Part shown: positions 1-64,000 of the stretch, in pieces
Layout: every line of letters begins with the position of its first letter
Position numbering within the stretch: the first letter of the stretch is position 1
Assembly (NCBI GenBank): GCA_964402035.1
Contig: CAYOAM010000001.1
Location: 24,261 to 88,260, forward strand
Length of the DNA: 64,000 nucleotides
Source of the DNA: an uncultured Candidatus Saccharibacteria bacterium
GTDB taxonomy: Bacteria > Patescibacteriota > Minisyncoccia > Phycocordibacterales > UBA918
Direction of reading: 5' to 3'
Notes under the pieces: generated by a model
Told to the model about the DNA's origin: nothing
The model's input: only the letters and a program-made list of their open reading frames with translations
The model's database searches: none
Made by a program: the position numbers and the translations under genes

Positions 1-336
1 TTCTATATCAGATTGTGTGATTTCTGAATCGGCTCGTGACGTGATCACTTCGCCGTGTGAGTGAATCTCATCAAGACCAATACCACCGATCGAAAGAAAG
101 GCTCGATGGATGGGTGCGCCAGCGGCTTTTTCAGCCTGTGATACTGCCGATCGTATACTCTTGATGACATCGGTTTCGTTGATGATGTAGCCATGACGAA
201 GACCGCGGGATTCGGCAAAACCGGTACCCACGATCTGGGGGAGCATCTTTGCTTCATTTCGTTTTGGTACACGAACGACCACTACTTTTACTTGGTAGGT
301 ACCAACGTCAATACCTGTGATGAGTCGCTCAGTCAT
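1..336 (-). CDS. ftsA: cell division protein FtsA, N-terminal part (gene runs off the window start)
   Basis: My own reverse-strand translation from the ATG at 336 gives MTERLITGIDVGTYQVKVVVVRVPKRNEAKMLPQIVGTGFAESRGLRHGYIINETDVIKSIRSAVSQAEKAAGAPIHRAFLSIGGIGLDE. This has the actin-like ATPase GIDVGT start and the FtsA-like layout. It is missing from the ORF track because there is no stop inside the window. Confidence 0.7.
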   Translation of the reverse strand, partial: MTERLITGIDVGTYQVKVVVVRVPKRNEAKMLPQIVGTGFAESRGLRHGYIINETDVIKSIRSAVSQAEKAAGAPIHRAFLSIGGIGLDEIHSHGEVITSRADSEITQSDIE

Positions 337-366
337 AAGAACACGAGCGTCTAGTGAGTGGTGCGT

Positions 367-744
367 TTAACCTAAACCGTACCGCTTTACATAGCGTAAC
401 TCGAGCTTCTCCATTGTATCGCTATGTGCGTGTCCTACCAAATGAAGTAATCCGTGGATAAATAGGTACCCAATGAATCCTTCGGTAGTCATGTGAAATT
501 TTGGCGCTTCTTTTGCAGCCTGTCGTGGGTTTATATATATTTCTCCCGTATTCTTATCGAGCGGAAAACTTAGAACATTTGGAATATATGTTTTATTCCG
601 ATACGTCTTATTGAGCGCGCGACTACGACGGTCGCCAACAAACACGAGTGAAAGATCATACTCTTTTCCCATGATATCAATCAAAATCCGCGCGAATGGT
701 ACGCGCGGTTTTGTTCGTGAGGTGTATTGAATAGTGATGGACAT
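367..744 (-). CDS. ybeY: endoribonuclease YbeY (rRNA maturation factor)
   Basis: 125 aa with the HGLLHLVGHAH zinc-binding motif (H-x3-H-x5-H) typical of YbeY/UPF0054. Confidence 0.85.
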   Translation of the reverse strand: MSITIQYTSRTKPRVPFARILIDIMGKEYDLSLVFVGDRRSRALNKTYRNKTYIPNVLSFPLDKNTGEIYINPRQAAKEAPKFHMTTEGFIGYLFIHGLLHLVGHAHSDTMEKLELRYVKRYGLG

Positions 745-760
745 TGCGCAGGGCTACCTA

Positions 761-1003
761 CTACTTGCGCACCGGTCGCTCTGGAATCTTACCGAGCTTC
801 ACATTTTCATCGTAGATCTCTTTGCGTTTGAGTGAACGAAGTTTTGCTTTCCGGTCAGAATTTTTTGACTTTATTCGCTCGTAGTATCTGCCGTTGCGCA
901 CCTTAGGAATAATACCCGCGTTCTGAAGACGCTTGGTAAAACGACGCACTAAGTTAGAAGTGCTCTCGTTTTGATTTTTGATTACTTCAATATTGATGGC
1001 CAT
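761..1003 (-). CDS. rpsU: 30S ribosomal protein S21
   Basis: 80 aa, very basic. LVRRFTKRLQNAGIIPKVRNGRYYERIKSKNSDRKAKLRSLKRKE matches the S21 pattern (RRF.R.....G......R..YEKP...RKR). Confidence 0.75.
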   Translation of the reverse strand: MAINIEVIKNQNESTSNLVRRFTKRLQNAGIIPKVRNGRYYERIKSKNSDRKAKLRSLKRKEIYDENVKLGKIPERPVRK

Positions 1004-1092
1004 GTGGGGATGAATATACCATGGGTAATATCGCTTCGCAACTGAGCCTCTTTGTATGAATCGTGGGGCGCTAGATGCGCATTCGTAAAACT

Positions 1093-1151
1093 GGACAGAG
1101 TATTTGTAAAAGCAACCCCAGTCCGTGAGCCCTTTTACAAATACTCTATCC
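1093..1151. repeat. 20-bp perfect inverted repeat (ggacagagtatttgtaaaag / cttttacaaatactctatcc) with a 19-nt loop, between the hisS-like stop and the rpsU start
   Basis: Read directly from the sequence. It is a possible terminator or leader structure on the minus strand. Confidence 0.6.
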
Positions 1152-1170
1152 GGTTTACCCCCTATAAAAA

Positions 1171-2361
1171 TTAGGCGTGGGCTGTTTTTCGGAGGTATGA
1201 GACCAAATTTGAGAGCGGGACATTCTCTTGTGAAGAGGAGCGCATATCGCGGACAATGACTGAATTTTCAACAAATTCCTTTTGTCCTAGTATGACCGTG
1301 AGCGGTACGTTGTGCCTTCGCGCTTGTTCAAGTTGTGCTGTAAGAGAGTCTGAGGAGAGCGATTGATAGACAGGTATAGCGGCTCTCTTGAGCTCTTCGA
1401 TGAGCGCAAGAGATCGCAGTTTTGGCCCAAAGCCCAGTTGTACAATATATACGAGCGGTGTCTCTCCTTTGTGTCGTGGGACACGAGCGGGCATAGGATG
1501 ATCTTTGAAGGTAACGACCGCACCGACTGCAGGGAGGTTCTTTTTTGTTGCGTGGTAGATAAATTCATCATACCGTCCACCGCGGACTGAAACATTGCTC
1601 TCTTCGGTGCGATCCGCATCTATATATGAGTCAATCGCAAATAGTGTTTGAGAGTAGCACTGATGGTGACCCAAAAGACGTGAGTCAATTTCGTAGGGAG
1701 TATTACTAAAATCAAGGTACTCTATAATCTCACGAAAATGTTTTCGACTCGTTTCATTTAGATATTCAAGAGAGCTGGGGCTTTTGGTACCAAGTTCGTG
1801 TCCGCGCTCGATAAGGTGCGCAAGGGCATACAGCACATGTTCTTTCATGAGTTCACGCGCCTGACCAGGCATGATGTCGAGCCTTTTCTTGAGGTAGTTG
1901 CCTAGTTCACGGCTATAGCGTGTCAAGGATTCACGATCGCCGAGCGAATTGATCCGCATCGAATGCTCGGTGAGGTTGAGATCATGGAGCAGTGAATGCA
2001 GTGTATGTATGAGCAGCGATTCCGCGATACTTTTTTCTACCCCCAATATTTGGAGCGACAATGCGATGTCTCCGGTGCGCGGTGTTTCTTCGATCGAATA
2101 AAAAAGCGCTGGTTCTCCCAGTCCATGAAAATTATGCTCCAGGTAGGCACATGCGCCACTCGTGAGTAGGCCCTGCAAAGCATCAAGTCGTCTTTGTGCA
2201 ACGAGGATCCGTGGTCCATCCGTCGTGCTCGCATTTTTGCATCGAGTGTCGTCTTTTACGTCTTCAAGTGGGCGAAAGCCAAAGTGGTGAGCGGTGTGTG
2301 TGGCTGCTTTGATAAAGTCAGTCGTCGTCGTCTCTCCTTTTTGTGCTGTCGCGGTGCTCAT
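1171..2361 (-). CDS. histidyl-tRNA synthetase family protein (class II aaRS), with an apparently divergent motif 2
   Basis: GGRYD motif (VRGGRYDEFI). The C-terminal anticodon-binding-domain pattern is present (LVYIVQLG...LIEELKRAAIPV...ARRHNVPLTVILGQKEFVENSVIVRDM). The INSLGD/...RYSREL region aligns with the HisRS insertion domain. The usual RPEGT and F-R-x-E...R-Y-R-x-F motif 2 residues are not seen (ALFYSIEETPRTGDIALS is in their place). Confidence 0.6.
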   Translation of the reverse strand: MSTATAQKGETTTTDFIKAATHTAHHFGFRPLEDVKDDTRCKNASTTDGPRILVAQRRLDALQGLLTSGACAYLEHNFHGLGEPALFYSIEETPRTGDIALSLQILGVEKSIAESLLIHTLHSLLHDLNLTEHSMRINSLGDRESLTRYSRELGNYLKKRLDIMPGQARELMKEHVLYALAHLIERGHELGTKSPSSLEYLNETSRKHFREIIEYLDFSNTPYEIDSRLLGHHQCYSQTLFAIDSYIDADRTEESNVSVRGGRYDEFIYHATKKNLPAVGAVVTFKDHPMPARVPRHKGETPLVYIVQLGFGPKLRSLALIEELKRAAIPVYQSLSSDSLTAQLEQARRHNVPLTVILGQKEFVENSVIVRDMRSSSQENVPLSNLVSYLRKTAHA

Positions 2362-2373
2362 TGTGTTGTTGTG

Positions 2374-3012
2374 TTAATTGTTGGTGGTAACGGTGCCTGG
2401 GAAAAAACTTGCTGAGGCTACGGGCAGTAGCCGCACTAGTGTCCTTCCAATAATCATATTGTCGCGTAACACTCCCCAGACCCGTGAGTCGGAGCTTGCA
2501 TTACGGTTGTCGCCCATGACGAAATATTCGTGCTCACCTAGCGTCTCCGTAATGAGACCATCTGGACGCATGTCCGCGATATAGGGCTCATCGAGCACAA
2601 ATCCATCCGGATGTTGTTCGTTTTTGATTGACACGGTGTTTCCCTGGATAGAGAGTGTGTCACCAGGAACACCGATGATGCGTTTTATAAAGAATTTTGA
2701 TGGGTCTTTAGGATATTTGAATACGATGACTTCACCGCGCTTTGGGTCATTGAAGTGATAGGTGAGCTGGTCGACGATCAAATATTGCCCGGTCCTAAAT
2801 GTGGGATCCATAGACGCACCCTGCACAATAAACGGTTGTGCAACAAACATGCGAATGGGCACCACAATGAGTAGTGCAACAAAGGTAAAGCGCAGTATTT
2901 CAATCAAAAAATTCTCTTCTTTTTTTGCAGGCGGCGTAGTCGGCGTGACAGGAGGAGTGTATGGTGTTTGTGGAGTAGGCGCTGTTGAAATAGGCTCCAT
3001 AAAATAATTCAA
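2374..3012 (-). CDS. lepB: signal peptidase I
   Basis: N-terminal TM segment, GASMDPTF (the S26 Ser box, SM-E/D-PT) and GDNRNASSDSRVWG (box E). Confidence 0.85.
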   Translation of the reverse strand: MNYFMEPISTAPTPQTPYTPPVTPTTPPAKKEENFLIEILRFTFVALLIVVPIRMFVAQPFIVQGASMDPTFRTGQYLIVDQLTYHFNDPKRGEVIVFKYPKDPSKFFIKRIIGVPGDTLSIQGNTVSIKNEQHPDGFVLDEPYIADMRPDGLITETLGEHEYFVMGDNRNASSDSRVWGVLRDNMIIGRTLVRLLPVASASFFPGTVTTNN

Positions 3013-3076
3013 GCGTCATTATATCCGCGAAAAGTGTTTGACACAAGCGTCATGCATGCGACACAATGACGACACT

Positions 3077-3658
3077 ATGTATATCATCTCTGGATTAGGA
3101 AATATGGGTAAGGAATATGTTGGCACGCGTCACAATATTGGTCGCACTATGGTGATGTCGTGGGTCATTGCACAGCACGGCGAGCTCGTCGCCGCAAAAC
3201 GATATTCTGGTTTGCTGTGGGAAGGTAGTGTCGGTGGAGAAACGGTGCGTGCGTTCGTTCCTGAATGCTATATGAATCAATCAGGAGGTCCTATTGGGAA
3301 AATTGTGACGAGTAAAAAGCAAGCAGCTACGCTCATGGTGGTGCATGATGATCTTGATCTACCGTTGGGTACGGTACGTGTCGCATTTGCACGTGGGGCA
3401 GGCGGTCATAATGGCGTGGCTTCAATTATAAAGTCTCTCAAGACTGATGCGTTTGTACGTATTCGCGTCGGTATTAGTCCTTCGGTGCGGGGGGTAATCA
3501 AAAAGCCAGTAGATGCAGATCACGTGCATGATTGGGTATTGGGCATGTTCTCAAAAAAAGAGCAGGGGATCCTCAAAGATGTTGAAAAAAAAGTGCACGC
3601 GTCACTTTCGCACATCGTCGAGAAGGGGGTAGAGTCTGCGATGAATACATATAATTAA
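3077..3658 (+). CDS. pth: peptidyl-tRNA hydrolase
   Basis: MYIISGLGNMGKEYVGTRHNIGRTM matches the Pth N-terminal signature (GLGNPG.EY..TRHN.G). The ORF is open from 3038, but the ATG at 3077 fits the family start. Confidence 0.85.
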   Translation: MYIISGLGNMGKEYVGTRHNIGRTMVMSWVIAQHGELVAAKRYSGLLWEGSVGGETVRAFVPECYMNQSGGPIGKIVTSKKQAATLMVVHDDLDLPLGTVRVAFARGAGGHNGVASIIKSLKTDAFVRIRVGISPSVRGVIKKPVDADHVHDWVLGMFSKKEQGILKDVEKKVHASLSHIVEKGVESAMNTYN

Positions 3659-3679
3659 AAAAGCAGCATGACACTATGG

Positions 3680-4096
3680 TCACGCTGCAGCTCCGTAGAT
3701 CGCGTCCTGGTAGATATTGCGGAGGGTCCGCAAAAGCGTGCAGGCAACATCATATGGGGTCACCTCATGATTTCTAATGATCAAGATGATGCCACGCCAG
3801 TTTGGGTATCTACGCCTGTGATCTTCTGCTCCTTTCCATGACGATTTGACCTGGATTCTAATGTCTCCGCGGTCCGTATGTGCCCAACCGTCGGTACCTC
3901 GTCTGTCCTCTGAATGGTTCGATACGGCCAAAGCGTGGAGCCAGAATGGCCGGTTTTGATAACTGTTCAAGAGAAGCGCTGCATCTTGAAACAGTGCTTC
4001 GGAATACCTCCCACGTGCATCTCGCACCTCTCGTTCACGGAGGTACGCAGTAACCTCCGCAAACTTTTTGCTGGGCTGCTTCAATTTTCGTCGCAT
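3680..4096 (-). CDS. hypothetical protein (138 aa)
   Basis: ORF between pth and rpsA with good coding density. It has a possible D...D-I-R-I-Q-V-K (PD-(D/E)xK-like) stretch. No family was recognised with confidence. Confidence 0.35.
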   Translation of the reverse strand: MRRKLKQPSKKFAEVTAYLREREVRDARGRYSEALFQDAALLLNSYQNRPFWLHALAVSNHSEDRRGTDGWAHTDRGDIRIQVKSSWKGAEDHRRRYPNWRGIILIIRNHEVTPYDVACTLLRTLRNIYQDAIYGAAA

Positions 4097-4140
4097 TGCT
4101 GCACCTCCTTTCTGACATCGTTATAACACGTTTTTGAAAA

Positions 4141-4178
4141 AAAGAAATACCGCGGCCTATCGGCCGCGGTATTTCTTT
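4141..4178 (-). terminator. Rho-independent terminator downstream of rpsA
   Basis: Perfect hairpin aaagaaataccgcggcc-tatc-ggccgcggtatttcttt. On the minus strand it is followed by a T-run (plus-strand gaaaaaaa at 4128-4140). Confidence 0.7.
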
Positions 4179-4188
4179 GTGTTCTCTT

Positions 4189-5310
4189 CTATTTCACATC
4201 TTTCGTCGAGAGTGTCATGCGGTGCTCTTTTGGTTCAAAGAGGGTGATCTTGAATCGGTATTTCTTGCCGAGTTCAAGTGCGTTGCGGAGTTCGGTTTCG
4301 CTTGTAAATTCAGAAATGTGTACGAGACCTGCAACACCTTCTTCGATTGATACCAGTGCACCGTGCTTGTTGTACTTGATGACCACACCGTCCACGGTTT
4401 GATCTTTCTTGTACTTTGAAGCAGCGAGTACCCATGGGTTTTCACGAAGCTGTTTAATCGAGAGTGAGATCTTGTCGTCTTTAACTTCGATGACTTTGAC
4501 ACGGACTTTGTCGCCAACCTTAAAGAGTGAACGAGTGTTTTCAACAAGTCCCCAGTCGATTTCAGAAATGTGTACGAGCCCTTCGAGTCCTTCTTCAAGT
4601 TTTACAAAGATTCCAAAATCAACAGCGCCGGTTACTTCTCCCTGAAGGGTATCGCCGACATTGTACTTGCTTACCTTTACCTCCTTCTCTTCTTTTTCCT
4701 GTGGACCCTTTTCAGAGAAGATCAGTTTACCTTCCTTTTGGTCGGCAGTGATAATGATCACATGGAGATGAGTGCCCACGAGAAGCTGCAGCTCAGAAAG
4801 AATCTTGTCTTTGTCTCCATCCTCGACACGTGGATAGTGCTCAGCCGCAAGTTGAGATGCCGGAAGGAATCCTGATACACCTTGCCAGTCGATGATGAGT
4901 CCACCCTTGTTTGCTTCTTTGACGACGAGGTCAAAGCCTTTCTTTTGCTTGACCGCCTCGTCAGCTTCACTCCAGATCAATGCTTGTCGCGCTTCCTTGA
5001 GAGAAAGTTCAATGTACCCATCCTTGTTTTTTGTTGTGACTACCTTCGCTGCAATGATGTCGCCCACGTTGACCTTGCGGAGGACGTCACGTGCATTCAT
5101 GTACTCACGTCCATAGATAAGACCCGTACCAAATGGTGGTAGGTCGACATATACGCGAGCGCGACCAATGGCTGCTACGGTTCCTTCAATAAGCTCACCG
5201 TCATTTGGTGGCATCGGTGTACCTTCAACAAAAGCGTCCATCATGTGGACGGGTTTCGGAGCCTCTACTTCATCATCAATAACCTCGGGGACCGTTTTAG
5301 TATCGGACAT
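4189..5310 (-). CDS. rpsA: 30S ribosomal protein S1 (four S1 domains)
   Basis: Repeated S1-domain signatures: GxxVxGxVxxIxDFGxFVxL and HISExxW, several times. The ORF is open to 5340, but MSDTKTVPEV at 5310 is the likely start. Confidence 0.85.
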   Translation of the reverse strand: MSDTKTVPEVIDDEVEAPKPVHMMDAFVEGTPMPPNDGELIEGTVAAIGRARVYVDLPPFGTGLIYGREYMNARDVLRKVNVGDIIAAKVVTTKNKDGYIELSLKEARQALIWSEADEAVKQKKGFDLVVKEANKGGLIIDWQGVSGFLPASQLAAEHYPRVEDGDKDKILSELQLLVGTHLHVIIITADQKEGKLIFSEKGPQEKEEKEVKVSKYNVGDTLQGEVTGAVDFGIFVKLEEGLEGLVHISEIDWGLVENTRSLFKVGDKVRVKVIEVKDDKISLSIKQLRENPWVLAASKYKKDQTVDGVVIKYNKHGALVSIEEGVAGLVHISEFTSETELRNALELGKKYRFKITLFEPKEHRMTLSTKDVK

Positions 5311-5524
5311 TATATATATGAGCAAGATATCGTTCCGCACCCCCGTGTCTCATGGCCGTATTCTCGGGCTCGGGATTAGCGACATCTTCTCGGGAACTAA
5401 TAATTAATTAACGGCACGAGTGTACCACTAAAAAAAAGTCTTGTCGAATCGCCGTTGAGCCCTCCATTTGTTGCAAAATATCTCACAGGGTATTCATGAC
5501 AGAGATGTTTAAATCGGGTATAGT

Positions 5525-6169
5525 ATGCACACTATGGTTATTACATATCACGGCTTGGAGTGTTTCAAAGTTTCGTTTGGCGATTTGACGCTTGCATTTA
5601 ATCCATTTTCTCGAGAGTCGGCAAAAAAGAATGGCCTCAAGGAGGTAAAATTTGGCGCTGACATTGTTTTTGTTACCACTAAACATCCTGATTTCAATAG
5701 TGTTGAACAGGTGACGTATGGCGAAAAAGTACCGTTTGTTGTTTCCGGTCCGGGTGAGTATGAGGTTGGGGATCTCAAGATTCGCGGTTTTGGTGTTCCA
5801 GTTAGGTACGACGGTGAGGACAGATTTAATACGGTGTATCAAGTTACGCTTGAGGGAGCCAATTTGCTCTTTCTTGGTGCTCTCTCGGATGGAAAACTCG
5901 ATTCATCGATTTTAGGTGCACTTGGGGAAATCGATATTATGTTTGTGCCGGTCGGGGGTGGGGAGGTTTTAGATGGTGCGATGGCGTCAGCGCTCGGTGT
6001 GAAACTTGAGGCGCGACTTGTGATTCCTATGCATTATGAAAATGACACCCTGAAAGCTTTTCTTAAGGAAGAAGGAGCGGATGGAAAAGCTCAAGATAAA
6101 TTGACGGTCAAGAAAAAAGATCTGTCGCTCATGGAAGGTGAAATCGCTGTCTTGACGACCGAACGCTAA
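5525..6169 (+). CDS. metal-dependent hydrolase, beta-lactamase-fold (UPF0173-like)
   Basis: 214 aa. The ITYHGLECFKV start, the internal DIVFVTTKHPDF and the C-terminal IPMHYEND are typical of MBL-fold Zn hydrolases of this family. Confidence 0.55.
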   Translation: MHTMVITYHGLECFKVSFGDLTLAFNPFSRESAKKNGLKEVKFGADIVFVTTKHPDFNSVEQVTYGEKVPFVVSGPGEYEVGDLKIRGFGVPVRYDGEDRFNTVYQVTLEGANLLFLGALSDGKLDSSILGALGEIDIMFVPVGGGEVLDGAMASALGVKLEARLVIPMHYENDTLKAFLKEEGADGKAQDKLTVKKKDLSLMEGEIAVLTTER

Positions 6170-6240
6170 TAACATGCTACGTGACTTGGAGCTTTGCCTC
6201 CAAGAGAAGTGCGATCGTTTGCAATATGCTGATGGTATAA

Positions 6241-6717
6241 TTGCCGTTATCTATGATACTTGAATACATTGAGCACATGCGGACAAAACCGCGCGCCGCA
6301 CGCAGTCGATTTGCATTTATGGTTGCTGCCGGAGTTACGTCACTTATCGCGCTGTTATGGGTTTTTACATTACCGGCAAAGTTTTCTTCGATTAGCGCAG
6401 TGACGCAGCAGGTTGAAAGTGACAGAACAGATGACGTTGCTGCATTGGGCGAAGCAGTAGATACAGCCAAGAGTGGACTGCAAGAAATAATGAATATGGG
6501 TGAACTGATGCCGAGTGCAGATCCACAGGTTGGTAGTGTGGCGGGGGAGCCGATACAGGGTGAAGTGTCTCCAGTTGACCCTGCGGCATTGCAACCTTTT
6601 TCATTGAGTGAGTCAACAGATCCTGATACGACAGCGGAAGTCCTCGCAAGTGAGCCCGCAGCTGCACCATCGGAAACACCACGACCAAGTGCACATAGTG
6701 AAGAGATCGTCTTTTAA
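6241..6717 (+). CDS. hypothetical membrane-anchored protein with an acidic/Pro-rich tail
   Basis: One TM segment (FAFMVAAGVTSLIALLWVFTL) followed by a low-complexity region. Confidence 0.4.
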   Translation: MPLSMILEYIEHMRTKPRAARSRFAFMVAAGVTSLIALLWVFTLPAKFSSISAVTQQVESDRTDDVAALGEAVDTAKSGLQEIMNMGELMPSADPQVGSVAGEPIQGEVSPVDPAALQPFSLSESTDPDTTAEVLASEPAAAPSETPRPSAHSEEIVF

Positions 6718-6757
6718 AATCAAGGCGCATTATGCTATGATGCCGCGTATCTAGACT

Positions 6758-9241
6758 ATGGCAAAAAAGGATAAAAACTTTGAAGATAAGGGTGTGCCAG
6801 CTGCTTTTGTGGAAACAAAAATGGTGGCACAAAATATTACCGACGAAATGCGTACGTCGTACCTTGACTACGCGATGTCGGTTATTACCCAGCGTGCGCT
6901 TCCTGATGTGCGTGATGGCTTAAAGCCGGTGCATCGTCGCATTCTCTATTCTATGCGCCTCAATGGCCTCACCGCCACTGCACGTTTTAAAAAGTCTGCA
7001 ACGGTTGTTGGAGATGTGCTCGGTAGCTTTCACCCACATGGTGACGTTGCCGTGTATGATGCAATGGTCAAACTTGCGCAAGATTTTACGACGCGCTACC
7101 CACTCATTTTAGGACAAGGAAACTTTGGATCAATCGATGGAGACTCGCCTGCTGCGTACCGCTATACGGAAGCAAAAATGTCACGACTTGCCGAAGAACT
7201 GCTTCGTGATCTTGAAAAAGAGACGGTCAACTGGCGCCCAAACTTTGACGGTACGAAGCGCGAGCCAGAAGTATTGCCCGCTGGTATTCCAAACCTGCTC
7301 CTTACGGGAACGTTGGGTATTGCGGTGGGTATGGCGACCAATATTCCGCCACACAACTTACGCGAGGTGGCGGATGCTACTGCACATCTTATTGATAATC
7401 CAAAAGCAACGACTGAAGATTTGTTGCAATTTGTGAAAGGTCCCGACTTTCCGATGGGAGGTATTGCTTTCAATCAAAAAGATATTGCACATGCGTACGC
7501 AAACGGTCGTGGGGGAGTTGTCGTGCGCGGTGAAGCGGAGATTGTGGAGGATAAAAAGGGAGCGTTTTCGATCATCATCACCTCGATTCCGTATCGTGTG
7601 AACAAGGCCGATATGCTTATGAAGATTGCAGACCTCGTGCGTGAAAAACGTATTGAGGGTATTCGAGATCTGCGTGATGAATCCACACGTGACATACGTG
7701 TGGTTGTTGAACTCAAAAATGGAGCGCAACCGCAGACAGTGCTAAATAAGCTCTATAAACACACGCAGCTCGAAGAAGCCTTTCATTACAACATGGTGGC
7801 ACTTGTCGACGGTATTCCTCAGACATTGTCTCTCAAGTCAATTTTGCAGTGCTACATTGCGCACCGTCAGGAAGTCATCCGTCGTCGCACCGAATTTGAT
7901 CTTCGGAAAGCAAAAGAGCGTGAGCATATTTTGCTCGGGCTCAAAAAAGCCCTCGATCATATCGATGAGATCATCAAGCTTATCCGTGCAGCAAAAGACG
8001 TACCGGCGGCACACGCAGCATTGATGCAGCGCTTCAAGTTTTCTGAACTTCAAGCGACCGCTATTCTTGATATGCGTTTGCAGAAGCTTGCCGGTCTTGA
8101 GCGCAAGAAGATTGAGGAAGAACTCAAAGAAGTGCAGGCACTGATCGAAGAGTTGCTTTCTATATTGAAAAGTGAAAAAAAGATGCTCACTATTATCAAA
8201 AAAGACCTGCTCGATATCGCCGAAAAATTTGGCGATGATCGCCGCACCAAGATTGTGAAAGGTGGGGTAAAAATGCTTAATCCTGAGGATTTGGTACCCG
8301 ACGAAGAGAGCGTGTTGGTGCTCACACAGGGCGGGTATGTAAAGCGCACCAATCCGTCTGAGTATCGTGCACAGCGTCGCGGTGGCGTGGGGGTTGTTGA
8401 TCTCAACACCAAGGAAGAGGATTTTGTCACCATGCTCCTCACGACTTCAACGCACAGTAATCTCCTGTTCTTTACGAATCGTGGAAAAGTATTTCAGACG
8501 AAGATGTACGAAATCCCTGAAGCAAAGCGTGCGACAAAAGGGAAGTCGATTATGAATTTCCTCTCGCTGACCGAAGCGGATCAAGTGACTTCGGTGAAGG
8601 CGGTACCAAAAGCACAAAATCATGCTGGACTCTCACTCATGATGGTCACGAGACAAGGTATTGCAAAAAAAGTTGCCGCGGAAAGTTTTAAAGATGTGCG
8701 CCAGAGTGGTCTTATTGCCATCTCACTACATGCCGACGATGCACTTATTGCGACACAGTTTGTAGAAAAGGGTGATGAGATGATGCTTGTGACATCGGGA
8801 GGACAGTCTATTCGTTTTAAAGAATCTGATATTCGTGAAATGGGCCGCGGCGCTGCGGGTGTTCGTGCGGTAAAGCTTGGAAAAAATGACTATGTGGTGG
8901 AGGCGCATATTGTGAAGAAGGACGAGAAGGATGCCACGATGCTGGTCGTTTCAGAAAATGGATACGGCAAGCGAACGCCACTCAAGGAATACAAAGTGCA
9001 AAAGCGCAGTGGTTCTGGTATCAAGACTGCAAAAGTGACGTCAAAGACGGGCAAGATTGTGGGGGGTCAGGTCTTGCATGCCGAAGATGTAGCGGAAGGG
9101 GAACTTGTGGTCATGAGCAAGAAAGGGCAGGTCATTCGACTTGCGCTCAAAGAAATCCCATCACTCGGCAGACAAACTCAGGGGGTACGGATTATGAAAT
9201 TGCGACCAGGGGACTCTATTGCTTCTGTGGTGTACTTCTAA
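6758..9241 (+). CDS. gyrA: DNA gyrase subunit A
   Basis: 827 aa. [30 protein letters not shown], and the active-site AAYRYTE tyrosine region. Confidence 0.95.
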
Positions 9242-9464
9242 ATTGCGCATTCCGAAATCTCCAGCTGCTTCGTTGCTTTCCTCGCTCAAACACTCATCGA
9301 AAGGATTGCAGCATATGCTGCTGCCTCGTATCTTCGCTCGTCAGCGCCTTGCATCTGAAAATTTCTGAGATGCGCGTCGTTGTGGAATAGTTTGTGTCAA
9401 ACCGCCAGTGCAGTTGTGTACAGCGCTGGCGGTTTTTTAGTCTTCAAACGCGTATAATGTCCCT

Positions 9465-9995
9465 ATGGCTTTTCTTTTGCCCGAAGTTGTGGCAACACAC
9501 TTTCATGTGCGTCCGGGTGACGTCGTTGCCGACCTTGGTGCAGGGAGCGGGCATTTTGCACGCATTCTTTCTCGACTCACGGGTGATAAGGGAAAAGTAT
9601 TTGCGGTTGAAATACAAAAACAGCTTGCAGAAACACTTGCAGGTATTGCACGCTCAGAGCGCCTCCTCAATGTCGATGTCGTGTGGGGAGATCTTGAGGC
9701 GCTCAATGGCACAAAAATTACGGATCACTCGGTTGATATTGCACTCCTCATTAATACTCTCTCAATGCTCGATGATAAGGCGACAGCAATTCAAGAAATG
9801 TCGCGCATACTGAAGGTTGGTGGCAAGGCGATCATTGTCGACTGGACTGATTCATTTGGTGGTTTGGGACCCCAACCGCATATGGTTGTAGGTGAAGCTG
9901 CTGCGCGAGCACTTTTCGAAGCACAGGGCTGTGTGTACGAGCGGTCATTTCCTGCGGGGGATCATCATTACGGTATTTCATTGAGAAAAACATAA
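9465..9995 (+). CDS. class I SAM-dependent methyltransferase
   Basis: VADLGAGSGHFA (motif I, GxGxG) and VDWTD acidic motifs. 176 aa. Confidence 0.6.
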   Translation: MAFLLPEVVATHFHVRPGDVVADLGAGSGHFARILSRLTGDKGKVFAVEIQKQLAETLAGIARSERLLNVDVVWGDLEALNGTKITDHSVDIALLINTLSMLDDKATAIQEMSRILKVGGKAIIVDWTDSFGGLGPQPHMVVGEAAARALFEAQGCVYERSFPAGDHHYGISLRKT

Positions 9996-10000
9996 TTTCT

Positions 10001-11308
10001 ATGGCTACACTGCGACCATTTCAAGTTATCCTCATCGGTATCTTTCTTGCGCTCGGCATCGGAGGTATTGTCATGTTTGCCTTGTTTAAAGGACCTGGCG
10101 GTAAAGACAATCCATATGGGAATAAGGTGGTGATTTGGGGTACGCTCGACGACGCTCCTTTTATTGAAACTTTGATTGCGCTTCGCGAAGTAGACAAAAA
10201 TGCTAGTGTTATTTCGTATGTTGAGAAAGACCCGCGTACCTTTGAACAGGAACTTTTAAATGCATTGGCTGAAGGACGAGGGCCTGATCTCGTGGTGTAT
10301 CCGCAGAATACACTTTTGGCGAATCAAGGAAAGATTATGGCTGTTCCGTATGCCAACTTTGATCTTCGCACGTATAGTGACACCTATATCGATGGCGCAA
10401 GTATTTTCTTGCGCCCTGATGGCATTGCAGCTCTCCCGATCGCTGTCGATCCCATGGTAATGTATTGGAATAAAGACATCTTTGCCACCAAAGGTCTAGC
10501 GCGTCCGCCCTTCACCTGGGAGGAGATGCTCTCGGTTGCGGTGCCAGCGATCGCTGAAGTCACGACCGACCGCACGATTGTGCGTCCCGCACTTGCTTTT
10601 GGAGAGTATGCAAATGTGCGCAATGCAAAAGATATCCTTGCCATGCTCTTTATCCAAGCCGGGAGCAATATGGTCATCGCGCGAAATCAAGGGTATGAAG
10701 TGGAGCTCAACAATTCAGTCGAGCAGGGTATACCGCCTGCGCTCGCAGGTCTGCGCTTTTATACGGAGTTTTCCAATCCCGCCAAGAGTGTCTATACATG
10801 GAATCGCTCCATGCCACAGGATCGCGATGCATTTCTTGCCGGTGATCTTGCTATGTATTTTGGTTTTGCGAGTGAGTACGCGTCGCTGCGCTCGGGGAAT
10901 CCCAATTTCAATTTTGATGTTGCTGATATTCCACAGGGCAGTGAAGTACGGCTGAAAAAGGGGTATGGTACCTTTTATGGCATATCGCTTATGCGCAATT
11001 CTCAGAATGTCGCTGGTGCATACAAGGCACTTTTTGCGCTTACGGGACCTACACAAGTTGCCACCTATGCTAGGACGTTACGTGTTGGCGGTGTGTACCG
11101 CGCTTCGTTTAACGGTATCCCCCAAGATCCATTTTTGGCCGTCGTAGCACGTACTGCCTTGATTGCACGGGGGTGGCTTGATCCAAACCGCAATGCAAGC
11201 GACAATGTCTTTAGGCAAATGGTCGAGGATGTGACGTCGGGCCGCATCGAGCTTAGTTCTGCGATTAAAGACGCTGAGGGTCGATTGCAGCAGTTGGTGG
11301 GAGGGTAA
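10001..11308 (+). CDS. membrane-anchored extracellular solute-binding-protein-like protein (ABC-type SBP family 1-like)
   Basis: N-terminal TM segment, then KVVIWGTLDDAPFIETL...GPDLVV, which is typical of family 1 SBPs. No permease or ATPase genes are adjacent. Confidence 0.4.
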   Translation: MATLRPFQVILIGIFLALGIGGIVMFALFKGPGGKDNPYGNKVVIWGTLDDAPFIETLIALREVDKNASVISYVEKDPRTFEQELLNALAEGRGPDLVVYPQNTLLANQGKIMAVPYANFDLRTYSDTYIDGASIFLRPDGIAALPIAVDPMVMYWNKDIFATKGLARPPFTWEEMLSVAVPAIAEVTTDRTIVRPALAFGEYANVRNAKDILAMLFIQAGSNMVIARNQGYEVELNNSVEQGIPPALAGLRFYTEFSNPAKSVYTWNRSMPQDRDAFLAGDLAMYFGFASEYASLRSGNPNFNFDVADIPQGSEVRLKKGYGTFYGISLMRNSQNVAGAYKALFALTGPTQVATYARTLRVGGVYRASFNGIPQDPFLAVVARTALIARGWLDPNRNASDNVFRQMVEDVTSGRIELSSAIKDAEGRLQQLVGG

Positions 11309-11318
11309 ATATTATTTT

Positions 11319-11996
11319 ATGAAATGGATTATTATCTTTGCGGTCGTATTACACTTATTTTCAATTACTGTTGTAGTGCAGGCGCAGACATGGGGAGGGG
11401 CAAAACCAACGGTACAAGAATGGGGTGGGGCTCCGCTTGACCCGACATTAACCAATGAAAATAATGGTGGTGTATTGGGTGATATCAATCAGAACACACA
11501 GCCCGCTTCATATTCGGGTGGCGAAGGGTCACCTGGTGGTTATACTGGTGGTGAAGGTTCTCCATACGATTATGCAGGAGGAAAAACTAGTGCACCAACG
11601 ACCAAGACGGGTACGGTAGATGGGGGCGAAAAGCCCGGTACGGTCGACGGGGGAGATCTTCTGCGTCCCGGGGAAGATGGTGCTGGTTTTGGTCCTGCTG
11701 GTAGAGATGGTGGTGGCAACATAGGAGGCTCAATCTCACTCCAGAATCCTTTAAAGGCGACATCAATCCAGCAATTCTTTTTGATGATCATAGACATCAT
11801 GCTCGTCTTTGCGGTGCCGATCATCGTCTTCTTTCTCATCCTCGCCGGTTTCAAATACGTGACCGCGCGTGGCAATACGGAGCAAATAAAGCAGGCTACG
11901 ACTGCACTCACGTGGGCGCTCGTGGGAGGTGTGCTCATTTTGGGAGCAAAAATATTACTCGAAGTCATTCAAAATACTGTCGATGCGCTTCGCTAA
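11319..11996 (+). CDS. secreted Gly-rich protein with a C-terminal TrbC/VirB2-like two-helix pilin-type domain
   Basis: Signal peptide, a GG/GT low-complexity region, then hydrophobic helix, GNTEQ loop and second helix (TALTWALVGGVLILGA). Confidence 0.5.
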   Translation: MKWIIIFAVVLHLFSITVVVQAQTWGGAKPTVQEWGGAPLDPTLTNENNGGVLGDINQNTQPASYSGGEGSPGGYTGGEGSPYDYAGGKTSAPTTKTGTVDGGEKPGTVDGGDLLRPGEDGAGFGPAGRDGGGNIGGSISLQNPLKATSIQQFFLMIIDIMLVFAVPIIVFFLILAGFKYVTARGNTEQIKQATTALTWALVGGVLILGAKILLEVIQNTVDALR

Positions 11997-12321
11997 ACTC
12001 GCGCCGTATCTGTCATATGCTGGCGTTTGCAGCAGCTTTGTCATTTCTGTTTTTTTTCCACATGCTCTCTATGCGGCGACCTTTGCAAGTCTGGTAAACA
12101 GTTTTCTCGGAGTACTCGGTCTTATCATCCCCCTTATCTTTGCCCTCACATTTTTGGTCATCGTCTGGGGTGTAGTGCAGGCATGGATCCTGAATGCAGG
12201 TAATGCCGAAAAGGTGAGTGAAGGACAGATGATAGCACTCTGGGGCATTATTGGTCTTGTCGTCATGGCGGGCATGTGGGGTCTCATTGCGCTTGTACGC
12301 ACTTCGTTATTTAGTTTTTAG
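11983..12321 (+). CDS. TrbC/VirB2-like small two-TM protein (pilin-type)
   Basis: Signal peptide ending AxA. LIFALTFLVIVWGVVQAWILNAGNAEKVSEGQMIALWGIIGLVVMAGMWG. The ORF is open from 11929 but overlaps the upstream gene; the ATG at 11983 is the likely start. Confidence 0.5.
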   Translation: MRFAKLAPYLSYAGVCSSFVISVFFPHALYAATFASLVNSFLGVLGLIIPLIFALTFLVIVWGVVQAWILNAGNAEKVSEGQMIALWGIIGLVVMAGMWGLIALVRTSLFSF

Positions 12322-12419
12322 AACCCATGGGCCTGTACACAGCCAGTATGCTCAATATCTGCGCATTTGCTATACTGTACCTATCCATTTATTGGGGTAA
12401 TTATTGTTTAACTTCTTCT

Positions 12420-12785
12420 ATGTTAAAGAAAATTGGTTTTATCGGACTTTCATTTCTTCTTCCAGCATTCGCCTTCGCGCAGTCTCCGGCGGGTAATTTG
12501 GGCTACTTTGGTAACTTTGCAAATGAGGCAATCAAAGTAGTCAATAATATTTTAATTCCTCTTGTATTTGCACTAGCTTTTTTGGTGTTTGTGTGGGGGT
12601 TGCTAAAGTACTTTATTTTTGGGGGTGGTAATACAGAGAGTCAAGAGCAAGGAAAACAACTCATGATCTGGGGTGTTGTAGCGTTCGTGGTCATGGTGTC
12701 GCTTTGGGGTATCGTAAGTGTCATTAGTACCAGTCTCCAGATAGGAGGTGGTACGGTTAAGATTCCGGCACCTCTCACCAGATAA
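12420..12785 (+). CDS. TrbC/VirB2-like small two-TM protein (pilin-type)
   Basis: MLKKIGFIGLSFLLPAFAFA signal. LVFALAFLVFVWGLLKYFIFGGGNTESQEQGKQLMIWGVVAFVVMVSLWG. Confidence 0.5.
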   Translation: MLKKIGFIGLSFLLPAFAFAQSPAGNLGYFGNFANEAIKVVNNILIPLVFALAFLVFVWGLLKYFIFGGGNTESQEQGKQLMIWGVVAFVVMVSLWGIVSVISTSLQIGGGTVKIPAPLTR

Positions 12786-12844
12786 GGGTCTTTTCTACAT
12801 GATCGCTGTTTTTTGTTGGAGTCAACATTAATGGCTTTAGTGGT

Positions 12845-14350
12845 ATGCCTAGAAATAGTTCAGTCCTTATAAAAACTACTGCCGGTACAGTATTGGCGGT
12901 AGTTTTGCTATTCGACTTTTTGTTTGCAATACAGGTGCAAGCTGCGGTCAGTACTCGGGTTTCGCAAGTATCTTATTTGGACGGATATGCACAGGTTGGT
13001 GCGGTTGGTGCGTCTGATGAACAAAATAAAGTAGTAGGGAATACGCAAACGCAGAAAGGGGCTCAGGCTCTCGATCCTACACAGAAGACAAGCAATGCTA
13101 TCCCTGCAACAAACAACACTTCACCTGAAAGTGTTCCCGATATCTCAAACGGTTGGTCAGAGTTCTTTAGTAAGACTGCACCAGAAAACTTTGCTTCGGC
13201 TACGCCACAGGAGTCTTATCAGTATGATAATAATCAGAGACCAATAACTAATCCAAATAGTATCCCGCAACAAATAACTCCTCCTGCACAGAAGACCCCT
13301 GTATCAGACACGGTCGAAGATTCATATCAATATGGTGCAGCCAAAGAAGAGTATCAGTATGCGCCTGATGATCGGCAAGGTACCAAGCAGACAGGGGAAA
13401 ATTATGGGTACGCTAACGTGAATCCGTCGCCAAATACACAGGGTGTAACCAATAGCAGTAACAGTAATTTCGGCAGTAGGTATGCGGGTACATTCAATAG
13501 CGAGGATCTCAATTGGGGATTTGGAATCTTGGGAACAGTGATGCCTTTCGGTGGTCTTATTGGTTTAGGTGTGCGCGGTCTGATTGCTTCAGGAATTCCG
13601 GTTACCTATGATTGGGAATTAGCACCACCGCCTAAAGATCTTACGACAGACGATGAGGCCAATGGACTGTCGCGAAGTGGCTTTGATCCTGTGACGGGTA
13701 TGGCAACTGGTGAAAGAAGGGGTGATATATCAGTATCGAGCGCACCACTGGATCCTCCAAAAGATGATTTTGATGCACGTATGGATCGTGCAATGGCGGA
13801 GATTGCAGCAGATAAAGCAGCAGGCAAAGGAAATCCTCCTGGCGAACTTGACTCAACGCAGACGGGAGGGCTCATTGGAGGCATTGCTGGATTTTTTGAT
13901 GGTCTTAGTAAAAGCATCGGTGACCTATTTGGATTTGGAGAGGACGCACCAACATCGGGCGTATCTACGCCAGGTCAATCGACATCCGTAGAGGTCGGTG
14001 CGGTGAGTGGAGAGGCACCCCCATCGACTAACGGAGACCTTGAAACGAGTAGGCCAGGTCCAGGTACCAACAGCGCACCTTCGAGCAATGCCACTGCTCC
14101 AGATTATGGGCCCGCTTTGGGTCCATCACATGGTCCAGGTAGTCCAGCTGTTGAAGTACCATCAGCTCCAGGTGGAGCACCTCCGAGTGGTGGACTTGTT
14201 GATATTGATGAAAGCGGCATACCAGGTTCGTCGAATTTTTCTGGATTTAGCGGTTCGACTGAAATCGAGGGCGGTGATGTTGAGGTCGGTGGCGATGCAC
14301 CGGATGGCGGAGAAGGTGAGGGAGGGGATGGCAGCGATGGGGGAGAATAA
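12845..14350 (+). CDS. large secreted/surface low-complexity protein (501 aa)
   Basis: N-terminal signal/TM segment. Q/N/P/S-rich and Gly/Asp-rich regions, with an internal hydrophobic segment (GILGTVMPFGGLIGLGVRGLIASGIP). Embedded in the pilin-like cluster. Confidence 0.45.
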   Translation: MPRNSSVLIKTTAGTVLAVVLLFDFLFAIQVQAAVSTRVSQVSYLDGYAQVGAVGASDEQNKVVGNTQTQKGAQALDPTQKTSNAIPATNNTSPESVPDISNGWSEFFSKTAPENFASATPQESYQYDNNQRPITNPNSIPQQITPPAQKTPVSDTVEDSYQYGAAKEEYQYAPDDRQGTKQTGENYGYANVNPSPNTQGVTNSSNSNFGSRYAGTFNSEDLNWGFGILGTVMPFGGLIGLGVRGLIASGIPVTYDWELAPPPKDLTTDDEANGLSRSGFDPVTGMATGERRGDISVSSAPLDPPKDDFDARMDRAMAEIAADKAAGKGNPPGELDSTQTGGLIGGIAGFFDGLSKSIGDLFGFGEDAPTSGVSTPGQSTSVEVGAVSGEAPPSTNGDLETSRPGPGTNSAPSSNATAPDYGPALGPSHGPGSPAVEVPSAPGGAPPSGGLVDIDESGIPGSSNFSGFSGSTEIEGGDVEVGGDAPDGGEGEGGDGSDGGE

Positions 14351-14385
14351 GATGCGAGAGCTTTATATTGGTGTATTATAGAACT

Positions 14386-14862
14386 ATGGTTTTAAAACAT
14401 CTTGTGCTTCGAGTATCCGCTCTAGTAACGGTTATCGGAGTGCCGACTTTTGTATTTGCACAAGACCCCTCGTTTGGAGGAATAGGTCGTCTTATTAGTG
14501 ACGTACTTTCGCTAATAGAATGGTATCTCATTCCGCTAGTTTTCTCTCTCTCCTTTCTTCTTTTTTTGTGGGGTCTCTTTAATTTCTTTTTTGTAGGTGG
14601 AGGAAATGCGGAGTCACGAGAGGCGGGACGTCAGTTGATGATGTGGGGAATTGTAGCGTTTGTCGTTATGGTTTCTATATGGGGTATTGTTTCTGTAGTA
14701 GCCTATAGTTTTGGTTTTTCAGGGGGATATGTACCCCCATTGCCATCGATTCCAATGCCTGGTGGTGGGTCGGGAGGTGGTGGAGCCCCTATGCCACCAC
14801 CAGCTGCGCCACCTGTTTCAGGTGGCCCAACCGCAATGCCGTGGGAGCCGGGAATCTATTAA
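14386..14862 (+). CDS. TrbC/VirB2-like small two-TM protein with a Gly/Pro-rich tail
   Basis: Signal peptide. LVFSLSFLLFLWGLFNFFFVGGGNAESREAGRQLMMWGIVAFVVMVSIWG. The TTG at 14368 or the ATG at 14386 could be the start. Confidence 0.5.
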   Translation: MVLKHLVLRVSALVTVIGVPTFVFAQDPSFGGIGRLISDVLSLIEWYLIPLVFSLSFLLFLWGLFNFFFVGGGNAESREAGRQLMMWGIVAFVVMVSIWGIVSVVAYSFGFSGGYVPPLPSIPMPGGGSGGGGAPMPPPAAPPVSGGPTAMPWEPGIY

Positions 14863-14865
14863 TGT

Positions 14866-15153
14866 ATGATTGCATTCGCACAAGAACATATCGTGTACGC
14901 CCAGTCTTTTCTGGATAAGATAAAAGCTGTTATTCTCTATCCGCTCATCTCGCTTATGCTTGGTGTAGCTGTCGTCGTATTTCTCTGGGGGATTTTTGAA
15001 ATGGTGATGCACGCAGAAAATAGCGAAGCGCGAAGTACGGGTCGTACACATATGCTTGCAGGTATTATAGGGATCGTGGTCATGCTCTCTGCACTCACGC
15101 TACTGCGCATCGCTGCAAATACGTTTGGGGTTGAGGTGCCTTCAGGAAGTTAA
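14866..15153 (+). CDS. TrbC/VirB2-like small two-TM protein
   Basis: LMLGVAVVVFLWGIFEMVMHAENSEARSTGRTHMLAGIIGIVVMLSAL, the same helix / GN-E loop / helix pattern. Confidence 0.45.
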   Translation: MIAFAQEHIVYAQSFLDKIKAVILYPLISLMLGVAVVVFLWGIFEMVMHAENSEARSTGRTHMLAGIIGIVVMLSALTLLRIAANTFGVEVPSGS

Positions 15154-15178
15154 AAAACTACATAAAGAATAAGAAAAA

Positions 15179-15206
15179 ACCGGAAGCTGCATGCAGCTTC
15201 CGGTTT
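15179..15206. terminator. bidirectional Rho-independent terminator between convergent genes
   Basis: aaaaaccggaagctgc-atg-cagcttccggtttt: a GC-rich hairpin flanked by an A-run and a T-run. Confidence 0.7.
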
Positions 15207-15214
15207 TGAGTTCA

Positions 15215-15787
15215 CTACTTTTTTTTGCAGGTTCCTTCTACCCGCGGGTACAAGTTTACGTCCCCTGTGCCAACGCCGTGGAACTGGAAAAATCTTCCAG
15301 TCACCCCATCCTCGACCCAGGTCTTCATGTCATCCGAAACCAACACGATGGCTGATTTCGGCATGGCGTAATCCAGGCAGTTTGCCCGGGGTATTTCGTA
15401 GTACTTTTTGCTGAACATGTTATTTTTGTTCAGCGTTATTGTCGTCTTGCCAACCGGCAAAACGATTTTGGTTGTGGTGATGTCATCCCACCACCACCCC
15501 ACTGAACCAATTCCTCCTAGAAGAAGGAGGAGCAGGATCATCCACATGCCCAAGCCACCAGACTTGTGGCTGTCTCCATGCCCGGCGGTTTTCGCCGCCG
15601 GTGGGGGAGCTGCTGCCGCCGGCTGAGGCGTGGCGGGAACAGCTCCTGCGGCTGGTGGTTGTGGCGTTGGCGTGGAAGGTGTTGATCTTGCATTGCGTTT
15701 GGATAAACGCAATCCCCATACAATTAGACTCACAACAAAGATTGCTGTGATGAACCCAATCAGCTGCAAGTCTTCGAAGATTTCCAT
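15215..15787 (-). CDS. membrane protein with a Pro/Ala-rich linker (possible NfeD-like partner of the SPFH protein)
   Basis: N-terminal TM, a PTPQPPAAGAVPATPQPAAAAPPPA linker, a second TM, and a C-terminal beta-rich domain. It lies immediately downstream of the SPFH gene on the same strand. The NfeD assignment is inference. Confidence 0.35.
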   Translation of the reverse strand: MEIFEDLQLIGFITAIFVVSLIVWGLRLSKRNARSTPSTPTPQPPAAGAVPATPQPAAAAPPPAAKTAGHGDSHKSGGLGMWMILLLLLLGGIGSVGWWWDDITTTKIVLPVGKTTITLNKNNMFSKKYYEIPRANCLDYAMPKSAIVLVSDDMKTWVEDGVTGRFFQFHGVGTGDVNLYPRVEGTCKKK

Positions 15788-15798
15788 TGATCGCTCCC

Positions 15799-17160
15799 TT
15801 ACGTTTTGGAAGGCGGAATTGTCTTTGCAGCTTCCGCTATACCAAGAACAGTTCCTATGAGACCGTCAGGGCCTGGCGGTGTGATGATAACCTTGTTGTT
15901 GCCTCCCGCAACTTCTTGAGCGATCTGGGCAGCGAGAACGTCCTTACCAGTAACTTTTAAGACCGTCGCCATCTTCTGGAGGCCCTTAGCGCTTTCTTCA
16001 ATTAAGGCTCTTTTCGCGCCAGCTTTCGCGTTCCCAACTCGTGTTTCTTCGAATGCCTTAGCACGGGCAGCGTTTTTATCTGCTGCCATTTGTCCTTCAG
16101 ACTTCACGCGCGAAGCCATGCTTTCGATCTTTGCTTCAGCGGCCATTTGAAGTTTCTTATTGTAGTCATGTCCCGGGTTGAAGCGGGTGACCTGCGCGAA
16201 GTATATTTCAACACCAAGAGTCAGCGTTTGAAGTTGTACCTTGAGCGCGAGCCATTCTTCGATGAGCCCTTTGTGCTTCATGAGCTCATCGTACGTCAAC
16301 TTGCCGCCGATTTCGCCAAGGTAGCCCTCCATCTTGTCGTTGACTTGTCGGACTACTTCGAGTACCCGATCTGAGATCTTGGCACCCCCCTTGATCTTGT
16401 TGAGGAATTCATTTCGACGTTCACCAATAATTGGGTCTACGTGCCGATATAGATCCCAGAAGCGAGGTTTCGAGAGTCCAAGAGCAATCTGGGCCGAAGC
16501 CTCGATGTTGACTGCTTGAGCAGTGGCAGAGCCTTTCAGGTCTCCTGTGCACGTAAAGAAGTAAGGGTACTCTTGTTTGACGTCTATGACGATCAGCTTA
16601 CCATCTTTGTCTCTTGACTCCCATTGAATGTTGCCTGAGGCAGCAGGCAACTCTGCCTGAGCTCGTACGGTGGGTTCGCTTCTTTTTGTGAAAAGGAAAA
16701 CGGGAGCCCACTTTGGTCCATTGTCGAAAATGTACGCTGGCTTGCCGAAGAATTCAATTCCGGCAATTTCGTCATTCTCGACCTTGAAGAATCCTGCCAG
16801 TAAATAGGCGAATACAGGTATGGGGGCAAACCACCAGGGATTGATGACGATGCTCTTGCCCATGCTCGACGGGAGCATGAAGTACATCGCGACGAAGTAT
16901 GCGACGATCAAGATTCCCACAACTGCGAATGATGCTCTGGTGTAAATCCACTCACTGACACCTGGTGTTGTCTTTAGGAACTCCACTCGATCGGAATCAA
17001 GCTTTTTCCTCAGCGCTCCGATGTGTAGACGGAGCCAAGATGCAACCGCGGCGTCACCTTTATCCCTATCAGGGAAGTCGGGAACGGTAAGTTGGCCTTG
17101 CTGCGTCTGTGACGAGGTCGGCGCCGCAGAGGGAATTTGATTGGAACTCGATGTAATCAT
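15799..17160 (-). CDS. SPFH/band-7 (flotillin-like) domain membrane protein
   Basis: N-terminal TM hairpin, then a band-7-like core and an Ala/Lys/Glu-rich coiled-coil tail (AAEAKIESMASRVKSEGQMAADKNAARAKAFEETR) typical of flotillin/YqiK. Confidence 0.55.
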   Translation of the reverse strand: MITSSSNQIPSAAPTSSQTQQGQLTVPDFPDRDKGDAAVASWLRLHIGALRKKLDSDRVEFLKTTPGVSEWIYTRASFAVVGILIVAYFVAMYFMLPSSMGKSIVINPWWFAPIPVFAYLLAGFFKVENDEIAGIEFFGKPAYIFDNGPKWAPVFLFTKRSEPTVRAQAELPAASGNIQWESRDKDGKLIVIDVKQEYPYFFTCTGDLKGSATAQAVNIEASAQIALGLSKPRFWDLYRHVDPIIGERRNEFLNKIKGGAKISDRVLEVVRQVNDKMEGYLGEIGGKLTYDELMKHKGLIEEWLALKVQLQTLTLGVEIYFAQVTRFNPGHDYNKKLQMAAEAKIESMASRVKSEGQMAADKNAARAKAFEETRVGNAKAGAKRALIEESAKGLQKMATVLKVTGKDVLAAQIAQEVAGGNNKVIITPPGPDGLIGTVLGIAEAAKTIPPSKT

Positions 17161-17440
17161 GATATGAGGCCCTCCTAAGGCCTATTTGTCGAAAAACGTG
17201 TGATCGGGCGAATGCCGCAATCTTCGCTAACAATTATAGCATATTTAGTATAGAAAGTCAAGTAAAAAAGGGCTGTACAGTGGCTCTGTTGAGCCGTGTA
17301 TTTTAATTTTTGAGTCGATCTGATTTTTTACTATATTGTACGTTAGAAGGAGCACTTGCTTTTAGGTCATATATAGCACAAGATTCGGTGAGATGTAGAG
17401 GTGCGTTGTGTATTCCGCTGACTATTGAAAGGGAATTTCG

Positions 17441-18229
17441 ATGATATCTGCGCGTATACGTGAGGTCGCGATGCGTCGCCTCGCCAGTTTCACACTTCCA
17501 TTTTCTCGTTCGTCTCGCTTACTGCATCCGTCACTCGACCGTGCATACAGGGAGTATCTTGGAAAACTTCAAATACTGCCACGGGGTCCAGTGTGGCCGA
17601 TCGTCGTTTTCATGATTGGACTCCCTGGTTCAAAACGTGTCATTGTTGCTGATGAAATTGCGAAAGCTGCAGGTTACACATTTATCGTTGCAAATACGAT
17701 ACGTGACATTCTCTTGAGTGCTAAAGAAAGTGAGTCCCATCTCGATGAGCTGCTTTGGAGGGCAATAGAGCATGTGCTTGCTTCAGGAGGCAATGTCGTT
17801 GTTGATATGGACGCAATAGCAACATCGAGACGTGCACGTGCCTGGGCGGTGGCGAAAAAGAATGGTGCGCATGTCGAGTTTGTCCGGACGCATTGTAGCT
17901 TTTTTCAGATGATGCTTAATCTGCAGCAAGCCGCAACGGACAAGAATGTACATCCGGCATGGCGTGCAGAAGTGCTCGCGCATGGCATGGAGGATACAGA
18001 CGAAAGAAGGGCTGCAGCTGCACAAGCTCGAGTGGTACAAACGGCACATCTGCATTATCGTACAAGTAAACCAGATGGCGTTCTCGACGAAGTGCGTCCG
18101 TTGCCATTTGAACTACTGATGGATGTCCTACGGGTGACCCAACGAGCGCTGGAGATGCCGCGAAAAGAATCGCACAAGCATTGGCCGAGTTCAAAGAGAC
18201 ATAGCAATATGTCGCTTTTTTTATTTTAA
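17441..18229 (+). CDS. hypothetical protein with a degenerate P-loop (IGLPGSKR)
   Basis: 262 aa with a possible P-loop kinase-like fold. The start may be the M at 17471. The gene ends in a repeat-rich region. Confidence 0.35.
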   Translation: MISARIREVAMRRLASFTLPFSRSSRLLHPSLDRAYREYLGKLQILPRGPVWPIVVFMIGLPGSKRVIVADEIAKAAGYTFIVANTIRDILLSAKESESHLDELLWRAIEHVLASGGNVVVDMDAIATSRRARAWAVAKKNGAHVEFVRTHCSFFQMMLNLQQAATDKNVHPAWRAEVLAHGMEDTDERRAAAAQARVVQTAHLHYRTSKPDGVLDEVRPLPFELLMDVLRVTQRALEMPRKESHKHWPSSKRHSNMSLFLF

Positions 18230-18267
18230 AAACTCACAGGCGGTATGTTTCTGTCTGTCTTTGTGTA

Positions 18268-19404
18268 GTCACAAGTTACTAACTATTTTGTTCCAAGTAT
18301 TCACAAAATACTAAGTACTTCTGACCACGACGCGATGTTTTTCTTTTAGAAAAACATCGTTGTGCCGCCCACAAAAGCATAGACCGAGAAAAGCAACCAT
18401 AAGTTGCTTTTCTCAAGGGCAGGTGTTTATTTCTGGTGGTCACGAATAAATTCACTAACGTGAATTTTTCGCTACCCGAGAAAAGCAACTCAATGTTGCT
18501 TTTCTCTGTGGTTTTAGCCTTGAGCAAAGCTCAAACAAAAAAATAGCTCTGCTTCCCACAAAAGAATGAACATCTGCCCCGGGGCAGGTGTTCATTAATT
18601 GTGGTCACTAGTCACTAACCAAATTACTTATTGCATAGTAATTTGCTAAGTGCTCTTGACCACGTCTCGCCCGTTGCCAAGGCAACATGGCTCCGACTCC
18701 CACAAAAGCATAAAACCTGCCGAAGGGCAGGTCTTTATGTCTTTTGTGGGCGAGAGAGGACTTGAACCTCCACGGGTTGCCCCACTTGGTCCTAAGCCAA
18801 GCGTGTATACCATTTCACCACTCGCCCAGAGTGTGCGCTACACTATAACGTATTTTTAATTTCTGTGCATTTTTGTCTTTCCTTTGAACATATGGCTGTG
18901 CGGTGGACTTGTCATCAAGAATTACTAAGTAGAATGCTACGCCTTCATACTAAGTATTCGCGATCCCGCCTCGCAGTATTTTTGCTCTTTGGCAAAAATA
19001 CATAGCTGCGGCTCGGACTCATAAGAAAAACACGGCGCAGGCAAAAACCATGTCATCACAAGTAAATTTACTGACGTAAATTTCTTGCGATCCCGGCTCG
19101 CTGTATTTTGCTTTAGGCAAAATACATAGCTCCGCCTCGGACACGTCATCACGAATAAATTCACGGACGTGAATTTTTCGCGATCCCGACTCAGCATCGC
19201 TTCGCGATATGCTTCCGTCGCGGACACGTTTACAAAAACAGCACGCAGGTGCTGTTTTTTCTGTCATCACAAATATTTTTCCTGACGGAAAAATTTCGCG
19301 ATCCCCGCTCGCGGTTTCTGCCTCTGCTTCGCAGAACAGAAACATCGCTGCGCGTCGGACAAATGCACAAAATCTCCCGCAGGGGAGATTTTGTGCATTT
19401 GTCC
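18268..19404. repeat. array of modular hairpin repeats: at least 7 copies of the family-A nested palindrome, 'ttttgc...gcaaaa' small hairpins, 'cacaaaag...cttttgtg' long hairpins, and 4 direct ~100-130 bp units sharing CATAGCTCCGCCTCGGACACGTCATCAC and TTTCGCGATCCCGNCTCGC
   Basis: Read from the sequence. The variable palindromic cores aaatttac-tgac-gtaaattt (19064-19083), aaattcac-ggac-gtgaattt (19157-19176), tttttcc-tgac-ggaaaaa (19274-19293) and aaattcac-taac-gtgaattt (18448-18467) differ by compensatory changes. Confidence 0.8.
18747..18827 (-). tRNA. tRNA-Leu (anticodon UAG)
   Basis: Manual cloverleaf. Acceptor GGGCGAG/CTCGCCC, anticodon stem CTTGG/CCAAG with loop CTTAGGA, long variable arm, T-loop TTCAAGT, discriminator A. 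Confidence 0.75.
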
Positions 19405-19474
19405 GCCCACCAGGGCTCGAACCTGGGACCTTATCCTTAAGAGGGATCTGCTCTACCAACTGAGCTATGAGCGG
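19402..19474 (-). tRNA. tRNA-Lys (anticodon CUU)
   Basis: Manual cloverleaf. Acceptor CCGCTCA/TGGGCGG, D-arm GCTCAGTTGGTAGAGC, anticodon loop CTCTTAA, T-arm CCAGGTTCGAGCCCTGG. One G-A mismatch at 27:43. Confidence 0.7.
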
Positions 19475-19597
19475 ATATGTAATTGTGGCAACGGTGTTCG
19501 GGCATTATCGTACCTTATATTCCTGCATTTCTCAACACTATTTTTTGAATGCTATACTAATCTTGATGTTATTGATATCAGCATTTGCAATATACAT

Positions 19598-19966
19598 ATG
19601 TCAGACATAGATCATGCGTTGAGAGAAGTTGAAGAAAAGATTAGAAAGGACAACGACCTATTGCATAAAGCTCAGGCAGAAGCGGAGAAGACGACCAAAG
19701 ACATAACTGCAAAGGAGCTTCAGTTGAGTAAAGATCTATCTGAACTTGAGAGAGCTCACAAGAAAGCGGTCGATGTTATAAATGCCAAGTTTGAGACTGA
19801 ACTCAGGGCTCTCCGGGCAGAAAAGAAGAAAGATGAAGAAGCAATTTCTACCGCAAAAGGGGACTTCATACGCCATGGTAAAAAATTGGAGGAGCTAAAG
19901 CGTGCGATAGAAAAGGCGCAACATGATTCTCAAGGAAAAAGTGCTTCTAGCTCTAGGAGTTGGTAG
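19598..19966 (+). CDS. hypothetical coiled-coil protein (122 aa)
   Basis: MSDIDHALREVEEKIRKDNDLLHKAQAEAEK... charged heptad-like sequence. The ORF-track 5' extension from 19391 overlaps tRNA-Lys and is rejected. Confidence 0.4.
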   Translation: MSDIDHALREVEEKIRKDNDLLHKAQAEAEKTTKDITAKELQLSKDLSELERAHKKAVDVINAKFETELRALRAEKKKDEEAISTAKGDFIRHGKKLEELKRAIEKAQHDSQGKSASSSRSW

Positions 19967-20258
19967 ATATTTTTCCACCCCGTATAAGTACATGGATGTA
20001 GCTGTTGGTTGTAGAATAGAGGTATGATTAAACCAATAGAGTCCTATCCGTTGTTTGGTTTTGTTGCGTGGGGGATTGTGATTGTGTTTGCACTCTTTAC
20101 GCTTTCACTTGCAATGAAGCTGCAGAAAATAGCAACCGATCTGCAATTAGTCACCGAGACACTTTCAGAAACGACGAAGCGCTAGGTCTGAATTTCATGC
20201 GACAGCTAGATTTCGGGGCTGCTGTTTTTGCTGATAAAATCTGCTATGATCCTGTCAT

Positions 20259-20342
20259 GCCGGGGTGGTGAAATTGGTAGACACGCGACACTTAAAATGT
20301 CGTGAGCGCAAGCTCATATGGGTTCGATTCCCATCCCTGGCA
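20259..20342 (+). tRNA. tRNA-Leu (anticodon UAA)
   Basis: Manual cloverleaf. Acceptor GCCGGGG/CCCTGGC, anticodon stem CGACA/TGTCG with loop CTTAAAA, long variable arm, T-arm ATGGGTTCGATTCCCAT. Confidence 0.75.
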
Positions 20343-20463
20343 CATGAATGAAGTGAATGGCGGGTAGTAGTGTGCAGGGCACACTACTACGGGAATCGAA
20401 GAGGTTGTTGACGATTTCGACCATCGGGAGAAATTGTCCTACAACCTGTACTGAACATGTAAT

Positions 20464-20486
20464 GTTCGATTCCTATCCCTGGCACA
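20464..20486 (+). repeat. 23-nt direct repeat of the tRNA-Leu(UAA) 3' end (22/23 identical), 121 bp downstream of the intact gene
   Basis: gttcgattcctatccctggcaca versus the tRNA's gttcgattcccatccctggcaca. An att-like duplication. Confidence 0.7.
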
Positions 20487-20581
20487 AAATAAGCGTAGTG
20501 TTTTTTGGAGAGATATACCGATATGTAGGTGCCACCATCTATGAGTGTTTGTCTATAGAAAGCCATGCTAGACTTTAGGAT

Positions 20582-21337
20582 ATGGAACGATCGTTCTTGA
20601 ACGATGTATCGAAAGCTGTGATGACGACGCGGCGTCCAGTTGAGCGTCATAAAACTTTAAAAAATATTCTAGCGGCCCTGATAATGGGGGGCTTATTTGT
20701 GGCCGGTGGAGTATCTCTTGTTGAGAGTTTGTCGTTTGTCGCACGTGCCAAACTTACAGATGGAAAAATAGTATCGGTACAAGATGCAAAATCAAATGGG
20801 GATACGATGTATAAACTTGTTGTTGAATTTGTATCGGCCGATGGCACGGTAAGACAGTTCAGTTCGAAGGTGTCTTCGTCGGATCCACGTGGCGCTGTTG
20901 GGGGCAGGGTATCCGTGCTCTACGATCCGAATGTTCCCACCGATGCACGAATCAAAAGTATTGTCGATCTATATTTTCTTCCACTGGCTTTTGTTGGTAT
21001 GGGATCTCTCTGTGTACTAGTATTTTTTGTGCACGCAATAATTGCTTATCGGGTGCGTGCACGAGAAAAGAGACTGCGGCAAACAGGAAGGTTGGTGCAG
21101 GCTACGATAACGGGCATTCAGCGCGCCCTGGTAAAAACAGAAAGGTACTCCTACTATGTTATCCAAGGTCAGTGGCATGACTCTTCTACTAATTTAATAC
21201 ACTTTATTGAAAGTGAGTTCGTTCCTTATGATCCTTCAGAATTCATTAAAGATAGAAAGGACATTTCAGTGTATATTAATCCATTAAATGCTGACGATTA
21301 TTGGGTTGATATTTCATTTTTACCCGCAGTGAGATGA
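20582..21337 (+). CDS. membrane protein with two DUF3592-like units (TM, beta-rich region, TM)
   Basis: TM (ILAALIMGGLFVAGGVSLV), then a beta-rich segment, then TM (LPLAFVGMGSLCVLVFFVHAI), then a second beta-rich region. The family assignment is from memory of the architecture. Confidence 0.4.
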   Translation: MERSFLNDVSKAVMTTRRPVERHKTLKNILAALIMGGLFVAGGVSLVESLSFVARAKLTDGKIVSVQDAKSNGDTMYKLVVEFVSADGTVRQFSSKVSSSDPRGAVGGRVSVLYDPNVPTDARIKSIVDLYFLPLAFVGMGSLCVLVFFVHAIIAYRVRAREKRLRQTGRLVQATITGIQRALVKTERYSYYVIQGQWHDSSTNLIHFIESEFVPYDPSEFIKDRKDISVYINPLNADDYWVDISFLPAVR

Positions 21338-21444
21338 TTCAGAGCTATACATATTTGAGGCCTGGGCGAGATCGTCCTGACGGATCACAATATTTTTGCT
21401 ATATTTCATACCAAAATACATAACGACCTCCTTTTGTTTTTAGA

Positions 21445-21586
21445 GTCACGAATCACTAAGCAAAATACTTTGTATTTATGCTAAGTGTTCTTGACCACGC
21501 CTCGTTTTTTGCTCCGCCTGAGAGCGAAGCAAAATGACTGCGGCCCCTCCGTGTATGAAAAAACAGCATGTAAATGCTGTTTTTTC
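21445..21586. repeat. tRNA-flank hairpin module: family-A element, then a ttttgc hairpin, then gaaaaaacagcat-gtaa-atgctgttttttc
   Basis: Same three-part architecture as 18601-18750 and 37801-37954, immediately downstream (minus strand) of tRNA-Cys. Confidence 0.7.
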
Positions 21587-21592
21587 TCACGG

Positions 21593-21664
21593 AGGCCTGG
21601 GCGAGAATCGAACTCGCGTGTATCGGTTTTGCAAACCGCTGTGTTACCACTTCACCACCAGGCC
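21593..21664 (-). tRNA. tRNA-Cys (anticodon GCA)
   Basis: Manual cloverleaf. Acceptor GGCCTGG/CCAGGCC, anticodon loop TTGCAAA, T-arm GCGAGTTCGATTCTCGC, discriminator U as expected for Cys. Confidence 0.7.
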
Positions 21665-21695
21665 TTTTCAGGCGCTCAGCATTGTATCAGGTTTT

Positions 21696-22016
21696 CTAGG
21701 TCAACTCGATTGTATCGAGATGTTGGCGGTGCTTTTCGCCAACATCTATTTTGAAATCAAAGAAGGGAAGGTACTTGAGGCTCGCGTTCTTCTTTACGTA
21801 GCCACGAAACTCGGCACCTTTGCGCTTTAAAAAAACGAGCGCATGCTCTTCTTCGCTTTCAGGATACACTGTAACAAATATTGTGGCTTGGCCAAAGTCC
21901 GCACCGACCTTGGCGTCGGTCACGGTTATGAGGGGTGGTGTGTTTGCTTCTTCACGGATAAAACTGGCGGCAAGCTCGCGATATATCGATAGTGCTCTGT
22001 CGTTTCGGTCAAACAT
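21696..22016 (-). CDS. rbfA: ribosome-binding factor A
   Basis: 106 aa. LITVTDAKVGADFGQATIFVTVYP...LKYLPFFDFKID fits the RbfA pattern. It lies directly downstream of infB. Confidence 0.8.
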   Translation of the reverse strand: MFDRNDRALSIYRELAASFIREEANTPPLITVTDAKVGADFGQATIFVTVYPESEEEHALVFLKRKGAEFRGYVKKNASLKYLPFFDFKIDVGEKHRQHLDTIELT

Positions 22017-22150
22017 ACGTTATTTTAAAACATGTCTATAAAACTTCAGCTGCGCGGCACCAAGGAGCGAGGACCCGAGGCGTACTTGCTGTACGGTGAG
22101 TGGTCCGAGCGACGCAGGTAACAAAGCAGGTGGAGTTTTTAGGCATGTTT

Positions 22151-23653
22151 CTATGAGATCACAATCTTGAAGGAAGCAATAGTGTCCCCCGGCACAACAT
22201 CAGCCTTAGTATCAAGTTGCATACCAAATTCACCGTCAGACACGGTATCGACATTTGCTTTTTGCTGTTGCAAATTTTTGATCACCCCGCGGCCTAGTTC
22301 TAGGTCACGACGAAAAACGCGAACATGATGACCAACGGACAGTGTTCCTTGGAGGACACGTCCACCAAGTACGTGTGTTGATTTCTGTACACTAAACTCT
22401 TTGAGGATTTTTGCTTCGCCAGTCTTCTCCTCCGTCTCTTTCTTCGGTGTGCGGAGAATCAGTGCTTCCTGCAGCCATTCGGCAAGCTTGTAGATGATGT
22501 CAAAGGTCTTGATTTCAACACCGAGTCGTTCAGCAAGGTCGGTTGCAGAACGCTCGACGATGACGTTGAAGCCGACAATAATAGCTCCTTGTGTCGATCC
22601 AATATTTTTGATGTCATTTTCGGTAATAGCTCCCACCCCACGACTGATGATCTGTACGGTGACACGGTCGGATGCGAACTTTGCAATTTCATGTTCAATA
22701 GCATCGATCGTGCCGAGTACGTCAGCCTTGATACAGATAGGTATCAACGGAAGTGACGAACGGACCGTCGCTGCGGCTGCTGGTTTCTTGTACGCTGCAA
22801 CCGCCACCTCCGCTTCTTTTTTGCTGCTCACGGTCGAAAATACATCACCGACATTGGGTACTCCTGAAAAACCGATGATACGTACAGGGATTGAAAGTCC
22901 TGCTTCCTTGATCGTTTTTCCTGCGAAATTTTCCATGATACGTACCGGGGCAAATGTTGTGCCTGAGACGACGAAGTCACCACTTTTCAAAAGCCCATTT
23001 TTTACAATCAGTGTTGCTGATGTGCCGCGCTTTGGATCAAGATTCGCTTCGATAACGAGTCCAGTTGCCGACGCGGTCTGATCACCGGTGAGTTCTGCCA
23101 TTTCGGAAGCCAAGGTCAACACCTCAAGTAGGGTGTCGATACCTTCACCTGTCTTTGCAGATATAGGAACGTAAGGCACATCACCACCCATGCCCTCTAG
23201 GTAAATTTCATTTTCAATAAGGTTGGCTTTGGTACGCTCCACGTTTGCAGCAGGGCGATCGATTTTGTTGATTGCAACAATGTAGGGGATCTTGGCAGTT
23301 TTGATGCAGGTCAATGCTTCGAGTGTTTGCGGCTTTACACCTTCTTCTGCGGAGACGACGAGAATTGCAATATCGGCAACATCGGCACCACGCAGGCGCA
23401 TCTTTTGAAAGGCTTCATGTCCAGGAGTATCGAGGAAGGTAATGAGCCGCTTTTCGCTGGTGTCCTTCATGGTGTGCTCCACAACATAGGCGGAGAGGTG
23501 CTGGGTGATCCCACCCGCTTCTTTTTCTACGATATTGGTCTTGCGGATATAATCAAGGAGTGTCGATTTTCCATGGTCAATATGCCCCATGACAACCGCA
23601 ATAGGGTGTCGGGTGACGATTTCTGATGTGGTGGTGGGTGTCTTTTTGGCCAT
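22151..23653 (-). CDS. infB: translation initiation factor IF-2 (short form, G domain to C-terminus)
   Basis: GHIDHGKSTLLD G1 motif, DTPGHEAF G3 motif, NKID G4 motif, IF-2 C-terminal beta-barrels. 500 aa. Confidence 0.9.
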   Translation of the reverse strand: MAKKTPTTTSEIVTRHPIAVVMGHIDHGKSTLLDYIRKTNIVEKEAGGITQHLSAYVVEHTMKDTSEKRLITFLDTPGHEAFQKMRLRGADVADIAILVVSAEEGVKPQTLEALTCIKTAKIPYIVAINKIDRPAANVERTKANLIENEIYLEGMGGDVPYVPISAKTGEGIDTLLEVLTLASEMAELTGDQTASATGLVIEANLDPKRGTSATLIVKNGLLKSGDFVVSGTTFAPVRIMENFAGKTIKEAGLSIPVRIIGFSGVPNVGDVFSTVSSKKEAEVAVAAYKKPAAAATVRSSLPLIPICIKADVLGTIDAIEHEIAKFASDRVTVQIISRGVGAITENDIKNIGSTQGAIIVGFNVIVERSATDLAERLGVEIKTFDIIYKLAEWLQEALILRTPKKETEEKTGEAKILKEFSVQKSTHVLGGRVLQGTLSVGHHVRVFRRDLELGRGVIKNLQQQKANVDTVSDGEFGMQLDTKADVVPGDTIASFKIVIS

Positions 23654-23788
23654 GGTAGATACAGCATTATCTCAAGCATTGGGGACAGAAAACGGCCAGA
23701 GAGAGCTTTGAGAAAAAGTGTATTCGTGAGTATAGCAGGTTTTTTCACTTTTTTCATACTTTTGTCAAATCCGTGCTATCTTTTTTGT

Positions 23789-25021
23789 ATGAAGCCTATG
23801 TCAATGTTGAAACGATTTTTTGGCAAAACGCGCATTTATCTTGATTATGCTGCTGCGACCCCGGTGCGCAAGGAGGTCGCTGTTGCCATGGCGCCGTTTA
23901 TGCGTGGCGATTTTGGCAATGCGAGTGCTATACATGCGGAGGGTCGGTTTGCGCGGAAGGCAATTGAACAGTCGCGAAAGTTAGTTGCGGAGCTGCTCCG
24001 TGTACGAAAGGAAGAAGTTTTTTTTGTGTCAGGAGGCACGGAAGCGAACAACCTCGCTCTTGTTGGTGTCATCGAGGCTTTGGCGTCCAGTGGGCGTTCG
24101 TATAGCGATTGTGAAGTGATAACGACAGCGATTGAGCACCCGTCTATTCTAGGTGTACTAGCGCGTCTCAAAGAAAAAGGTGTCGTGGTACATACAATAC
24201 CAGTCAATACCACCGGACTCGTTGATCTGTCACAGTTTAAGCGCATGCTTTCTCCAAAGACCGTGTTGGTGTCGATTGCATACGCAAACAGTGAAATTGG
24301 TGTTGTGCAGGACATAAAGAAAATTTCCCATGGTGTCCGTCAATATCAACGCGATTCTCCTCAGGCAAACATATCTATACACGTGGATGCGAGTCAAGCG
24401 CCACTGTATCTACCATGCGCACTAAATAGTCTTGGCGTTGATCTTATGACGCTTGATGCCGGAAAAATGTATGGACCGAAGGGTGTTGGGGTCCTCATAA
24501 AAAAACATGCAGTTGCACTGCAGCCGCTTTTTATTGGTGGCGATCAAGAGGGTGGTGTGCGACCAGGCACCGAGAACACCGCGCTCATCGTAGGGTGTGC
24601 CGAGGCACTATGTATCGCACTTAAAGAGCAAGAAGCGCGCGTACAAAAAGTACGAGCACTGCGCGATTATGCTTTTGATGAAATAAACCAGTACATTTCT
24701 GGCGTATTAGTAAATGGGTCTCTTGATGAGCGGATCGCAAACAATATCAATATCTCAATTCCGGGTATCGATGGGGAGTTTGCTGCGGTCACGCTCGATA
24801 CGCACGGCATTGCGGTCTCAACAAAAAGTGCCTGTTCAGGACTCACGGGGAGTGGGTCCGCGGTCATCTATGCGATGGGTGGCGACGACGCACGTGCGCT
24901 ATCAACGATCCGCATGACACTAGGAGAAGAGACTACAAAAGGGGAGATTGACCACATGGTACGTGTCCTCAAAACCCATGTCGAAAAAACCCGGCAAGCC
25001 CTTGACCAACTACATAAATAG
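23789..25021 (+). CDS. cysteine desulfurase (class V aminotransferase, IscS/NifS-like)
   Basis: IYLDYAAATP, GNASAIHAEG, SGGTEANN, and the C-terminal active-site Cys region (SACSG). The ORF is open from 23708; MKPMSML at 23789 is the likely start. Confidence 0.8.
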   Translation: MKPMSMLKRFFGKTRIYLDYAAATPVRKEVAVAMAPFMRGDFGNASAIHAEGRFARKAIEQSRKLVAELLRVRKEEVFFVSGGTEANNLALVGVIEALASSGRSYSDCEVITTAIEHPSILGVLARLKEKGVVVHTIPVNTTGLVDLSQFKRMLSPKTVLVSIAYANSEIGVVQDIKKISHGVRQYQRDSPQANISIHVDASQAPLYLPCALNSLGVDLMTLDAGKMYGPKGVGVLIKKHAVALQPLFIGGDQEGGVRPGTENTALIVGCAEALCIALKEQEARVQKVRALRDYAFDEINQYISGVLVNGSLDERIANNINISIPGIDGEFAAVTLDTHGIAVSTKSACSGLTGSGSAVIYAMGGDDARALSTIRMTLGEETTKGEIDHMVRVLKTHVEKTRQALDQLHK

Positions 25022-25143
25022 TGATACTATTTGCCCGTTAAAAGTCACAAGCGACACGTAAGAGATGTTGACCGTATAAAGGTGTCTTGAGGTGCGCGAC
25101 GTGCTTGGTATTGAGGTATCACTACCCTATAATTAGTTTTAGT

Positions 25144-27834
25144 ATGCCACCATTTCATAATTTCACTTCGAAAGCAAAAGAAGCGGTACGAAAAGCACAT
25201 GAGCTCGCAATTGAGCGTGGTCAAAATCATGTGAGCCCGGCACATTTGCTCGTCGCCCTCATGACACAGGATGAGAGTTCAGTCGTTTCTATACTCGACC
25301 GCATCGATGTGGATGTTATTACGCTCACGGATCTCTTGCTTGAAGCTATTGAGGGTCCCGATAATACACAGACGGTCTCGCAATCATATCAGCTATACCT
25401 CACTCCTGATCTCGCTCAGACTCTTGAGGCTGCGGGAAAAATGGCACAGCAATTGGGTGATAGCTACATTGGTGTTGAACATCTTTTTTTGGCAGCCCTT
25501 GAACACCCGGGTCCCACGATCGAAGTCATCAATCGCGCTGGTGTTGATAAACGAAAGGTGATGGCAGCTCTCAAAGAAGTTCGTGAGAGTGGTGTCTCAG
25601 ATGCGCAGCAGCCAAAGAAGTTTCGTGCACTCAGTAAATACACTCGCAACCTCACCAAGCTAGCCCAAGAAAACAAACTCGACCCCGTTATAGGTCGCGA
25701 CACTGAGATTCAGCGCGTTGTCCAGATTCTTTCGCGACGCACGAAAAACAATCCTGTTTTGATTGGTGAAGCGGGCGTGGGAAAGACCGCCATTGCGGAA
25801 GGTCTTGCTATGTCTATCGTACAAGGCAATACTCCTGAATCACTCAAAAACAAAGAATTATTGTCACTTGATCTTGGACTTTTGATTGCCGGCACGAAGT
25901 TTCGTGGAGAGTTTGAAGAGCGTCTCAAGGCGATCATGAAAGAGGTGCAGCAAGCAGAAGGCTCCGTGATTCTTTTTATCGATGAACTCCATACGATCGT
26001 CGGAGCGGGTGCGGCAGAGGGCGCCATCGACGCGTCAAATATGATGAAGCCAGCGCTCGCGCGTGGAGAATTTCGTGTCATTGGTGCTACAACTCTCAAG
26101 GAGTATCAAAAATATATAGAACGCGATCCAGCACTCACACGTCGTTTCCAGCCCGTCTATGTCAATGAGCCATCGCAAGAAGATGCGATTGCTATCTTGC
26201 GTGGTATTTCAGAGAAGTATGAAATCTTCCATGGAGTACGTATCACTGACGATGCTATTGTCGCAGCGGTCGAGCTATCAGCTCGCTATATCACCGATCG
26301 CTTTTTACCTGACAAAGCAGTCGATCTTATTGATGAAGCAGCAGCATCACTCCGTATTTCTCTTGAAAACAAACCACAAGAATTGGCTGATGCTGATCGC
26401 AAAATTCGTCGTCTCGAAATCGAGCGTGAAGCTTTGAAAAAAGAGGAAGAAATAGCTGAGGACAAGCGCAAGTTGCGCACTCGTACCAAGGAGATTGATG
26501 GTGAAATTGCAGAACTCAAGCAAAAGACCAGCAACCTTGAGACAAAATGGAATAACGAGCGCGACACGCTCAATGATATTCGTGCGATGAAAAAAGAATT
26601 GGAAAGTTTGCGTCTTGAAGCGGAATCAGCAGAAGTCGCGGCAGAGCTCGGTCGTACTGCAGAGATCCGATATGGCAAAATTCCACTATTGGAAAAGAAA
26701 CTGGAAGAGAAAACAGCACGACTTAAAAAGGTACAGCGAAACCAGCGCCTCCTGCGTGAAGAAGTAACCGAAGAAGATATCGCGACGGTCGTATCACGAT
26801 GGACCGGTGTCCCCGTATCACGAATGCTAGAAGCGGAAGCTGCAAAGCTATCTCGCATGGAAGAAGTGCTCACAGCGCGTGTCGTGGGTCAAGAAGATGC
26901 CGTGAAGCGTATTGCAGATGCAGTCAAACGTTCACGAGCAGGCATTGCGGATCCCAACAGGCCGATCGGCTCCTTCCTTTTCTTGGGTCCTACAGGAGTT
27001 GGAAAGACCGAGCTTTCACGTGCTCTTGCGCAGTTTATGTTCGATGATGAGAATGCGCTTGTACGTGTCGATATGTCTGAGTTTATGGAAAAGCATTCGG
27101 TATCAAAAATTATCGGCTCTCCACCAGGATATGTAGGTCACGAGGAGGGAGGTACGATCACCGAGCTTGTCCGACATCGCCCGTATTCGGTGATATTGCT
27201 CGATGAAATTGAAAAAGCACATCCTGAAGTCTTTAACATCCTGCTCCAAGTGTTGGACTCTGGACATCTGACTGATGCAAAGGGTCGCAAGGTGAACTTC
27301 AAAAATGCGGTCATTATTATGACATCTAATATTGGTGCTGAGCACATCGACCGCATGTCAAAACTCGGTTTTGCACCAAAAGCAGATGACAAGGCACAGT
27401 ATGGGCAAGCAAAAGACAAGGTCCTTGAAAGTCTGCGTCACTATTTCCGACCGGAGTTTCTCAATCGTCTCGATGAGATCATAGTCTTTGATATTCTTGC
27501 GCCGCATGTCATCAAGGATATTGTACGCATGCAGATCGATCTTGTGCGCGCTCGCCTTACACAAAAGGATGTTGAAATGGTACTGACTGATGAGGTATAT
27601 GAGTACCTTGCGACGAAGGGATACAATCCACAATACGGAGCGCGACCATTAAAGCGTTTGATCCAGTCAAAGATCTTGACTCCGGTAGCATCTATGATGA
27701 TTGCCGAAGGTATGCTTAAGGGTGGAAAGGTTATGGTGTCGATGAAGGGTGAGGAGTTTAAGTTTGACGTAAAACGAAAGGCGGGGAAGGGTCGTGTACC
27801 GACCGCGGTCCCAGAAACAGTATCCGTGGCATAA
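25144..27834 (+). CDS. clpB: ATP-dependent chaperone ClpB
   Basis: Two AAA+ modules ([10 protein letters not shown] and GPTGVGKTE Walker A motifs). A long coiled-coil middle domain ([12 protein letters not shown]...[10 protein letters not shown]). N-terminal Clp_N repeats. Confidence 0.92.
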
Positions 27835-27856
27835 ATAAAACATATGGCACGAAAAA

Positions 27857-27886
27857 ACGAGACCGAGGTCTCGTTTTTTCGTATCT
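27857..27886 (+). terminator. Rho-independent terminator after clpB
   Basis: aaaaaacgagacc-gag-gtctcgtttttt. Confidence 0.75.
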
Positions 27887-27898
27887 GGGCATGGTAGT

Positions 27899-30082
27899 AT
27901 GACTTCGCTTATGGAAACATGGTCTCGCAATTTTATTGTGTACGCTACGTATGCAACAGCATTCCTGCCGTATTTTTTTTGGAATGCACTACTATTTCCA
28001 GGTGTAACGACAAAATCCTTTGTCTTTTTTGCTTTGACAGCATGTGTGGCAGTATTGTTTGCGTATCGACTGTATCTTGGGTACGAACGAGAAATTAAAA
28101 TTACGCCATTGCAGGTAAGTTTTGTTGTACTGGTGGGGCTGTTCATAGTCACGTCGTTCTTTGCAGAAAATCCCCAACTGGCTCTATGGAGCACAATCGG
28201 TCGCATGGAGGGTGCGTTTTTTTGGTTGCATATGGCAGTGTGGTTTGTCATTACCTCAACCGTATTGACTCGACACGAATGGATGAACTTTATTAGGACA
28301 GCAACTATTGCCGGCGCTGGTGTTGTTTGTTTGGGGTTGCTCCAGTTTGCTGGCTATTTTGCAATGGATGATCGTGTAGATATTTTGTTTTCAAATCCGA
28401 TTTACCTCGCCGTCTACGCCTTGTGGATTTTTGGGTTGAGCATTTTCTTGTGTTCTCAGACTAGTGATTTTAGGCAGACATATGGCTACATAGTAATCGC
28501 TCTATTCTCGCTCATTGTTATTGTCCTTACATCAACACGAAGCGTTATTATAGGGCTAGGAGGAGGTGCGTTCGTTGCCGCCATGTTCTATGTATTTCTA
28601 CGGACAACGTTGCCTTCGGTACGCCGCAGCATCTTGCTTACTCTTGCTGTTCTTATATTAGGATTCGGTGGAATCTTGGCGCTCGCTCACACACATACCT
28701 ATGACATGCCACTACTTGTTGATCGTCTGGATGAAGTGGTATCTAAACCAATAACAGATCAACCACGATATTTTATGTGGGTCGCATCGTTGCGTGGATT
28801 TAGTGAACGACCACAAGGGTGGGGGCTCGAGCAGTACGCAAGTGTATTTGATCGCTTTGTGCAACCACAATACTTTAATCCACAGATTGTGCCGCATGAC
28901 GAACTGTGGGTCGACCGCACACACAATATGTATCTTGAGGTACTTGTTGCGGGTGGCTTTGCAGCTTTTTTTTCATATATATTTTTCTGCATATATATAG
29001 GGTACATGGTATGGAGGAAGTCTTCTCTCAGTGTCATCGGCCGCTTGGTGTTGTTGGGTCTATTAGTGGCATACCTGATTCATAATCTGTTTGCGTTCGA
29101 TACGCTCATGAGTTTGTTAGTATTTTTAAGTGTATGTAGTTTTATCGGAGCCACATCGCAAGAGACACAATTTAGACTTAATAAACCTCTGATCGTGCAT
29201 GGTTGTGCCGTGTTGCTCTGTGTATTTGCGGCCGTATCCTTGATGTCTATATATCCACGCGCAGTATTTACGTATGAGATGCGGGCTGCGCTCAATACAT
29301 ACGCTCATGATATTGGTGCCGGAACTAAAGAACTCGCAGCACTCACTGCACGGGATGTTGTTCTACCTGATAGAGATCTTGCGGAACAAACCCTGTATGC
29401 AAAGTTGTTGGAAACGATGGACTCAGGAGAGTTTTCAAAATATAGCCAAAATTTTGAATCAGTATTATCTGGCGTCACAGCAGCAGGTACCAGAACGGAT
29501 TGGCGCTCACTACGTACCGTATATCTGCGGGGGCTTTTTCTCAAACGGTCTGGCTTACCACATGAGGCACTACCATACTTGCATGAAGTCCATGATCGTA
29601 TGTCTCAGAAATTTGCGCTAACGGCAGAATTAGTACGAGTCCATCGTGACCTGCATGATTTTGAACGCATGGCATATTATGCAAAGGAGATGTACGACTT
29701 TGATCTATCGAATAGAGATGCAGCCGCACTCTATGCGTCAGCACTCATATATGAGGGAAAGGCCGATGCATCACAACAACTACTAAAGAAAGCTTTTGGA
29801 TCGACCAACGTTGTCCATCTTGATCTTATTCGTGCTCGCATAGATACTGGTGAGCTCCAGTTAGCAAAGGAACAGGCTTCAGCGCTGACGGTGGCGTATT
29901 ATGACAGTCCAATATCCTGGTCACTACTTGCCGAAGCACAGTATCTGTCAGGAGACATAGAGCGAGCAAAACGAACCATTGATCGCGGTTTAGAAAAAGT
30001 AAGTCGACAAAAACAGCTGCTAACAATGCTCCGGGATGGCATCAAGAAAGGTGATCCAGATTTTACGATTCTGAATCCGTAA
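27899..30082 (+). CDS. O-antigen ligase/Wzy_C-like polytopic membrane protein with a C-terminal TPR-repeat domain
   Basis: About 12 TM segments with DRTHNMYLEVLVAGGFAAFF (the Wzy_C H-N-x-YL-x-x-L-x-E-x-G motif). The C-terminal ~280 aa are soluble and TPR-like (AALYASALIYEGKADASQQLLKKA...). Confidence 0.55.
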   Translation: MTSLMETWSRNFIVYATYATAFLPYFFWNALLFPGVTTKSFVFFALTACVAVLFAYRLYLGYEREIKITPLQVSFVVLVGLFIVTSFFAENPQLALWSTIGRMEGAFFWLHMAVWFVITSTVLTRHEWMNFIRTATIAGAGVVCLGLLQFAGYFAMDDRVDILFSNPIYLAVYALWIFGLSIFLCSQTSDFRQTYGYIVIALFSLIVIVLTSTRSVIIGLGGGAFVAAMFYVFLRTTLPSVRRSILLTLAVLILGFGGILALAHTHTYDMPLLVDRLDEVVSKPITDQPRYFMWVASLRGFSERPQGWGLEQYASVFDRFVQPQYFNPQIVPHDELWVDRTHNMYLEVLVAGGFAAFFSYIFFCIYIGYMVWRKSSLSVIGRLVLLGLLVAYLIHNLFAFDTLMSLLVFLSVCSFIGATSQETQFRLNKPLIVHGCAVLLCVFAAVSLMSIYPRAVFTYEMRAALNTYAHDIGAGTKELAALTARDVVLPDRDLAEQTLYAKLLETMDSGEFSKYSQNFESVLSGVTAAGTRTDWRSLRTVYLRGLFLKRSGLPHEALPYLHEVHDRMSQKFALTAELVRVHRDLHDFERMAYYAKEMYDFDLSNRDAAALYASALIYEGKADASQQLLKKAFGSTNVVHLDLIRARIDTGELQLAKEQASALTVAYYDSPISWSLLAEAQYLSGDIERAKRTIDRGLEKVSRQKQLLTMLRDGIKKGDPDFTILNP

Positions 30083-31334
30083 CCATTCGGTCTATCGCAA
30101 CAATAATGATGCCAGAGGATAATTCATTAATAATTTTTGCCCATATGACGCCGGTAAGGCCAAAAGGAACTGCTAAAGAAATCATAATTAAGATGTGCGC
30201 AATGGTGGCGATCTGTGAGTAGGTTTGTAACGCCCGCATGTTACGTATGGCAACCCAATAAATCGTACATACGAGCGTTGGGTAGGCAATGATTGATAGT
30301 AAAAGAATGCGCGCAAACGGGGCAACTTGCGTAAATGTCGCAAATAACTGAGGCATTATATACTCGACAAAAAAAAGTAATGTGATACCCCCGCATATTC
30401 CCAAGATGCTAGCGACAACAAGCCATGTCTCAAAAGGACGCTGCTGCTCATCCTGCTGTATGTGCGGCAATATATAGAACTGTAACAAATTTTTGTACGC
30501 GGTTTTGAAATGCTCAATAGGGAGTGTTGCAATCACGTAGGTAGCCAAGGCGAGCGGGCCTAGCACTATGAAGACGAGTATTTTTTCAATGGCAGGCAAC
30601 AGAGCCAATGGAAACTGTATAAGCGTTAATTGTCGACCAAACAATGAGTCAGCGTACGCTTTTCGGTGTTGGTGAATGTGCGTGGTATGTGTTTTTGGCA
30701 ACTTTTGTGCTACATACATAAGTGCGAGTAGGGTGGTCGCGGCTTGGCTGCCGAGGTACAGAATAATAATTCCACTTGCGGAATTAAATAATATGCCACC
30801 AAAGGTAGCACCTACGAGCGCGCTCAAAACAATGCCAACATCGACTACAATTTTTATTTTGAATGCTTTAATGCCAGCCAGCACTAGCCCGGGTACCAGA
30901 TAGAGATTCGAGAGGGGAGTTATCAGTCCACCAATGACGCAGGCGAGCCCTAATTCATACTGACCGATACTGTAGTGATAGCATGCGACAAGTACTGACC
31001 CTAAGATTGAACCTGCACCCCACGCATATTGGGAACGAATCATAGCCCAATACCCTTTTTGCGTAATGGTTGATGCACTATGACTCAAAACTTGACTTAT
31101 GCCTGGTAGCGACCAAAACGAAAGGATTGCGAAAAGGGCAATAAGATATCGTATTTCGCCGAAGCGTTCCGGTGAGTTGAAACGGGCAAGCAGCACCACA
31201 ATACCCGCAGAGCCAATACTTAAGAGGATTTGATTTACTACGACGTAGTAGAGCGACGTGTGTTCTTGCGCAAATGAAAACACGGTGCGTAATCGACGCT
31301 GAAGCCACATCATAGGAGTGCTAGGATCAACCAT
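30063..31334 (-). CDS. polytopic membrane protein, putative oligosaccharide flippase (MOP/Wzx-like)
   Basis: 423 aa, about 12 TM helices, between two Wzy_C-like genes. The family call is weak. Confidence 0.35.
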   Translation of the reverse strand: MVDPSTPMMWLQRRLRTVFSFAQEHTSLYYVVVNQILLSIGSAGIVVLLARFNSPERFGEIRYLIALFAILSFWSLPGISQVLSHSASTITQKGYWAMIRSQYAWGAGSILGSVLVACYHYSIGQYELGLACVIGGLITPLSNLYLVPGLVLAGIKAFKIKIVVDVGIVLSALVGATFGGILFNSASGIIILYLGSQAATTLLALMYVAQKLPKTHTTHIHQHRKAYADSLFGRQLTLIQFPLALLPAIEKILVFIVLGPLALATYVIATLPIEHFKTAYKNLLQFYILPHIQQDEQQRPFETWLVVASILGICGGITLLFFVEYIMPQLFATFTQVAPFARILLLSIIAYPTLVCTIYWVAIRNMRALQTYSQIATIAHILIMISLAVPFGLTGVIWAKIINELSSGIIIVAIDRMVTDSES

Positions 31335-32488
31335 AGATGCCTAAAATGAAGGGTGTCTATAAAAAAACTTTGAGCCAAAATACCGAGCACGGTAGAAAAT
31401 AACACAATCGCGTAGACGTCATGCGTCGTCGTAATAGAGCGATAGGAACGTCTCAAAAGTAAGAACAGAAATAGCAAAAGTATGACAAGGCCGACGGCGC
31501 CGTTCTCAATCAATACTCGCAGATATGTATTGTGTGCCGAAAAACCACGATAGGAATATATTTCATAACTTCCGTTCCCAGAACCCCGTAGTATTTCAAT
31601 GAAGCTTCGTTCAACAAGAACGTCGTATGCGCGTTCTAGATTCTCAATACGCGGAGTGTCTGATGCGGTTATGCGATTTTGTAACCGCATAATCGGTTCT
31701 GTCTGGCCCAGTGCTGCAAAGCTTCCTACCGCAATCGTTGCTAGAAAGAGTCCAATATACACGAGGCGTCGAAGCACAATAATACGTGGTAGGAGTGTGT
31801 ACTTGAGTAGTATATAGGTTACTGCAGCTATGGAAATTAATGCGTTGATCCAAGCCCCGCGAGATACAGTAAGTATGAGTGCGAACACGAGCAGTATGGT
31901 TGGTAGTGCATACAGTATCCTTTTTACTCTATAGGTGGTTGTGTACATAGCAACAAGTGCACTAATAAGCGCTGGAACTAGAAATGCGCCAAAGACATTC
32001 GGATCAGAGAAGAACACTTGCAATCGACCGGTATCAGAAAAGAGTGATGGAAGTGCGAAAGTTTGCCGCACTGCATACGCAAGACATCCGATAAGTGCCG
32101 TAAGTGTAGCGCCCAAGCAATACCCACTCCACAGTGCCTCGCGGTAGGTTCGCCAATAGTTGATAAGAAAAAATAAGCCAATGAGGTAGAGAGTAGCTTG
32201 TGTGAATGCTAGTTGGCTTTCAGGCAAGAATAGTGCGCTGCATATAACAAGTATCAGAAAGGCATAAAGCGCTTGTGTGTGGCGCTCCGCCAATGTTACT
32301 TTAAAATATGGTAGCCAGTGATGCCGGGTAATAGTCGTGATGCCAAGGAGAGCAAGCGCGATATCGATTGGGCTCAGCGACGAAAATGAAAAAGCAAATA
32401 GGATGCCAAGTGATACAAAGAGGGTGCGGTTGGCGAGGGTAAGCGGCATAGTGATGACGGCAATTGTCGGGCACACTATAGCATACAT
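31310..32488 (-). CDS. O-antigen ligase/Wzy_C-like membrane protein
   Basis: Multi-TM with FSAHNTYLRVLIENGAVGLVILLLF (the Wzy_C/WaaL HN-YL...E-G motif). Confidence 0.55.
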   Translation of the reverse strand: MYAIVCPTIAVITMPLTLANRTLFVSLGILFAFSFSSLSPIDIALALLGITTITRHHWLPYFKVTLAERHTQALYAFLILVICSALFLPESQLAFTQATLYLIGLFFLINYWRTYREALWSGYCLGATLTALIGCLAYAVRQTFALPSLFSDTGRLQVFFSDPNVFGAFLVPALISALVAMYTTTYRVKRILYALPTILLVFALILTVSRGAWINALISIAAVTYILLKYTLLPRIIVLRRLVYIGLFLATIAVGSFAALGQTEPIMRLQNRITASDTPRIENLERAYDVLVERSFIEILRGSGNGSYEIYSYRGFSAHNTYLRVLIENGAVGLVILLLFLFLLLRRSYRSITTTHDVYAIVLFSTVLGILAQSFFIDTLHFRHLWLILALL

Positions 32489-32943
32489 GACGCATGTATT
32501 CGCCTTTTACATATTGTGTCATCGATTGCGTATCTGCTGTAACAAATAGACTGATTTTGCGGCTAGTTCTCGTAGGGTCGAAGAGTATTATTTCTCGCTA
32601 AACACAAAATGTTTATGGACACTAATGCAAATAAGGCGAACGTAAGCCAAGCAGAAAAAATGCGTCTTAAAACTGACGCCGAAACGAAGAAGTATGAGTC
32701 AGGAATGTCGACTGATGCTGCCGCGGCAGCTCATAAAAATGCAGAAGAAAAGAAATGATATTTGCTCGCATAGTATTTTTTTAACATAATAAAAACATAT
32801 GAAAGATACACTCCTCAAGGCGCGTAAAAATTATGACGAAGATGAAGATTTTTCTGATCCTGAAATGAAGCTTGTATAGCGGTGCGCCTTGAGCGTTTCC
32901 CACAACAAAAAAATCCCTCACATGAGGGATTTTTTTGAAATAT

Positions 32944-33171
32944 TTATTGTGGATCTGGATCAGGTCCTGGATCACATGAGCCAATAGTATCTCCGTGATT
33001 TTGTACGTGTGCATCCACTGCTGGTGCACCAACGGTGATCTCGTGCCCTTTGTGGCAGATAGTGACTTTCTCTTGCCCTGCGTTAGCAAATGCAATCGTA
33101 CTCAAAAAAAGTCCGAGCACTATCGTAGCAATTGCCAAATAGGTTGTAGTGTTAGTGCGTGTGTTTGTCAT
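32944..33171 (-). CDS. small exported protein (75 aa) with a His/Cys-rich tail
   Basis: Signal/TM segment, then VTICHKGHEITVGAPAVDAHVQNHGDTIGSCDPGPDPDP. Confidence 0.3.
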   Translation of the reverse strand: MTNTRTNTTTYLAIATIVLGLFLSTIAFANAGQEKVTICHKGHEITVGAPAVDAHVQNHGDTIGSCDPGPDPDPQ

Positions 33172-33225
33172 GGTGTAATTATTATGAATAACTACTAAAT
33201 TATACCGCGCATGTTACAGCAGATT

Positions 33226-33471
33226 TCAATTCATACGTTCATAACCGAGAGGTTCTCGTAGCCATTCAGCAACACCGCTGTGTCTGTGGCACACAAAGCG
33301 TCTAATCTCTGCACTACTGTACGTACCGTCAACACATAGGGCCGTGGGATTTTCTGGTGTTGGAAATTCACTTTGTGCCAAGGTCACTATTTCTGTAGCA
33401 AGGAGGCTTCCCGAGACAAAAACGAGCATAAAAATCCACATGAGAAGTTTGTGAGATTGTATGATATGCAT
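33226..33471 (-). CDS. small exported Cys-containing protein (81 aa)
   Basis: Signal peptide, then ALCVDGTYSSAEIRRFVCHRHSGV. Confidence 0.3.
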   Translation of the reverse strand: MHIIQSHKLLMWIFMLVFVSGSLLATEIVTLAQSEFPTPENPTALCVDGTYSSAEIRRFVCHRHSGVAEWLREPLGYERMN

Positions 33472-33592
33472 ACTTCTTACAACATATGCGGTTTAATTTA
33501 GGTTTCCATTTGAGAATTGGCTAACAATCTAATATAGAAATAAAAAAATGCCTTATGATTTCAGTCATGAGGCAGTTTGGTGTTTATGCATT

Positions 33593-34174
33593 TCATCGGA
33601 ACGTCATATAGTGGGCAGCGAAACTAACTTCTCCCGCGCTAAGGTAGCCATATCTCTCCCGACGCCCAGCATTTGCTGTCAGATAAAAGTCGCGGAAGCC
33701 AAGCATCATCGCAGTCAGATCTACCGCTTCTTCGTGTTCTCGAAGTGGATGATTGACAGCATTTAGTACGACATGGCTGAATTCGTGAGCGATAGCGCAC
33801 ACAATTTCTTCAAAACCTCCAGTGTCCAAGAAGTTTTTTCGGAGAAACAACGTGACCGAGGTCCTGCGGAAATCTGATGTCCCAAAGGCGGGCATTGGAC
33901 TCGGGAGTAGGATCCAAGCTGGCGCATTTGGGCCACCACTACTCACAATTCCTAAGGTAACCTTCATATCGAGATTCATCATTTCTCGAATAGTACGAAC
34001 CATGTCCACATAGTTCCTTTGTTTGTACTGTGCTATTAGTACTTCCTCAGGAATACTCATACGCAGTGTGCCTAATGAAGTGCGTAGTTGTTGGATATGT
34101 GACGCAACAAGGTCGGTGCGCATTCGTATCTCCCAAAAAATGATGGCCTTGCCCGTATGTTGAAGAACACTCAA
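33593..34174 (-). CDS. putative zinc metallopeptidase (HEXXH)
   Basis: AIAHEFSHVVLNAVNHPLREHEE contains HEFSH plus a downstream His/Glu. Confidence 0.4.
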   Translation of the reverse strand: MSVLQHTGKAIIFWEIRMRTDLVASHIQQLRTSLGTLRMSIPEEVLIAQYKQRNYVDMVRTIREMMNLDMKVTLGIVSSGGPNAPAWILLPSPMPAFGTSDFRRTSVTLFLRKNFLDTGGFEEIVCAIAHEFSHVVLNAVNHPLREHEEAVDLTAMMLGFRDFYLTANAGRRERYGYLSAGEVSFAAHYMTFR

Positions 34175-34290
34175 TAGCGCTATTTACGCACATAGATTAC
34201 TGAGCGTTATATAGCGATGGCAAACGAATGTCAACTATCATGAAGTGCGATGGGGTTAGTCAGAGAATTTTTCTAGGTATCATTGATCGA

Positions 34291-36186
34291 CTACTTTAGA
34301 CCAAAATACCGTGGGAATAGGGGAATGCTTCCGCCTTTAGTTTTTCCTTCGACAATGGGGAGTTGCAATACCGTGGATGGCCATGGAATTGGAAGTGTGC
34401 CGGTAAATGGTTTTTTGCCAAATAAGACATCGGCGACACCAGCGCCTTCACTTCCTGGAAGCCATGCAACGACAACTGCGTTCCAGTCTTGAATCTGATC
34501 AGTAATCATGAGGGGTCGTCCAGTGACTAACACAACGACAACGGCGTCGCTTACTTCCTGCAGTCGATAAATATTAGCAAGATCTTCCTCACTGAGAGAT
34601 GGATTTTGATTATCACCCCAACCTTCTGCGTAGGGTGCTTCACCCACAATAGCAATTCCAATGTCTGCTTTTAGAGAGTTGAGAGGGAAGTTTGCTTGGG
34701 CATCAAACTCTATCGTCGTTCCTTGTGGGGCAGACTCGCGTACACCCTGCAGGATCGAAGTTGCGCCCGGTAGCCAATTTCCGTCGATTCCTTGCCACTC
34801 GACAGTCCAGGCACCTGCTTGTTTCCCAATATTGTCGGCAGCACTTCCTGCGACGCGGATCAGAGATGTGTTTCTCTTAATAGGCAGTAGAGTGCTCTTA
34901 TTTTTGAGAAGTACCAGAGACTTGGCTACCGCATCGCGCGCAAGTGTGCGGTGCGCAGGTGATCCAATCTGGTCAATATTTTTTTTATCTAACGTATCAA
35001 AAAGGCCCAGTTTAAACTTTGCGGTTAGGATTCGCTCCACCGCATCGTCTATTCGTGATTCTGCGATATCACCATTCTTCACGGCTCGCCGAATATTTCT
35101 GACAAACTCTTGATAATCAAACGGTAGCATGACCATATCAACACCTGCATTGATGGCAGTGACTGCCGCAGTGTAATTTCCTCCAGGGATTTCATATACG
35201 CCATACCAATCCGACACCACAAAACCTTTGAATCCAAGTTCGTCTTTCAGTACTGATTGTACGAGATAGGAAGATGCTGCAAGTTTTGTCTCACCCCAGC
35301 TATTGAGTCCGACCATGACACTGGCTGCGCCTGTTTCGATCGCTTTTTTAAATGGAGGAAGGTAGTACGTACGGAGTTTCTCCTCATCTATCAAGGTCAT
35401 CCCTTGGTCAATTTTAAAATTCTCGTTACTCGCACTGCCCCAGAGCATCCCCCCGGCGCCGATGTAATGCTTTGGTGTTGCAAGGACTGAAATCGTTGAT
35501 GATGCCTCAGAGGGATTTTCTTGTAACCCACGTATGTATGCACTCCCAAGTTTACTTACGAGCGTAGGGTCATCTGAGAATGTTTCATACACTCGTCCCC
35601 ACCTGATGTCCTCGGGCATGTCGTACGTGGGGGAGTAGCTCCACCGCACATTGGTGGCGAGTAGTTCATCCGCAGTTGCCCGAGCAACATTTTCGACGAG
35701 TGTTTCATTGCCGCTTGCTCCGAGTCCAATGAAATGTGGAAAGACCGTGGCGCCAGGGATATTGCTGTGGCCATGGATCGCGTCAACGCCATACAAGATA
35801 GGGATGCCTAGGCGTGATGCACGCGATTCTGAGACATAGGTGTCGACCATATTTTTCCAACCCAAGGCTGTATTGTCTTCTGGTTTTCCTCCAAATCCGC
35901 TGAGCATTCCACCAAGGCCATACGTTTGAATATCCTCAAGGTCTCGCAAACTATTTTTTTCTACCAATGCCATTTGTCCGATTTTTTCTTCGAGTGTCAT
36001 GTGTGACATGAGATCAGTGACTCTCGCTTCAACAGAAGCTTTGCCGTCTCGATAGAGAGGATTTTCAGAAAGTTCGGGTATATCGGTAAAGAAAAAGTCA
36101 ATCAGATAATAACTAGCGACTACGCATAGAAGTATACAAACAAGAATTGTAGCCCTCGGTTGCTTCTTAAGAAAACGAAGAGTCAT
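34291..36186 (-). CDS. glycoside hydrolase family 3 (beta-hexosaminidase/beta-glucosidase-like), membrane-anchored
   Basis: GIPILYGVDAIHGH, KGFVVSDW (catalytic Asp region), and the GH3 C-terminal domain. The ORF track extends to 36273, overlapping the upstream gene; the internal Met (MTLRFLKKQ...) followed by a TM segment is the likely start. Confidence 0.75.
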   Translation of the reverse strand: MTLRFLKKQPRATILVCILLCVVASYYLIDFFFTDIPELSENPLYRDGKASVEARVTDLMSHMTLEEKIGQMALVEKNSLRDLEDIQTYGLGGMLSGFGGKPEDNTALGWKNMVDTYVSESRASRLGIPILYGVDAIHGHSNIPGATVFPHFIGLGASGNETLVENVARATADELLATNVRWSYSPTYDMPEDIRWGRVYETFSDDPTLVSKLGSAYIRGLQENPSEASSTISVLATPKHYIGAGGMLWGSASNENFKIDQGMTLIDEEKLRTYYLPPFKKAIETGAASVMVGLNSWGETKLAASSYLVQSVLKDELGFKGFVVSDWYGVYEIPGGNYTAAVTAINAGVDMVMLPFDYQEFVRNIRRAVKNGDIAESRIDDAVERILTAKFKLGLFDTLDKKNIDQIGSPAHRTLARDAVAKSLVLLKNKSTLLPIKRNTSLIRVAGSAADNIGKQAGAWTVEWQGIDGNWLPGATSILQGVRESAPQGTTIEFDAQANFPLNSLKADIGIAIVGEAPYAEGWGDNQNPSLSEEDLANIYRLQEVSDAVVVVLVTGRPLMITDQIQDWNAVVVAWLPGSEGAGVADVLFGKKPFTGTLPIPWPSTVLQLPIVEGKTKGGSIPLFPRYFGLK

Positions 36187-36217
36187 TTGTTTTAGTATAC
36201 AGGATAGAGAACTTGCT

Positions 36218-36754
36218 CTAAGAGACAGAGGTAAGCAGCTTCGTATATGTTCCTTCGATATCGCCAAGTACACTTGCGATAGTTGTAATATTCAGCCGCT
36301 CACTCATTGCTTTTGTCATCCTCTCAAATAAGTTCTCGATTTCAGGCAGATCATCTTTAGAAAGTTTCGGAGAACCATCTTCACCCCAGACACCTCGCTT
36401 TAGTAGTCTATCAATTGCTTCATCTTTCTCAGTTTCAATATAGATTTCATAAAATGAAACATCAAGCCTTTTTGCAATTTCTTCAAATGCTTGAGCGTGG
36501 GTGGAGTCGGTGAGCAAGTAGGGGAGTACCACATCATACCCAGCTTCAAGTTGATTTTCTGTTATTGATTTGGTGTGTTCGAAAACCAATTTTCTTGCTT
36601 CATCCTCATGTTTGCGCCACTGACCCATCATGCCGATGATCTGGTCTCCTTCAATCGCTATTGCAAGTGGATGCTCGTCAACATATCGTTTTGCAAGCGT
36701 CGTCTTGCCGCTTGCAGCGAAACCATACAGTAGAATCAGTTTAGGTTGTCTCAT
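36218..36754 (-). CDS. P-loop kinase (AAA_33/zeta-toxin-like fold)
   Basis: LLYGFAASGKTTLAKRY Walker A at the N-terminus. 178 aa. Confidence 0.5.
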   Translation of the reverse strand: MRQPKLILLYGFAASGKTTLAKRYVDEHPLAIAIEGDQIIGMMGQWRKHEDEARKLVFEHTKSITENQLEAGYDVVLPYLLTDSTHAQAFEEIAKRLDVSFYEIYIETEKDEAIDRLLKRGVWGEDGSPKLSKDDLPEIENLFERMTKAMSERLNITTIASVLGDIEGTYTKLLTSVS

Positions 36755-36757
36755 AAT

Positions 36758-37282
36758 TTACATCTGATTCTTTGCTTCTGGTGTCGGTGGTGTAAAGGTG
36801 TAGTCAGTTTGTTTGATTGCTTCTTGGGGAATCGTTTTGAGCTCTTTTACGGTAACAAAATCTTGGTTGATGGAACCGTCCCCATTCTTTAACATTAGCT
36901 GTACGACACGGTGCATGCCATTGATAAGCCAATCTCCCTGCACGTGAATCGGCTGTCTATAATCTGCTTCTTGAATCCTTTTGATATGCTCTTGGTATTC
37001 AGGATGAATTTCGCTAACTTTTTCATAACCCAGTTCTTGGATAAGTGCAATAAGTGAACGTGGTGTAAATGGTTGCTTGTTTCTGTCAGTCCAGCAGTCG
37101 CGGTCGAGACGATATTCAAAATCAGCAAGCGGTCGCTTAGTCACCGGGTGGCCTTCGGTTAAGTGTATGAGTCTGTTTACGTCGACTAACACTCCGTTAT
37201 TTGACGACGTCTCGCTATTGTCTACCTCATTGCGCAAAGGACGAGCGGGGATGCTTTCCCAAGGAATTCTTCGGCCACTCAT
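36758..37282 (-). CDS. hypothetical protein (174 aa from the internal Met)
   Basis: The ORF is open to 37450, but the upstream part has low coding character. MSGRRIPWESI... at 37282 is the likely start. It is directly coupled to the kinase gene (4-nt gap). Confidence 0.35.
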   Translation of the reverse strand: MSGRRIPWESIPARPLRNEVDNSETSSNNGVLVDVNRLIHLTEGHPVTKRPLADFEYRLDRDCWTDRNKQPFTPRSLIALIQELGYEKVSEIHPEYQEHIKRIQEADYRQPIHVQGDWLINGMHRVVQLMLKNGDGSINQDFVTVKELKTIPQEAIKQTDYTFTPPTPEAKNQM

Positions 37283-37800
37283 GGTGACTGTAGTATAGCA
37301 TTGCCTATATGGGGCTTCAAAAATAGTTTTTAACCTCGCTTTGTGTGATGAATAAAAAAAGCTCCAGTGGGAAGACGTGAGTGTCTTTCGCCACTGGAGC
37401 TTGTATGGAGGGTGGGTGATTCTACAGAGCCGTGACCGAGGCGGCACCATGATTCATGAATTGCGATACACCTAGGCCATTACCACTAAAAACGATGAAC
37501 GGCACGAAGGGCGACAGGTTCGTCGACGTGTCGGGAGGCACAAGAGTGGCATTACCGATCATTGTAATGTTCACCGAACCTCTCAACGCTTCGAATGCCT
37601 TGTCCCTCTTGGCGTCATTGGTGAACAAAGCCAACATCGCTGTATCCGTCATGTGAATCTCCTTGCTTCAACATCAAGTGTTGACGACAGAGATTCTGCT
37701 CTTTTTTAATAGAAAGTCAAGCTGTCCGTTTAAATTTTCTGGCAGTTGCACTGTTCGAGGATAAAAAATGGTTTTCAAATTTTAACGAACCGTCGCACGT

Positions 37801-37954
37801 GTGGTCACGAATCACTTAGTAGAATTTTCGAACTCATGTTCAAAAATTCTACTAAGTGTTCTCGACCCCGGCTCGAAGGTTTTTGCTTTGAAGAGCAAAA
37901 ATATTTCTGTGCCTCGCACAAAAGCAAAAAACCTGCCGCAGGGCAGGTTCCGTG
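37801..37954. repeat. tRNA-flank hairpin module (family-A element, then ttttgc hairpin, then gcacaaaag...cttttgtgc hairpin)
   Basis: Same three-part architecture as downstream of tRNA-Leu(UAG) and tRNA-Cys. Here it is attached only to a tRNA-Tyr fragment. Confidence 0.7.
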
Positions 37955-37971
37955 TCTTTTGTGCGCCGGGT
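37952..37971 (-). repeat. displaced 20-nt copy of the tRNA-Tyr 3' end (putative att-site half)
   Basis: gcgccgggtaggatttgaa is identical to 43970-43989 (the 3' end of intact tRNA-Tyr), in direct orientation, 6.0 kb away. Confidence 0.75.
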
Positions 37972-38175
37972 AGGATTTGAAGTTTACTACTTCAGTACAC
38001 CTCTGAATAGCACCCCATGCTATTCAGCTACTTTTCTGCGCAAAGCTTGAAAAGGTAGCTCGCAAGGTTTTCAAATCCATGCTCCCAACACAAAAGACGT
38101 CCACAAGGGACGCCTTTTCTATTGGGTGCTCCGAACTGGAGGCGATTCGGATTCTATGCCTATAGTCTTCTAAAC

Positions 38176-38204
38176 TTGACACGAATTATAAAACATGATA
38201 TAAT
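38176..38204 (+). promoter_or_regulatory. sigma70-like promoter TTGACA-N17-TATAAT
   Basis: ttgaca at 38176-38181, a 17-nt spacer, tataat at 38199-38204. ggaga SD and ATG (38253) follow. Confidence 0.55.
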
Positions 38205-38252
38205 ATAAGAAGGTAAAGTTCTTCAATTCAAACCCCAAAACGGAGACGTCAA

Positions 38253-38477
38253 ATGGCAAATACAAACCTCAATGATCTCGGCGTATTTCTGAATACTGAT
38301 ATCGGCTTATGGCTAGTCGTCGCAGCAACTTCGTTAGTCATGGACCGATTTTTTTCCTCCATTTCCAAAAAAAATGACGAAGAGGAAATGGAAAGGGTTC
38401 GAGATATGCGCAAGTACGGACTAACAGTTGTCGGCGGATTCGGGGCAGCCGTGCTGATTAAGCAACTGTTCATGTAA
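38253..38477 (+). CDS. small two-TM membrane protein (74 aa)
   Basis: Consensus promoter and SD upstream. Two hydrophobic helices. Confidence 0.45.
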   Translation: MANTNLNDLGVFLNTDIGLWLVVAATSLVMDRFFSSISKKNDEEEMERVRDMRKYGLTVVGGFGAAVLIKQLFM

Positions 38478-38704
38478 TTGGTAGGGCTCTATACGTAGAG
38501 CTCTAGACTTCCATGGACGAAGGCGGTGCAGCAATGCATCGCCTTTTCTTTTGCAAAAAAATTAAAGCTATCTCACAACATAAAAGGCGTCTCATGTGAT
38601 GCTTTTTATGTTGGGCGCACCGAACTGGAGGCGGTTCGGACTTTTTGTGTTGCAAATACCTTGTCTTAGAGTTGAATAGTTAAAGTGGTATAATGGCCTG
38701 TTGT

Positions 38705-39541
38705 ATGGAAAGCATTCATTTTCTAAACGGTAAATTTGTTTCGGAGAAGGAGCTTCTCATTTCTCCGCGTGATCTTGGGTATTCTCGGGGATATGCAGTG
38801 TTTGACTTTCTAAGAACGTACCAGCAGAGACCTTTTCTGCTTCAGAAGCATATAGACCGACTATTCCGCTCAGCTGAGACTCTAGCACTCACAATCCCAT
38901 GGTCTAAAGAACAGGTTTGTGAATGGGTTTCTGAAACGCTCGAAGCGAACAAAAGCATCAATACTGAAAACGTAGCGCGAATAATTATCTCTGGCGGCTC
39001 GTCAACCACACTTGTTCCACCGCGCCTTCCGACTATAGTAATTACAGTTGATGCCGTAATTGGTTGCCCCCCGGAAGAATACAAACACGGAGTCGAGATA
39101 CGTTTAGTCGAATTTCAGCGATATCGTCCGGAAGCAAAGACAAATAACTATATCGAAGCAGTTATGACACTTAAAGCACTCGCCACACAAAACATTCATG
39201 AGGTCATATATTATTCAGATGGCATGGTACGGGAAGGTACCCGATCAAATATTTTTGCTCTCATAAATGGAAGACTTCTTACTCCTAAGACTCTGGTCTT
39301 GGGAGGGATAACTCGCGAAGCATTGCTTGATATTCTAAAGCTGTCAGTACCATTAGAGGTTGAAGATTTCTCAGTTGCCGCCCTGCGTTCAGCATCTGAA
39401 GTATTTATTACGGCGACTGGCAAAGAAGTGATGCCAGTTACTAAGATAGATGGCGTTATCGTTGGAGACGGCAAAGTCGGTTCTTTAACTAATGAGGTAA
39501 TGAGACAACATCAATCCTTTATCGACTCAGGTCTTTGGTGA
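38705..39541 (+). CDS. class IV PLP aminotransferase (branched-chain / D-amino-acid aminotransferase family)
   Basis: FLNGKFV...GYAVFDFLRTY...RLFRSAETLAL...IISGGSS fits the fold-type IV pattern. An extended -10 (tggtataat) lies at 38682-38690. The start is 38693 or 38705. Confidence 0.6.
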   Translation: MESIHFLNGKFVSEKELLISPRDLGYSRGYAVFDFLRTYQQRPFLLQKHIDRLFRSAETLALTIPWSKEQVCEWVSETLEANKSINTENVARIIISGGSSTTLVPPRLPTIVITVDAVIGCPPEEYKHGVEIRLVEFQRYRPEAKTNNYIEAVMTLKALATQNIHEVIYYSDGMVREGTRSNIFALINGRLLTPKTLVLGGITREALLDILKLSVPLEVEDFSVAALRSASEVFITATGKEVMPVTKIDGVIVGDGKVGSLTNEVMRQHQSFIDSGLW

Positions 39542-39544
39542 TAT

Positions 39545-40384
39545 TTAACTCCAAAGAGACAGGGTGTCATCCTTGAGAGTCATGAAAGAATTAAAAGTGA
39601 GTCGGATTTGGCTAGAACGAATCGAGTCTATTTGGTGAAAGTTTCGAGTTCGAAAGATAATCAAGTCACCAGAAGCGGGGAAGACTCTGGTTGGTTTCTC
39701 GTTTTCAAGGAAGGTCGGATCAAATCCATTAGGACCTTTTTCAAGGATGTCTTTATTATAGACTTCGTCTTCAGAAACCCATGGATGATTATAAATATTA
39801 AGTTCCCCCCCGGCATTTGGCATTTGGAGGTATAACACTAAACCGAATTGTTCCTCAGACTCTGCTACTTTCCATCCAGGGAGCTGGACGGGGGCATAAT
39901 CAAAGTGCAGGGTACTCTTGGCACCCATAGCACGAATAAGTCCAGTAAAGTACTGAGCTTGATTCATGCTCGGTTCCTGCGCTATTGTTATTTTGTAATC
40001 TGCGGAAAACGTACCAATTATTTTTTGGATTGGATCTGGCACTCCGTGAAATATCTTCTCTAGAGTAGCGGTAGCCTCGGCGACACGTGAGAAATATAGT
40101 GCTTTGCCGTTCTCTTTGGAGTGATATTCTGTTGCGCTTATTCCAATGCGGCCCTGTTTATTTTCTGAATTTACATACCAAGCGATGCTTTGTCTATCGA
40201 TGTTCTTATCGATGACAGCGAGTTCAACTGGATGATAAAAATTCGTCACCTTAACGGCAGCAATCTGGTTTGAGGACAATAGTGGTAGCATTTTACGTGG
40301 CTCAAAGTTCTCCCCGTATGCAGTCGTCTTAATCTCCCAGTCGTTATTGTATTGCATTGTTGTGTATCCTATCACGGAATGCAT
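39545..40384 (-). CDS. putative 2-oxoglutarate/Fe(II)-dependent oxygenase
   Basis: Candidate H-x-D...H facial triad (LHFDY ... NIYNHPW) and downstream R..S (FHQIDSIRSS). Weak; based on the motif only. Confidence 0.35.
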   Translation of the reverse strand: MHSVIGYTTMQYNNDWEIKTTAYGENFEPRKMLPLLSSNQIAAVKVTNFYHPVELAVIDKNIDRQSIAWYVNSENKQGRIGISATEYHSKENGKALYFSRVAEATATLEKIFHGVPDPIQKIIGTFSADYKITIAQEPSMNQAQYFTGLIRAMGAKSTLHFDYAPVQLPGWKVAESEEQFGLVLYLQMPNAGGELNIYNHPWVSEDEVYNKDILEKGPNGFDPTFLENEKPTRVFPASGDLIIFRTRNFHQIDSIRSSQIRLTFNSFMTLKDDTLSLWS

Positions 40385-40413
40385 TTAGCTTGCCGCATGG
40401 TACTATCTTCGTC

Positions 40414-41868
40414 ATGGATCGGGTGAATATCTTGGTTATAGGAGTGGGTCCTCATGCCCAGAGGATTTATGTCCCGAAACTTGCAGGACTTGCCAGTAAG
40501 GGTGTACCTGTGCACCTGGCAGGTGTTGTTGACCTAAAGAGGCAACAGGGAGAGATCGACCAATACTTAAAGGAGAAAGGATATTCCCCAAAAACACTGT
40601 ATCTGGATTCATTTGATGAGACGACAGGAATGCCTTCGAGTATTCTAGCCATACTCAATGCTTTTGTTAAAGATTTGAATATACAAGGTGTTGTTATTTC
40701 AACGGTACCAACCGTCCATAAAGTTTATGGGCAGTGGGCTTTGTCACACGGCTTACACATTCTCATGGATAAGCCAATTTCTATGAGGAAAGGCATCAGC
40801 ACTGATGTATCTCAGGCTGCTGCTTTGATAAAAGACTATGAAGATTTGTTAGTGTTATACCAAGAGAAACAGAGTACTCACAATACAGCCTTCTCAATTA
40901 ATGTACAGCGCAGATACGAATACGGGTTTGATCTTGTAAAACAACTAATTGCAGAAACAAAGGAACGGTTTAATATGCCCGTTACTTCTATTCAGGCAAT
41001 GCACGCGGATGGTACGTGGATGTTTCCCAAAGAAGTACTGACTCAAGAATCCCACTGCCTTTTCGATGGCTACGGGAAAGTTGCCCATAGCGGATATCAC
41101 ATATTTGATATGGTATGGCAACTATACAATGCAGGGCTTGTTGAAGAAAAGAAACCTGATTCGCTGGAAATCTTGTCTTCACCACTAACACCAGCTGGTC
41201 TCAACATTGATTTGTGTGAAGACGATTATCGACATTATTTTGGGTCGGAGTATGACGCAACCACCTTTTCTGAGGCAGAATTCCAAGAAAAGGTTAAGAA
41301 CTATGGTGAATCGGATTCGTTTAATATTATCAGGCACTTAAAAAACGGCGAGAATATTTGTAATGTTTCCATTAATTTACTCCACAGAAGCTTCTCTGGA
41401 CGCTCATGGGCAGTGCCAAACACAGACAGGTATAAGGGAAATGGCCGGATCAAACATCAACATTTTATAATCCAGCAGGGGCCATTTCAGTGCATTCAGA
41501 TTCACAACTATCAATCCAAAGATTCTCACGATATCGATAACTCCCAAGAGTTTGATATCGGAGGAAACAACCATTTTGATATATATGTTTTCCGCAACAA
41601 AGGAATGTTTGGATCAGGTGAGTCTTTTTTTAAGATCTCTGCCAAGGATCTTGAAGACAAAAAACGAGAGAGCGGTCTAATCGTTGAGAATGCAAAAGAA
41701 CGAGTCATTATTGAGTTTATAGATTTTATGCTAGGTAGGATTAATAAAAGTGAGTTAAAATCAAATATTGATACACACAGCATACCCGTTAAGATGATGA
41801 GTGGAGTGTGTCAATCGGGCGCGCGTCTTCGGAAGGGAGATAATCCTCTAATACACATTTCCATATGA
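40414..41868 (+). CDS. NAD(P)-binding oxidoreductase (Gfo/Idh/MocA-like N-terminus) with a long C-terminal extension
   Basis: ILVIGVGPHAQRIYVPKLAG Rossmann GxGxxA motif at the N-terminus. 484 aa. The ORF is open from 40357 and overlaps the convergent gene; the ATG at 40414 is the likely start. Confidence 0.4.
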   Translation: MDRVNILVIGVGPHAQRIYVPKLAGLASKGVPVHLAGVVDLKRQQGEIDQYLKEKGYSPKTLYLDSFDETTGMPSSILAILNAFVKDLNIQGVVISTVPTVHKVYGQWALSHGLHILMDKPISMRKGISTDVSQAAALIKDYEDLLVLYQEKQSTHNTAFSINVQRRYEYGFDLVKQLIAETKERFNMPVTSIQAMHADGTWMFPKEVLTQESHCLFDGYGKVAHSGYHIFDMVWQLYNAGLVEEKKPDSLEILSSPLTPAGLNIDLCEDDYRHYFGSEYDATTFSEAEFQEKVKNYGESDSFNIIRHLKNGENICNVSINLLHRSFSGRSWAVPNTDRYKGNGRIKHQHFIIQQGPFQCIQIHNYQSKDSHDIDNSQEFDIGGNNHFDIYVFRNKGMFGSGESFFKISAKDLEDKKRESGLIVENAKERVIIEFIDFMLGRINKSELKSNIDTHSIPVKMMSGVCQSGARLRKGDNPLIHISI

Positions 41869-42491
41869 TAGGCTCAATTTATTTAATCGGAGGTGGTGAA
41901 ATCAGAAAGGGTGAAACTGTAGAAATTGACAATGAGTTAAAAGAAATTTGTCCCGCAAATTCAACCTTTGTTTTTTTTGGTACAGCGGCAGGGGATAGTC
42001 CAGAGTATATTCATACAATTGAGTCAATCTTTAAAAGCAATTTTAAAATCATCGCACCAACAGAAAAGGATGGTCCTGAATTTGCACTGTCTGCTATAAA
42101 ATCCGCATCAATCATTTATCTTGGTGGTGGCACGACCAAATTACTGTTAGATCTTTTTGAAAAGTGGGAGCTTGTCCAACCACTTCGTGAAGCATTAAAT
42201 CGAGATGTTCATCTTGTAGGAATGAGTGCGGGTGCACTAGCTCTTTCTACTTGGTATCTTCACGAAGAAGGAGATTCTATGGAATTACGACGCGGATGGG
42301 GTTTTGCTTCAGTCTGTACACTTGTACACGCGCAAAAAGACTCTTCTGCTCGGGCACAAATAATCTGGAAAGGTAATAAAGATGCGCATGCAACCCCTCT
42401 TATTGCAATTGGTGAAGGTGCCGCATGGCGTATAAGCTCTCACGATACTCAGAAAGTTGGAAGTGGTGAAATAAAGTATATCCAGCACTAG
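41865..42491 (+). CDS. peptidase S51 family (dipeptidase E / cyanophycinase-like)
   Basis: IYLIGGGE, IYLGGGTTKLLLDLFEKWEL and HLVGMSAGALA (the nucleophile Ser in GxSAG) match the S51 pattern. Confidence 0.55.
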   Translation: MIGSIYLIGGGEIRKGETVEIDNELKEICPANSTFVFFGTAAGDSPEYIHTIESIFKSNFKIIAPTEKDGPEFALSAIKSASIIYLGGGTTKLLLDLFEKWELVQPLREALNRDVHLVGMSAGALALSTWYLHEEGDSMELRRGWGFASVCTLVHAQKDSSARAQIIWKGNKDAHATPLIAIGEGAAWRISSHDTQKVGSGEIKYIQH

Positions 42492-42636
42492 TTTATTGAA
42501 AGCAAAGGCAACTTCAGTGAAGTATGTACTGTGGTAGTCATCCTGGCCTGACAATATCGACAGGAGACAGTATTTGTGGTATTAAAATCAAGTGTTTTGT
42601 TTTTTGTCATCGTAATTAAACTTATGGAGGTATCGC

Positions 42637-43758
42637 GTGATCACTACTCTGAAAGAGAAGTTCCTCGTTTATCATCGAGTTCGGGGATTTGGTATCTATG
42701 AATCCTTTCCATTGGTGATCAGTGATCCTACGATTCTGTTTACCAATGCCACCATAACCCCTTTCAAACCCATGTTCATGGGAGTGGAGAAGAGGGTAAA
42801 CTATGCCCTCGTGCAGAAATGTTTGCGTTTGGGTGGTGCGAGTGGGAATCTTGATACTCCACGAACAAACCCAAACTTCACTTCCTTGTTCGAAATGCTT
42901 GGAAGTGGATTGTTTGATGTCAGTCAAGATGTTGCCGTTGCTTATTTCGTTGAAGTGTTAGCTTCACTGGGTCTTCGGAGAGAAAATCTTTTGTTTACCA
43001 CCCTTGCCAACCTTGGCTTTGAACTAGCCTTGGAGCGAGCAGGGATTCGTTTGCAGCAAATCAGGGTCTTCGCTGATGCAAAGGATATCGTGCATGAATG
43101 GAGTTTTGGAGAAGGTGACCTGCATGGGTGTGGAGTAGTAGCTTGGCATGTCCCAGAAGGCTACCAGAAATCCACGTCCGACAGTGTCTTACAGGAACTT
43201 TCCCACTTCGTTCAAATCGGAAGGATAGTTCACATCGTTGGTGTTGCACGCGGGGCATCGGTGGAGACGTTCCCGTACGCTGCATACGACTTGGGGCTCG
43301 GATTGAGTCGGGTCGAACTGGCTCTCAGTGGGAATTGTGAGGTCTTCCTGCGTCCGTGGAGGGTGTTCGCAGCCCATTTTCAGGCAGTCATTGCCGGGTT
43401 GGGTAAGACGGATGCACACTACCTCGCCAATCTCTACCGGATAGTCGTTGAGCTTGTTGGTGAAGGGCTCTTGCCCGGAACAAAGAAGCAAGCCTATGCT
43501 CTCAGAAAGGTGATTCGATTGCTTATCGAGGAGATTTGGATGAAGTCAGGTACGCTCGTGGATATACCCACCGTGCTGACTGCTTCTGTCAGTACATCTC
43601 CTTCCCCAGATCTTCTCATAAGCATTTTTTCTCAAGAGGAGAAGGCTTTACGAGCAGTACTTTCTGTTGCTGCAAAAAAGCAGAGAGAGCATCCTGACAT
43701 GAGTCTAGAGGAGCTGCGTTCGACGTTCGGAATTCGTCCAAGCCTGCTCAGGCTCTAA
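42637..43758 (+). CDS. alanyl-tRNA synthetase catalytic-core homolog (373 aa; class II AlaRS aminoacylation domain only)
   Basis: DPTILFTNATITPFKPMF, QKCLRLGGASGNLD and SLFEMLGSGLFD align with the E. coli AlaRS segments DPTLLFTNAGMNQFKDVF, QRCVRAGGKHNDLE and TFFEMLGNFSFGDY. GLGLSRVELAL aligns with motif 3 (GMGLERIAAVL). The editing and C-terminal domains are absent. Confidence 0.65.
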   Translation: MITTLKEKFLVYHRVRGFGIYESFPLVISDPTILFTNATITPFKPMFMGVEKRVNYALVQKCLRLGGASGNLDTPRTNPNFTSLFEMLGSGLFDVSQDVAVAYFVEVLASLGLRRENLLFTTLANLGFELALERAGIRLQQIRVFADAKDIVHEWSFGEGDLHGCGVVAWHVPEGYQKSTSDSVLQELSHFVQIGRIVHIVGVARGASVETFPYAAYDLGLGLSRVELALSGNCEVFLRPWRVFAAHFQAVIAGLGKTDAHYLANLYRIVVELVGEGLLPGTKKQAYALRKVIRLLIEEIWMKSGTLVDIPTVLTASVSTSPSPDLLISIFSQEEKALRAVLSVAAKKQREHPDMSLEELRSTFGIRPSLLRL

Positions 43759-43924
43759 AGGATTGGTGTAAACCTAGACTCACTTTGAGTAAATGGCCCG
43801 GGATCACGAAAGTGTTTTTTGGGCCATATTTTTTTATATAGTGGATTTCAGGTGCCAAATTTAGATGATCTAATAAACAATAAATAAAAAATTAGACCTG
43901 AACCAAGATGTCTAACTCAATTGC

Positions 43925-43969
43925 GCCTCTACGAAAATAACCCCATCAACTGGGGTTATTTTCAAAAAG
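43925..43969 (-). terminator. hairpin following tRNA-Tyr (gaaaataacccc-atcaact-ggggttattttc)
   Basis: It differs from the cacaaaag-type hairpin that follows other tRNAs. It lies inside the putative island end. Confidence 0.5.
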
Positions 43970-44053
43970 TGCGCCGGGTAGGATTTGAACCTACGAAGCC
44001 CTGAGGGCGACAGATTTACAGTCTGTTGCGATTGACCACTCCGCCACCGACGC
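43970..44053 (-). tRNA. tRNA-Tyr (anticodon GUA), type II with a long variable arm
   Basis: Manual cloverleaf. Acceptor GCGTCGG/CCGGCGC (one G-U pair), anticodon stem ACAGA/TCTGT with loop CTGTAAA, variable arm hairpin GCCC-TCA-GGGC, T-arm GTAGGTTCAAATCCTAC. Confidence 0.75.
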
Positions 44054-44261
44054 ATGTTGTTCAGGATAACTCTTCCGATCTCGTATGTCATCTATTCGCT
44101 TTCGCTCATAACGATGGCATAGTCTTTGAAATTAAGACAAGCAGTTGTCTTAATTTCTGCCACCGACGCGCGATCTATACCGTATCACAGGTTTTTGAGT
44201 GTGGGAAGTGTGGTAAACGTCCATGCGGTCTTCGTGAGGGTGGTATCATTGAAGGAATGCC

Positions 44262-45089
44262 ATGATGTTCCGGATTTTATACAGCAGCACAATTTTATTT
44301 TTTGTTCCTGTTGCATATGCTGCTGCAAAGATTGTTCCTAATTGCCCAGTAAATGGCTGTCGAGCTTGCGATCTTGTGATATTGGGCAACAACCTTATAA
44401 CATTTCTTATTGGCATTGGGATTTTTGTTGCTGTGATCTCTATCGCCATCACAGCATTTCAAACAATAATAAGTGGTGAAAGTGGGGCACACGCATTGGG
44501 GAGCACAGCTACGAATATCGTCATCGGGATTATTATCATGCTTGCAGGGTGGCTGATTGTGGATACACTTTTGAAATTGTTGGTTGCTCCGGGCAAACTT
44601 GGACCGTGGAATGAAATTGAGTGTATTGAGAATCCTGGTATTGAGGAAGATCCAACTGTGGCGACAAAGCCGGGACGTATCGCATATGTTGCCGGTGGCG
44701 GTAAGGGATCGGGCGCACAATGTGGCGCAGGAAACACGGCTTGTAGTCCTGAGGCCTTGCAGGCACTTGGTATGACTCCTGCACAAGCCAATACGATGTC
44801 CTGTATTGCTATGACAGAGAGTGGTGGTTCCCCAAACGCCGTCAATAAAAATGGGGGAGCGTGCGGCACGTTCCAAATTCTTCCAAGTAATTGGAGAAAT
44901 GCTTCGCTTCATAAGGGGAGCTGTAATTCTGATGTCTCCTGTAATGACGCAACATGCAATGCGCAGGCGGCACAGTCGCTCATGGCTGGTCGCATCAAGG
45001 CAGGTAAGTCTGCGTATGGAGACTGGACGTGCCCGGGATGCAATAATAAAGCGCAGGCATGTGTCGATAAATACAATCCGGGAGGATAA
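44262..45089 (+). CDS. fusion protein: pilin-like N-terminus (CxxC + two TM helices) and C-terminal lytic-transglycosylase (SLT)-like domain
   Basis: Signal peptide, NCPVNGCRACDLVILGNNLITFL, two hydrophobic helices, then MTESGGSPNAVNKNGGACGTFQILPSNW (the SLT catalytic E-S ... GAxGxxQ pattern). Cys-rich tail. Confidence 0.5.
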   Translation: MMFRILYSSTILFFVPVAYAAAKIVPNCPVNGCRACDLVILGNNLITFLIGIGIFVAVISIAITAFQTIISGESGAHALGSTATNIVIGIIIMLAGWLIVDTLLKLLVAPGKLGPWNEIECIENPGIEEDPTVATKPGRIAYVAGGGKGSGAQCGAGNTACSPEALQALGMTPAQANTMSCIAMTESGGSPNAVNKNGGACGTFQILPSNWRNASLHKGSCNSDVSCNDATCNAQAAQSLMAGRIKAGKSAYGDWTCPGCNNKAQACVDKYNPGG

Positions 45090-45092
45090 TAT

Positions 45093-45644
45093 ATGATCAA
45101 AAATATTCTAATCATTGTTGCGTTGTGTATTGCACTGGGTCTGGGTACACTCCTTGTCGTGAGGATGTTTTCTGAGGACACGGAGCCAGTCACGGATCCT
45201 GTCGTCAATCCTTTTCCAGTATCTTCCGGAACACCGATCCACACCCCAGAAACTCTCACTATCAGCACTCTTGGTGGTCCGTCAGTGACCGTTCAAAATT
45301 TTATCGACAAAACTACGACCGCTGAAGATCCAGTAAATACCGGATACTATTATCTGGGAAATCATTTTCCCTTTGACGGATCGGTACCAGACGCCTCTGA
45401 GGAAATACCGTTTGTTATTTCATACATTGCATCAACACAATTTTTTAATATTGTGTTGTATGAAGAGCCGCTTGCAACCTCGCGCATGCAGGCAGAACAG
45501 TACCTGAAGCAAACGCTCGGTATCACCGAGCAAGAGATGTGCTCATTGCCGTATTCAGTGAGCGTGCCAAATTTTGTAAGTCCGACGCATGCCGGAGAGA
45601 GTCTCGGTTTTAGTTTTTGTCCGGACAGTGTGCCGCTGCCGTAG
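45093..45644 (+). CDS. hypothetical membrane-anchored protein (183 aa)
   Basis: N-terminal TM, between the two pilin-fusion genes. Confidence 0.4.
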   Translation: MIKNILIIVALCIALGLGTLLVVRMFSEDTEPVTDPVVNPFPVSSGTPIHTPETLTISTLGGPSVTVQNFIDKTTTAEDPVNTGYYYLGNHFPFDGSVPDASEEIPFVISYIASTQFFNIVLYEEPLATSRMQAEQYLKQTLGITEQEMCSLPYSVSVPNFVSPTHAGESLGFSFCPDSVPLP

Positions 45645-45650
45645 TTTATT

Positions 45651-46499
45651 ATGAAGAAATTTTTATTACACAGTTTGGTGCTGCTAGTCCTGCTTTTCCC
45701 AGCGATCAGCGTCGGACAGGAGGACAGTCTTTTTGTCTGCGAGGGTTGGGATTGTCAGGCATGTGATCTTGTTGAACTGGGAAATACGATCATCAATTTT
45801 GTCATCATGATGAGCGTTATTATTGCGACAATTCTTTTAGCGTATGCTGGCTTCCTCATTGTTACAGCACAAGGGGATATGGGCAAAATAAAGCATGCGC
45901 GTGAGATGTTCACGAATATAGTGATCGGTATCATAATCGTGCTTTCCGGGTGGCTCATAGTGAACACTGTCATGAAGCTGCTTGTGGGTGATGATCTACT
46001 GGGCGATGGCCCATGGTATGAAATCGAGTGTGTCGAACAGCCGGCTATCGTCCCTCCATCAACCGTCGCTGATGGTACGACGGTCGTGCCGGGAGGGCCG
46101 TCAGTTCCAGCGCCGTCCGCAGGATGCCCGAACTGCGCAACCATCGTCGCAGATGGTGTAACCTGCAAGGCAGGAGTTAATTGTACCGTTGATGCAGAGT
46201 ATGCAAAAAACTTAGGCCTCCTTGGCAAGGATTTTCCGCTGATCGTGACCGAAGGGTTTCCTCCAAAGGCAAATCATAAGGCCGCATGCCATCGAAATGG
46301 AACATGTCTCGATGTGGTCTTTTCTGATCGCAATTTTAGCGATCAAAACAAGATTAACAATTTTATTTCTGCTGCGGATAGGGCAGGCTATAGGGCGGTG
46401 TATGAACCCAACAAGGGACAGGCATGTCCCCCTGGTATGGGGAAGTCATGTCAGGCAAATGTTGCCAACGGGACTCATTTCTCACTGTATAAGAAATAA
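45651..46499 (+). CDS. fusion protein: pilin-like N-terminus (CxxC + two TM helices) and C-terminal putative peptidase M15-like (cell-wall hydrolase) domain
   Basis: VCEGWDCQACDLVELGNTIINFV, two helices, then IVTEGFPPKANHKAACHRNGTCLDVVF (H...H..G...D, reminiscent of the M15/VanY zinc site). The C-terminal assignment is weak. Confidence 0.4.
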   Translation: MKKFLLHSLVLLVLLFPAISVGQEDSLFVCEGWDCQACDLVELGNTIINFVIMMSVIIATILLAYAGFLIVTAQGDMGKIKHAREMFTNIVIGIIIVLSGWLIVNTVMKLLVGDDLLGDGPWYEIECVEQPAIVPPSTVADGTTVVPGGPSVPAPSAGCPNCATIVADGVTCKAGVNCTVDAEYAKNLGLLGKDFPLIVTEGFPPKANHKAACHRNGTCLDVVFSDRNFSDQNKINNFISAADRAGYRAVYEPNKGQACPPGMGKSCQANVANGTHFSLYKK

Positions 46500-46550
46500 G
46501 GAGCAGCTTCGATTGACTGTTTGATGTCTTTCACATACCATCATCATGTT

Positions 46551-46622
46551 GGGCGATTAGTTTAGTGGTAGAACATAGGTCTCCAAAACCTACGGTGGGG
46601 GTTCGATTCCCTCATCGCCCGC
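46551..46622 (+). tRNA. tRNA-Trp (anticodon CCA)
   Basis: Manual cloverleaf. Acceptor GGGCGAT/ATCGCCC, anticodon stem TAGGT/ACCTA with loop CTCCAAA, T-loop TTCGATT, discriminator G. Confidence 0.75.
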
Positions 46623-46753
46623 AGCGAACGAAGTGAGCGAGGACGATGAGGGAATCGAACCGACAGTGCGGGGCACTGTCGTGCCGAGGGACGAGGTCGA
46701 TTCAAAAATATCATCACCCGTGTCAGGTGTCAGCATGTTAAAATGTATTCATT

Positions 46754-47293
46754 ATGACGATGATTAAACAAATCAGGAATCTCGCATTTATAGATGGACA
46801 GAATTTGTATATTGGCACTGCCAAACGAAGTATTGATCCGTGGAAGATTGATCTTGTTCGGTTTCGTGTATATCTAGAACAAAAATATCACGTGAGTCAT
46901 GCATACTATTTTTTAGGATATGTACAGGAGACAAATCAAGAGTTGTATGAAGAAATACAGCAGGCGGGTTTTATTCTCATATTTCGCGAACACAATCCGG
47001 CAATGATTGGAAAGAAAAAGGGGAATGTTGATTCGGATATCATTTTTCATATTATGAAGAGGATGTACAAAAAGGAAAATTTTGAAAAAATTGTGCTTGT
47101 GTCGGGAGATGGGGACTATAAACTCCTTGTTGATTTTTTGATCGAGGAAAATAGGTTTGCAAAGGTTTTGTTTCCTGATCGCGGCAGAGCATCTTCTCTA
47201 TATAAGAAAATTGGAGCTACGTATTTTGATGCTTTGGACGCTGGAGGGGTTCGGAGTAAAATCGAGAGAGGAGAAATGAAAAAGGCTCCTTAG
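46754..47293 (+). CDS. NYN/LabA-like (PIN-fold) domain protein
   Basis: AFIDGQNLY ... IVLVSGDGDYKLLVDFL matches the NYN/LabA signature. Confidence 0.6.
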   Translation: MTMIKQIRNLAFIDGQNLYIGTAKRSIDPWKIDLVRFRVYLEQKYHVSHAYYFLGYVQETNQELYEEIQQAGFILIFREHNPAMIGKKKGNVDSDIIFHIMKRMYKKENFEKIVLVSGDGDYKLLVDFLIEENRFAKVLFPDRGRASSLYKKIGATYFDALDAGGVRSKIERGEMKKAP

Positions 47294-47368
47294 GTAATGA
47301 GCCGTTCGGAACCTTTTTCGTCGTAATGACCATTATGATACCAAGTTAGCTTGAGGATGTCAATAGAT

Positions 47369-48283
47369 TTAGTGCACAAGGAAAGTTTCGACATCATTAA
47401 GGATTTTTTCGCGTTCTTCCGCCGTGTACCAGTGCACATTCTCCATCTTCTTTAGCCACATACGTTGACGTTTTGCGTATTGCCAGACTTTTTCAATGAG
47501 TGTTTGTTCTAGCTTTGATTCCGGAATTTCACCATTGAGATATTGAATAACCACGCGGTATTCTAGACCAATTTCCATCAGTCGCTTTTGGGGTAGCCCT
47601 CCCGCCAGTACTCTTTTTGTTTCTTCGATGAGTCCTTTTGCTAGCGTCTGCTTGAGTCTTTTTGCAATGCGCTCGCGAAGTATGTCTGCGGGTACGTCGA
47701 TTCCGATCGTGTAGGTATCGTAGCTCGGTTCCGTTTTTGTCGGTATTGGCACAGCACCGAGAGCACTTACGATTTCGAGTGCTCGTACGAGTCTGCGACG
47801 ATTTTTTGTATCGATGTTTGCGGCTCTGGCAGGGTCAAGAACCTTGAGTCTCTCAATGAGTATGTCAGTGGATAGGCTTTCAAGCTCGGCACGGAGTGGT
47901 GCATTGGGTGCTACATGAGGGAGTGTTTTTGCACCAAGGAGTGCCTCGACATAGAAAAAAGTACCACCGACAACGATGGGTACGTGCGCGCGCGAACTAA
48001 TCTCTTCAATGATCTTTGCTGCATCATGTACAAATGTTGCAGCGGTGTATATTTCTGCGGGTTCTCGGCAGTCTATGAGGTGGTGGGGGATATTCCGCAT
48101 TTCAGCAGCCGTGATTTTTTCGGTACCAATATCAAGGCCTTTATACACTTGGCGCGAGTCAACTGATATTATTTCTCCTTGCAATGTTTCAGCCAAAAAG
48201 AGGGAAAGGGAAGTCTTTCCCGATGCCGTTGGTCCGACAACGATCACAACTTTTGGCAATTTTTTAGAGACAATTTCCGACAT
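47369..48283 (-). CDS. miaA: tRNA dimethylallyltransferase
   Basis: VIVVGPTASGKTSLSLFLAETLQGEIISVDSRQVYKGLDIGTEKI is the canonical MiaA N-terminus. Confidence 0.9.
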   Translation of the reverse strand: MSEIVSKKLPKVVIVVGPTASGKTSLSLFLAETLQGEIISVDSRQVYKGLDIGTEKITAAEMRNIPHHLIDCREPAEIYTAATFVHDAAKIIEEISSRAHVPIVVGGTFFYVEALLGAKTLPHVAPNAPLRAELESLSTDILIERLKVLDPARAANIDTKNRRRLVRALEIVSALGAVPIPTKTEPSYDTYTIGIDVPADILRERIAKRLKQTLAKGLIEETKRVLAGGLPQKRLMEIGLEYRVVIQYLNGEIPESKLEQTLIEKVWQYAKRQRMWLKKMENVHWYTAEEREKILNDVETFLVH

Positions 48284-48332
48284 ATTGTCGCTATGGTATC
48301 ATAATGGTTCATTATCGATATAATCTTTAAAT

Positions 48333-48935
48333 ATGGAATCATCACACTGTTGCGATATGGATTGGGGTAGTCTATCGGTTGGAGATACCGTGCCCGAAGA
48401 ACTTTCGTTTGAGGTGTTTCAAGATGAAGCAATCAAAAAGATGAGTTTTAAGGATCTGCGTGGGAGTTGGGCGGTCATTTTCTTTTATCCTGCAGACTTT
48501 ACCTTTGTGTGCCCGACAGAATTGGGTGAGATGGCTGACCACTATGCGGCCTTCAAAAAAGAAGGGGCTGAAATTGTCTCGTTCTCAACTGATAGCGTGC
48601 ATGTGCACAAGGCGTGGCATGATCAGTCACCAACGATAAAGAAGATTACATTCCCGATGGGAGCTGATACATCACATGCGGTATCATCTGCCTTTGGTGT
48701 TCTCATTGAGGAAGAGGGTCAGACACACCGAGGTACGTTTATTGTGAGCCCTGATGGGGTTATTAAGGCAGTTGAAATCAATCACGATTCTATCGGTCGC
48801 GCTGCAAAAGAGACGCTGCGTAAAGTGAAGGCAGCGAAGTATGTTTCTGAACATCCTGGCAATGTGTGTCCTGCAAGTTGGGAAGAGGGGGATAGTACGC
48901 TAAAGCCTGGACTTGATTTGGTGGGGAAGATATAG
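48333..48935 (+). CDS. peroxiredoxin (AhpC/TSA, typical 2-Cys)
   Basis: FFYPADFTFVCPTE peroxidatic Cys motif. The resolving Cys lies in the C-terminal VCPA region. The start could be 48333 or 48357. Confidence 0.88.
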   Translation: MESSHCCDMDWGSLSVGDTVPEELSFEVFQDEAIKKMSFKDLRGSWAVIFFYPADFTFVCPTELGEMADHYAAFKKEGAEIVSFSTDSVHVHKAWHDQSPTIKKITFPMGADTSHAVSSAFGVLIEEEGQTHRGTFIVSPDGVIKAVEINHDSIGRAAKETLRKVKAAKYVSEHPGNVCPASWEEGDSTLKPGLDLVGKI

Positions 48936-49001
48936 AACTTCTTATTAATTAGTGAGAAAGAAAAAATCGGCACCGCGTGGTGCCGATTTTGAAGAACATG
49001 A

Positions 49002-49745
49002 TCATCTACGAGATGCTGCGATGTCTCGTATCATCTCAAATCGCTCTGCAATTTCCTTTGGTTTTCCTGTTCTTGTGATAGGTCGACCAACGATGAGTAC
49101 GTCAGCACCAGCGTCGCATGCCTCTTTCGGTGTTGCTCTATTCACTTGGTTATCTGTTGGGTCATCGGGCATACGAATTCCTGGGACAAAAAACTGGGGA
49201 CGGCAGAGCTTTCCGACTGTACGGGAAATGATTCTGATGTCCCGTGCGCCACACACGAACTGAGTGATACCGTGTTCTGCGGCGTGCAAAGAGAGCTCCC
49301 GAAGGGCCTCCTCTCTCGAGCGATTAAAAATACGCCGTACGTCTTCGTCCGTAAACCATGTTGGTACGGTCACTGCTATTACTCGATCGATGAGCTTGGC
49401 TTTTTGTAGACTTACGAACATCGATGAGCTACTCATAGCATGTATTGTCACAAGATGTGCGCCTTGCCAGAGGTCATTGGTGACTGCTCCGACAACCGTG
49501 GGACCAGTATCGCCCCATTTGTTGTCTAGAAGGACTCGCGACCGCAATCCTGGTAGTACAGAGTGACGTGCGCGATTCAAGGTCGCCTTCAAATCGAGTC
49601 CCACCCCACTCGCGGGGAGATGTACTTTGTAGTCGGTACATCCTTTTTCTTTCAGCGCATACATGATGTCGCTGAAGTTTCGCATGAAGGAGATGTGTTC
49701 TTGCTCAGTATCTGGCGGATCGAGTGCGGCCATAACGTCAGCCAT
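49002..49745 (-). CDS. orotidine-5'-phosphate decarboxylase family (ribulose-phosphate-binding barrel) protein
   Basis: LLDNKWGDTGPT (D-x-K-x-x-D...T as in the PyrF DxKxxDIxxT motif) and the C-terminal VLIVGRPI. PyrF versus a related family member cannot be settled by eye. Confidence 0.5.
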   Translation of the reverse strand: MADVMAALDPPDTEQEHISFMRNFSDIMYALKEKGCTDYKVHLPASGVGLDLKATLNRARHSVLPGLRSRVLLDNKWGDTGPTVVGAVTNDLWQGAHLVTIHAMSSSSMFVSLQKAKLIDRVIAVTVPTWFTDEDVRRIFNRSREEALRELSLHAAEHGITQFVCGARDIRIISRTVGKLCRPQFFVPGIRMPDDPTDNQVNRATPKEACDAGADVLIVGRPITRTGKPKEIAERFEMIRDIAASRR

Positions 49746-49881
49746 TGCGTTTCTCCCTGTCGAGGATCAAAATCCTTTCGAGTTATATAGGAAAAGAGGA
49801 CTTTGGGCAAACTTCTGTGATGGAGTGGCGGGGTCACAAAAGCAATAGTCATTGTTGCTACGCAACATCTCCTTTGTTTTG

Positions 49882-49962
49882 TGCTGGAGATGGGACTTGA
49901 ACCCATAAGCCTTGCGGCATGCGATTTTGAGTCGCACGTGTATACCATTCCACCACTCCAGC
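49882..49962 (-). tRNA. tRNA-Leu (anticodon CAA)
   Basis: Manual cloverleaf. Acceptor GCTGGAG/CTCCAGC, anticodon stem TGCGA/TCGCA with loop CTCAAAA, variable arm hairpin GCC-GCAA-GGC, T-arm ATGGGTTCAAGTCCCAT. Confidence 0.75.
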
Positions 49963-49976
49963 AATATATTCGATTT

Positions 49977-50017
49977 TACCACCTGCCTGCCGGCAGGCAG
50001 GTTCCACCACTCCAGCA
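49977..50017. repeat. 22-bp perfect palindrome acctgcctgccggcaggcaggt joined to a copy of the tRNA-Leu(CAA) 5' end (ttccaccactccagca); copy 1
   Basis: Read from the sequence. The second copy is at 50280-50320. Confidence 0.8.
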
Positions 50018-50021
50018 ATAT

Positions 50022-50261
50022 TTATTTTCCAATACTTTTCAAGAATTCTCTACCTGCACCTGACTTGAGATATTTTTCTCTTGTCCGAGCAGCTGTCCTC
50101 GTATCATATACTTCGCTGTAAATCAGAGCAACAGGCAGGTACCGCTTTGTGGTTTTACTGTATCCACTCGTATGCTCGTACAGTCTTCGCGACAAATCAC
50201 TGGTCATTCCGGTATAGTGGAATTTTTTCAGTTTATTTTCTAGAACATAGACCGTGTACAT
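50022..50261 (-). CDS. GIY-YIG nuclease family protein (79 aa from the internal Met)
   Basis: YTVYVLENKLKKFHYTGMTSDLSRRLYEHTSG matches the GIY-YIG core (Y-x-Y ... Y-x-G ... R-x-x-x-H). The ORF-track N-terminus (MLEWWNLPAGRQVV) is encoded by the flanking palindrome repeat and is rejected. Confidence 0.7.
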   Translation of the reverse strand: MYTVYVLENKLKKFHYTGMTSDLSRRLYEHTSGYSKTTKRYLPVALIYSEVYDTRTAARTREKYLKSGAGREFLKSIGK

Positions 50262-50279
50262 AGGTGCACATGTGTATAC

Positions 50280-50320
50280 CACCTGCCTGCCGGCAGGCAG
50301 GTTCCACCACTCCAGCATTT
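50280..50320. repeat. second copy of the 22-bp palindrome plus tRNA-Leu(CAA) 5' fragment (preceded by gtgtatacca, which also matches the tRNA D-region)
   Basis: ataccacctgcctgccggcaggcaggttccaccactccagca. A direct repeat of 49977-50017 flanking the GIY-YIG gene. Confidence 0.8.
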
Positions 50321-50469
50321 AATATTTTCTTCAATCAAATTTGCTCCAACTATCAGCGTTGTAGATGGTAAACCTACAATTGACTTATTTCAGCACAAAA
50401 GCTCTGTCCGTAGAGTGTATCAACAATTCACTCTATTCTCAATATTCTCTGTGATACAATGACCCCGAT

Positions 50470-51504
50470 ATGTCATTTCAAAACGACGCAATTTTCTGGG
50501 TAGAGGTTCATAAAATACAGCCAAATCCGTATCAACCACGACGTGAATTTGACGAATCAAAACTCAAAGAGCTTGCAGAATCTATACGTCAGTACGGCGT
50601 TTTGCAACCACTCGTAGTAACGCGAAAAGAAGTGCCAAAAGACGACGGCGGCATTTCGGTAGAGTATGAGTTGATTGCAGGAGAGCGACGTCTGCGCGCG
50701 TCGCGCCTAGCTGGCATAGGGCAGGTACCAGTCATTATCCGCGATGGAGCGGAAAGTGATCACATGAAGCTCGAGCTTGCGATCATTGAAAATTTGCAAC
50801 GCGAGGACCTCAATGCGGTTGATCGCGCACGCGCCTTTAAACAACTTGCAGATGAGTTTAGTCTTTCACATACACAGGTAGCACAGAAAGTTGGCCGTAG
50901 TCGTGAGTATGTTTCAAATACTATCCGATTGCTCTTGCTCCCTGATGATATTTTGACAGCACTTGGGCAGGGACATATCGCCGAGGGTCATGCGCGCACG
51001 ATTTTGATGCTCAATGACCGGCCACAAGAACAAAACGTCATATTTAAAGAAATTTTGCTCAAGAAACTTTCGGTGCGTGAAGTAGAACGGATCACACGAA
51101 AGCTGGCGACTGATAAGGTGAGAAAAAAAAGTTGGGGCGGTATTGATCTTGAAATTATTGAGATGGAAAAGCAATTGACAGAGGCACTCGGCACACGTGT
51201 ACAAATTGCAAAGACGGACTTCGGCGGCAAAGTAGTGATCGATTATTTTTCCCCTGATGATTTGCAAAAACTACTCCACATGATGGTGGAAGCAGATCTC
51301 AAGGTATCGCAGGTGCCCGTTCCTGAGATGGAAAAGTCTGCACCCTTAAGTGTTGCTGCGGCTATTGAAGAAGTATTGGCACCTACTGAAGTCTCCGCAA
51401 CTATCGAGGAAGTGGCTACTCCTCCTGTCGATGACCGTCCTCTTGAGGAACAAAAGCAAGAGGACGACACCGACCTATACGCCATTAAGAATTTTTCGCT
51501 TTGA
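50470..51504 (+). CDS. parB: ParB/Spo0J-family partition protein
   Basis: GVLQPLVV, YELIAGERRLRASRLAG (the ParB box) and an HTH region, with an acidic C-terminal tail. No adjacent parA. Confidence 0.75.
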   Translation: MSFQNDAIFWVEVHKIQPNPYQPRREFDESKLKELAESIRQYGVLQPLVVTRKEVPKDDGGISVEYELIAGERRLRASRLAGIGQVPVIIRDGAESDHMKLELAIIENLQREDLNAVDRARAFKQLADEFSLSHTQVAQKVGRSREYVSNTIRLLLLPDDILTALGQGHIAEGHARTILMLNDRPQEQNVIFKEILLKKLSVREVERITRKLATDKVRKKSWGGIDLEIIEMEKQLTEALGTRVQIAKTDFGGKVVIDYFSPDDLQKLLHMMVEADLKVSQVPVPEMEKSAPLSVAAAIEEVLAPTEVSATIEEVATPPVDDRPLEEQKQEDDTDLYAIKNFSL

Positions 51505-53026
51505 GTTCTGCAACCTGTTGTCTGATGTGACGTTGAGCGAGCGTGGTTTTTGCAAAATCTACCCACTTGAGTGTAGGCCTGCTATTTTGCTTGGTGAGTA
51601 TTTCGACGATGTCGCCATTATGGAGTGACGTATGAAGTTGCACGAGTTTGTTGTTTACCTTTGCGCCGAACATATGATTGCCGATGTCGGTGTGAATAGC
51701 GTAGGCAAAATCAATAGCGGAGGCTCCGATCGGCAGATCAATAACGTCACCTTTTGGCGTAAACGCAAAGATGCGGTGTCCAAAAAAATCTTCACGCAGT
51801 CCGGCAACAAACTCGCCTGTGTTCTCTGTCTCTTTATGTGCATTAGCAATCTCCTTTATCCAGTTGGGCACTTGATCGAGATTGTATTCTTTGCTCGTAG
51901 TGATTGCTGATGGTTGACGTGCTGATCGTGCCCACCTAAATGGTCGAAAGAGCATGGGAATCAAGTCTGTCATTCGGCTCGTGAGTGCTTGCCCAGTTTG
52001 TTGTTGCTTGTATGCAAGGTGCGACGCAACACCAAACTCAGATCCTTGATGCATCTCCTCAGTTCGTATCTGAACTTCTAAAATAATGCCGTCCTGTGTT
52101 ATGACCGTGGTGTGTAGTGATTGGTATCCGTTGGGTTTCGGAAATGCAATATAGTCTTTTACGCGTTGGGGGAGTGGCCTCCAGAGTTGGTGCACAATAC
52201 CAAGGGCTTGGTAGCAGGTATCGACGGTAGGGGTCACTATGCGTAGTGCAAAGAGATCGTAGATTTTGTCCATGTCCCAGTCTCGCCGTTCTAGTTTACG
52301 AAAGAGGCTGTACATACCCTTGATGCGATGATGCGTCTTAAAGTCTTTTACTTCAACCGCAAGCTTTTTTTGTAATGTCTTGCGTAGTCTTTCGAGCTTT
52401 TCAAGGCTATCTTTCATGTGTGGGCGCACGAGTTCTAGCACGCGTTCGTACTCTTTTGGATATACGTAGGGAAAGGCAAGATCTTCGAGTTCCTTGCGTA
52501 TGCGACCCATACCCAGGCGGTGTGCTACGGGAACATAAATTTCAAGTGTCTCGCGCGCAATACGGAGTTGTTTCTCTTTCGGAACATGCTCAAACGTCTG
52601 CATATTGTGGAGACGGTCCACCAGCTTGATAATGAGCACACGAATATCTTCACTCGTAGCAACAAATAGCTTGCGCAGACTCTCATTGTGTCGATCGACA
52701 CCATGATAGCGCACGGAACCCAACTTGGTGACTCCTTCGATAAGAAAAAGAATTTCAGGTCCAAACTCAGCTTTGATAGTTTCTGTTGTTACGCCCGTAT
52801 CTTCAATAGTGTCATGGAGCAGTCCCGCGGAAACAGTTTTTGGCCCCATCCCCATTTCAGCCAACATGTCGGCAACGGTCGCCAAATGGCTGAAATATGG
52901 ATCGCCTGAATAGCGCGTATGTCCCGCATGCGCTTTTTCTGCGAAATAGTACGCTTTTTCTACCGTTGCTCGGTCTTCTTTCTGAGTCGATGAAAGGTGT
53001 GAGAGTATTGATTTGAGATCAGCCAT
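51485..53026 (-). CDS. rel: bifunctional (p)ppGpp synthetase/hydrolase, RelA/SpoT homolog
   Basis: HD hydrolase domain (HLATVADMLAEMGMGPKTVSAGLLHDTIEDT), synthetase domain (RIKGMYSLFRKLERR...DLFALRIVT), and a C-terminal TGS-like region. 513 aa. Confidence 0.88.
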   Translation of the reverse strand: MADLKSILSHLSSTQKEDRATVEKAYYFAEKAHAGHTRYSGDPYFSHLATVADMLAEMGMGPKTVSAGLLHDTIEDTGVTTETIKAEFGPEILFLIEGVTKLGSVRYHGVDRHNESLRKLFVATSEDIRVLIIKLVDRLHNMQTFEHVPKEKQLRIARETLEIYVPVAHRLGMGRIRKELEDLAFPYVYPKEYERVLELVRPHMKDSLEKLERLRKTLQKKLAVEVKDFKTHHRIKGMYSLFRKLERRDWDMDKIYDLFALRIVTPTVDTCYQALGIVHQLWRPLPQRVKDYIAFPKPNGYQSLHTTVITQDGIILEVQIRTEEMHQGSEFGVASHLAYKQQQTGQALTSRMTDLIPMLFRPFRWARSARQPSAITTSKEYNLDQVPNWIKEIANAHKETENTGEFVAGLREDFFGHRIFAFTPKGDVIDLPIGASAIDFAYAIHTDIGNHMFGAKVNNKLVQLHTSLHNGDIVEILTKQNSRPTLKWVDFAKTTLAQRHIRQQVAELKAKNS

Positions 53027-53168
53027 ACATACTATTGTATGCTCATGTACGGTCTATGTAAAACAAGTCAGTCCTCATATGCGCATTTGAGCGCAAATGA
53101 GGACTGACATCATAGGTGTTTTCTAGGACAGCTATGGCCCCGGACTTGTCGCTCGTCTCGAAAACATG

Positions 53169-55505
53169 CTACCCCTGTTTAATGATCTCAAGTGCCTCAG
53201 CTACGGTAATTTTTTCTGGATCTATATTGTCGGGAAGTACAACGCGTTTAAATCCGCGTTTAAAGAATTTCTTATCCTTGGTTGCGTAGAGGCGAATCGG
53301 TTTTTTGGTGCGCGGATGAAGTCCAATTTCCCGAAAGAGCGTCTCGCCGGCGCGTGTCTTTTTTGGTTCTTTAAAAATAGCGAGCGCTCGCTCAAGATCG
53401 ATCGAGTAGGGATCGTCGGTCTTGAGGGATCGGAAGTCGGCTTCGTGTACTACGTACGGGCCAAACTTTCCAATGTTAGCCGATATGTTTTTACCCGTAT
53501 CAGGATGTGTTCCAAGTATGCGCGGCAAAGACAAATAGTGTAATGCTTGTGCAAGATCAACGGTACTGGGGTCAACACCTTTTGGAATACTAGAGCGACG
53601 AGGATGCTTTTCTTTTTTTGTTTTTTCACCGAGTTGCACATACGGACCAAATCGTCCGGTGAGAACAAAGACCGGCATGGTGGTAGTAGGATCAATCCCG
53701 ATAGGCTCTTCGGGTTTAATTTCTGTTCCATCAATCATGCGTGCACCCATACATGCGGGGAATTTTTCGCACGATAAAAACTTGCCTCCGCGGCCAAGCT
53801 TGATAACCATGCCACTCTTGCACAGTGGACAAATATATTTTGGATCGGCATCTCCCAAGTTTGTGAGTTTTTCGATGTCCTCTTTTGCGTTGACCGCTTT
53901 GTGAAATGGCGTATAGAACTGCTTAAGTGTCGTCGTATAGGCATGAGACCCATCAGCAATACCATCAAGTTTGTCTTCCATTTCACTCGTGAATGTATCA
54001 CTGATGTAGTCTGCAAAATGCTTTTCCAGAAAACTAGATACCACATCTCCTGTGTCTGTTGGCATGAGTGTACGACCAACTTTCTCAACATATCCACGAT
54101 CAATAATATTTTTCATGGTCGAGGCGTAGGTCGACGGTCTGCCGATACCACGTTTTTCAAGCTCCTTAATAAGCCCAGCCTCGGTATAGCGTGATGGTGG
54201 TTGCGTCTCTTTTGTCTCTGTTTCAACAGATACAAATTTCAAAGGATCAGCGGACCTAACGAGCGGTACCTCCACATCTTCACCGCGTGCGGCAGGGTCA
54301 GCCTTGAGCCACCCGTCAAACATGACGCGCGATCCGTGCGTGGCAAAAGCAGGAATCTTTTCGGACGTGGCTATTGTTGCAGTTATTTTTGTTCGATTCA
54401 CGATGGCGTCTGACATTTGCGATGCTACTGCACGCGCAAAAATAAGTCGGTACAAGGTGCGCTGTTCTTCATTGTTTCCTGCGCTTTCGGCGCTAAAGTT
54501 TGTTGGCCGTATGGCTTCATGCGCTTCTTGCGCGGATTTGCTTTTGGTGGTGTGTACGCGTGGGCTCAAGTACTGCGCTCCAAATGTTTGTGTAATGTAG
54601 CTATGGATTTCTCGCTTTGCGATATCACTTATGGAAACACTGTCGGTACGCATGTACGTGATATGACCTTCTTCGTAGAGTTTCTGCGCAACACCCATGG
54701 TGCGTGATGGGGCATAGCCGAGACGTGTAGAAGCGACTTGCTGCAGCGTTGATGTCGTAAATGGTGGGCGTGTGGTGCGCTTTTGTTCTGTCTCTTTTAC
54801 ATCTACGACTGACCATGCATGTTTTTTTGCTTCTTTTTCAATAAGATCTGCGATAGCTTTATCACTCGGCTCATCTTCGCACGTGAGGAGTAATGTCTCA
54901 CCTTTTGGTGTTGTAGTGGTTGCACGGATTACATAAAAAGTTTCAGCAATAAATGCGCGAATCTCTCGCTCGCGCTCCATGATGATGCGCAAGGCGGGAG
55001 ACTGTACACGACCGGCTGAGAGACCGTAGCGAACTTTTTTCCAAATGAGTCCTGATAGATCGTACCCCACGAGTCGGTCGAGGACACGACGTGCTTCTTG
55101 TGCTTCACGAAGATGCGTGTCGATCGCTCGTGGGTGTTCAATAGCAGCAAGTACAGCCGGCTTGGTGATTTCATGAAAGACCACACGTTTTGGGTGTTTG
55201 TGTAGATCTTTAAGCATTTCGGCGACATGCCAGGCGATTGCTTCTCCTTCACGATCGGGGTCTGTTGCAAGGAGCACAAACTCGGCTTTTTTTGCTGCCT
55301 CACGCAAATCTTGGATAACTTTTTCTTTACCTTTTGAGACCTCGTAGTGGGGAATAAATCCTCCCTTGATGTCGATGGCTTTGTCATTGTTTTTTGGCAA
55401 ATCACGAACATGACCCACAGACGCTTTGACGTGGTAATGTTTTCCCAAATATTTTTCTATTGTCTTTGCTTTCGCTGGTGACTCTACAATAACTAGCGTG
55501 CTCAT
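53169..55505 (-). CDS. topA: DNA topoisomerase I
   Basis: MSTLVIVESPAKAKTIEKYLG Toprim start, an active-site Tyr region, and C-terminal Zn-ribbon Cys motifs (CPLCKSG...). Confidence 0.93.
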   Translation of the reverse strand: MSTLVIVESPAKAKTIEKYLGKHYHVKASVGHVRDLPKNNDKAIDIKGGFIPHYEVSKGKEKVIQDLREAAKKAEFVLLATDPDREGEAIAWHVAEMLKDLHKHPKRVVFHEITKPAVLAAIEHPRAIDTHLREAQEARRVLDRLVGYDLSGLIWKKVRYGLSAGRVQSPALRIIMEREREIRAFIAETFYVIRATTTTPKGETLLLTCEDEPSDKAIADLIEKEAKKHAWSVVDVKETEQKRTTRPPFTTSTLQQVASTRLGYAPSRTMGVAQKLYEEGHITYMRTDSVSISDIAKREIHSYITQTFGAQYLSPRVHTTKSKSAQEAHEAIRPTNFSAESAGNNEEQRTLYRLIFARAVASQMSDAIVNRTKITATIATSEKIPAFATHGSRVMFDGWLKADPAARGEDVEVPLVRSADPLKFVSVETETKETQPPSRYTEAGLIKELEKRGIGRPSTYASTMKNIIDRGYVEKVGRTLMPTDTGDVVSSFLEKHFADYISDTFTSEMEDKLDGIADGSHAYTTTLKQFYTPFHKAVNAKEDIEKLTNLGDADPKYICPLCKSGMVIKLGRGGKFLSCEKFPACMGARMIDGTEIKPEEPIGIDPTTTMPVFVLTGRFGPYVQLGEKTKKEKHPRRSSIPKGVDPSTVDLAQALHYLSLPRILGTHPDTGKNISANIGKFGPYVVHEADFRSLKTDDPYSIDLERALAIFKEPKKTRAGETLFREIGLHPRTKKPIRLYATKDKKFFKRGFKRVVLPDNIDPEKITVAEALEIIKQG

Positions 55506-55543
55506 GTGTTCAACAAATACTAGGTTCTATTGATACTGTCAAA

Positions 55544-56446
55544 TCATAAGCGGTCAGTGATGCGCATAATCACGCCATGTTCTTCGCGAATATAACCACC
55601 AAGTTCAAGAAGGGTGATAGTCTGTTGTGTGTCTACTATTGGAAGAGCAAGTATGCGAATTAATGCATCTTTTTGTAGCGGTGTTTCGAGTGCCGCAAGG
55701 ATTTTGTGCTCGACGGTATCGCGTGCGAAAGTATGATGTGTCGTCTCGGTAGCGTGTGGCTTAATATGTAGTACTTCTAATATATCCGTAGCGTTTGTAA
55801 TAGGTGTTGCACCATCGCGCAGCAACATATGGGGACCATAACTCCCACGAGAAAAAATTGAACCAGGGATAACGAGCACATCTCGATTGTAGTCGAGTGC
55901 GAGACGTGCGGTGATGAGTGTTCCTGATTTTTCACCCGCTTCCACAATCAGTGTTGCGTGTGACATACCTGCCATGATCCTATTTCTGCGAGGAAATGCC
56001 CACGTGGTCGCTGTAAAGAGCGGTTCGTACTCTGAAAGGATACCTCCACCAGATTCCAGTATTTTTTTTGCGAGTCTACGATGTGTCGGTGGATAGAGCA
56101 CGTCATCATGTACGCCAGAACCGGGAACTGCGAGTGAATGTAGATTGGCGTCGAGCGCTGCTTCGTGTGCGATCCCGTCAATGCCGAGTGCAAGTCCCGA
56201 TACAATAGTAATGGGGTAACTTGCGAGCCCCTTGATGAGCATCTTTGTGGCTTCCTTACCGTAGGCGGAACAGTGGCGTGAACCCACCACCGCAAGTAAG
56301 CTGTTTTCTGTCGGTGGTAGTGTGCCGCGCAGGTACAAGGTTTTTGGACCGTCAGGAATCTCAGCAAGAAGGTGCGGGAAATCAGCGGGTTCGAGCGTGA
56401 TTATTGGAAAGCGAATATCCTCCATACTATATAAAAAGTGTAGCAT
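55544..56446 (-). CDS. dprA: DNA processing protein DprA (Smf)
   Basis: Rossmann-like DprA core: IVSGLALGIDGIAHEAAL ... AGEKSGTLITARLALDYNRDVLVIPG. Confidence 0.85.
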   Translation of the reverse strand: MLHFLYSMEDIRFPIITLEPADFPHLLAEIPDGPKTLYLRGTLPPTENSLLAVVGSRHCSAYGKEATKMLIKGLASYPITIVSGLALGIDGIAHEAALDANLHSLAVPGSGVHDDVLYPPTHRRLAKKILESGGGILSEYEPLFTATTWAFPRRNRIMAGMSHATLIVEAGEKSGTLITARLALDYNRDVLVIPGSIFSRGSYGPHMLLRDGATPITNATDILEVLHIKPHATETTHHTFARDTVEHKILAALETPLQKDALIRILALPIVDTQQTITLLELGGYIREEHGVIMRITDRL

Positions 56447-56524
56447 GGGGTGTCATGGCTCGGTGGTATTGGCGTATATCTCGCTATGCGGTAGCATGTT
56501 GTATACTATGATGCATTCATATAT

Positions 56525-57796
56525 ATGCTAGATATCAAATTCATTCGCGAAAACGTTGAACTTTTTAAAGAGGGTGCAAAAAAGAAGCACCTCACGGTTG
56601 ATTTTGATGCACTCATTACTCTCGATGATAAACGTCGCGCTATTCTCCTTTCGGTTGAGGCAAAGAAGGCAGAACAGAATCGAGTCTCTGGTGATATAGC
56701 GCGACTAAAGGAGCCTAGTGCTCGTGAGCAGCTGGTTGCTGAGATGAAAGTGCTTAAAGAAGAAATACAGGCAGAAGAAGAGGAGTTGAAAGTTGTGATG
56801 AAAGATTGGCAGTTACTTATGGTGCAGGTGCCAAATATTCCTGATATGTCAGTACCGGAAGGTGCTGACGATAGCGGAAATGTCGAAGTACGTACCTGGG
56901 GTGACATCCCTCAGTTTGCATTTGAACCAAAGAGTCATGTGGAGCTCATGCTCGCGCACAACATGGCCGATTTTGAACGAGGTACCAAGGTTGCTGGTTT
57001 CCGTGGATATTTCCTATCAGGAGCCGGTGCCTTACTCAACTTTGCCCTATGGAATTTTGCTTTTGATTTTATTTCTAAGCGCGATCCACGGTTTATACCA
57101 TTGTTGGTACCATCACTCATTCGTCGAGAACCATTTCTTGGTACCGGGTACTTGCCACAAAGTGAAGAAGATCTGTATAAGACCCAGGATGGGGAATATC
57201 TGGCAGGTACATCCGAAGTAGGTGCAATGGCATACTATATGGACGAAGTGGTGCCGCTTGATGCGCTGCCGATAAAATTTTTCTGTTTTTCACCATGTTT
57301 TAGGCGCGAAGCAGGTAGTCATGGAAAAGATACCAAAGGACTGATGCGTGTTCACGAATTTTTTAAGTTTGAACAAGTAATCCTCTGCGAAGCCCGACAT
57401 GAAGAGTCAGTACGATTTCATGAAGAGCTGACCGCAAATGCTGAGGCGTTGATGCAGGCGCTCAAGATCCCTCACCATGTCGTAGTAAATTGTGGTGGAG
57501 ATTTAGGCCTCGGGCAAGTAAAAAAATATGATATTGAGGCATGGGTACCGAGTGAAAAACGGTATCGCGAGACGCATTCTGCATCTTACTTCCACGATTT
57601 TCAAACACGACGCCTCAATATTCGCTATCGCGATGCTGAGGGGCACATGCGCTTTGCTCACTCACTCAACAATACTGCAGCCGCAACTCCGCGACTCTTG
57701 ATACCGCTTATTGAAAACAATCAGCGCGCTGATGGTAGTATCGCAATCCCCGAAGTCTTGCAACCGTATATGGGAGGTAGGACCGAAATCGCGTAA
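56525..57796 (+). CDS. serS: seryl-tRNA synthetase
   Basis: MLDIKFIRENVE N-terminal coiled-coil arm and class II motifs (FRRE, GTSEV, ...). 423 aa. Confidence 0.92.
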   Translation: MLDIKFIRENVELFKEGAKKKHLTVDFDALITLDDKRRAILLSVEAKKAEQNRVSGDIARLKEPSAREQLVAEMKVLKEEIQAEEEELKVVMKDWQLLMVQVPNIPDMSVPEGADDSGNVEVRTWGDIPQFAFEPKSHVELMLAHNMADFERGTKVAGFRGYFLSGAGALLNFALWNFAFDFISKRDPRFIPLLVPSLIRREPFLGTGYLPQSEEDLYKTQDGEYLAGTSEVGAMAYYMDEVVPLDALPIKFFCFSPCFRREAGSHGKDTKGLMRVHEFFKFEQVILCEARHEESVRFHEELTANAEALMQALKIPHHVVVNCGGDLGLGQVKKYDIEAWVPSEKRYRETHSASYFHDFQTRRLNIRYRDAEGHMRFAHSLNNTAAATPRLLIPLIENNQRADGSIAIPEVLQPYMGGRTEIA

Positions 57797-57807
57797 TATG
57801 TGGGTGT

Positions 57808-58743
57808 ATGGCTTGGTTTACAAAAAGCACGATTCGATCGCGCCGCAGGGAAGTGCGTCAAAATAGAAAAAGGCTTATCGCTTCAAGTCTGGGCGCTTTG
57901 GCAGTGCTCCTGTTAGCAGGTGGTGTTTTTTATGGAGCTCGCCGAGAAGCCGTCACTATTTCGCACATTACGGTCGCTGGAGGTGCAACAGTCCCTCATG
58001 ATCTCATTGAAGAGCGTGTTGAGACCGTTCTTTCTGGTACGTATGCATTATTTATACCGCGACGTTTTTCTTTTTTATTCCCGAGAGAAGAGATCATCGA
58101 GGCGCTCAATAGTATTCCTCGCGTCCATAATGCTAACGTTGTACGTTCCTCTCGTGACACACTCAACGTCTCATTTGAAGAGTACGTTCCGAACGCGCTC
58201 TGGTGCGCAGATGCATCGAGTACCCAGTGCTACTTTATAGACGTGCAGGGTTTGGCGTATGCTGAGGCTCCGGCATTGCAGGGGGAAACCTTGGTGCGAT
58301 TTATTCGCGAAGAAAAAGCACCAGTGCGCGGCGAGTATGTGTACGATACAGAAAAGCTCCTTTCGCTCCGCCAGCTCTCGCAGGTCGTGCGTGACACATA
58401 CGCGCTACGGGTGCGGTCTATCACGGAAACCAAAGACCATGATCTGGTGATGCGTCTCACTGATGGTGTGAGTCTATTGATGCCGTATGATACACAGAGT
58501 GACGATGTAGTTGAAAAAATTGCCTCCATTTTAAGCGCAAAAGAATTTGAAGGTTTAGCATTGCGTGATTTTGAATATATTGACGTCCGCTTTGGAAATA
58601 AGGTATATGTACGGAAGCTTGGAGCACTTGAAGAGATTGCCGCGAAGGAAGCCGCAGAGCTAGAAAAGCAAAACATGCAGGATAGCCTATTGCCAGGAGA
58701 TGATGAAGAAGTGAGGACTTCGACAAGCACAAGTACCCGTTAA
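57808..58743 (+). CDS. cell division protein FtsQ/DivIB-like (POTRA domain)
   Basis: Basic cytoplasmic N-terminus, one TM (LGALAVLLLAGGVFYGA), POTRA-like ISHITVAGGATVPHDLIEERVE, and an acidic tail. Confidence 0.5.
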   Translation: MAWFTKSTIRSRRREVRQNRKRLIASSLGALAVLLLAGGVFYGARREAVTISHITVAGGATVPHDLIEERVETVLSGTYALFIPRRFSFLFPREEIIEALNSIPRVHNANVVRSSRDTLNVSFEEYVPNALWCADASSTQCYFIDVQGLAYAEAPALQGETLVRFIREEKAPVRGEYVYDTEKLLSLRQLSQVVRDTYALRVRSITETKDHDLVMRLTDGVSLLMPYDTQSDDVVEKIASILSAKEFEGLALRDFEYIDVRFGNKVYVRKLGALEEIAAKEAAELEKQNMQDSLLPGDDEEVRTSTSTSTR

Positions 58744-58751
58744 CCCGTTCT

Positions 58752-59750
58752 ATGTTTTGGGAAAAACTCACTAAACCATTTTTTGTATTAGCACCGATGG
58801 CAGACGTTACGGATGCTGCTTTTCGCTTGCTTATTGCAAAGTACAGTGCGCACACTCGGAGTGACGGCACGGTGGGAGGGCCCGATGTGATGTGGACTGA
58901 ATTTGTCTCGGCTGACGGTTTAGTGCTTGCCCCAGAAGAGGGAAAACAGAAACTGCTCAAGGATTTACTTTATACGGAAGCAGAGCGCCCTATCGTTGCG
59001 CAACTTTTTTCGTCATCGCCAGCACATATGGAAGCGGCTGCCGCCATGGCCCTCGCACTTGGTTTTGATGGCGTGGATATCAATATGGGGTGCCCGGATA
59101 AATCCATTGAGAAACAAGGATGCGGTGCCGCCATGATCAAAAATCCCCCAAATGCTATCGCTGTTATTGAGGCAGCAATCCGTGGCGCGACATCAGATAA
59201 AAAAACTATTCCAGTATCGGTAAAAACGCGTCTGGGGTACAACATGGATGAACTTGAGACGTGGTTGCCTGCGATACTCTCTACTAACGTAGCGGCTGTC
59301 ACTATCCATGCGCGAACGCGAAAAGATATGTCAGATGTTCCAGCGCGGTGGGAGCGTATTGCGCGTGCTGTCGAGATACGCAACGCTTTGGGTTCGCCCG
59401 CGCGCATCATTGGAAATGGCGATGCGCTTTCAATTGCTGATGCAAAAGATAAAGCGTTGCAGTCAGGGGCAGACGGAGTGATGTTGGGGAGGGCTATTTT
59501 TGGCAACCCATGGCTCTTCCATCCGGAGCATGATCTTTCTAATGTTTCGATCGAAGAGCGTCTGCGAGTCATGGTCGAGCATACGCACCTTTTTGAAAAG
59601 CTTTTGCCACACAAAAACTTTGCAACGATGAAAAAGCACTACAAGGCGTATGTGAATGGTTTTGATGGGGCCAAAGAATTGCGTGTGCGTTTGATGGAAG
59701 CAGCAGATGCAAATGAGATAGAGCGTATTATTCAAGACTTCTTGCAATGA
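58752..59750 (+). CDS. tRNA-dihydrouridine synthase
   Basis: LAPMADVTDAAFR, FDGVDINMGCPDKSIEKQGCGAAMIKNP (catalytic Cys region), and a TIM-barrel Dus pattern. Confidence 0.85.
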   Translation: MFWEKLTKPFFVLAPMADVTDAAFRLLIAKYSAHTRSDGTVGGPDVMWTEFVSADGLVLAPEEGKQKLLKDLLYTEAERPIVAQLFSSSPAHMEAAAAMALALGFDGVDINMGCPDKSIEKQGCGAAMIKNPPNAIAVIEAAIRGATSDKKTIPVSVKTRLGYNMDELETWLPAILSTNVAAVTIHARTRKDMSDVPARWERIARAVEIRNALGSPARIIGNGDALSIADAKDKALQSGADGVMLGRAIFGNPWLFHPEHDLSNVSIEERLRVMVEHTHLFEKLLPHKNFATMKKHYKAYVNGFDGAKELRVRLMEAADANEIERIIQDFLQ

Positions 59751-59777
59751 CTGCATATTGCGTGCTTTTGCGAGGCG

Positions 59778-60461
59778 GTGTACGTTGTAGAGAGATCCAT
59801 AGCTCAGGAAAGGGTTCCAATGTTCGAAAGTGGTTTGATGATTGCCCGAGAATGTTTGCGAAAGGGTTTCTTCCACATTGATTGTTTGGAGCCCTTTACA
59901 CTCACTTCCGGTCTTCTATCGCCTGTATTGTGGGATGGGCAAGGTGTTCTCAGTGATCCTCTCTTGCGGCAGCTCGTGGTGCGGGCATGTGTCGCAAGGT
60001 TACCAACGGACAACAGTGTACATACGATCGCAAGTGTTCCAACGGGTGGCATTGCTTTGAGTGCAATGGTTGCAAGTACCGCAGGTCTAGGGTTACTGCA
60101 ACCAAGAAAGATAGCGAAAGTGCATGGTCTTCGCAAATCGATTGAAGGCGGTTTGATAAAAGGTAAAGGCATCTATGTCTATGAGGATGTCTTTACTCGT
60201 GGGGTATCGGCACTTGAAGTCGTGAGGCAGTTACAAGCGGCAGGTGGAAACGTTTTGGCTTGTACCGCTATGTACGCACACAATTCTACAATGGTGGAGC
60301 GAACATTTTGGGGATCAAAAGTAGCCGTAGCCTCGCTCGTTTCATTTGAAGATATCATTCGCGCTCTTCGCGAAGTACAATTCCCCAAAGATACAATCGA
60401 TGAAATCAAAACCTGGCAACGTGATCCTGAAAAATGGTCGGAGCTACGTCGGCAAAAGTGA
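59778..60461 (+). CDS. type I phosphoribosyltransferase, orotate-PRTase-like
   Basis: FTLTSGLLSPVLWDGQ (OPRT-like F-x-L-x-SG-x-x-SP-x-Y-x-D) and the PRPP-binding IYVYEDVFTRGVS. Confidence 0.55.
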   Translation: MYVVERSIAQERVPMFESGLMIARECLRKGFFHIDCLEPFTLTSGLLSPVLWDGQGVLSDPLLRQLVVRACVARLPTDNSVHTIASVPTGGIALSAMVASTAGLGLLQPRKIAKVHGLRKSIEGGLIKGKGIYVYEDVFTRGVSALEVVRQLQAAGGNVLACTAMYAHNSTMVERTFWGSKVAVASLVSFEDIIRALREVQFPKDTIDEIKTWQRDPEKWSELRRQK

Positions 60462-60524
60462 TAATGTTTAATTGGATAGGGACTATAGCAGCGCAATTAC
60501 GAGCGCTGTTTTTTTGTACACGGT

Positions 60525-60860
60525 ATGCTCGAGAATGTATCTAAAATCTGCTACACTATACCTATGAGCGAGGTATTGCAGGCCAATGTATTTTTTGTGA
60601 TCACATCGATCGCGGTTGTGGCACTTACCATCTTTGTATGTGTGGCGCTCTATTACCTCATACGCATACTAAGAAATGTTCGTGATGTAACCGATCGCCT
60701 CAAGCGTGGTACTGAGCAGATCGCGGAAGACGTCATGTCGATGCGGTCGTTCGTGCATGAGGGTGTCATTGGCCTTGTTAAGTCTTCATTCAGTCGGTTT
60801 ACAGGTAAAAAAAGTTCGCGGAAAGGTACGAAGGACACCATCGATGTGGAGGAAGCTTAA
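60525..60860 (+). CDS. small membrane protein (111 aa)
   Basis: One TM (VFFVITSIAVVALTIFVCVALYYLI), then a charged tail. Confidence 0.4.
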   Translation: MLENVSKICYTIPMSEVLQANVFFVITSIAVVALTIFVCVALYYLIRILRNVRDVTDRLKRGTEQIAEDVMSMRSFVHEGVIGLVKSSFSRFTGKKSSRKGTKDTIDVEEA

Positions 60861-60885
60861 TGGTATACAAGTAATATAAAACTAT

Positions 60886-61302
60886 ATGGCCAAGAAAATT
60901 GAGTCAAAGAATCACAATGCAGGGATTGGCATCGGGGTAGGAGTCACGGCAGCACTCGTCGGTGCCGCAGGTGCATATTTCCTATACGGTAGCAAAGACG
61001 CAGCAAAAAATCGCAAAGCAGTTAAAAGTTGGACGCTCAAAGCAAAAGCCGAAGTACTTGAAGGTATTGAAAAAGCTAAAGACATGACCAAGGAAGACTA
61101 TGAAGAATTGATCAATAAGTCCGTCAAGACCTATAGCAAGCTCAAGGGCGCAAGCGCTGAGGAACTCGTATCATTTGGCAAAGAAATGAAAGCGCATTGG
61201 AAGAACCTTGAAAAGAAAGGTGTTGCAGCAACGGCGGCTCCCAAAAAAGCAGCAAAGAAAATGGTAAAGAAAGTTGCGGCAAAGATTGAAAAAGCGGTAT
61301 AA
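60886..61302 (+). CDS. hypothetical Lys-rich protein with an N-terminal hydrophobic segment (YtxH-like?)
   Basis: GIGIGVGVTAALVGAAGAYFLY, then K/E-rich helical sequence. Confidence 0.35.
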   Translation: MAKKIESKNHNAGIGIGVGVTAALVGAAGAYFLYGSKDAAKNRKAVKSWTLKAKAEVLEGIEKAKDMTKEDYEELINKSVKTYSKLKGASAEELVSFGKEMKAHWKNLEKKGVAATAAPKKAAKKMVKKVAAKIEKAV

Positions 61303-61316
61303 GTTTGTGGTAGGTA

Positions 61317-62213
61317 GTGGGTGGTAACGTTCTTAAGTATTGGGTTACTATGTCACGATTAAAACAGCTCCTCTTTTTAGTTGGATCTGTTTTTCTTGTA
61401 TGGGGTGGAATATGGTACTTGCGATCACTTGGTGGAGAAGGCATTTCTGTGCCCCAATTTATTGTTGCAGAACACGATCCCGAGATATCTGCTGACGCCT
61501 GGCTTCTCTTTGATATGGAGACGGGAGAGATTATCAAAGACCACAATGCATCAAAAAAAGTACCCATTGCATCGGTGACAAAACTTATGACGGCTGAGGT
61601 TGCGGTCACGTCGCTTGATCTTGATGCAACGACAACGGTATCGTGGTCCGCGATTCAAACCGATGGCCGCGCTGGACGATTGAGGGCGGGTGAGAGAATC
61701 CAGACCCGCGAGCTATTGTTTCCGCTACTGCTTGAATCATCAAACGATGCCGCAGAAGAAATTGCGGAACAATACAAAAAAAATGGCAGCTTGTCCGGAG
61801 CAATGACCCGTGAAGCAAGAAATCTTGGCATGCACGAATCTTCGTTTGCTGATGCGAGTGGTTTAGCTGACGGAAATACATCAACGGCTGTGGATCTGTC
61901 TATATTGCTTCGACACCTTTTTAATAAACAACGATATCTGTTAGATATTACGACCTTGCCACAATACGTGGGGAAGGAGCATGATTGGCTCAACAATAAT
62001 CCCGTGCATGACGAATGGGGGTATCTTGGAGGAAAACATGGCTACACCGAGGAGGCGGGACGCACATTTGCCGGTGTTTTTTTAGAACATTTAAAAGGTG
62101 GTGATAAGCGCGAGATTGGTATGGTGTTGCTGCATAGTGATGATATACGTAGTGATGTGCGTACACTCCGTACCTATCTGCGCGAGGAGGTTGCGTACGC
62201 TGTTGCCCTGTAG
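61317..62213 (+). CDS. D-alanyl-D-alanine carboxypeptidase (peptidase S11, PBP5-like)
   Basis: SVTKLMT (SxxK), ESSNDAA (SxN) and GGKHGYT (a KTG-like triad position) after a signal/TM segment. Confidence 0.6.
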   Translation: MGGNVLKYWVTMSRLKQLLFLVGSVFLVWGGIWYLRSLGGEGISVPQFIVAEHDPEISADAWLLFDMETGEIIKDHNASKKVPIASVTKLMTAEVAVTSLDLDATTTVSWSAIQTDGRAGRLRAGERIQTRELLFPLLLESSNDAAEEIAEQYKKNGSLSGAMTREARNLGMHESSFADASGLADGNTSTAVDLSILLRHLFNKQRYLLDITTLPQYVGKEHDWLNNNPVHDEWGYLGGKHGYTEEAGRTFAGVFLEHLKGGDKREIGMVLLHSDDIRSDVRTLRTYLREEVAYAVAL

Positions 62214-62231
62214 CAAGCTCCATCTGCTATA

Positions 62232-63305
62232 ATGCGCGAGTTATTAAACTATATGGGAGAACCTAAAAAGAAAGACATCAATCAAACAGTACTGTACCGA
62301 AAATATCGCCCGTCGTCTTTTGATGCTGTGCGTGGGCAGGATCATGTGACTGCTGCACTCATGGGCGCTATTTCAAAGAATCAGGTACCACATGCGCTCC
62401 TTTTTGCGGGTCCTCGCGGTACGGGGAAGACCAGTGTGGCGCGCATTTTTGCGCGCGAAATAGGCACAAAAGACATTGATATTTACGAAATAGATGCTGC
62501 ATCAAATCGCGGTATCGATGATGTGCGCGCATTGCGTGAAGCAGCACTCACACTGCCGTATGAATCTGAAAGAAAAGTGTACATCATTGATGAGGTACAT
62601 ATGCTTACGAAGGAAGCTTTCAATGCACTCCTTAAAACGCTTGAAGAGCCGCCGCGTCACGTGGTGTTTATACTCGCAACCACCGAGGTTGATGCGCTCC
62701 TCGATACTATTACTTCGCGTTGCCAGGTATATCGTTTCAATGCACCGACGCGAGCCATGCTCCGCGACGTCATTCTCGATGTCGCAAAAAAGGAATCGTT
62801 TACCTTAACACCCGATGGCGCAGATCTTATTGCTATCGCTGCTGACGGATCGTTTCGAGATGCGCTTGGTATAACCCAAAAAGTTATTACTGCATCGACG
62901 GACCCTAAAGCCAATGCTGATGAAGTTGCACGGATTGTCGGAGCACCGCGTGGAGCGCTACTCATGGATATCGTTTTGGGTATTCATGAACGCACCGCAG
63001 AAAAAGCATTGCATGCACTCAAGGAAGCAGGGGAGGCGTCGCTTGATATCAAACTGTTTACACGACTCCTTCTTGAACGTATGCGTGCAGTGATGCTCTT
63101 TCGAAATGCTCCCAAAGATGCAGAGTCATATCTTGTAAACTATACCGCTGAAGATCGTGCATTGATTGAGTCTATAGCTAAAGATCCAAAAACGCCGATC
63201 AATTCTAAAACACTCCTCCGCTTTCTTGAAGCCTCGGAGATGGTGGGGCGTACACATATAGCAGTGTTGCCACTTGAACTTGCAGTTATTGATGTATGCG
63301 TATAG
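62232..63305 (+). CDS. dnaX: DNA polymerase III clamp-loader subunit (gamma/tau-like, short)
   Basis: ALLFAGPRGTGKTSVARIFA Walker A, DEVHMLT Walker B, SRCQ sensor 1. 357 aa. Could alternatively be delta-prime (holB). Confidence 0.6.
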   Translation: MRELLNYMGEPKKKDINQTVLYRKYRPSSFDAVRGQDHVTAALMGAISKNQVPHALLFAGPRGTGKTSVARIFAREIGTKDIDIYEIDAASNRGIDDVRALREAALTLPYESERKVYIIDEVHMLTKEAFNALLKTLEEPPRHVVFILATTEVDALLDTITSRCQVYRFNAPTRAMLRDVILDVAKKESFTLTPDGADLIAIAADGSFRDALGITQKVITASTDPKANADEVARIVGAPRGALLMDIVLGIHERTAEKALHALKEAGEASLDIKLFTRLLLERMRAVMLFRNAPKDAESYLVNYTAEDRALIESIAKDPKTPINSKTLLRFLEASEMVGRTHIAVLPLELAVIDVCV

Positions 63306-63957
63306 CTATATGAAACGCGTCTATTTTGTCCGTCATGGTGAAAGTGAATCCAATATCACCGAGGTGGTGCAGGGACTAAGTGACCCACTTTCACTTGAAG
63401 GGGAACGGCAAGCGCTCCTTATTGCAGAGCGCGCAAAGAATCTTGATTTTGAAATACTACTTTCGAGCGATGCAGTACGTGCACGAAATACCGCAGACGC
63501 CATCTCAAAAGCCACTCAAAAATCAGTGGTAGAGTCTGCACACTTTCGTGAAATACGTCGCCCAACATCTCTCATTGGTATCAGTAATGCTACGGCCGTG
63601 TACAAAGATTTTTTGAAAGCAGAGTATGAGCATCGACAAGATGCTTCGTGGCGATTTGAGGATGAAGAAAATTATCATGATTCGGTGCAGCGCGCACAAG
63701 AAGCGCTTGCGCTCTTGTGCGCGCAAACTGCTGACGATGTCCTAGTGGTGACTCACGGGCATTTCTTGCGCTTCATGCTTGCGGTGATGGTCATGGGGGA
63801 GGCACTGACGCCAGATCTTTGGTATACGTTTGGTAATCGATTTAAAGTCTCCAACACTGGCATCACGACCTGCATCCGTGAACCTATTCCTCGGCAAACA
63901 ACGGATGATGCGTGGCGTATCTTGACATGGAACGATCATGCTCACTTTGCTGAGTAA
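63274..63957 (+). CDS. histidine phosphatase family protein (phosphoglycerate-mutase-like)
   Basis: VYFVRHGESESN (the RHG catalytic motif) and the C-terminal TCIREP...WND. Confidence 0.7.
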   Translation: MNLQLLMYAYSYMKRVYFVRHGESESNITEVVQGLSDPLSLEGERQALLIAERAKNLDFEILLSSDAVRARNTADAISKATQKSVVESAHFREIRRPTSLIGISNATAVYKDFLKAEYEHRQDASWRFEDEENYHDSVQRAQEALALLCAQTADDVLVVTHGHFLRFMLAVMVMGEALTPDLWYTFGNRFKVSNTGITTCIREPIPRQTTDDAWRILTWNDHAHFAE

Positions 63958-64000
63958 TGTACAGCGTACAATAACTGTTTTCTTAGGAATGGTAGGATAT

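Follow-up and report, generated by a model that had tools for sequence, protein, structure and literature searches.

AcmF, a truncated homolog of alanyl-tRNA synthetase (AlaRS), transfers the alanyl group from Ala-tRNA (Zheng et al. 2024, reviewed in PMC12945691); no other truncated AlaRS-like enzyme has been characterised. AcmF lacks both the editing domain and C-Ala, as well as the Asp-plus-Asn pair that reads G3:U70, it is encoded in a small-molecule cluster, and it holds its ligand in the old adenylate pocket. AcmD, a full-length AlaRS, serves as its dedicated partner, and a further companion, the hydrolase AcmE, reverses alanylation. AcmF uses the motif-2 Arg and the equivalents of E209, N212 and D235, and it carries N219Q and D232E at Ala-activation positions, most of the ATP and Ala residues being absent (PMC12945691). 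Peptidases of the S51 family of the MccG type, for their part, are immunity enzymes that cleave the carboxamide bond of aminoacyl-nucleotides, and the majority of MccG homologs stand alone as resistance genes (PMC9239234). The biosynthesis of puromycin-type aminonucleosides brings together in a single cluster an NAD-dependent dehydrogenase, a transaminase and an enzyme for aminoacyl coupling (PMC11641026), represented in the puromycin/cystocin pathways by Pur10, Pur4 and Pur6, respectively.

Other shortened or divided forms of AlaRS, namely the Tupanvirus mini-AlaRS (TuAlaRS; PMC10036535) and the split form known from Nanoarchaeum equitans, do not carry the C-terminal modules on the same polypeptide and remain translation enzymes close to ordinary AlaRS. 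TuAlaRS, which lacks the editing domain, C-Ala and the canonical G3:U70 readers, still charges tRNA and microhelices and groups with the AlaRS of its hosts (PMC10036535). Stand-alone class II catalytic cores that use ATP to activate an amino acid and hand it to an acceptor other than tRNA, as is proposed here, include the SerRS-like amino-acid:carrier-protein ligases, AsnA and EpmA/PoxA; these derive from SerRS, AspRS or LysRS, however, and not from AlaRS. Here, we describe a truncated AlaRS-like protein encoded within a conserved gene cassette of CPR/Patescibacteria, found in a stretch of DNA of 64 kb (hereafter, the window), for which AcmF and MccG would be, by analogy, the closest precedents.

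A very divergent homolog of the AlaRS catalytic fragment

The AlaRS-like gene occupies positions 42637-43758 of the + strand and codes for a paralog of the AlaRS catalytic fragment, of 373 aa, consisting of the aminoacylation domain, the helices of Mid1 and the first Mid2 strand. It starts with a GTG codon and is preceded by a Shine-Dalgarno sequence, GGAGG, at 42627-42631. The public gene call (P0001) begins at an internal ATG and is only 328 aa long; the 373-aa form is preferred because about 100 homologs can be aligned from its first residue. The motifs first noticed in the translation, DPTILFTNATITPF, QKCLRLGG, FEMLG and GLGLSRVELAL, are all present, and the conserved Glu of GLER is indeed replaced by Ser (GLSR).

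The protein is a genuine, though very divergent, homolog of the AlaRS catalytic fragment, as sequence, family-profile and fold matches far above chance agree. It matches Pfam PF01411 (tRNA-synt_2c) with an E value of 2.2e-22 and 79.7 bits, above the gathering cut-off of 30.3 bits, residues 5-295 aligning with positions 2-307 of the 552-position profile. Its best sequence match in the PDB is residues 1-441 of E. coli AlaRS (E 7.6e-18), and AlaRS chains were the only matches of a family-profile search against the PDB (9e-40). An AlphaFold2 model (pLDDT 91.3, pTM 0.88) found as its top Foldseek match the same E. coli fragment, 3hxu (E 6.6e-21, TMq 0.76), and the fold is common to canonical AlaRS fragments (E. 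coli 3hxu and Methylomonas 9jc7; TMq 0.76-0.77) despite an identity of only about 22-27%. The TIGR00344 alaS equivalog score is 69.3 bits against a cut-off of 457, which places the protein outside the alaS equivalog family. The original prediction of a stand-alone paralog of the AlaRS catalytic core is supported. A decaying pseudogene was considered and ruled out, given 103 invariant positions in 12 diverged copies, the roughly 100 full-length homologs and the high-confidence fold.

In the alignment, the chain terminates at about residue 412 of E. coli AlaRS. It retains Mid1's helical part and the conserved T-F/Y-G strand; missing are the editing domain, C-Ala and the greater part of Mid2. Thus, the prediction that the protein ends before the domains for tRNA recognition and editing and before C-Ala holds for the latter two but not for tRNA recognition, part of which is kept in Mid1 and the T-F/Y-G strand. 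The deletion work of Jasin, Regan and Schimmel reportedly established that fragments of E. coli AlaRS of about 368-385 residues form the adenylate and that tRNA charging requires the chain up to residue 461. Searches by tblastn with full-length E. coli AlaRS found no full-length alaS in the 64-kb window, as had been noted, and no editing or C-Ala half either in the window or in eight related loci of about 20 kb (L001-L008). In the E. coli AlaRS reference used for tblastn and for the alignments, residues 7-317 agree with the 3hxu alignment and D400 sits at its published index (UniProt numbering).

The clade is rare, with about 100 members that come almost exclusively from CPR metagenome genomes, and a score gap together with a long branch sets it apart from every full-length AlaRS. 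The family was found in only 12 of 185,579 species genomes, scattered across several CPR lineages; plasmid and phage collections returned only ordinary alaS, at no more than 30% identity over full-length matches.

Active-site and tRNA-reading residues

In AlaRS, the adenine is contacted by a Phe and by the motif-3 Arg, the alpha-phosphate by the motif-2 Arg, the methyl group of Ala by a Val and its alpha-amino group by an Asp (PMC12143591). All of these ATP and Ala contacts are conserved in 85/85 cassette-type members. In the numbering of E. coli AlaRS, the residues kept are R69 (the motif-2 Arg), F90 (the adenine-stacking Phe), W170, V214, D235, G237 and the motif-3 Arg (85/85 cassette-type members), which in the 373-aa protein correspond to an adenylate pocket formed by R64, F85 and R225 and a small amino-acid pocket formed by W155, V198, D218 and G220. 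The retention of W170 was read from the PDB and 85-member alignments, its column being misaligned for the cassette clade in the clade alignment. In contrast with canonical AlaRS, the motif-3 Glu is lost, as are the K73-H74-N75-D76 loop, E183 and D400, and three further positions are substituted (E209Q, W211G and N212R); residues K73-D76, E183, E209, W211 and N212 are invariant in every full-length AlaRS sampled. Loss of the K-H-N-D loop and of E183 is clade-wide, and that of E209 and N212 is a feature of the cassette subclade. Should E183 and E209 be ligands of Mg2+, the capacity for ATP-dependent activation may have been lost.

The position of D400, a reader of G3:U70, is A, S or G in 85/85 close members (S362 in the 373-aa protein), and that of the second reader, N303, is N, K or S among close members (T282 here). 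Basic residues of the Mid1 helix are conserved or added (K283, K/R284, R290, K291 and R294), of which the conserved R290, K291 and R294 are the equivalents of E. coli R310, R311 and R314, so that the binding of RNA could persist. Together, the end of the chain at about residue 412 and the replacement of D400 by A, S or G in each of the 85 members argue against the charging of tRNAAla.

A conserved five-gene cassette

The AlaRS-like gene is the last of five genes that code for a class IV aminotransferase, a WelO5-type 2OG hydroxylase, a Gfo/Idh/MocA dehydrogenase, an S51 peptidase and the AlaRS-like protein. The aminotransferase (38693-39541, + strand; public call from 38705) is a PLP enzyme of the BCAT/DAAT fold (Pfam Aminotran_4, E 9e-43) whose best PDB matches are BCAT and D-amino-acid aminotransferases. 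Its catalytic Lys motif, AKTxNY, is invariant in the 12 cassette copies, and our reading of the alignment is that it carries the BCAT-type Arg that usually binds an alpha-carboxylate, which makes amino-acid chemistry a better fit than sugar amination. The Fe(II)/2-oxoglutarate oxygenase of the WelO5 family (39545-40384, - strand; Pfam WelO5, E 8e-21; probable start at 40357) has H-F-D as its iron motif where, in the PDB alignment, the halogenase has HVG, and both HFDYA and RNFHQ are invariant across cassette copies; the H-x-D motif rules out a halogenase and indicates the hydroxylase type. The NAD(P) dehydrogenase of the Gfo/Idh/MocA type (40414-41868, + strand; 484 aa, with a Pfam GFO_IDH_MocA N-terminal domain; the longest ORF begins at a TTG at 40357) shows GxGxHA, DKP and SGYHxxD invariant across cassette copies. 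Its AlphaFold2 model (pLDDT 86.8) has as Foldseek neighbours the sugar/cyclitol C-OH dehydrogenases 8tdi, 5yap, DgpA and GenD2, the last of which acts ahead of a transaminase. The start of the S51-family serine peptidase gene (41865-42491, + strand; PepE/cyanophycinase/MccG family; Pfam Peptidase_S51, E 5e-20) overlaps the stop of the dehydrogenase gene by 4 bp. The best PDB match of the peptidase is the cyanophycinase-like exopeptidase 6nqc, and 11 copies share GxSAGA, VHA and GE without variation, leaving the Ser-His-acid triad intact; the conserved acid appears to be Glu, like that of PepE, whereas in MccG clade V it is Asp.

Of 11 close GTDB loci, 10 have all five genes gathered at the AlaRS-like gene, and the exception (L011) lacks the S51 gene. 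The order is different in one Nomurabacteria genome and the block is inverted in another genome, and divergence is alike across the five genes (46-71% identity); the five are co-inherited, and each of them keeps its catalytic motifs invariant. Accessory tailoring genes, such as one with a weak YqcI/YcgG-like match and one for an FAD monooxygenase, differ among versions of the cassette, a variation like that of biosynthetic clusters. No gene for a carrier protein (PP-binding) was found in the cassette at any locus, no exporter or regulator is conserved with it across loci, and the cassette holds no transferase that could use a special aminoacyl-tRNA.

Sister clades of the truncated family adjoin genes for S66 MccF-like peptidases, an MccE1-like decarboxylase and an MccD-like methyltransferase. 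At one locus (L008), a member of the truncated clade and an AlaRS-like protein of 425 aa are arranged back to back; the latter has kept the canonical residues except for two gaps at K73-H74. In other bacteria, WelO5-like (49% identity) and Gfo-like (51%) genes at the level of orthologs are coupled to a class I LysRS, in a cluster that also holds a class II LysRS-like gene and an aminoacyl-tRNA-transferase domain (LPG_synthase_C); the WelO5-like/Gfo-like pair thus recurs beside aminoacylating enzymes.

A mobile island at tRNA-Tyr

The gene for tRNA-Tyr(GTA) lies at 43969-44053 on the - strand (ARAGORN; 61 bits with the Rfam tRNA model). A perfect copy of its 3'-terminal 21 nt, GTGCGCCGGGTAGGATTTGAA, is present at 37961-37981 on the + strand as a left att-like repeat, identical to the right att-like repeat at 43969-43989 and separated from it by 6008 bp. 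Because the 3' end of tRNA-Tyr forms the right repeat, the island was delimited as 37982-43968. It is 6.0 kb in size, has a lower GC content and adjoins tRNA genes; it is horizontally acquired and mobile, and the direct repeat gives borders to the island on which the AlaRS-like gene had been proposed to reside. The only ORF of the island beyond the five cassette genes (38253-38477, 74 aa) has no Pfam match and lacks conserved counterparts at the other cassette loci, and it was rejected as a candidate carrier protein or precursor peptide. Upstream of the gene, Rfam searches detected no T-box or riboswitch, but only the tRNA and two sub-threshold chance matches, and the PADLOC anti-phage defence models gave a single generic 2OG match.

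Proposed role and rival explanations

The AlaRS-like protein probably serves in aminoacyl transfer in a small-molecule, non-translational role, a reading preferred because the gene is locked in the five-gene cassette across CPR lineages despite the rearranged gene order. The conserved enzyme cassette makes a natural-product-type, non-translational role, one of those originally predicted, the best reading; an amino-acid:carrier-protein ligase, also suggested then, is not supported, the cassette having no carrier protein and the 74-aa ORF not being conserved elsewhere. More tentatively, the protein could be the ATP-dependent coupling enzyme of a mobile five-gene small-molecule cassette. From the homology, the fold, the residues, the cassette and the island we infer a set of catalytic steps and their order, together with the amino acid, the acceptor and the part played by the S51 peptidase. 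Together, the cassette's hydroxylase, dehydrogenase and aminotransferase would turn a C-H or C-OH of the acceptor, which may be sugar-, cyclitol- or nucleoside-like or an amino acid, into an amine. The AlaRS-like protein would activate an alanine-sized amino acid with ATP, via the adenylate and small amino-acid pockets it has kept, and would pass the aminoacyl group to the acceptor amine, not to tRNA, yielding a stable aminoacyl amide; the invariant E209Q and N212R pair would re-tool the phosphate/linker site. The S51 peptidase may cleave the same amide, for self-protection, activation or turnover, much as MccG acts on aminoacyl-nucleotides. The trio of dehydrogenase, aminotransferase and coupling enzyme recalls Pur10, Pur4 and Pur6 in its logic only: the aminotransferase is of class IV and not a sugar aminotransferase, the coupling enzyme is AlaRS-like, unlike Pur6, and there is no Nudix, phosphatase or acetyltransferase here. 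Likewise, an S51 peptidase with an intact triad adjoins the AlaRS-like gene, and the sister clades carry S66 MccF-like peptidases instead; unlike the microcin-C-like clusters, however, the cassette has neither an MccA peptide nor an MccB/ThiF enzyme.

A somewhat unlikely alternative keeps the same cassette role with the mechanism of AcmF, in which Ala-tRNAAla made by the housekeeping AlaRS is the donor, no amino acid is activated, and an adenosine-like acceptor seated in the former AMP pocket receives alanyl on an amine, to give an alanyl-adenylate mimic cleavable by S51. Both proteins are truncated forms that lack the editing domain and C-Ala as well as the Asp-plus-Asn readers, both are encoded in small-molecule clusters, and a hydrolase accompanies each. 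Also in favour are the clade-wide absence of E183 and the K-H-N-D loop, the further absence of E209 and N212 from the cassette subclade, the basic Mid1 residues kept and added, the L008 arrangement, which recalls the AcmD/AcmF pair, and the transferase domain of the LysRS-linked cluster. However, AcmF, compared by its published description, has N changed to Q and D to E, whereas here D235 never varies, Arg stands in for N212 and the Phe/Arg/Arg contacts to ATP, like those to Ala, are retained; tRNA binding may be weak, since most of Mid2 is missing, and the five-gene cassette has no dedicated AlaRS. That the protein is a mini-synthetase, which would load alanine, or a small non-canonical amino acid produced by the cassette, onto tRNAAla or some other tRNA, is improbable. 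TuAlaRS sets a precedent for charging by so reduced an enzyme, and the adenylate and Ala pockets as well as R290, K291 and R294 are kept; yet TuAlaRS groups with host AlaRS, whereas the present clade is a long-branch paralog with a remodelled active site in a mobile cassette. The motif-2 loop K-H-N-D, E183, E209 and N212 are lost, the chain stops short of most of Mid2, and the cassette offers no transferase able to use a special aminoacyl-tRNA.

It is quite improbable that the island is one of resistance, in which the AlaRS-like protein, whether as decoy, sponge or editing-type hydrolase, deals with an aminoacyl-adenylate mimic that other microbes make and that is directed at AlaRS, and the S51 peptidase destroys the toxin. 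Such a role would suit the stand-alone resistance genes among MccG homologs, a mobile island adjoining tRNA genes and a ligand pocket kept while residues invariant in true AlaRS are lost, but resistance alone is hard to reconcile with three co-inherited redox/transaminase enzymes with intact catalytic motifs, or with tailoring genes that vary as in biosynthetic clusters. The suggestion that the gene is the N-terminal half of a split housekeeping AlaRS of the Nanoarchaeum equitans type, its C-terminal half lying elsewhere, is very unlikely. It draws on the lack of a full-length alaS in the window. The alaS gene (TIGR00344), however, is a near-universal bacterial marker, and this family is found in 12 genomes from several CPR lineages, scores 69 bits against a cut-off of 457 and always sits in the enzyme cassette, here on an acquired island of 6 kb that has att-like repeats and a lower GC content; neither the window nor the loci of about 20 kb contain an ORF for an editing domain or C-Ala, and D400 and other invariant residues are lost, with N303 variable.

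Implications

The clade differs from AcmF in its active-site solution, in its partner enzymes and in its host group, the partners and the host phylum of AcmF being wholly unlike those of the CPR cassette. For annotators, the label "alanyl-tRNA synthetase" on such genes (JGI names) is misleading and calls for caution. For biocatalysis, a 373-aa protein would be a compact aminoacyl-coupling enzyme. CPR/Patescibacteria have tiny genomes and are seldom credited with specialised metabolism; a mobile cassette of an aaRS core and an MccG-type peptidase would suggest translation-directed chemical warfare or self-protection in these episymbionts. A speculative and rather unlikely extension is that the island of about 6 kb, targeting a tRNA gene and without an integrase of its own, encodes an AlaRS-derived enzyme that builds a peptide-free aminoacyl-nucleoside, either an alanyl-adenylate mimic or a puromycin-like aminoacyl-aminonucleoside, using the phosphate site with Arg for Asn and Gln for Glu, with an MccG-like S51 peptidase for self-immunity and related aminoacyl-nucleotides made by the sister clades. 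If true, these compounds would together form a class of antimetabolites against translation that has not been described before, produced by truncated aaRS cores in ultra-small symbionts.

A truncated alanyl-tRNA synthetase paralog

The ORF at 42637-43758 on the plus strand encodes 373 residues from a GTG start codon, upstream of which lies a GGAGG (42627-42631); in the public annotation (P0001, 328 aa) the gene begins at an internal ATG, and about 100 homologs can be aligned from the first residue of the 373-aa form. Every AlaRS motif quoted in the original prediction was found in the translation, and the protein matches Pfam tRNA-synt_2c with 79.7 bits (cut-off 30.3; E 2.2e-22), the match spanning positions 2-307 of a 552-position profile. 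Among solved structures the nearest come from catalytic fragments of AlaRS (E. coli 3hxu, E 7.6e-18), and searching the PDB with the family profile returned AlaRS chains only (9e-40). An AlphaFold2 model built from 40 homologs (pLDDT 91.3, pTM 0.88) fits residues 1-441 of E. coli AlaRS (Foldseek E 6.6e-21, TMq 0.76). Since motifs, Pfam, PDB and modeled structure agree, the AlaRS paralog first noticed in the sequence is real. Its claimed end before the tRNA-recognition domain was wrong, as the Mid1 helices and a conserved T-F/Y-G strand are kept; the C-terminus falls at about E. coli residue 412, and the protein lacks the editing domain, C-Ala and the greater part of Mid2.

Among 1.84 billion representative proteins, no more than about 25 short clusters (367-414 aa) are of this kind, and a score gap separates them from the full-length AlaRS ranked below. 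The clusters examined share N-A-T-I-T-P as a diagnostic signature, and all short signature proteins form one clade in a neighbor-joining tree. The family was found in 12 of 185,579 species genomes (one genome scanned per species), a lower bound because the scan used exact peptide patterns. The GC content of the loci (0.37-0.52) renders their few non-CPR labels doubtful.

Conserved and replaced active-site residues

We aligned 101 family members, including 85 of the cassette-bearing clade (cassette-type; see below), with E. coli AlaRS, the sequence of which was checked against the 3hxu alignment; residue numbers follow the mature E. coli protein. R69, F90, W170, V214, D235 and G237 (here R64, F85, W155, V198, D218 and G220) are invariant in cassette-type members, and the motif-3 Arg (here R225) is Arg in 81 and Lys in four of the 85. 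A 2025 co-crystal study of AlaRS with ATP and Ala (PMC12143591) names the residues kept as those that contact ATP at its adenine ring and alpha-phosphate, and Ala at its methyl and alpha-amino groups. Other positions, unchanged in almost all of about 15 full-length AlaRS sampled, are replaced: the motif-2 loop K73-H74-N75-D76, E183, W211 (by Gly), E209 (Gln in 82/85 cassette-type members) and N212 (Arg in 85/85). As for the acceptor-stem residues, the G3:U70 readers N303 and D400 (UniProt numbering) are not kept, the D400 position being A, S or G in all 85 cassette-type members and the N303 position N, K, S or T.

A conserved five-gene cassette on a tRNA-bounded island

The AlaRS-like gene is the last of five, following genes for a class IV aminotransferase (38693-39541), a WelO5-family 2OG oxygenase with the H-x-D iron motif of a hydroxylase (39545-40384, minus strand), a Gfo/Idh/MocA-type dehydrogenase of 484 aa (40414-41868) and an S51 peptidase (41865-42491), the start of which overlaps the dehydrogenase stop by 4 bp. 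The oxygenase and dehydrogenase genes are divergent, with a spacer of about 56 bp (40357-40414), a layout kept in nearly all copies. The same five genes occur in MAGs of Saccharimonadales, Nomurabacteria, Levyibacteriota and other Patescibacteria-type bacteria; the order is rearranged in one Nomurabacteria genome (S51, AlaRS-like, aminotransferase, oxygenase, dehydrogenase), and in one genome the block is inverted and lacks S51. The five proteins diverge in parallel (46-71% identity) without any change in their catalytic motifs. Some versions have an additional 220-aa ORF between the S51 and AlaRS-like genes (L006 9326-9997, L013 6569-7231; a weak, sub-threshold YqcI/YcgG match) or an FAD-dependent monooxygenase just 3' of the cassette (L004 11192-12457); both look like variable tailoring genes.

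A tRNA-Tyr gene (43969-44053, minus strand) lies 211 bp past the AlaRS-like gene, and its 3'-terminal 21 nt (43969-43989) are repeated directly and perfectly at 37961-37981. The island thus bounded (37982-43968; 5,987 bp; GC 0.41-0.43 vs 0.45-0.48) holds the cassette, a 74-aa ORF and a 55-nt repeat and nothing else, with no integrase within it. In other genomes tRNA genes for His, Asn, Ser and Gln adjoin the cassette, and in one contig (L009) a 5.9-kb stretch with the cassette and tRNA-His is exactly duplicated (5325-11238 and 11577-17490, 6,252-bp period) up to the contig end; the island could be in tandem or in circular form there, or the duplication could be an artefact of assembly. Because of the tRNA-end repeats, the tRNA adjacency elsewhere and this duplication, the cassette behaves as a mobile unit.

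The left end of the island carries the 55-nt repeat, with a GC hairpin (38104-38158 and 38593-38647, 78% identity), a sigma-70 promoter that matches the consensus at 12 of 12 positions and has an extended -10 TG (38176-38204) and the 74-aa ORF (38253-38477), which is hydrophobic and not conserved in other cassette loci. Beyond the island, tRNA-Tyr and tRNA-Trp (46551-46622) bracket a three-gene block with two paralogous secreted or membrane proteins (44262-45089, with an SLT_3 lytic transglycosylase domain, and 45651-46499), each with a TM segment and an N-terminal Cys-rich CxACDLVxLGN motif.

Related clusters

S51 peptidases (MccG) were shown in 2022 to be immunity enzymes that cut the carboxamide bond of toxic aminoacyl-nucleotides, a job shared by the S66 peptidase MccF (PMC9239234). 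A sister subclade of the truncated family, in which N212 and E209 are kept, occurs in a second conserved cassette on five contigs (L020 3462-9732; L021, L022, L023, L024), with an S66 (MccF-like) peptidase, an Orn/Arg-type PLP decarboxylase, a methyltransferase, two dCTP-deaminase-like genes, a further methyltransferase and the AlaRS-like gene. The decarboxylase/methyltransferase pair is akin to the MccE1/MccD aminopropylation pair (PMC9239234), and the cassette as a whole has the look of microcin-C-type decoration and immunity genes, with MccA and MccB missing. Another locus (L008 1-19400) combines a distant family member, a second AlaRS-like gene (425 aa, largely canonical residues) and a 343-aa AspRS/LysRS-type core with an S66 peptidase, AdoMet decarboxylase, methyltransferase, ThiF and double GNAT; the gene set is microcin-C-like and includes three truncated aaRS cores.

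The Gfo-like family extends beyond the cassette (689 matches). In other bacteria (L026 3188-16227, also L027, both among the matches listed; the L026 protein occurs in 91 blocks of the collection index), orthologs of the WelO5-like (49% identity) and Gfo-like (51%) proteins lie immediately downstream of a class I LysRS gene, in clusters with an 824-aa class II LysRS-like protein, an LPG_synthase_C aa-tRNA-transferase domain, a 2-hydroxyacid dehydrogenase, a pyruvoyl Arg decarboxylase, Nudix and an ABC exporter. The predicted Gfo-like structure (pLDDT 86.8) resembles secondary-alcohol dehydrogenases of sugars and cyclitols, among them GenD2, which makes a ketone ready for transamination. Puromycin-type pathways likewise run from a dehydrogenase through an aminotransferase to amino-acid coupling (PMC11641026). 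A full-length alaS on a Streptomyces sp. NBC_01267 plasmid (NZ_CP108456.1, 61934-68423), of which four similar plasmids were found, directly follows LOG-family, phosphoribosyltransferase, HAD hydrolase and Asp/Asn beta-hydroxylase-like genes, and the cluster may be of nucleoside type, with an AlaRS of its own.

Possible function

The protein combines a stable AlaRS catalytic fold and intact adenylate and small amino-acid pockets with the loss of the tRNAAla identity readers, and is locked to four enzymes with which it moves. The hydroxylase, dehydrogenase and transaminase would install an amine on an acceptor, to which the AlaRS-like protein would join an alanine-sized amino acid; S51 might hydrolyse the bond so formed. 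We slightly, and tentatively, favor ATP-dependent activation of the amino acid in situ, because every ATP and Ala contact named in the co-crystal study is kept, because the natural end matches that of E. coli fragments which, in deletion studies from the Schimmel laboratory, were reportedly adenylate-competent and tRNA-charging-incompetent, and because E209Q and N212R could swap a metal ligand for a guanidinium; in HisRS, the Arg259 guanidinium replaces a metal ligand.

Nearly as likely, if still doubtful, is that Ala-tRNA serves as donor, as for AcmF (PMC12945691), the characterised relative closest in kind. The loss of residues unchanged in almost all true AlaRS sampled, a conserved basic Mid1 helix and the pairing, in L008, of a family member with a canonical-like mini-AlaRS all point this way; the protein has the AcmF-type architecture, but the AcmF residue pattern is not clearly matched, and an ordinary AlaRS catalytic fragment is closest in sequence and structure. 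The alaS equivalog model scores the protein at 69 bits, with 457 required, and places it outside alaS; that it is a genuine mini-AlaRS is unlikely, a resistance decoy slightly more so, and a split housekeeping AlaRS very improbable. The suggested amino-acid:carrier-protein ligase did not hold up, the protein falling outside that group. We regard the AlaRS-like protein as a paralog of an aaRS core that has probably been drawn into small-molecule chemistry; its host group is unusual, and its set of partners and its active-site pattern are new.

Follow-up and report, generated by a model that had tools for sequence, protein, structure and literature searches.

Genes A, B and C form a compact unit that, on balance, we favour as a conserved Patescibacteria operon for opening peptidoglycan, in which two enzymes, each anchored by a pilin-type hairpin, would act together with a partner protein, B. 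In the window (the whole 64-kb stretch of DNA analysed here), gene A (44262..45089, 275 aa; defined by its ORF and by Pfam SLT_3/SLT) encodes a pilin-like module joined to a lysozyme-like/SLT domain, gene B (45093..45644, 183 aa; defined by its ORF, homologues and an AF2 model) matches no known family, and gene C (45651..46499, 282 aa) encodes a second pilin-like module joined to a domain resembling the Hedgehog/DD-peptidase (LAS) zinc peptidases. In the ORF list all three lie on the + strand, with 3 nt between A and B and 6 nt between B and C, and these short spacers indicate a single operon. Both fusion proteins share one build: a signal peptide, a CxxC Cys cluster, two hydrophobic helices, a W...C motif, a Gly/Pro-rich linker and a Cys-rich C-terminal domain. 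Because each of these features is conserved among homologues, their presence in A and C lies far beyond chance. The first-pass annotation had described signal-peptide-like N-termini, Cys pairs and two hydrophobic stretches in both ORFs, and this description is borne out.

Judged from its sequence, the C-terminal domain of A (44715..45086, +; delimited by Pfam and conserved motifs) is a Cys-rich SLT/lysozyme-like catalytic domain. Residues 167-249 score 32.2 bits against Pfam SLT_3 (gathering threshold 27) and 29.9 bits against SLT (gathering threshold 21.3), and MTESGGSPNAVNKNGGACGTFQI is present. Among 37 A homologues, conservation is complete or at least 90% at T185-E186-S187, G202, F204 and Q205, and the E-S and G-x-F-Q motifs do not vary, so the lytic transglycosylase signature initially noticed in this protein holds. 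The domain also matches PHROG transglycosylase and lytic tail proteins (E = 2e-6 to 4e-6), and c-type lysozymes in the PDB resemble it weakly in sequence (E = 0.056). A search for homologous fusions returned 102 word-index matches for A, many with both PF18895 and PF18896, 14 close matches for C, and hundreds of cluster representatives joining a pilin to a Hedgehog/DD-peptidase-like domain. Contrary to what had been supposed, the fusion is therefore not unusual: A belongs to a T4SS_pilin (PF18895) plus SLT_3 (PF18896) architecture that recurs in Patescibacteria and appears in JGI product names, some A homologues being called 'Type IV secretion system pilin/Lysozyme like domain'. This architecture is already known as database annotation only; in the literature searched, no paper discusses the architecture, the genes conserved beside it or the fixed site. 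New here are a third conserved gene, B, between A and C, and the recurrence of the cassette at a fixed chromosomal site.

The C-terminal domain of C (46116..46496, +; delimited by AF2, Foldseek and profile) could be identified only through a family profile and an AF2 model. Single-sequence searches of NCBIfam, PHROGs and the PDB gave no match, and the Pfam M15 families and HH_signal matched neither C (E <= 1) nor any of 103 family members (E <= 1e-3). The domain HMM searches thus bear out the enzyme reading for A, which passes the SLT thresholds, but not for C. The AF2 model (pLDDT 89.2, pTM 0.84) adopts the LAS fold. Foldseek against the PDB places the Shh, Ihh and Dhh N-domains first (prob 1.00, TM 0.55-0.62, rmsd about 3.1 Å), followed by MepA (prob 0.91-0.97), while a BFVD structure search finds phage M15/M15A peptidases (prob 0.99-1.00). 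The family profile, run against PDB sequences, matches Hedgehog N-domains only (E = 2.8e-4). Among the 103 diverse members, D221 and E252 are invariant and H214 and H276 at least 90% conserved, and T200-E201-G and H209 are further conserved residues; the motifs 'H..ACHRNGTCLD' and a late 'THFS' are present. HMMER aligns H214 and D221 with Shh H141 and D148, and 'AVYE', containing E252, with Shh 'VYYE', containing E177; the roles of these Shh zinc and catalytic residues are given in PMC6027127. Because the fold search and the profile agree and the zinc-site and Glu residues are kept, the domain is best modelled as a Hedgehog/DD-peptidase (LAS) fold and not as a specifically VanY-like one. The original M15/VanY reading survives in that the predicted fold is that of the LAS zinc peptidases, M15 included, and in that VanY/VanX (M15B/M15D) share the superfamily and the H-x6-D zinc motif with C. 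VanY/VanX reach only Foldseek prob 0.13-0.60 and TM 0.38-0.43 and show no sequence or HMM similarity to C. A VanY/M15B assignment was accordingly rejected, Hedgehog N-domains and M15A-type proteins being closest by structure and Hedgehog by profile.

Comparison with the Hedgehog/DD-peptidase family (Shh N-domain, bacHh, MEROPS M15A) reveals both a common core and marked departures from it. The fold is shared at TM about 0.6 and prob 1.00, as are H-x6-D, a distal zinc His and the catalytic Glu, and the 'VTEG' strand and 'H...H.xG..xD' of Shh and C align directly. In contrast to bacHh, which is >50% identical to Shh, C is only about 15-20% identical. The Ca2+-binding acidic cluster is missing, Shh 'TEGWDEDG' aligning with 'TEGFPPKA', and in its place stand P204-P205, at least 90% conserved across the family and invariant in close homologues. 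C also carries a Cys-rich insertion of ~20 residues after the Glu and ahead of the final His, has additional N-terminal CxxC and disulfide elements, and goes undetected by Pfam models. The literal H-x-H motif is lost as well: the first position is Gly/Thr, and the third zinc ligand is probably retained as the second His (H276, 'G-T-H-F-S'). Because the first His is absent and no Pfam peptidase model matches, peptidase activity would not be guaranteed by these sequence features. The same two observations, and the fact that the closest structures are Hedgehog ligands, could suggest a non-catalytic pseudo-peptidase that binds or signals, as in Drosophila Hedgehog, and mediates adhesion to a host wall or matrix. 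We regard this as very improbable. The three predicted zinc ligands and the Glu equivalent to Shh E177 are invariant or nearly so in 103 divergent members; in Drosophila Hedgehog, the documented non-catalytic case, D148, H183 and E177 are lost (PMC6027127). Moreover, C is paired with a predicted glycan-cleaving enzyme, an arrangement like that of known bifunctional wall hydrolases.

The N-terminal modules of A (mature module 44325..44624, +; hydropathy, Cys positions and likeness to the C module) and C (mature module 45717..46031, +; alignment and hydropathy) are paralogous, with 50% identity over 107 aa (E = 3e-25). Hydropathy and alignments indicate, in each, a signal-peptide-like N-terminus followed by two hydrophobic helices that a short loop connects. 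In A, the Cys cluster C28/C33/C36, with the Cys pair in CRACDLVILGNNLITF, precedes helices at about 35-73 and 76-110 and then W116...C121, and C36, W97, W116 and C121 show little or no variation among homologues. In C, the corresponding elements are C30/C35/C38, with the Cys pair in CQACDLVELGNTIINF, helices at about 40-75 and 85-113, and W122...C127; the inter-helix loop is basic (KIKHAR). The assignment of both modules as VirB2-type T4SS pilin-like (PF18895) is supported by family-level matches. C itself scores 21.4 bits against PF18895, under the gathering threshold of 26.6, and A has no match at E <= 1. PF18895 matches 79 of the 103 C-family members and TrbC/VirB2 eight of the 103 (E <= 1e-3 for PF18895), C homologues carry PF18895, and the cassette orthologues reach 32.8-40.5 bits. 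The C module also has a sub-threshold match (E = 1.4e-4) to the NCBIfam 'Mbov_0395 family pilin-like conjugal transfer protein'. Like VirB2/TrbC and the VirB2-like pilins of Patescibacteria, the fusion modules combine a signal peptide, two hydrophobic helices and a short loop, and their family gives matches to PF18895 and occasionally to PF04956. Five plain pilin genes matching PF18895 lie upstream in the same window (11319-15153). The likeness to these genes that had been proposed extends to the two-helix module but not to the Cys residues: the plain pilins lack the Cys cluster that precedes helix 1 and the conserved Cys that follows helix 2 in the fusions, which also bear enzyme domains of 130-150 aa and lie apart from pilin arrays and from any virB4. 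The presence of the Cys cluster in the fusions, and not in the plain pilins, would make the fusions a distinct subfamily.

In the product of gene B, residues 1-28 form an N-terminal transmembrane anchor, which a linker joins to a conserved domain of ~120 aa whose C150 and C176 are invariant. Searches found 25 homologues of B and no match for it in Pfam, NCBIfam, PHROGs or PADLOC. Its AF2 model (pLDDT 89.1) matches no PDB fold, known lysozyme inhibitors included. Many invariant Cys residues occur in B and in the catalytic domains of A and C, and, with the signal peptides and the basic loop of C, they support a predicted extracytoplasmic location of all three proteins.

The mechanism by which the cassette is proposed to act begins with export of A and C by Sec. 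Each enzyme would then be held on the outer side of the cytoplasmic membrane by its VirB2-type hairpin, whose inter-helix loop would lie inside the cell and whose two ends would face outward, and a flexible Gly/Pro-rich linker of ~30 residues could extend the catalytic domain into the wall. There, A would cleave glycan strands by a GH23/SLT-type, lysozyme-like mechanism with E186 as the catalytic residue, while C would cleave the stem peptide or cross-link using H214, D221 and H276 as zinc ligands and E252 as general base, the two jointly opening the murein mesh locally. B would be a membrane-anchored, disulfide-containing ectoprotein, most likely a dedicated partner of the lysozyme-like enzyme, either an inhibitor/immunity factor or a regulator; this is the weakest step of the scheme, since the role is proposed because of gene adjacency alone. 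The wall attacked could be the cell's own or that of a host, and the options raised at the outset, a filament-tip, membrane-anchored wall-remodelling or host-attack enzyme, are a reasonable set.

This job would resemble that of the bifunctional VirB1-type hydrolases of Gram-positive T4SSs, here distributed over two pilin-anchored polypeptides. TraG of pIP501 consists of SLT and CHAP domains and PrgK of pCF10 of LytM, SLT and CHAP domains (PMC12102498). In these proteins as in the cassette, an SLT-type domain for cleaving glycan is paired with one for cleaving peptide, and the enzymes are tethered to the membrane, work on its outer side and have a conjugation-type association, although for the cassette that association is the VirB2-like module and the topology is predicted. 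They differ in that TraG and PrgK hold both activities on one polypeptide with an ordinary transmembrane anchor and a CHAP or LytM peptidase, whereas the cassette splits them between A and C, uses a VirB2-like hairpin and a LAS/Hedgehog-like peptidase, has an extra conserved partner and stands outside any T4SS cluster. Most Patescibacteria with VirB2-like pilins are without a recognisable VirB1, and other glycosidases have been suggested instead (PMC12102498). A search for T4SS machinery genes (VirB4, VirD4, VirB6, etc.) across the 64-kb window found none, and none lies within 10 kb of the cassette in four related loci (L003, L005, L007 and L008). The surroundings of the cassette therefore give it no link to a T4SS.

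The same kind of cassette is present in five related CPR loci (L003, L005, L006, L007 and L008), in all five of which a B homologue lies directly 3′ of the pilin-SLT gene (E = 6e-31 to 3e-74). In the window it is bounded upstream by tRNA-Tyr(gta) (43969..44053, -) and downstream by tRNA-Trp(cca) (46551..46622, +). The same two tRNA genes flank the cassette in L003, L005 and L007, where the order tRNA-Tyr / cassette / tRNA-Trp / miaA / tRNA-Leu / parB is kept. L008 differs: its tRNA-Trp immediately precedes the cassette, and a search for tRNA-Tyr gave none. In the four loci with flanks long enough (L003, L005, L007 and L008), the cassette sits near miaA, parB, relA/spoT and topA. This kind of cassette is thus shown to be conserved, chromosomally fixed and restricted to CPR. 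The tRNA-Tyr 'island' of the first-pass annotation, and with it a mobile element, was rejected, because the GC content is unremarkable and resembles the remainder of the window and because the tRNA/miaA/parB order is kept in L003, L005 and L007 and the miaA/parB/relA/topA surroundings also in L008. A PADLOC search for anti-phage defence gave no match in the cassette.

A fixed core-genome site, never beside T4SS genes in the four loci with long flanks, together with a GC content matching the window, would also suit housekeeping autolysins. In that case the hairpin would have become a plain anchor by co-option, with no T4SS or pilus role, and the three proteins would remodel the wall of their own cell, with B as regulator. 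The organism is indeed one that makes its own peptidoglycan, given the Peptidase_S11 and FtsQ encoded within the window, and the Cys cluster that sets the fusions apart from plain pilins fits a co-opted anchor. We nevertheless hold this to be improbable: a single-pass anchor, as in B, would do, while the retention of a two-helix module in hundreds of clusters and the matching of modules within a genome suggest more than anchoring. Repeated exchange of the peptidase (Hedgehog-like, CHAP-like and other motifs) is also more like effector or arms-race diversification.

The matched modules bear equally on a further explanation, in which the fusions are true pilus subunits, polymerised by a T4SS with plain VirB2-like pilins, whose enzyme domains would stud the filament's exterior, digest the host wall at contact and so clear a path for uptake or transfer while the cell lives as an epibiont. 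The A and C modules of the window are 45% identical, more than A is to its orthologues (29-34%) or C to its own (41-43%), and in L007 the two are 100% identical (the row for the L008 SLT gene was left out of this matrix, the wrong segment having been extracted). Such matching is expected if both must fit the same polymer or machine, but tandem gene conversion alone can account for it. The N-terminal module looks a genuine PF18895 member with well-conserved residues (G93, W101 and the W...C motif in the C family), and the window holds the array of five plain pilins. For S. epibionticum, the pilins are known to be essential and a pilus has been suggested (PMC10633639, PMC12857230), which favours a pilus; none has yet been seen in any Patescibacterium, where it is called only 'potential' (PMC12857230). 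Steric considerations point both ways as well. In F-type pili both pilin termini point outward, which makes a C-terminal passenger conceivable, but if each subunit bore a globular passenger of 130-150 aa, helical packing would probably be blocked, so that the fusions would be minor subunits at best. With no T4SS genes beside the cassette in the window or the four long-flank loci, and with a dedicated B that fits control of an autolysin at least equally, we think polymerised, enzyme-bearing subunits rather unlikely. Slightly more doubtful still is the specific form in which the fusions, as minor subunits, belong to a VirB2-type pilus that a T4SS builds in a monoderm bacterium. Such a pilus would bear active lysozyme-like and peptidase domains on its surface and cut the host wall during epibiosis, while B would protect the producer. 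We know of no conjugative-type pilus with catalytic subunits.

For the favoured reading, a hairpin-anchored pair of enzymes, the wider interest lies in how pilins are understood in this group. The literature leaves open what the essential T4SS and the surprising VirB2-like pilins do in Patescibacteria (PMC11665869, PMC12857230), and surveys score every PF18895 protein as a 'pilin', with most genomes seemingly lacking VirB1 (PMC12102498). The cassette suggests that Patescibacteria 'pilins' can carry or anchor wall-breaching enzymes: a sizeable PF18895 subfamily would consist of carriers or anchors of predicted wall-degrading enzymes, in a conserved operon with a partner and away from T4SS genes. 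It is a candidate for the missing VirB1 function and a caution that a PF18895 gene need not mean a filament subunit. The three genes offer concrete targets for work in Saccharibacteria, which are genetically tractable, or on ectodomains purified from their products. The C domain represents a large CPR-restricted Hedgehog/DD-peptidase branch, with 933 cluster representatives at 50% identity and no curated model, for which a new profile could be built.

Among related cassettes, B and the lysozyme-like fusion are constant, while the enzyme domain of the second fusion varies. In a close relative, a pilin module 76% identical to that of C is fused to a CHAP-like domain, the CHAP match (P0010) being sub-threshold (E = 0.008, 17 bits). 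In L007, the two fusions have modules that are 99.8% identical over 432 bp. The partner domains of L007 and L008 found no match in Pfam, PHROGs or PDB phmmer searches, and hhalign against the C-domain profile gave a prob of 0.3%. By eye, their motifs 'HAGGSAID...HWHVD' and 'HYQGTAAD...HYHV' look M15-like, a guess at the level of motifs.

The cassette comprises three co-directional ORFs on the plus strand, A (44262-45089, 275 aa), B (45093-45644, 183 aa), and C (45651-46499, 282 aa), bordered upstream by tRNA-Tyr (43969-44053, minus strand) and downstream by tRNA-Trp (46551-46622, plus strand). The intergenic gaps of just 3 and 6 nt point to a single operon. The first-pass annotation had recognized two fusions of a pilin-like module to an enzyme domain here, which are A and C, but had passed over B in between. 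The window belongs to a metagenomic contig of 452,957 bp (ENA ERZ3430527 NODE_5), and its gene content, like all the homologues, indicates a bacterium of the Patescibacteria (CPR). We compared the neighborhoods of homologues in five related CPR loci (L003, L005, L006, L007, and L008), all of which carry a pilin-lysozyme-like gene, a B homologue directly after it (hmmsearch E = 6e-31 to 3e-74), and a second pilin-enzyme fusion. Complete genomes with the cassette include CP060229.1, OZ244939.1, and CP011209.1. Where the flanks are long enough to see (L003, L005, L007, and L008), the cassette adjoins miaA, parB, relA/spoT, and topA, and in L003, L005, and L007 it lies between tRNA-Tyr and tRNA-Trp. 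This shared chromosomal site indicates an old, fixed block of the core genome and not the tRNA island that had been suggested. In L005 (1-8266), the stretch just upstream of tRNA-Tyr and the cassette holds a large serine recombinase together with a restriction-modification system of type III; tRNA-Tyr may be an integration hotspot there, the cassette itself being non-mobile.

A and C begin with the same kind of module, in which a signal-peptide-like start is followed by a three-Cys cluster that includes a C-x2-C pair (C28, C33, and C36 in A; C30, C35, and C38 in C), two long hydrophobic stretches, and a conserved W...C directly past the second helix (W116 and C121 in A; W122 and C127 in C). 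The two modules are 50% identical across 107 residues (E = 3e-25). PF18895, the Pfam T4SS_pilin model, scores 21.4 bits on C, under its gathering score of 26.6, and gives no match on A at E ≤ 1 in a Pfam search. Among 103 diverse proteins of C's family, it does match 79 (E ≤ 1e-3), and TrbC/VirB2 also matches eight; orthologues from related cassettes reach 33-40 bits, and many A homologues carry PF18895 in their precomputed annotation. On this evidence, the module is probably a VirB2-like pilin hairpin that has diverged in the window proteins. If it is oriented as in VirB2, its two ends would lie on the outside and the C-terminal domains would be extracytoplasmic, a topology that fits their many invariant Cys and the basic loop between the helices in C.

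The upstream pilin family to which the module had been likened consists of five plain PF18895 paralogues on the plus strand (11319-11996, 11929-12321, 12327-12785, 14368-14862, and 14866-15153); the module type is the same, but these proteins lack the Cys cluster. This array (11319-15153) is preceded by a solute-binding protein gene and broken by a 501-aa low-complexity secreted protein (12845-14350) without a Pfam match, and its surroundings contain no virB4. A VirB2-like hairpin could mean that the fusions are true pilus subunits, with a filament displaying the enzymes and attacking the host wall, which we regard as unlikely. T4SS machinery genes are absent from the 64-kb window and from within 10 kb of the cassette in L003, L005, L007, and L008.

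The C-terminal domain of A had been read as SLT-like, and the profile searches agree, with both SLT_3 (32.2 bits, gathering 27) and SLT (29.9 bits, gathering 21.3) scoring above threshold. The predicted catalytic E-S and G-x-F-Q residues are retained: T185-E186-S187, G202, F204, and Q205 show little or no variation across 37 aligned homologues, as do eight Cys. Matches at about 1e-6 also come from PHROG families of transglycosylases and lytic tail proteins.

For the C-terminal domain of C, searches of Pfam, NCBIfam, PHROG, and, with the single sequence, the PDB returned nothing. An alignment of 12 sequences of this domain was used as input for an AlphaFold model (pLDDT 89.2, pTM 0.84), for which a Foldseek search of the PDB placed the N-terminal domains of Sonic, Indian, Desert, and fly Hedgehog on top (prob 1.00, TM 0.55-0.62, rmsd about 3.1 Å, about 133 columns), followed by MepA (prob 0.91-0.97), while VanX and VanY matched weakly. 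The best named matches among viral models were phage 'Peptidase M15' and 'M15A' proteins. Independently of the fold search, a sequence profile of the domain run against all PDB sequences retrieved Hedgehog N-domains only (E = 2.8e-4), aligning 'LIVTEGFPPKANHKAACHRNGTCLDVVFSDRN...AGYRAVYE' opposite the segment of Sonic Hedgehog (Shh) that ends in '...AGFDWVYYE'. The earlier M15-like call is thus right at the level of the LAS, or Hedgehog/DD-peptidase, superfamily, whereas the VanY-like identity is rejected in favor of a Hedgehog/M15A-type one.

Using the residue roles known for Shh (PMC6027127), H214 and D221 of C correspond to the Zn ligands H141 and D148, E252 to the catalytic base E177, and H276, past some 20 inserted residues that are rich in Cys, presumably to the third Zn ligand H183. 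Across 103 divergent family members, D221 and E252 never vary, and conservation is at least 90% for H214 and H276. That C is a non-catalytic Hedgehog-like binder is therefore highly improbable, as its catalytic residues are intact. C differs from Hedgehog and bacterial Hedgehog-type proteins (bacHh) in having Pro-Pro in place of their Ca2+-site acidic cluster, in lacking the first His of H-x-H, and in its identity of just about 15-20%. A full HMMER scan recovered 933 representatives of 50%-identity clusters at E ≤ 1e-3 (554 at E ≤ 1e-10); nearly all are proteins of about 300 aa in which the domain is C-terminal. In contigs from one genome per species, the domain is almost confined to Patescibacteria lineages. 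This large group, for which there is no curated model, constitutes a new branch within the Hedgehog/DD-peptidase family. Larger surface-protein architectures are also built on it, namely the very long homologues P0129 (1464 aa), P0228 (1103 aa), and P0216 (767 aa). In P0228 and P0216, the domain follows an internal, sub-threshold PF18895 match (17 bits), and P0228 has weak, sub-threshold matches to Ig-like and WxL-interacting domains; P0129 has zero Pfam matches.

The enzyme domain of the second fusion varies between cassettes. It is Hedgehog/DD-like in the window, L003, and L005, and is replaced in the L006 protein P0010 (1096-1953) by a CHAP-like domain (sub-threshold Pfam match, E = 0.008), in a close relative whose B is 77% identical and whose pilin module is 76% identical to that of C. 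P0010 is followed by a small gene with an N-terminal TM segment, cut by the contig end. In L007 and L008, H-x2-G-x-A-x-D and H-x-H motifs can be picked out by eye in the second-fusion domains, with no tool giving support. Two pilin modules from one genome are in general no less similar to each other than to their orthologues; in the window, those of A and C are 45% identical in this comparison, against 29-34% for A and 41-43% for C with their respective orthologues. Two adjacent pilin-fusion genes of L007 (8991-9980 and 10001-10927) have 432 bp in common at 99.8% DNA identity, encoding identical pilin modules joined to different enzyme domains. Such within-genome likeness points to gene conversion or recent domain swapping, and the L007 pair implies that its module was converted or duplicated very recently.

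In B, an N-terminal TM helix leads through a variable linker into a conserved domain, about 120 residues long, in which two Cys are invariant; the predicted structure of B (pLDDT 89.1) has no fold match in the PDB, and four libraries yielded no family match. The explanation we consider the most probable is that A-B-C is a pilin-anchored two-enzyme set for opening peptidoglycan, in which A would cut glycan, C would cut peptide, and B would be A's dedicated partner, probably an inhibitor or regulator. A functional parallel exists in the bifunctional VirB1-type hydrolases of Gram-positive T4SSs, and we rate the cassette as belonging to a known class, that of membrane-tethered, T4SS-type wall hydrolases. 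Another reading, which we think quite unlikely, is that the fusions are ordinary housekeeping autolysins in which the hairpin has been turned into a simple anchor. A pilin-anchored hydrolase set could also explain why recognizable VirB1 is reported to be scarce in Patescibacteria with VirB2-like pilins (PMC12102498). Recent reviews treat these pilins just as possible filament subunits. The T4SS_pilin plus SLT_3 architecture already exists in database annotation, with some JGI names reading 'Type IV secretion system pilin/Lysozyme like domain', and we found no description in the searchable literature of pilin-hydrolase fusions, a Hedgehog/DD-like pilin fusion, or the A-B-C cassette.

Elsewhere in the window, a Peptidase_S11 DD-carboxypeptidase (61317-62213, plus strand, 120 bits) and a nearby FtsQ (57808-58743) show that the organism builds its own peptidoglycan, which bears on the question of self-protection. 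A 53-nt direct repeat (49977-50029 and 50277-50329, within 49948-50329), 92% identical and containing the palindrome CCTGCCTGCCGGCAGGCAGG, flanks a 98-aa GIY-YIG ORF (50022-50318, minus strand), and tRNA-Leu(caa) (49881-49962) matches 20 nt of the repeat at its 5′ end; the arrangement has the look of a small GIY-YIG element that has inserted next to the tRNA gene. Finally, a small cluster at 39545-43758, unusual in a CPR genome, encodes a homologue of WelO5-like 2OG/Fe(II) halogenases or hydroxylases (75 bits), a peptidase S51, a GFO/IDH/MocA-like oxidoreductase of 503 aa, and a 373-aa protein whose match to alanyl-tRNA synthetase is limited to the catalytic part (tRNA-synt_2c).

Follow-up and report, generated by a model that had tools for sequence, protein, structure and literature searches.

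A recurring bacterial cassette of a minimal GIY-YIG nuclease gene, a short palindrome and a tRNA fragment, with homing-like features

Mobile nucleases and dispersed palindromes described so far

Among the closest described systems is SegB, a free-standing GIY-YIG endonuclease of T-even phages that cuts tRNA-containing DNA, spreads by break repair and is amplified in tandem when the tRNA 5' region recombines with the 3' end of the SegB gene itself (PMC13096335). The cassette described here, which combines a GIY-YIG nuclease gene, a short palindrome (hereafter P) and copied tRNA segments in the 64-kb stretch of DNA that was analysed (the window), resembles SegB in that the GIY-YIG gene sits beside tRNA genes without an intron, and in that tandem and partial units occur in cassettes too. 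By contrast, SegB is phage-borne, larger and of the homing/UvrC-type lineage, whereas the cassette gene is cellular and encodes a bare 79-aa domain of the Slx1/UPF0213 type. The cassette also differs in its accompanying truncated tRNA copy, which a conserved palindrome or GC hairpin usually splits.

The mobile endonuclease ORF of Allomyces atp6 reportedly brings a replacement gene end with it, the displaced end persisting as a pseudo-fragment. Small GC-rich hairpins (GC clusters or double-hairpin elements) lie at or near such junctions in fungal mitochondria and also disperse alone. These fungal ORFs differ from the cassette in residing in organelles, in targeting protein-coding genes and in having other hairpin sequences, whereas the cassette occupies bacterial chromosomes, targets stable-RNA genes and carries one 20-nt sequence common to several phyla.

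Dispersed palindromes with a partner enzyme are represented by the REP/REPIN-RAYT systems, in which RAYT is an HUH Y1 transposase and the REPs are species-specific and high-copy. There too a short palindrome is both dispersed and found on either side of the gene for its presumed mobilising nuclease, but the cassette enzyme is a GIY-YIG protein, and P is low-copy per genome and identical across phyla. A REP-RAYT assignment is ruled out by the GIY-YIG protein, by the presence of two P copies in 64 kb and by the occurrence of the same P in many phyla. The small dispersed repeats (SDRs) of heterocystous cyanobacteria are said to be 21-27 nt hairpin elements that insert precisely, nest and land in RNA genes; to our knowledge, they occur in this one cyanobacterial group only, and we know of no enzyme that moves them. 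P, in contrast, spans many phyla and has a candidate partner gene.

As for the protein, UPF0213 and prokaryotic Slx1-like proteins consist of a minimal GIY-YIG domain and nothing more, and have been viewed as repair proteins of unknown role that are inherited vertically (PMC1564403). UPF0213 proteins (PDB 1zg2 and 1ywl) are the nearest relatives of the cassette nuclease in both sequence and fold, but the cassette subfamily differs from them in showing the genomic behaviour of a selfish element. Within the literature open to searching, we found no description of the cassette design, no match for the P sequence, for GIY-YIG together with Patescibacteria or tRNA or for YhbQ together with GIY-YIG, and nothing pertinent on COG2827; the recurring nuclease-palindrome-tRNA design across many phyla appears to be undescribed so far.

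The tRNA-Leu(CAA) locus and its nuclease

At the 3' end of the cassette stands the 'restored' tRNA-Leu(CAA) gene, a complete copy, and upstream of it lies a truncated tRNA copy, which retains the ancestral promoter and whose D-loop is interrupted by P (Table 1). The core of P is 20 nt long (CCTGCCTGCCGGCAGGCAGG) and forms, with its A/T flanks, a 22-nt perfect palindrome, for which folding computed for single-stranded DNA gives a hairpin of -9.4 kcal/mol. Within the window P has two matches at up to 3 mismatches (0 in 100 shuffles), both at the cassette locus, although the window holds six other tRNAs. The reverse complement of tRNA nt 1-15, TTCCACCACTCCAGC, occurs three times, starting at 49948 (the tRNA itself), 50002 and 50302, and TGGTATACAC directly adjoins nt 1-15 in the intact tRNA, which places P exactly between nt 15 and nt 16 of the D-loop, without target duplication. 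A sequence-only reading of this DNA had reported two copies of a 22-nt perfect palindrome around a 79-aa GIY-YIG gene, each splitting a tRNA 5' fragment at a precise point, and both observations are borne out. The ATACCA that it placed beside each palindrome is exact in the distal copy, which retains 10-13 nt of tRNA beyond P, but the proximal copy keeps TGGTA only. Its suspicion that the N-terminus MLEWWNLPAGRQVV, shared by the ORF entries 49767-50018 and 50022-50318, is artificial was well founded, as this sequence is a read-through of the fragment and P.

Table 1. Features of the cassette locus in the window
Feature	Position	Strand	Evidence or remark
tRNA-Leu(CAA), intact, functional-looking	49881..49962	-	ARAGORN; Rfam tRNA 59.5 bits
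Extra 54-nt unit without ORF	49963..50016	-	tRNA nt 1-15 + P + TGGTA + 14-nt spacer
14-nt spacer within the 54-nt unit, aaatcgaatatatt	49963-49976	-	
TGGTA within the 54-nt unit	49977-49981	-	equals tRNA nt 16-20
Palindrome P, proximal copy	49982..50001	.	22 nt with flanking A/T at 49981-50002
tRNA nt 1-15 within the 54-nt unit	50002-50016	-	
GIY-YIG nuclease gene, 79 aa + stop	50022..50261	-	Pfam PF01541, E=5e-16
Leader of the nuclease gene	50262..50281	-	remnant of tRNA nt 16-28 + 7 nt ahead of the ATG
Remnant of tRNA nt 16-28, TGGTATACACaTG	50269-50281	-	12/13 identical to the tRNA
Palindrome P, distal copy	50282..50301	.	joins truncated tRNA copy to cassette
tRNA nt 1-15, truncated pseudo-copy	50302..50316	-	at ancestral position of the tRNA 5' end
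Promoter-like site TTGAGA-17-TACACT with TG	50414..50442	-	consensus scan match only
Whole extra block, 354 bp	49963..50316 (or 49948-50301, insertion at tRNA nt 15|16)	-	relative to the empty-site relatives L240-L243

The flanking of the gene by duplicated fragments, as that reading described it, does not hold as a general layout: the canonical unit has one interrupted fragment, on the side facing away from the intact tRNA, and the second P-containing fragment of the window is an extra unit without ORF, beyond that layout. Because of this unit, the gap between the nuclease stop codon and the tRNA is 59 nt in the window, against a median of ~3 nt in 43 other loci in which the tRNA directly follows the gene. 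The length of tRNA left after the distal hairpin (13 nt) equals the family median. The same arrangement is found, identical, in two independent assemblies (L001 and L002) and is therefore no assembly accident. The candidate promoter lies within a block of sequence conserved also in relatives without the cassette and, as far as the consensus match indicates, probably drives the fragment, the nuclease gene and the tRNA as one transcript. A group I intron or giant tRNA intron was rejected, as an E-value scan of 49400-50600 with Rfam finds tRNA only, and the downstream tRNA is uninterrupted.

Occupied and empty versions of this site can be compared directly. The extra block has ParB and PyrF as neighbours, and relatives located by a ParB search (L240-L243; ParB 74-77% identical) carry the same tRNA-Leu(CAA) without fragment, P or GIY-YIG gene; a PyrF search at E<=1e-30 found no closer relatives. 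Homology between the flank upstream of the cassette and that of the uninterrupted tRNA in these relatives extends to nt 15, after which P begins (alignment A2), and the 5' half of the window tRNA is identical to that of the empty-site relatives L242 and L243. Relative to these closer relatives, the 354-bp block is an insertion at D-loop position 15|16. In a syntenic but more distant genome (L003; ParB 55% and PyrF 35% identical), nt 15|16 likewise holds a cassette, which includes a variant of P and a GIY-YIG gene 67.5% identical to that of the window. The site is thus occupied in the window, L001, L002 and L003 and empty in L240-L243, the occupied/empty pattern of a homing gene.

The nuclease (MYTVYVL..., 79 aa) is encoded by the sole GIY-YIG gene of the window, and its Pfam match covers profile positions 1-70 of 78. 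Residues Y16, R26, H30 and E62 show no variation, Y5 and G18 are conserved to 90% or more, and the AF2 model (pLDDT 87.5) has a beta-beta-alpha-beta-alpha-alpha topology; with its motifs, conserved Arg and Glu, and fold all present, the protein is a member of the GIY-YIG superfamily. Sequence searches of the PDB returned 1ywl and 1zg2 only, both weakly (E=5e-4 and 2.5e-3, respectively), while Foldseek ranked 1zg2 best, followed by Slx1 (TMq 0.62-0.70), with I-TevI weaker (0.56). The Slx1/UPF0213 branch is defined by a minimal domain, no auxiliary domain and no conserved C-terminal Asn (PMC1564403). The nuclease has no invariant Asn, and all 79 aa are catalytic domain, with no DNA-binding module for a long specific site of the kind found in I-TevI and the Seg proteins; it is thus a minimal Slx1/UPF0213-type domain of the structure-specific branch, not an I-TevI-type homing enzyme. 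Its true start is the ATG at 50259-50261 rather than the annotated 98-aa start, as homologues begin with MYTVY or MFYVY; the public record (P0001) carries the spurious 98-aa form. The family is large (7,348 clusters at 50% identity, E<=1e-10), but viral contigs contain next to none of it (3 loci, compared with more than 575 in metagenomes). For the nuclease, no family in PHROGs, PADLOC or NCBIfam scored above threshold, and a role as an anti-phage defence component was rejected in view of the missing PADLOC match.

Recurrence and proposed homing of the cassette

We surveyed 82 homologous GIY-YIG genes in 80 metagenome loci, distinguishing loci with an intact same-strand tRNA directly downstream of the gene (type A) from those with the tRNA directly upstream (type B). 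Such a tRNA adjoins 65 of the 82 genes (46 type A, 19 type B) and is tRNA-Leu in 45 of these 65, with Arg, Gly, Asn, Lys, Gln, Ser and Met species also present. The distance between the GIY-YIG stop codon and tRNA nt 1 in type A loci, with its median of ~3 nt, leaves the two genes nearly contiguous. Type B is a mirror form that duplicates the 3' end of the tRNA. When tRNAs were aligned to the flanks (trimmed profile, strict gaps), a 5' tRNA fragment was recovered in 41 of 43 type A loci, and a GC hairpin (14 nt or longer) splits 35 of these 41 fragments, the hairpin in the far-side truncated copy usually being P or a related GC hairpin. The hairpin may lie at nt 9, 15, 22, 31 or 49, and is followed by a median of 13 nt of tRNA (range 8-31). 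P itself, allowing up to 3 mismatches, precedes the gene in 31 of the 46 type A loci and follows it in 7 of the 19 type B loci; it is almost never on the tRNA side alone, and is on both sides in only 4 of the 46 type A loci. Altogether, dozens of unrelated genomes share the trio of GIY-YIG gene, tRNA fragment and palindrome, which is associated with more than 10 tRNA species.

Several loci depart from the canonical layout. Tandem cassettes are present in L206, L186, L200 and L238, an ORF-deleted remnant that retains ATGTTCTATGTTTATATT in L122, and a fragment with P next to an intact tRNA, without a GIY-YIG gene, in L040, L043, L054 and L069. Compensated changes in the stem set the fragment apart from the resident tRNA in L004 and L230, and the two halves of the fragment around P match each other; these two loci are at odds with the simplest model, whose element consists of P, the gene and the replacement 5' segment only. 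Only two pairs of GIY-YIG genes are at least 80% identical, both in like contexts, and since there are no near-identical genes in differing contexts, recent movement is not directly seen. GIY-YIG sequences cluster weakly by target tRNA (56.7% versus 50.6%, a figure biased by the choice of the sample).

We put at roughly 60% the probability that the window locus is one copy of a widespread selfish, homing-like cassette inside tRNA transcription units, whose mechanism, with cleavage, target and homing by the nuclease, we infer from the arrangement of genes and junctions. The best reading is that the cassette replaces the tRNA end that it disrupts, with P as a junction marker or a handle for the nuclease. 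Under this scenario, for which phage SegB offers a precedent, the nuclease would break an unoccupied tRNA gene at a loop position and may read DNA structure (stem-loops or cruciforms of the tRNA arms or of P) rather than a long sequence. The break would then be repaired from an occupied allele, with tRNA segments as homology arms, and repair would copy in P, the nuclease gene and the replacement tRNA 5' segment, so that the essential tRNA would remain intact, co-transcribed and processed out. At the junction, P would interrupt the target as well as the direct repeat that the pseudo-copy represents, reducing re-cutting and deletion, and it may also be a hairpin bound by the nuclease. Should the intact copy be re-cut, misaligned repair could yield tandem or ORF-less units, such as the second fragment and P of the window.

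The small mobile, tRNA-directed unit proposed by the sequence-only reading therefore stands as the best interpretation, the insertion being absent from closer relatives and the trio recurring across genomes. Its description as homing-endonuclease-like survives as the best reading of the unit but not of the enzyme, which, unlike classical homing enzymes, belongs to a minimal branch without a DNA-binding domain. This bare catalytic domain, which has nothing obvious with which to read a long target, counts against the proposed homing. Homing as proposed also provides for no immunity of the intact tRNA copy, which should stay a target.

The palindrome at large, alternatives and consequences

Exact P was found in more than 120 genome stretches, each listed from a different assembly, and in 35 viral-contig stretches, in CPR, Bacteroidota, Omnitrophota, Planctomycetota, Proteobacteria and others. 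Its presence in cultured isolates of different laboratories, its compensated variants and its conserved positions relative to genes rule out a sequencing-adapter palindrome, and the absence of matches in shuffles, the two assemblies and the more than 100 genomes rule out chance or an assembly artefact. Isolates that bear P include members of Winogradskyella, Flagellimonas, Longitalea and Flavivirga. Diverged variants of P are compensated (for example, CCTGCCTACCGGTAGGCAGG); the internal CCTG repeat of P gives register-shifted self-matches in covariation analysis, and individual compensated variants alone are reported here. Comparison of filled and empty paralogous sites indicates precise insertion, and target duplication of the IS/MITE type is seen neither in these pairs nor at tRNA sites; 7-bp direct repeats flank P at 20 of 165 sites (2.7 expected), mostly inside heptamer arrays. 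Flanking stems of 7 bp or more enclose P at 14 of 160 sites, compared with 2.7 expected, and P is nested inside another P in L057 and L081. By these site comparisons, P is shown to be a precisely inserting element that favours hairpin loops.

The sequence-only reading had asked whether P always sits in tRNA-like sequence, and P proves to be confined neither to such sequence nor to GIY-YIG genes: among the 125 exact P genome sites listed, only 16 have a tRNA and only 6 a family GIY-YIG gene within 600 bp. That reading named a common stand-alone repeat unlinked to GIY-YIG genes or tRNA fragments as the observation that would speak against it, and P is indeed common as a stand-alone repeat, but from the side of the gene the association is overwhelming (31 of 46 type A genes, as above). 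All-against-all clustering of the ORFs within 2 kb of P recovered the GIY-YIG family, at 7 loci, and a weak group of four-helix bundles, at 5 loci and for the most part over 1 kb from P, and no other recurrent protein or recombinase family. A bolder extension of the cassette, possible in our view but doubtful, is that P and its relatives are pan-bacterial hairpin elements of ~20 bp moved in trans by minimal, structure-recognising Slx1-like GIY-YIG nucleases, whose genes lodge with a replacement end in stable-RNA genes (tRNA genes and the neighbourhoods of 5S, 23S and RNase P RNA).

With the family gene missing within 600 bp of 95% of the exact P genome sites listed, P may be moved by something else. 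Two independent phenomena would then coincide, the cassette making dead tRNA fragments and P being a separate miniature element, moved by another enzyme, that strikes hairpin loops at large and survives only where it is harmless, that is, in a dead fragment and not in a live tRNA; the association would reflect survivorship rather than mechanism. We judge this unlikely. The position of most listed exact sites away from GIY-YIG genes and tRNAs favours it, as do the occurrence of P in terminator-like hairpins, in other P copies, in a copy of the 5S rRNA end and inside heptamer repeats, the want of any other protein family recurrent within 2 kb, and the tolerance of P in the variable loop of an otherwise complete tRNA (L029). 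Independent hits should scatter, however, whereas the position of the hairpin is coupled to the end of the duplicated segment in whichever loop it lies (the median of 13 nt noted above), and most type A fragments carry a hairpin (35 of 41) though exact P is low-copy. The polarity of P, almost never on the tRNA side of the gene alone, also speaks against this alternative.

A domesticated host function is, to our minds, improbable. The nuclease would then be a cellular enzyme for repair, or for maintaining tRNA genes or stable RNA, that is purposely co-transcribed with tRNAs, and the fragment and hairpin would serve as a leader adjusting the level of its expression. In the comparison of the window with L003, the gene is more conserved than the housekeeping genes next to it (67.5% against 35-55%); it is co-oriented and nearly contiguous with the tRNA, and prokaryotic Slx1-like proteins, one of them recorded as a fusion to the tRNA D-loop methylase TrmH, were earlier seen as vertically inherited repair factors (PMC1564403). 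A leader, however, need not copy the downstream tRNA; the gene is missing at the same locus in the closest relatives, the partner tRNA and the side of insertion vary, and a selfish insert is betrayed by tandem arrays, by remnants that have lost the ORF and by pseudo-fragments. Very improbable is site-specific integration by a recombinase encoded elsewhere, in the manner of tRNA-targeting integrative elements or integron cassettes, with the GIY-YIG gene as cargo and P as the recombination site: such integrative elements typically carry a replacement tRNA end, the palindrome at the junction is reminiscent of a core or attC-like site and its two copies bracket the gene in the window, but there is no integrase or other recombinase in or near the 354-bp insert (its neighbours being ParB and PyrF), no recombinase family recurs near P, the junction ranges from tRNA nt 9 to nt 63 rather than marking one core, and the only constant gene is the nuclease itself.

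If the selfish, homing-like cassette is real, thousands of genes annotated as 'GIY-YIG nuclease family protein' in Patescibacteria, Bacteroidota, Omnitrophota, Planctomycetota and others would be parasites of tRNA genes rather than repair factors, and the tRNA genes of reduced genomes would be hotspots of 'replace what you break' insertions that keep essential genes intact. A bare catalytic domain of the structure-specific Slx1 branch would then behave selfishly, contradicting the idea that the UvrC-like branch alone has given rise to selfish GIY-YIG enzymes (PMC1564403). The nuclease also provides a candidate enzyme for a 20-bp mobile palindrome unchanged across phyla, and so opens to direct testing the old question of how very small repeats are mobilised. 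Mobilisation of P in trans, if true, would amount to a new transposition or homing system; it would give the Slx1 branch its first selfish lineage, and no smaller mobile DNA with an enzyme of its own would be known. Existing annotations are affected in a further way, as gene callers read through the fragment and P and thereby create false N-termini: LPAGRQ, PACRQA or CLPAGR appears in 16 of the 150 top family representatives, the database entry of the window among them.

The cassette at tRNA-Leu(CAA)

The sequence-only reading had described a GIY-YIG nuclease gene bracketed by two tRNA-Leu(CAA) 5' fragments, each split by a palindrome (P, 20 nt and GC-rich), and this arrangement is confirmed by the coordinates in the window, by shuffling and by two independent assemblies, in which the locus is identical. 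Besides its two copies here, P has no match in the 64 kb with up to three mismatches allowed, nor any in 100 shuffles. Nucleotides 15 and 16 are adjacent in the intact tRNA, and P is therefore a clean D-loop insertion lacking target duplication. One detail needs correcting: in the proximal copy only 5 nt of tRNA lie beyond P. The gene matches Pfam GIY-YIG (E=5e-16) and is the sole such gene within the window. Its stop lies 59 nt from the tRNA, an outlying distance accounted for exactly by an extra 54-nt unit without an ORF. The N-terminus MLEWWNLPAGRQVV common to two ORFs, rightly called artificial, is a read-through artefact, and one public protein record (P0001, 98 aa) uses it. In a model transcript of the locus the two P copies are predicted to pair with each other.

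Features of the tRNA-Leu(CAA) locus (window positions)
Feature	Position	Strand	Remarks
Promoter-like site	50442..50414	minus	
tRNA-Leu(CAA) nt 1-15, distal fragment	50316-50302	minus	
P, distal copy (CCTGCCTGCCGGCAGGCAGG)	50301-50282	read on minus	
tRNA nt 16-28 remnant	50281-50269	minus	12/13 identical
GIY-YIG gene, 79 codons	50261-50022	minus	preceded by 7 nt
tRNA nt 1-15, second copy	50016-50002	minus	5 nt after GIY-YIG gene
P, proximal copy	50001-49982	read on minus	
TGGTA (tRNA nt 16-20)	49981-49977	minus	followed by 14-nt spacer
Complete tRNA-Leu(CAA)	49962-49881	minus	

The cassette is an insertion. Four relatives (L240-L243; ParB 74-77% identical) have the same order of ParB, tRNA-Leu(CAA) and downstream genes, the tRNA 5' half of L242 and L243 being identical to that of the window, and in all four the 5' fragment, P and the GIY gene are absent at this tRNA. 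Homology runs from the ParB side through tRNA nt 15, followed by P in the window versus nt 16 in the relatives, and this break means that the window holds 354 extra bp. A syntenic, much more distant locus (L003; 55% identity for ParB, 52% for RelA and 35% for PyrF) carries the cassette at the same position between nt 15 and 16, with the P variant CCCGCCTGCCGGCGGGCAGG, a second hairpin between nt 7 and 8, and a GIY gene 67.5% identical to that of the window. In both the window and L003 the fragment agrees with the tRNA resident there in the bases specific to that lineage, which means either independent insertion or ongoing gene conversion. The four relatives also have, 3' of tRNA-Leu(CAA) (~2300-2820 in each), one or two additional 3' ends of that tRNA, and before each stands a 100-150-nt insert of one family (atgaacgtagtgaatgg..., ...gtgacc + T-arm) for which no Rfam model was found; window 49790-49880 may hold a decayed remnant of it (gtgaccccgccactccatcac).

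Recurrence of the cassette and its nuclease

Some database homologues bear false N-terminal extensions containing LPAGRQ, which is P translated. A profile scan of metagenome contigs gave more than 575 relatives, of which the best 80 loci (82 genes) were analysed. Among these, an intact same-strand tRNA lies directly downstream of 46/82 genes (type A, the form seen in the window) and directly upstream of 19/82 (type B); 13 have no adjacent tRNA despite complete flanks, and four have flanks too short to judge. These counts come from a later, relaxed re-classification; of the loci scored as tRNA-less by an earlier, stricter one, at least ten have a tRNA, detected with Rfam, that overlaps the end of the ORF. 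The partner is tRNA-Leu in 45 of 65 cases (CAA 23, GAG 11, CAG 8, TAA 3), the others being Arg, Gly, Asn, Lys, Gln, Ser and Met.

The architecture is recurrent and polar. Type A reads promoter, tRNA[1..N], hairpin, tRNA[N+1..N+~13], GIY gene, intact tRNA; type B is its mirror, with intact tRNA, GIY gene, tRNA[M..N], hairpin, tRNA[N+1..3' end] and terminator. Among the fetched loci, the fragment is found in 41/43 type A genes, and a GC hairpin of at least 14 nt interrupts 35 of these 41; for type B the figures are 14/17 and 9/14. With up to three mismatches, P lies upstream in 31/46 type A and downstream in 7/19 type B genes; hardly ever does it occur solely on the side of the tRNA. Hairpins sit at loop borders (nt 8-11, 14-15, 18-24, 28-31, 39, 49 and 57-63), and their position is coupled to the boundary of the duplication: a median of 13 nt of tRNA (range 8-31) follows before the cassette proper, wherever the hairpin lies. 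The GIY stop precedes tRNA nt 1 by a median of ~3 nt and falls inside the tRNA in nine cases. Derivatives occur as tandem cassettes (L206, L186, L200, L238), an ORF-deleted remnant retaining the first codons (L122) and gene-less fragments with P adjoining an intact tRNA (L040, L043, L054, L069). At L004 and L230 the fragment is a coherent piece of a foreign tRNA, with compensated stem differences and halves that match across P, so that at least sometimes the fragment itself moves along with the gene.

Other settings suggest that targets may be wider than tRNA genes: a GIY gene next to an RNase P RNA gene (L172, 108-386 and 580-1051), one just upstream of a group I intron (L181, 1429-1740 and 1811-2084), and P at 3861 followed by GIY within a long ORF resembling a type I restriction specificity/methylase gene (L099). 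In L132 (900-1120 and 4640-5200), a GIY-YIG ORF lies in an intervening sequence with inverted ends, ~740-1030 nt into a 23S rRNA gene and in the same orientation, distant from a P-split 5S copy.

The family profile collects 7,348 50%-identity clusters at E<=1e-10; only three family loci come from viral contigs. Of the top 150 representatives, 97 have at least 95 aa and 16 contain a P-encoded peptide, which indicates that gene callers often read through the fragment. False N-termini (MLEWWNLPAGRQ..., MAELADLPAGRQA..., MVELADLPAGRQA...) and, in type B, false C-termini result; P0001, P0004, P0006, P0035 and P0062 are records with such ends. No NCBIfam model passes its own cut-off for the nuclease, and PHROG and PADLOC give no match. 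Sequence matches in the PDB are weak and confined to the UPF0213 proteins 1ywl and 1zg2. For the AlphaFold model (pLDDT 87.5) the best structural match is 1zg2, followed by the nuclease domain of the structure-specific nuclease Slx1 (TMq 0.62-0.70, 22-29% identity), with the I-TevI catalytic domain a weaker match (0.56, 14%). Dunin-Horkawicz et al. (PMC1564403) described the prokaryotic Slx1-like proteins as minimal, with vertical inheritance and a probable role in repair, and traced selfish GIY-YIG enzymes to the other, UvrC-like lineage; the tRNA-adjoining subfamily is at odds with this picture.

P as a stand-alone repeat

The sequence-only reading had named two things that together would speak against it, a palindrome that is a common stand-alone repeat and one unlinked to GIY-YIG genes or tRNA fragments; the first is what we find. 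Exact copies of the 20-mer turn up in 35 IMG/VR contig stretches and in at least 120 genome stretches, each of those listed coming from a different assembly, in taxa that include Patescibacteria, Bacteroidota (including cultured isolates), Omnitrophota, Planctomycetota, Gamma- and Deltaproteobacteria, Bdellovibrionales, Thermodesulfovibrionales and Chloroflexi. Among the matches listed, a family GIY gene lies within 600 bp at 6/125 genome sites and a tRNA at 16/125. Besides GIY, no protein family recurs near the listed P sites except four-helix-bundle ORFs (L089 3400-3800; also L009/L031, L141 and L147), which by eye resemble the '23S rRNA intervening sequence protein'; L089 is the sole case in which such an ORF begins directly after P.

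P behaves as an insertion element, precise and favouring hairpins. It is nested in the centre of another P in L057 and L081 (similarly in L060 and L067), and among the matches listed complementary arms of at least 7 bp flank it at 14/160 sites versus 2.7 expected. An uninterrupted copy of the joined flanks lies within 2.5 kb of 19/162 listed sites, from which it follows that insertion is precise and without duplication. Among these filled and empty pairs are hairpin repeats (L058, L123) and the doubled 5S rRNA end of L132, where the 5S gene is followed by a terminator and then a copy of its 3' end split by P. Direct 7-bp repeats on both sides of P (20/165 listed sites versus 2.7 expected) usually lie within arrays of short tandem 7-8-nt units; they could reflect a preferred target or the trace that repeated insertion leaves. 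P often stands inside such arrays, with the unit on both sides, for example at L140 1815, L121 346, L013 8396, L084 773 and L089 3400.

Some variants of P have symmetric double changes by which the palindrome is preserved (CCTGCCTACCGGTAGGCAGG); another is a register-shifted form (CCTGCCTGTCGGCAGACAGG) whose 6-bp stem is kept, which argues that the stem is the selected feature. In some cassettes other GC hairpins take its place (CCCGCC..GGCGGG, TCCGCC..GGCGGA). As single-stranded DNA the 22-mer (P with its flanking A/T) is predicted to fold at -9.4 kcal/mol. One viral contig ends in a 21-nt unit repeated ten times head to tail, with the variant CATGCCTACCGGCAGGCAGG in each (L038 3916-4125); the array may be genuine or a product of assembly. 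Two tRNA-Met(CAT) genes have P in the variable loop (L029 2239-2330, L006 ~8570-8650), that of L029 still being called by ARAGORN as a 92-nt tRNA; this could be a tolerated solo insertion mimicking a long variable arm.

The many orphan sites fit an independent, loop-seeking P that merely survives in dead fragments. Against this speak the 13-nt coupling, the occupancy of 85% of fragments by an element of low copy number, and the strict polarity.

Proposed movement of the cassette, and other tRNA-end duplications

We favour a selfish cassette, at a probability of roughly 60%. A domesticated host enzyme with a tRNA-derived leader would fit the high conservation, but not the absence from the closest relatives, the varying partners, the tandem arrays or the remnants. 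Against the GIY gene as cargo of a recombinase encoded elsewhere, no recombinase was found in or near the insert or recurring near P, and the junctions vary; an artefact is excluded.

For the selfish cassette we propose, with less assurance than the reading itself, the following route. The nuclease would break a tRNA gene that is still empty, cutting at a loop position and perhaps recognizing stem-loop or cruciform DNA. The break would be repaired from an occupied allele with the tRNA pieces as homology arms, and hairpin, gene and a substitute for the tRNA end would be copied in. Since the genomes have only tRNA sequence in common, the element would be bounded at tRNA nt 1, which is where the boundary is seen. 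Upstream of the fragment lies a conserved block resembling a promoter, which suggests that nuclease gene and tRNA are co-transcribed; RNase P would then cut the tRNA out of the joint transcript. At the junction P splits an otherwise contiguous 25-45-nt target copy and direct repeat, and should thereby lower re-cutting and gene loss; it may double as the nuclease's handle. Re-cutting of the intact copy with misaligned repair could give tandem or ORF-less units, such as the window's second fragment, and early re-annealing on the ~13-nt tail could leave a tRNA that is complete but for a solo P, the state seen in L029. GIY-YIG cleavage in tRNA DNA, and tandem amplification through recombination between tRNA and gene end, both have an experimental precedent in phage SegB (PMC13096335). 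The weak points of this route are a protein without a DNA-binding module, an intact tRNA that should remain cleavable, the majority of P sites without a GIY gene, and the foreign fragments of L004 and L230.

The element is real and of a general type, filed here under a known kind, the free-standing nuclease cassettes of homing type that replace the end of a gene; no description of the element itself was found in the searchable literature. Its unusual features are the minimal Slx1-branch enzyme, the habitat in stable-RNA genes and a 20-bp palindrome unchanged across phyla.

The window holds further tRNA-end duplications. The 3' end of tRNA-Leu(TAA) (20259-20343; TTCGATTCCcATCCCTGGCAC) is repeated ~130 nt on (20344-20495, plus strand), after a non-coding insert with atgaatgaagtgaatgg at its start, gtactgaacatgtaatg at its end and an inverted T-arm (gggaatcgaa) inside; it represents a second kind of insert that duplicates a tRNA end, one lacking an ORF. 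The 3' end of tRNA-Cys (21591-21664; CTCGCCCAGGCCTC) recurs ~220 nt on (21357-21590, minus strand), with an insert motif ggtcaagaacacttagca...ttagtgattcgtgac also present after tRNA-Leu(TAG) (18560-18745). At 37961-37981 (minus strand), 6 kb away from tRNA-Tyr, the last 21 nt of this tRNA recur with gtactgaagtagtaaac in front of them, and at 46623-46700 (plus strand) agcgaacgaagtgagcg comes after tRNA-Trp, together with the T-arm and acceptor end of that tRNA in inverted orientation.
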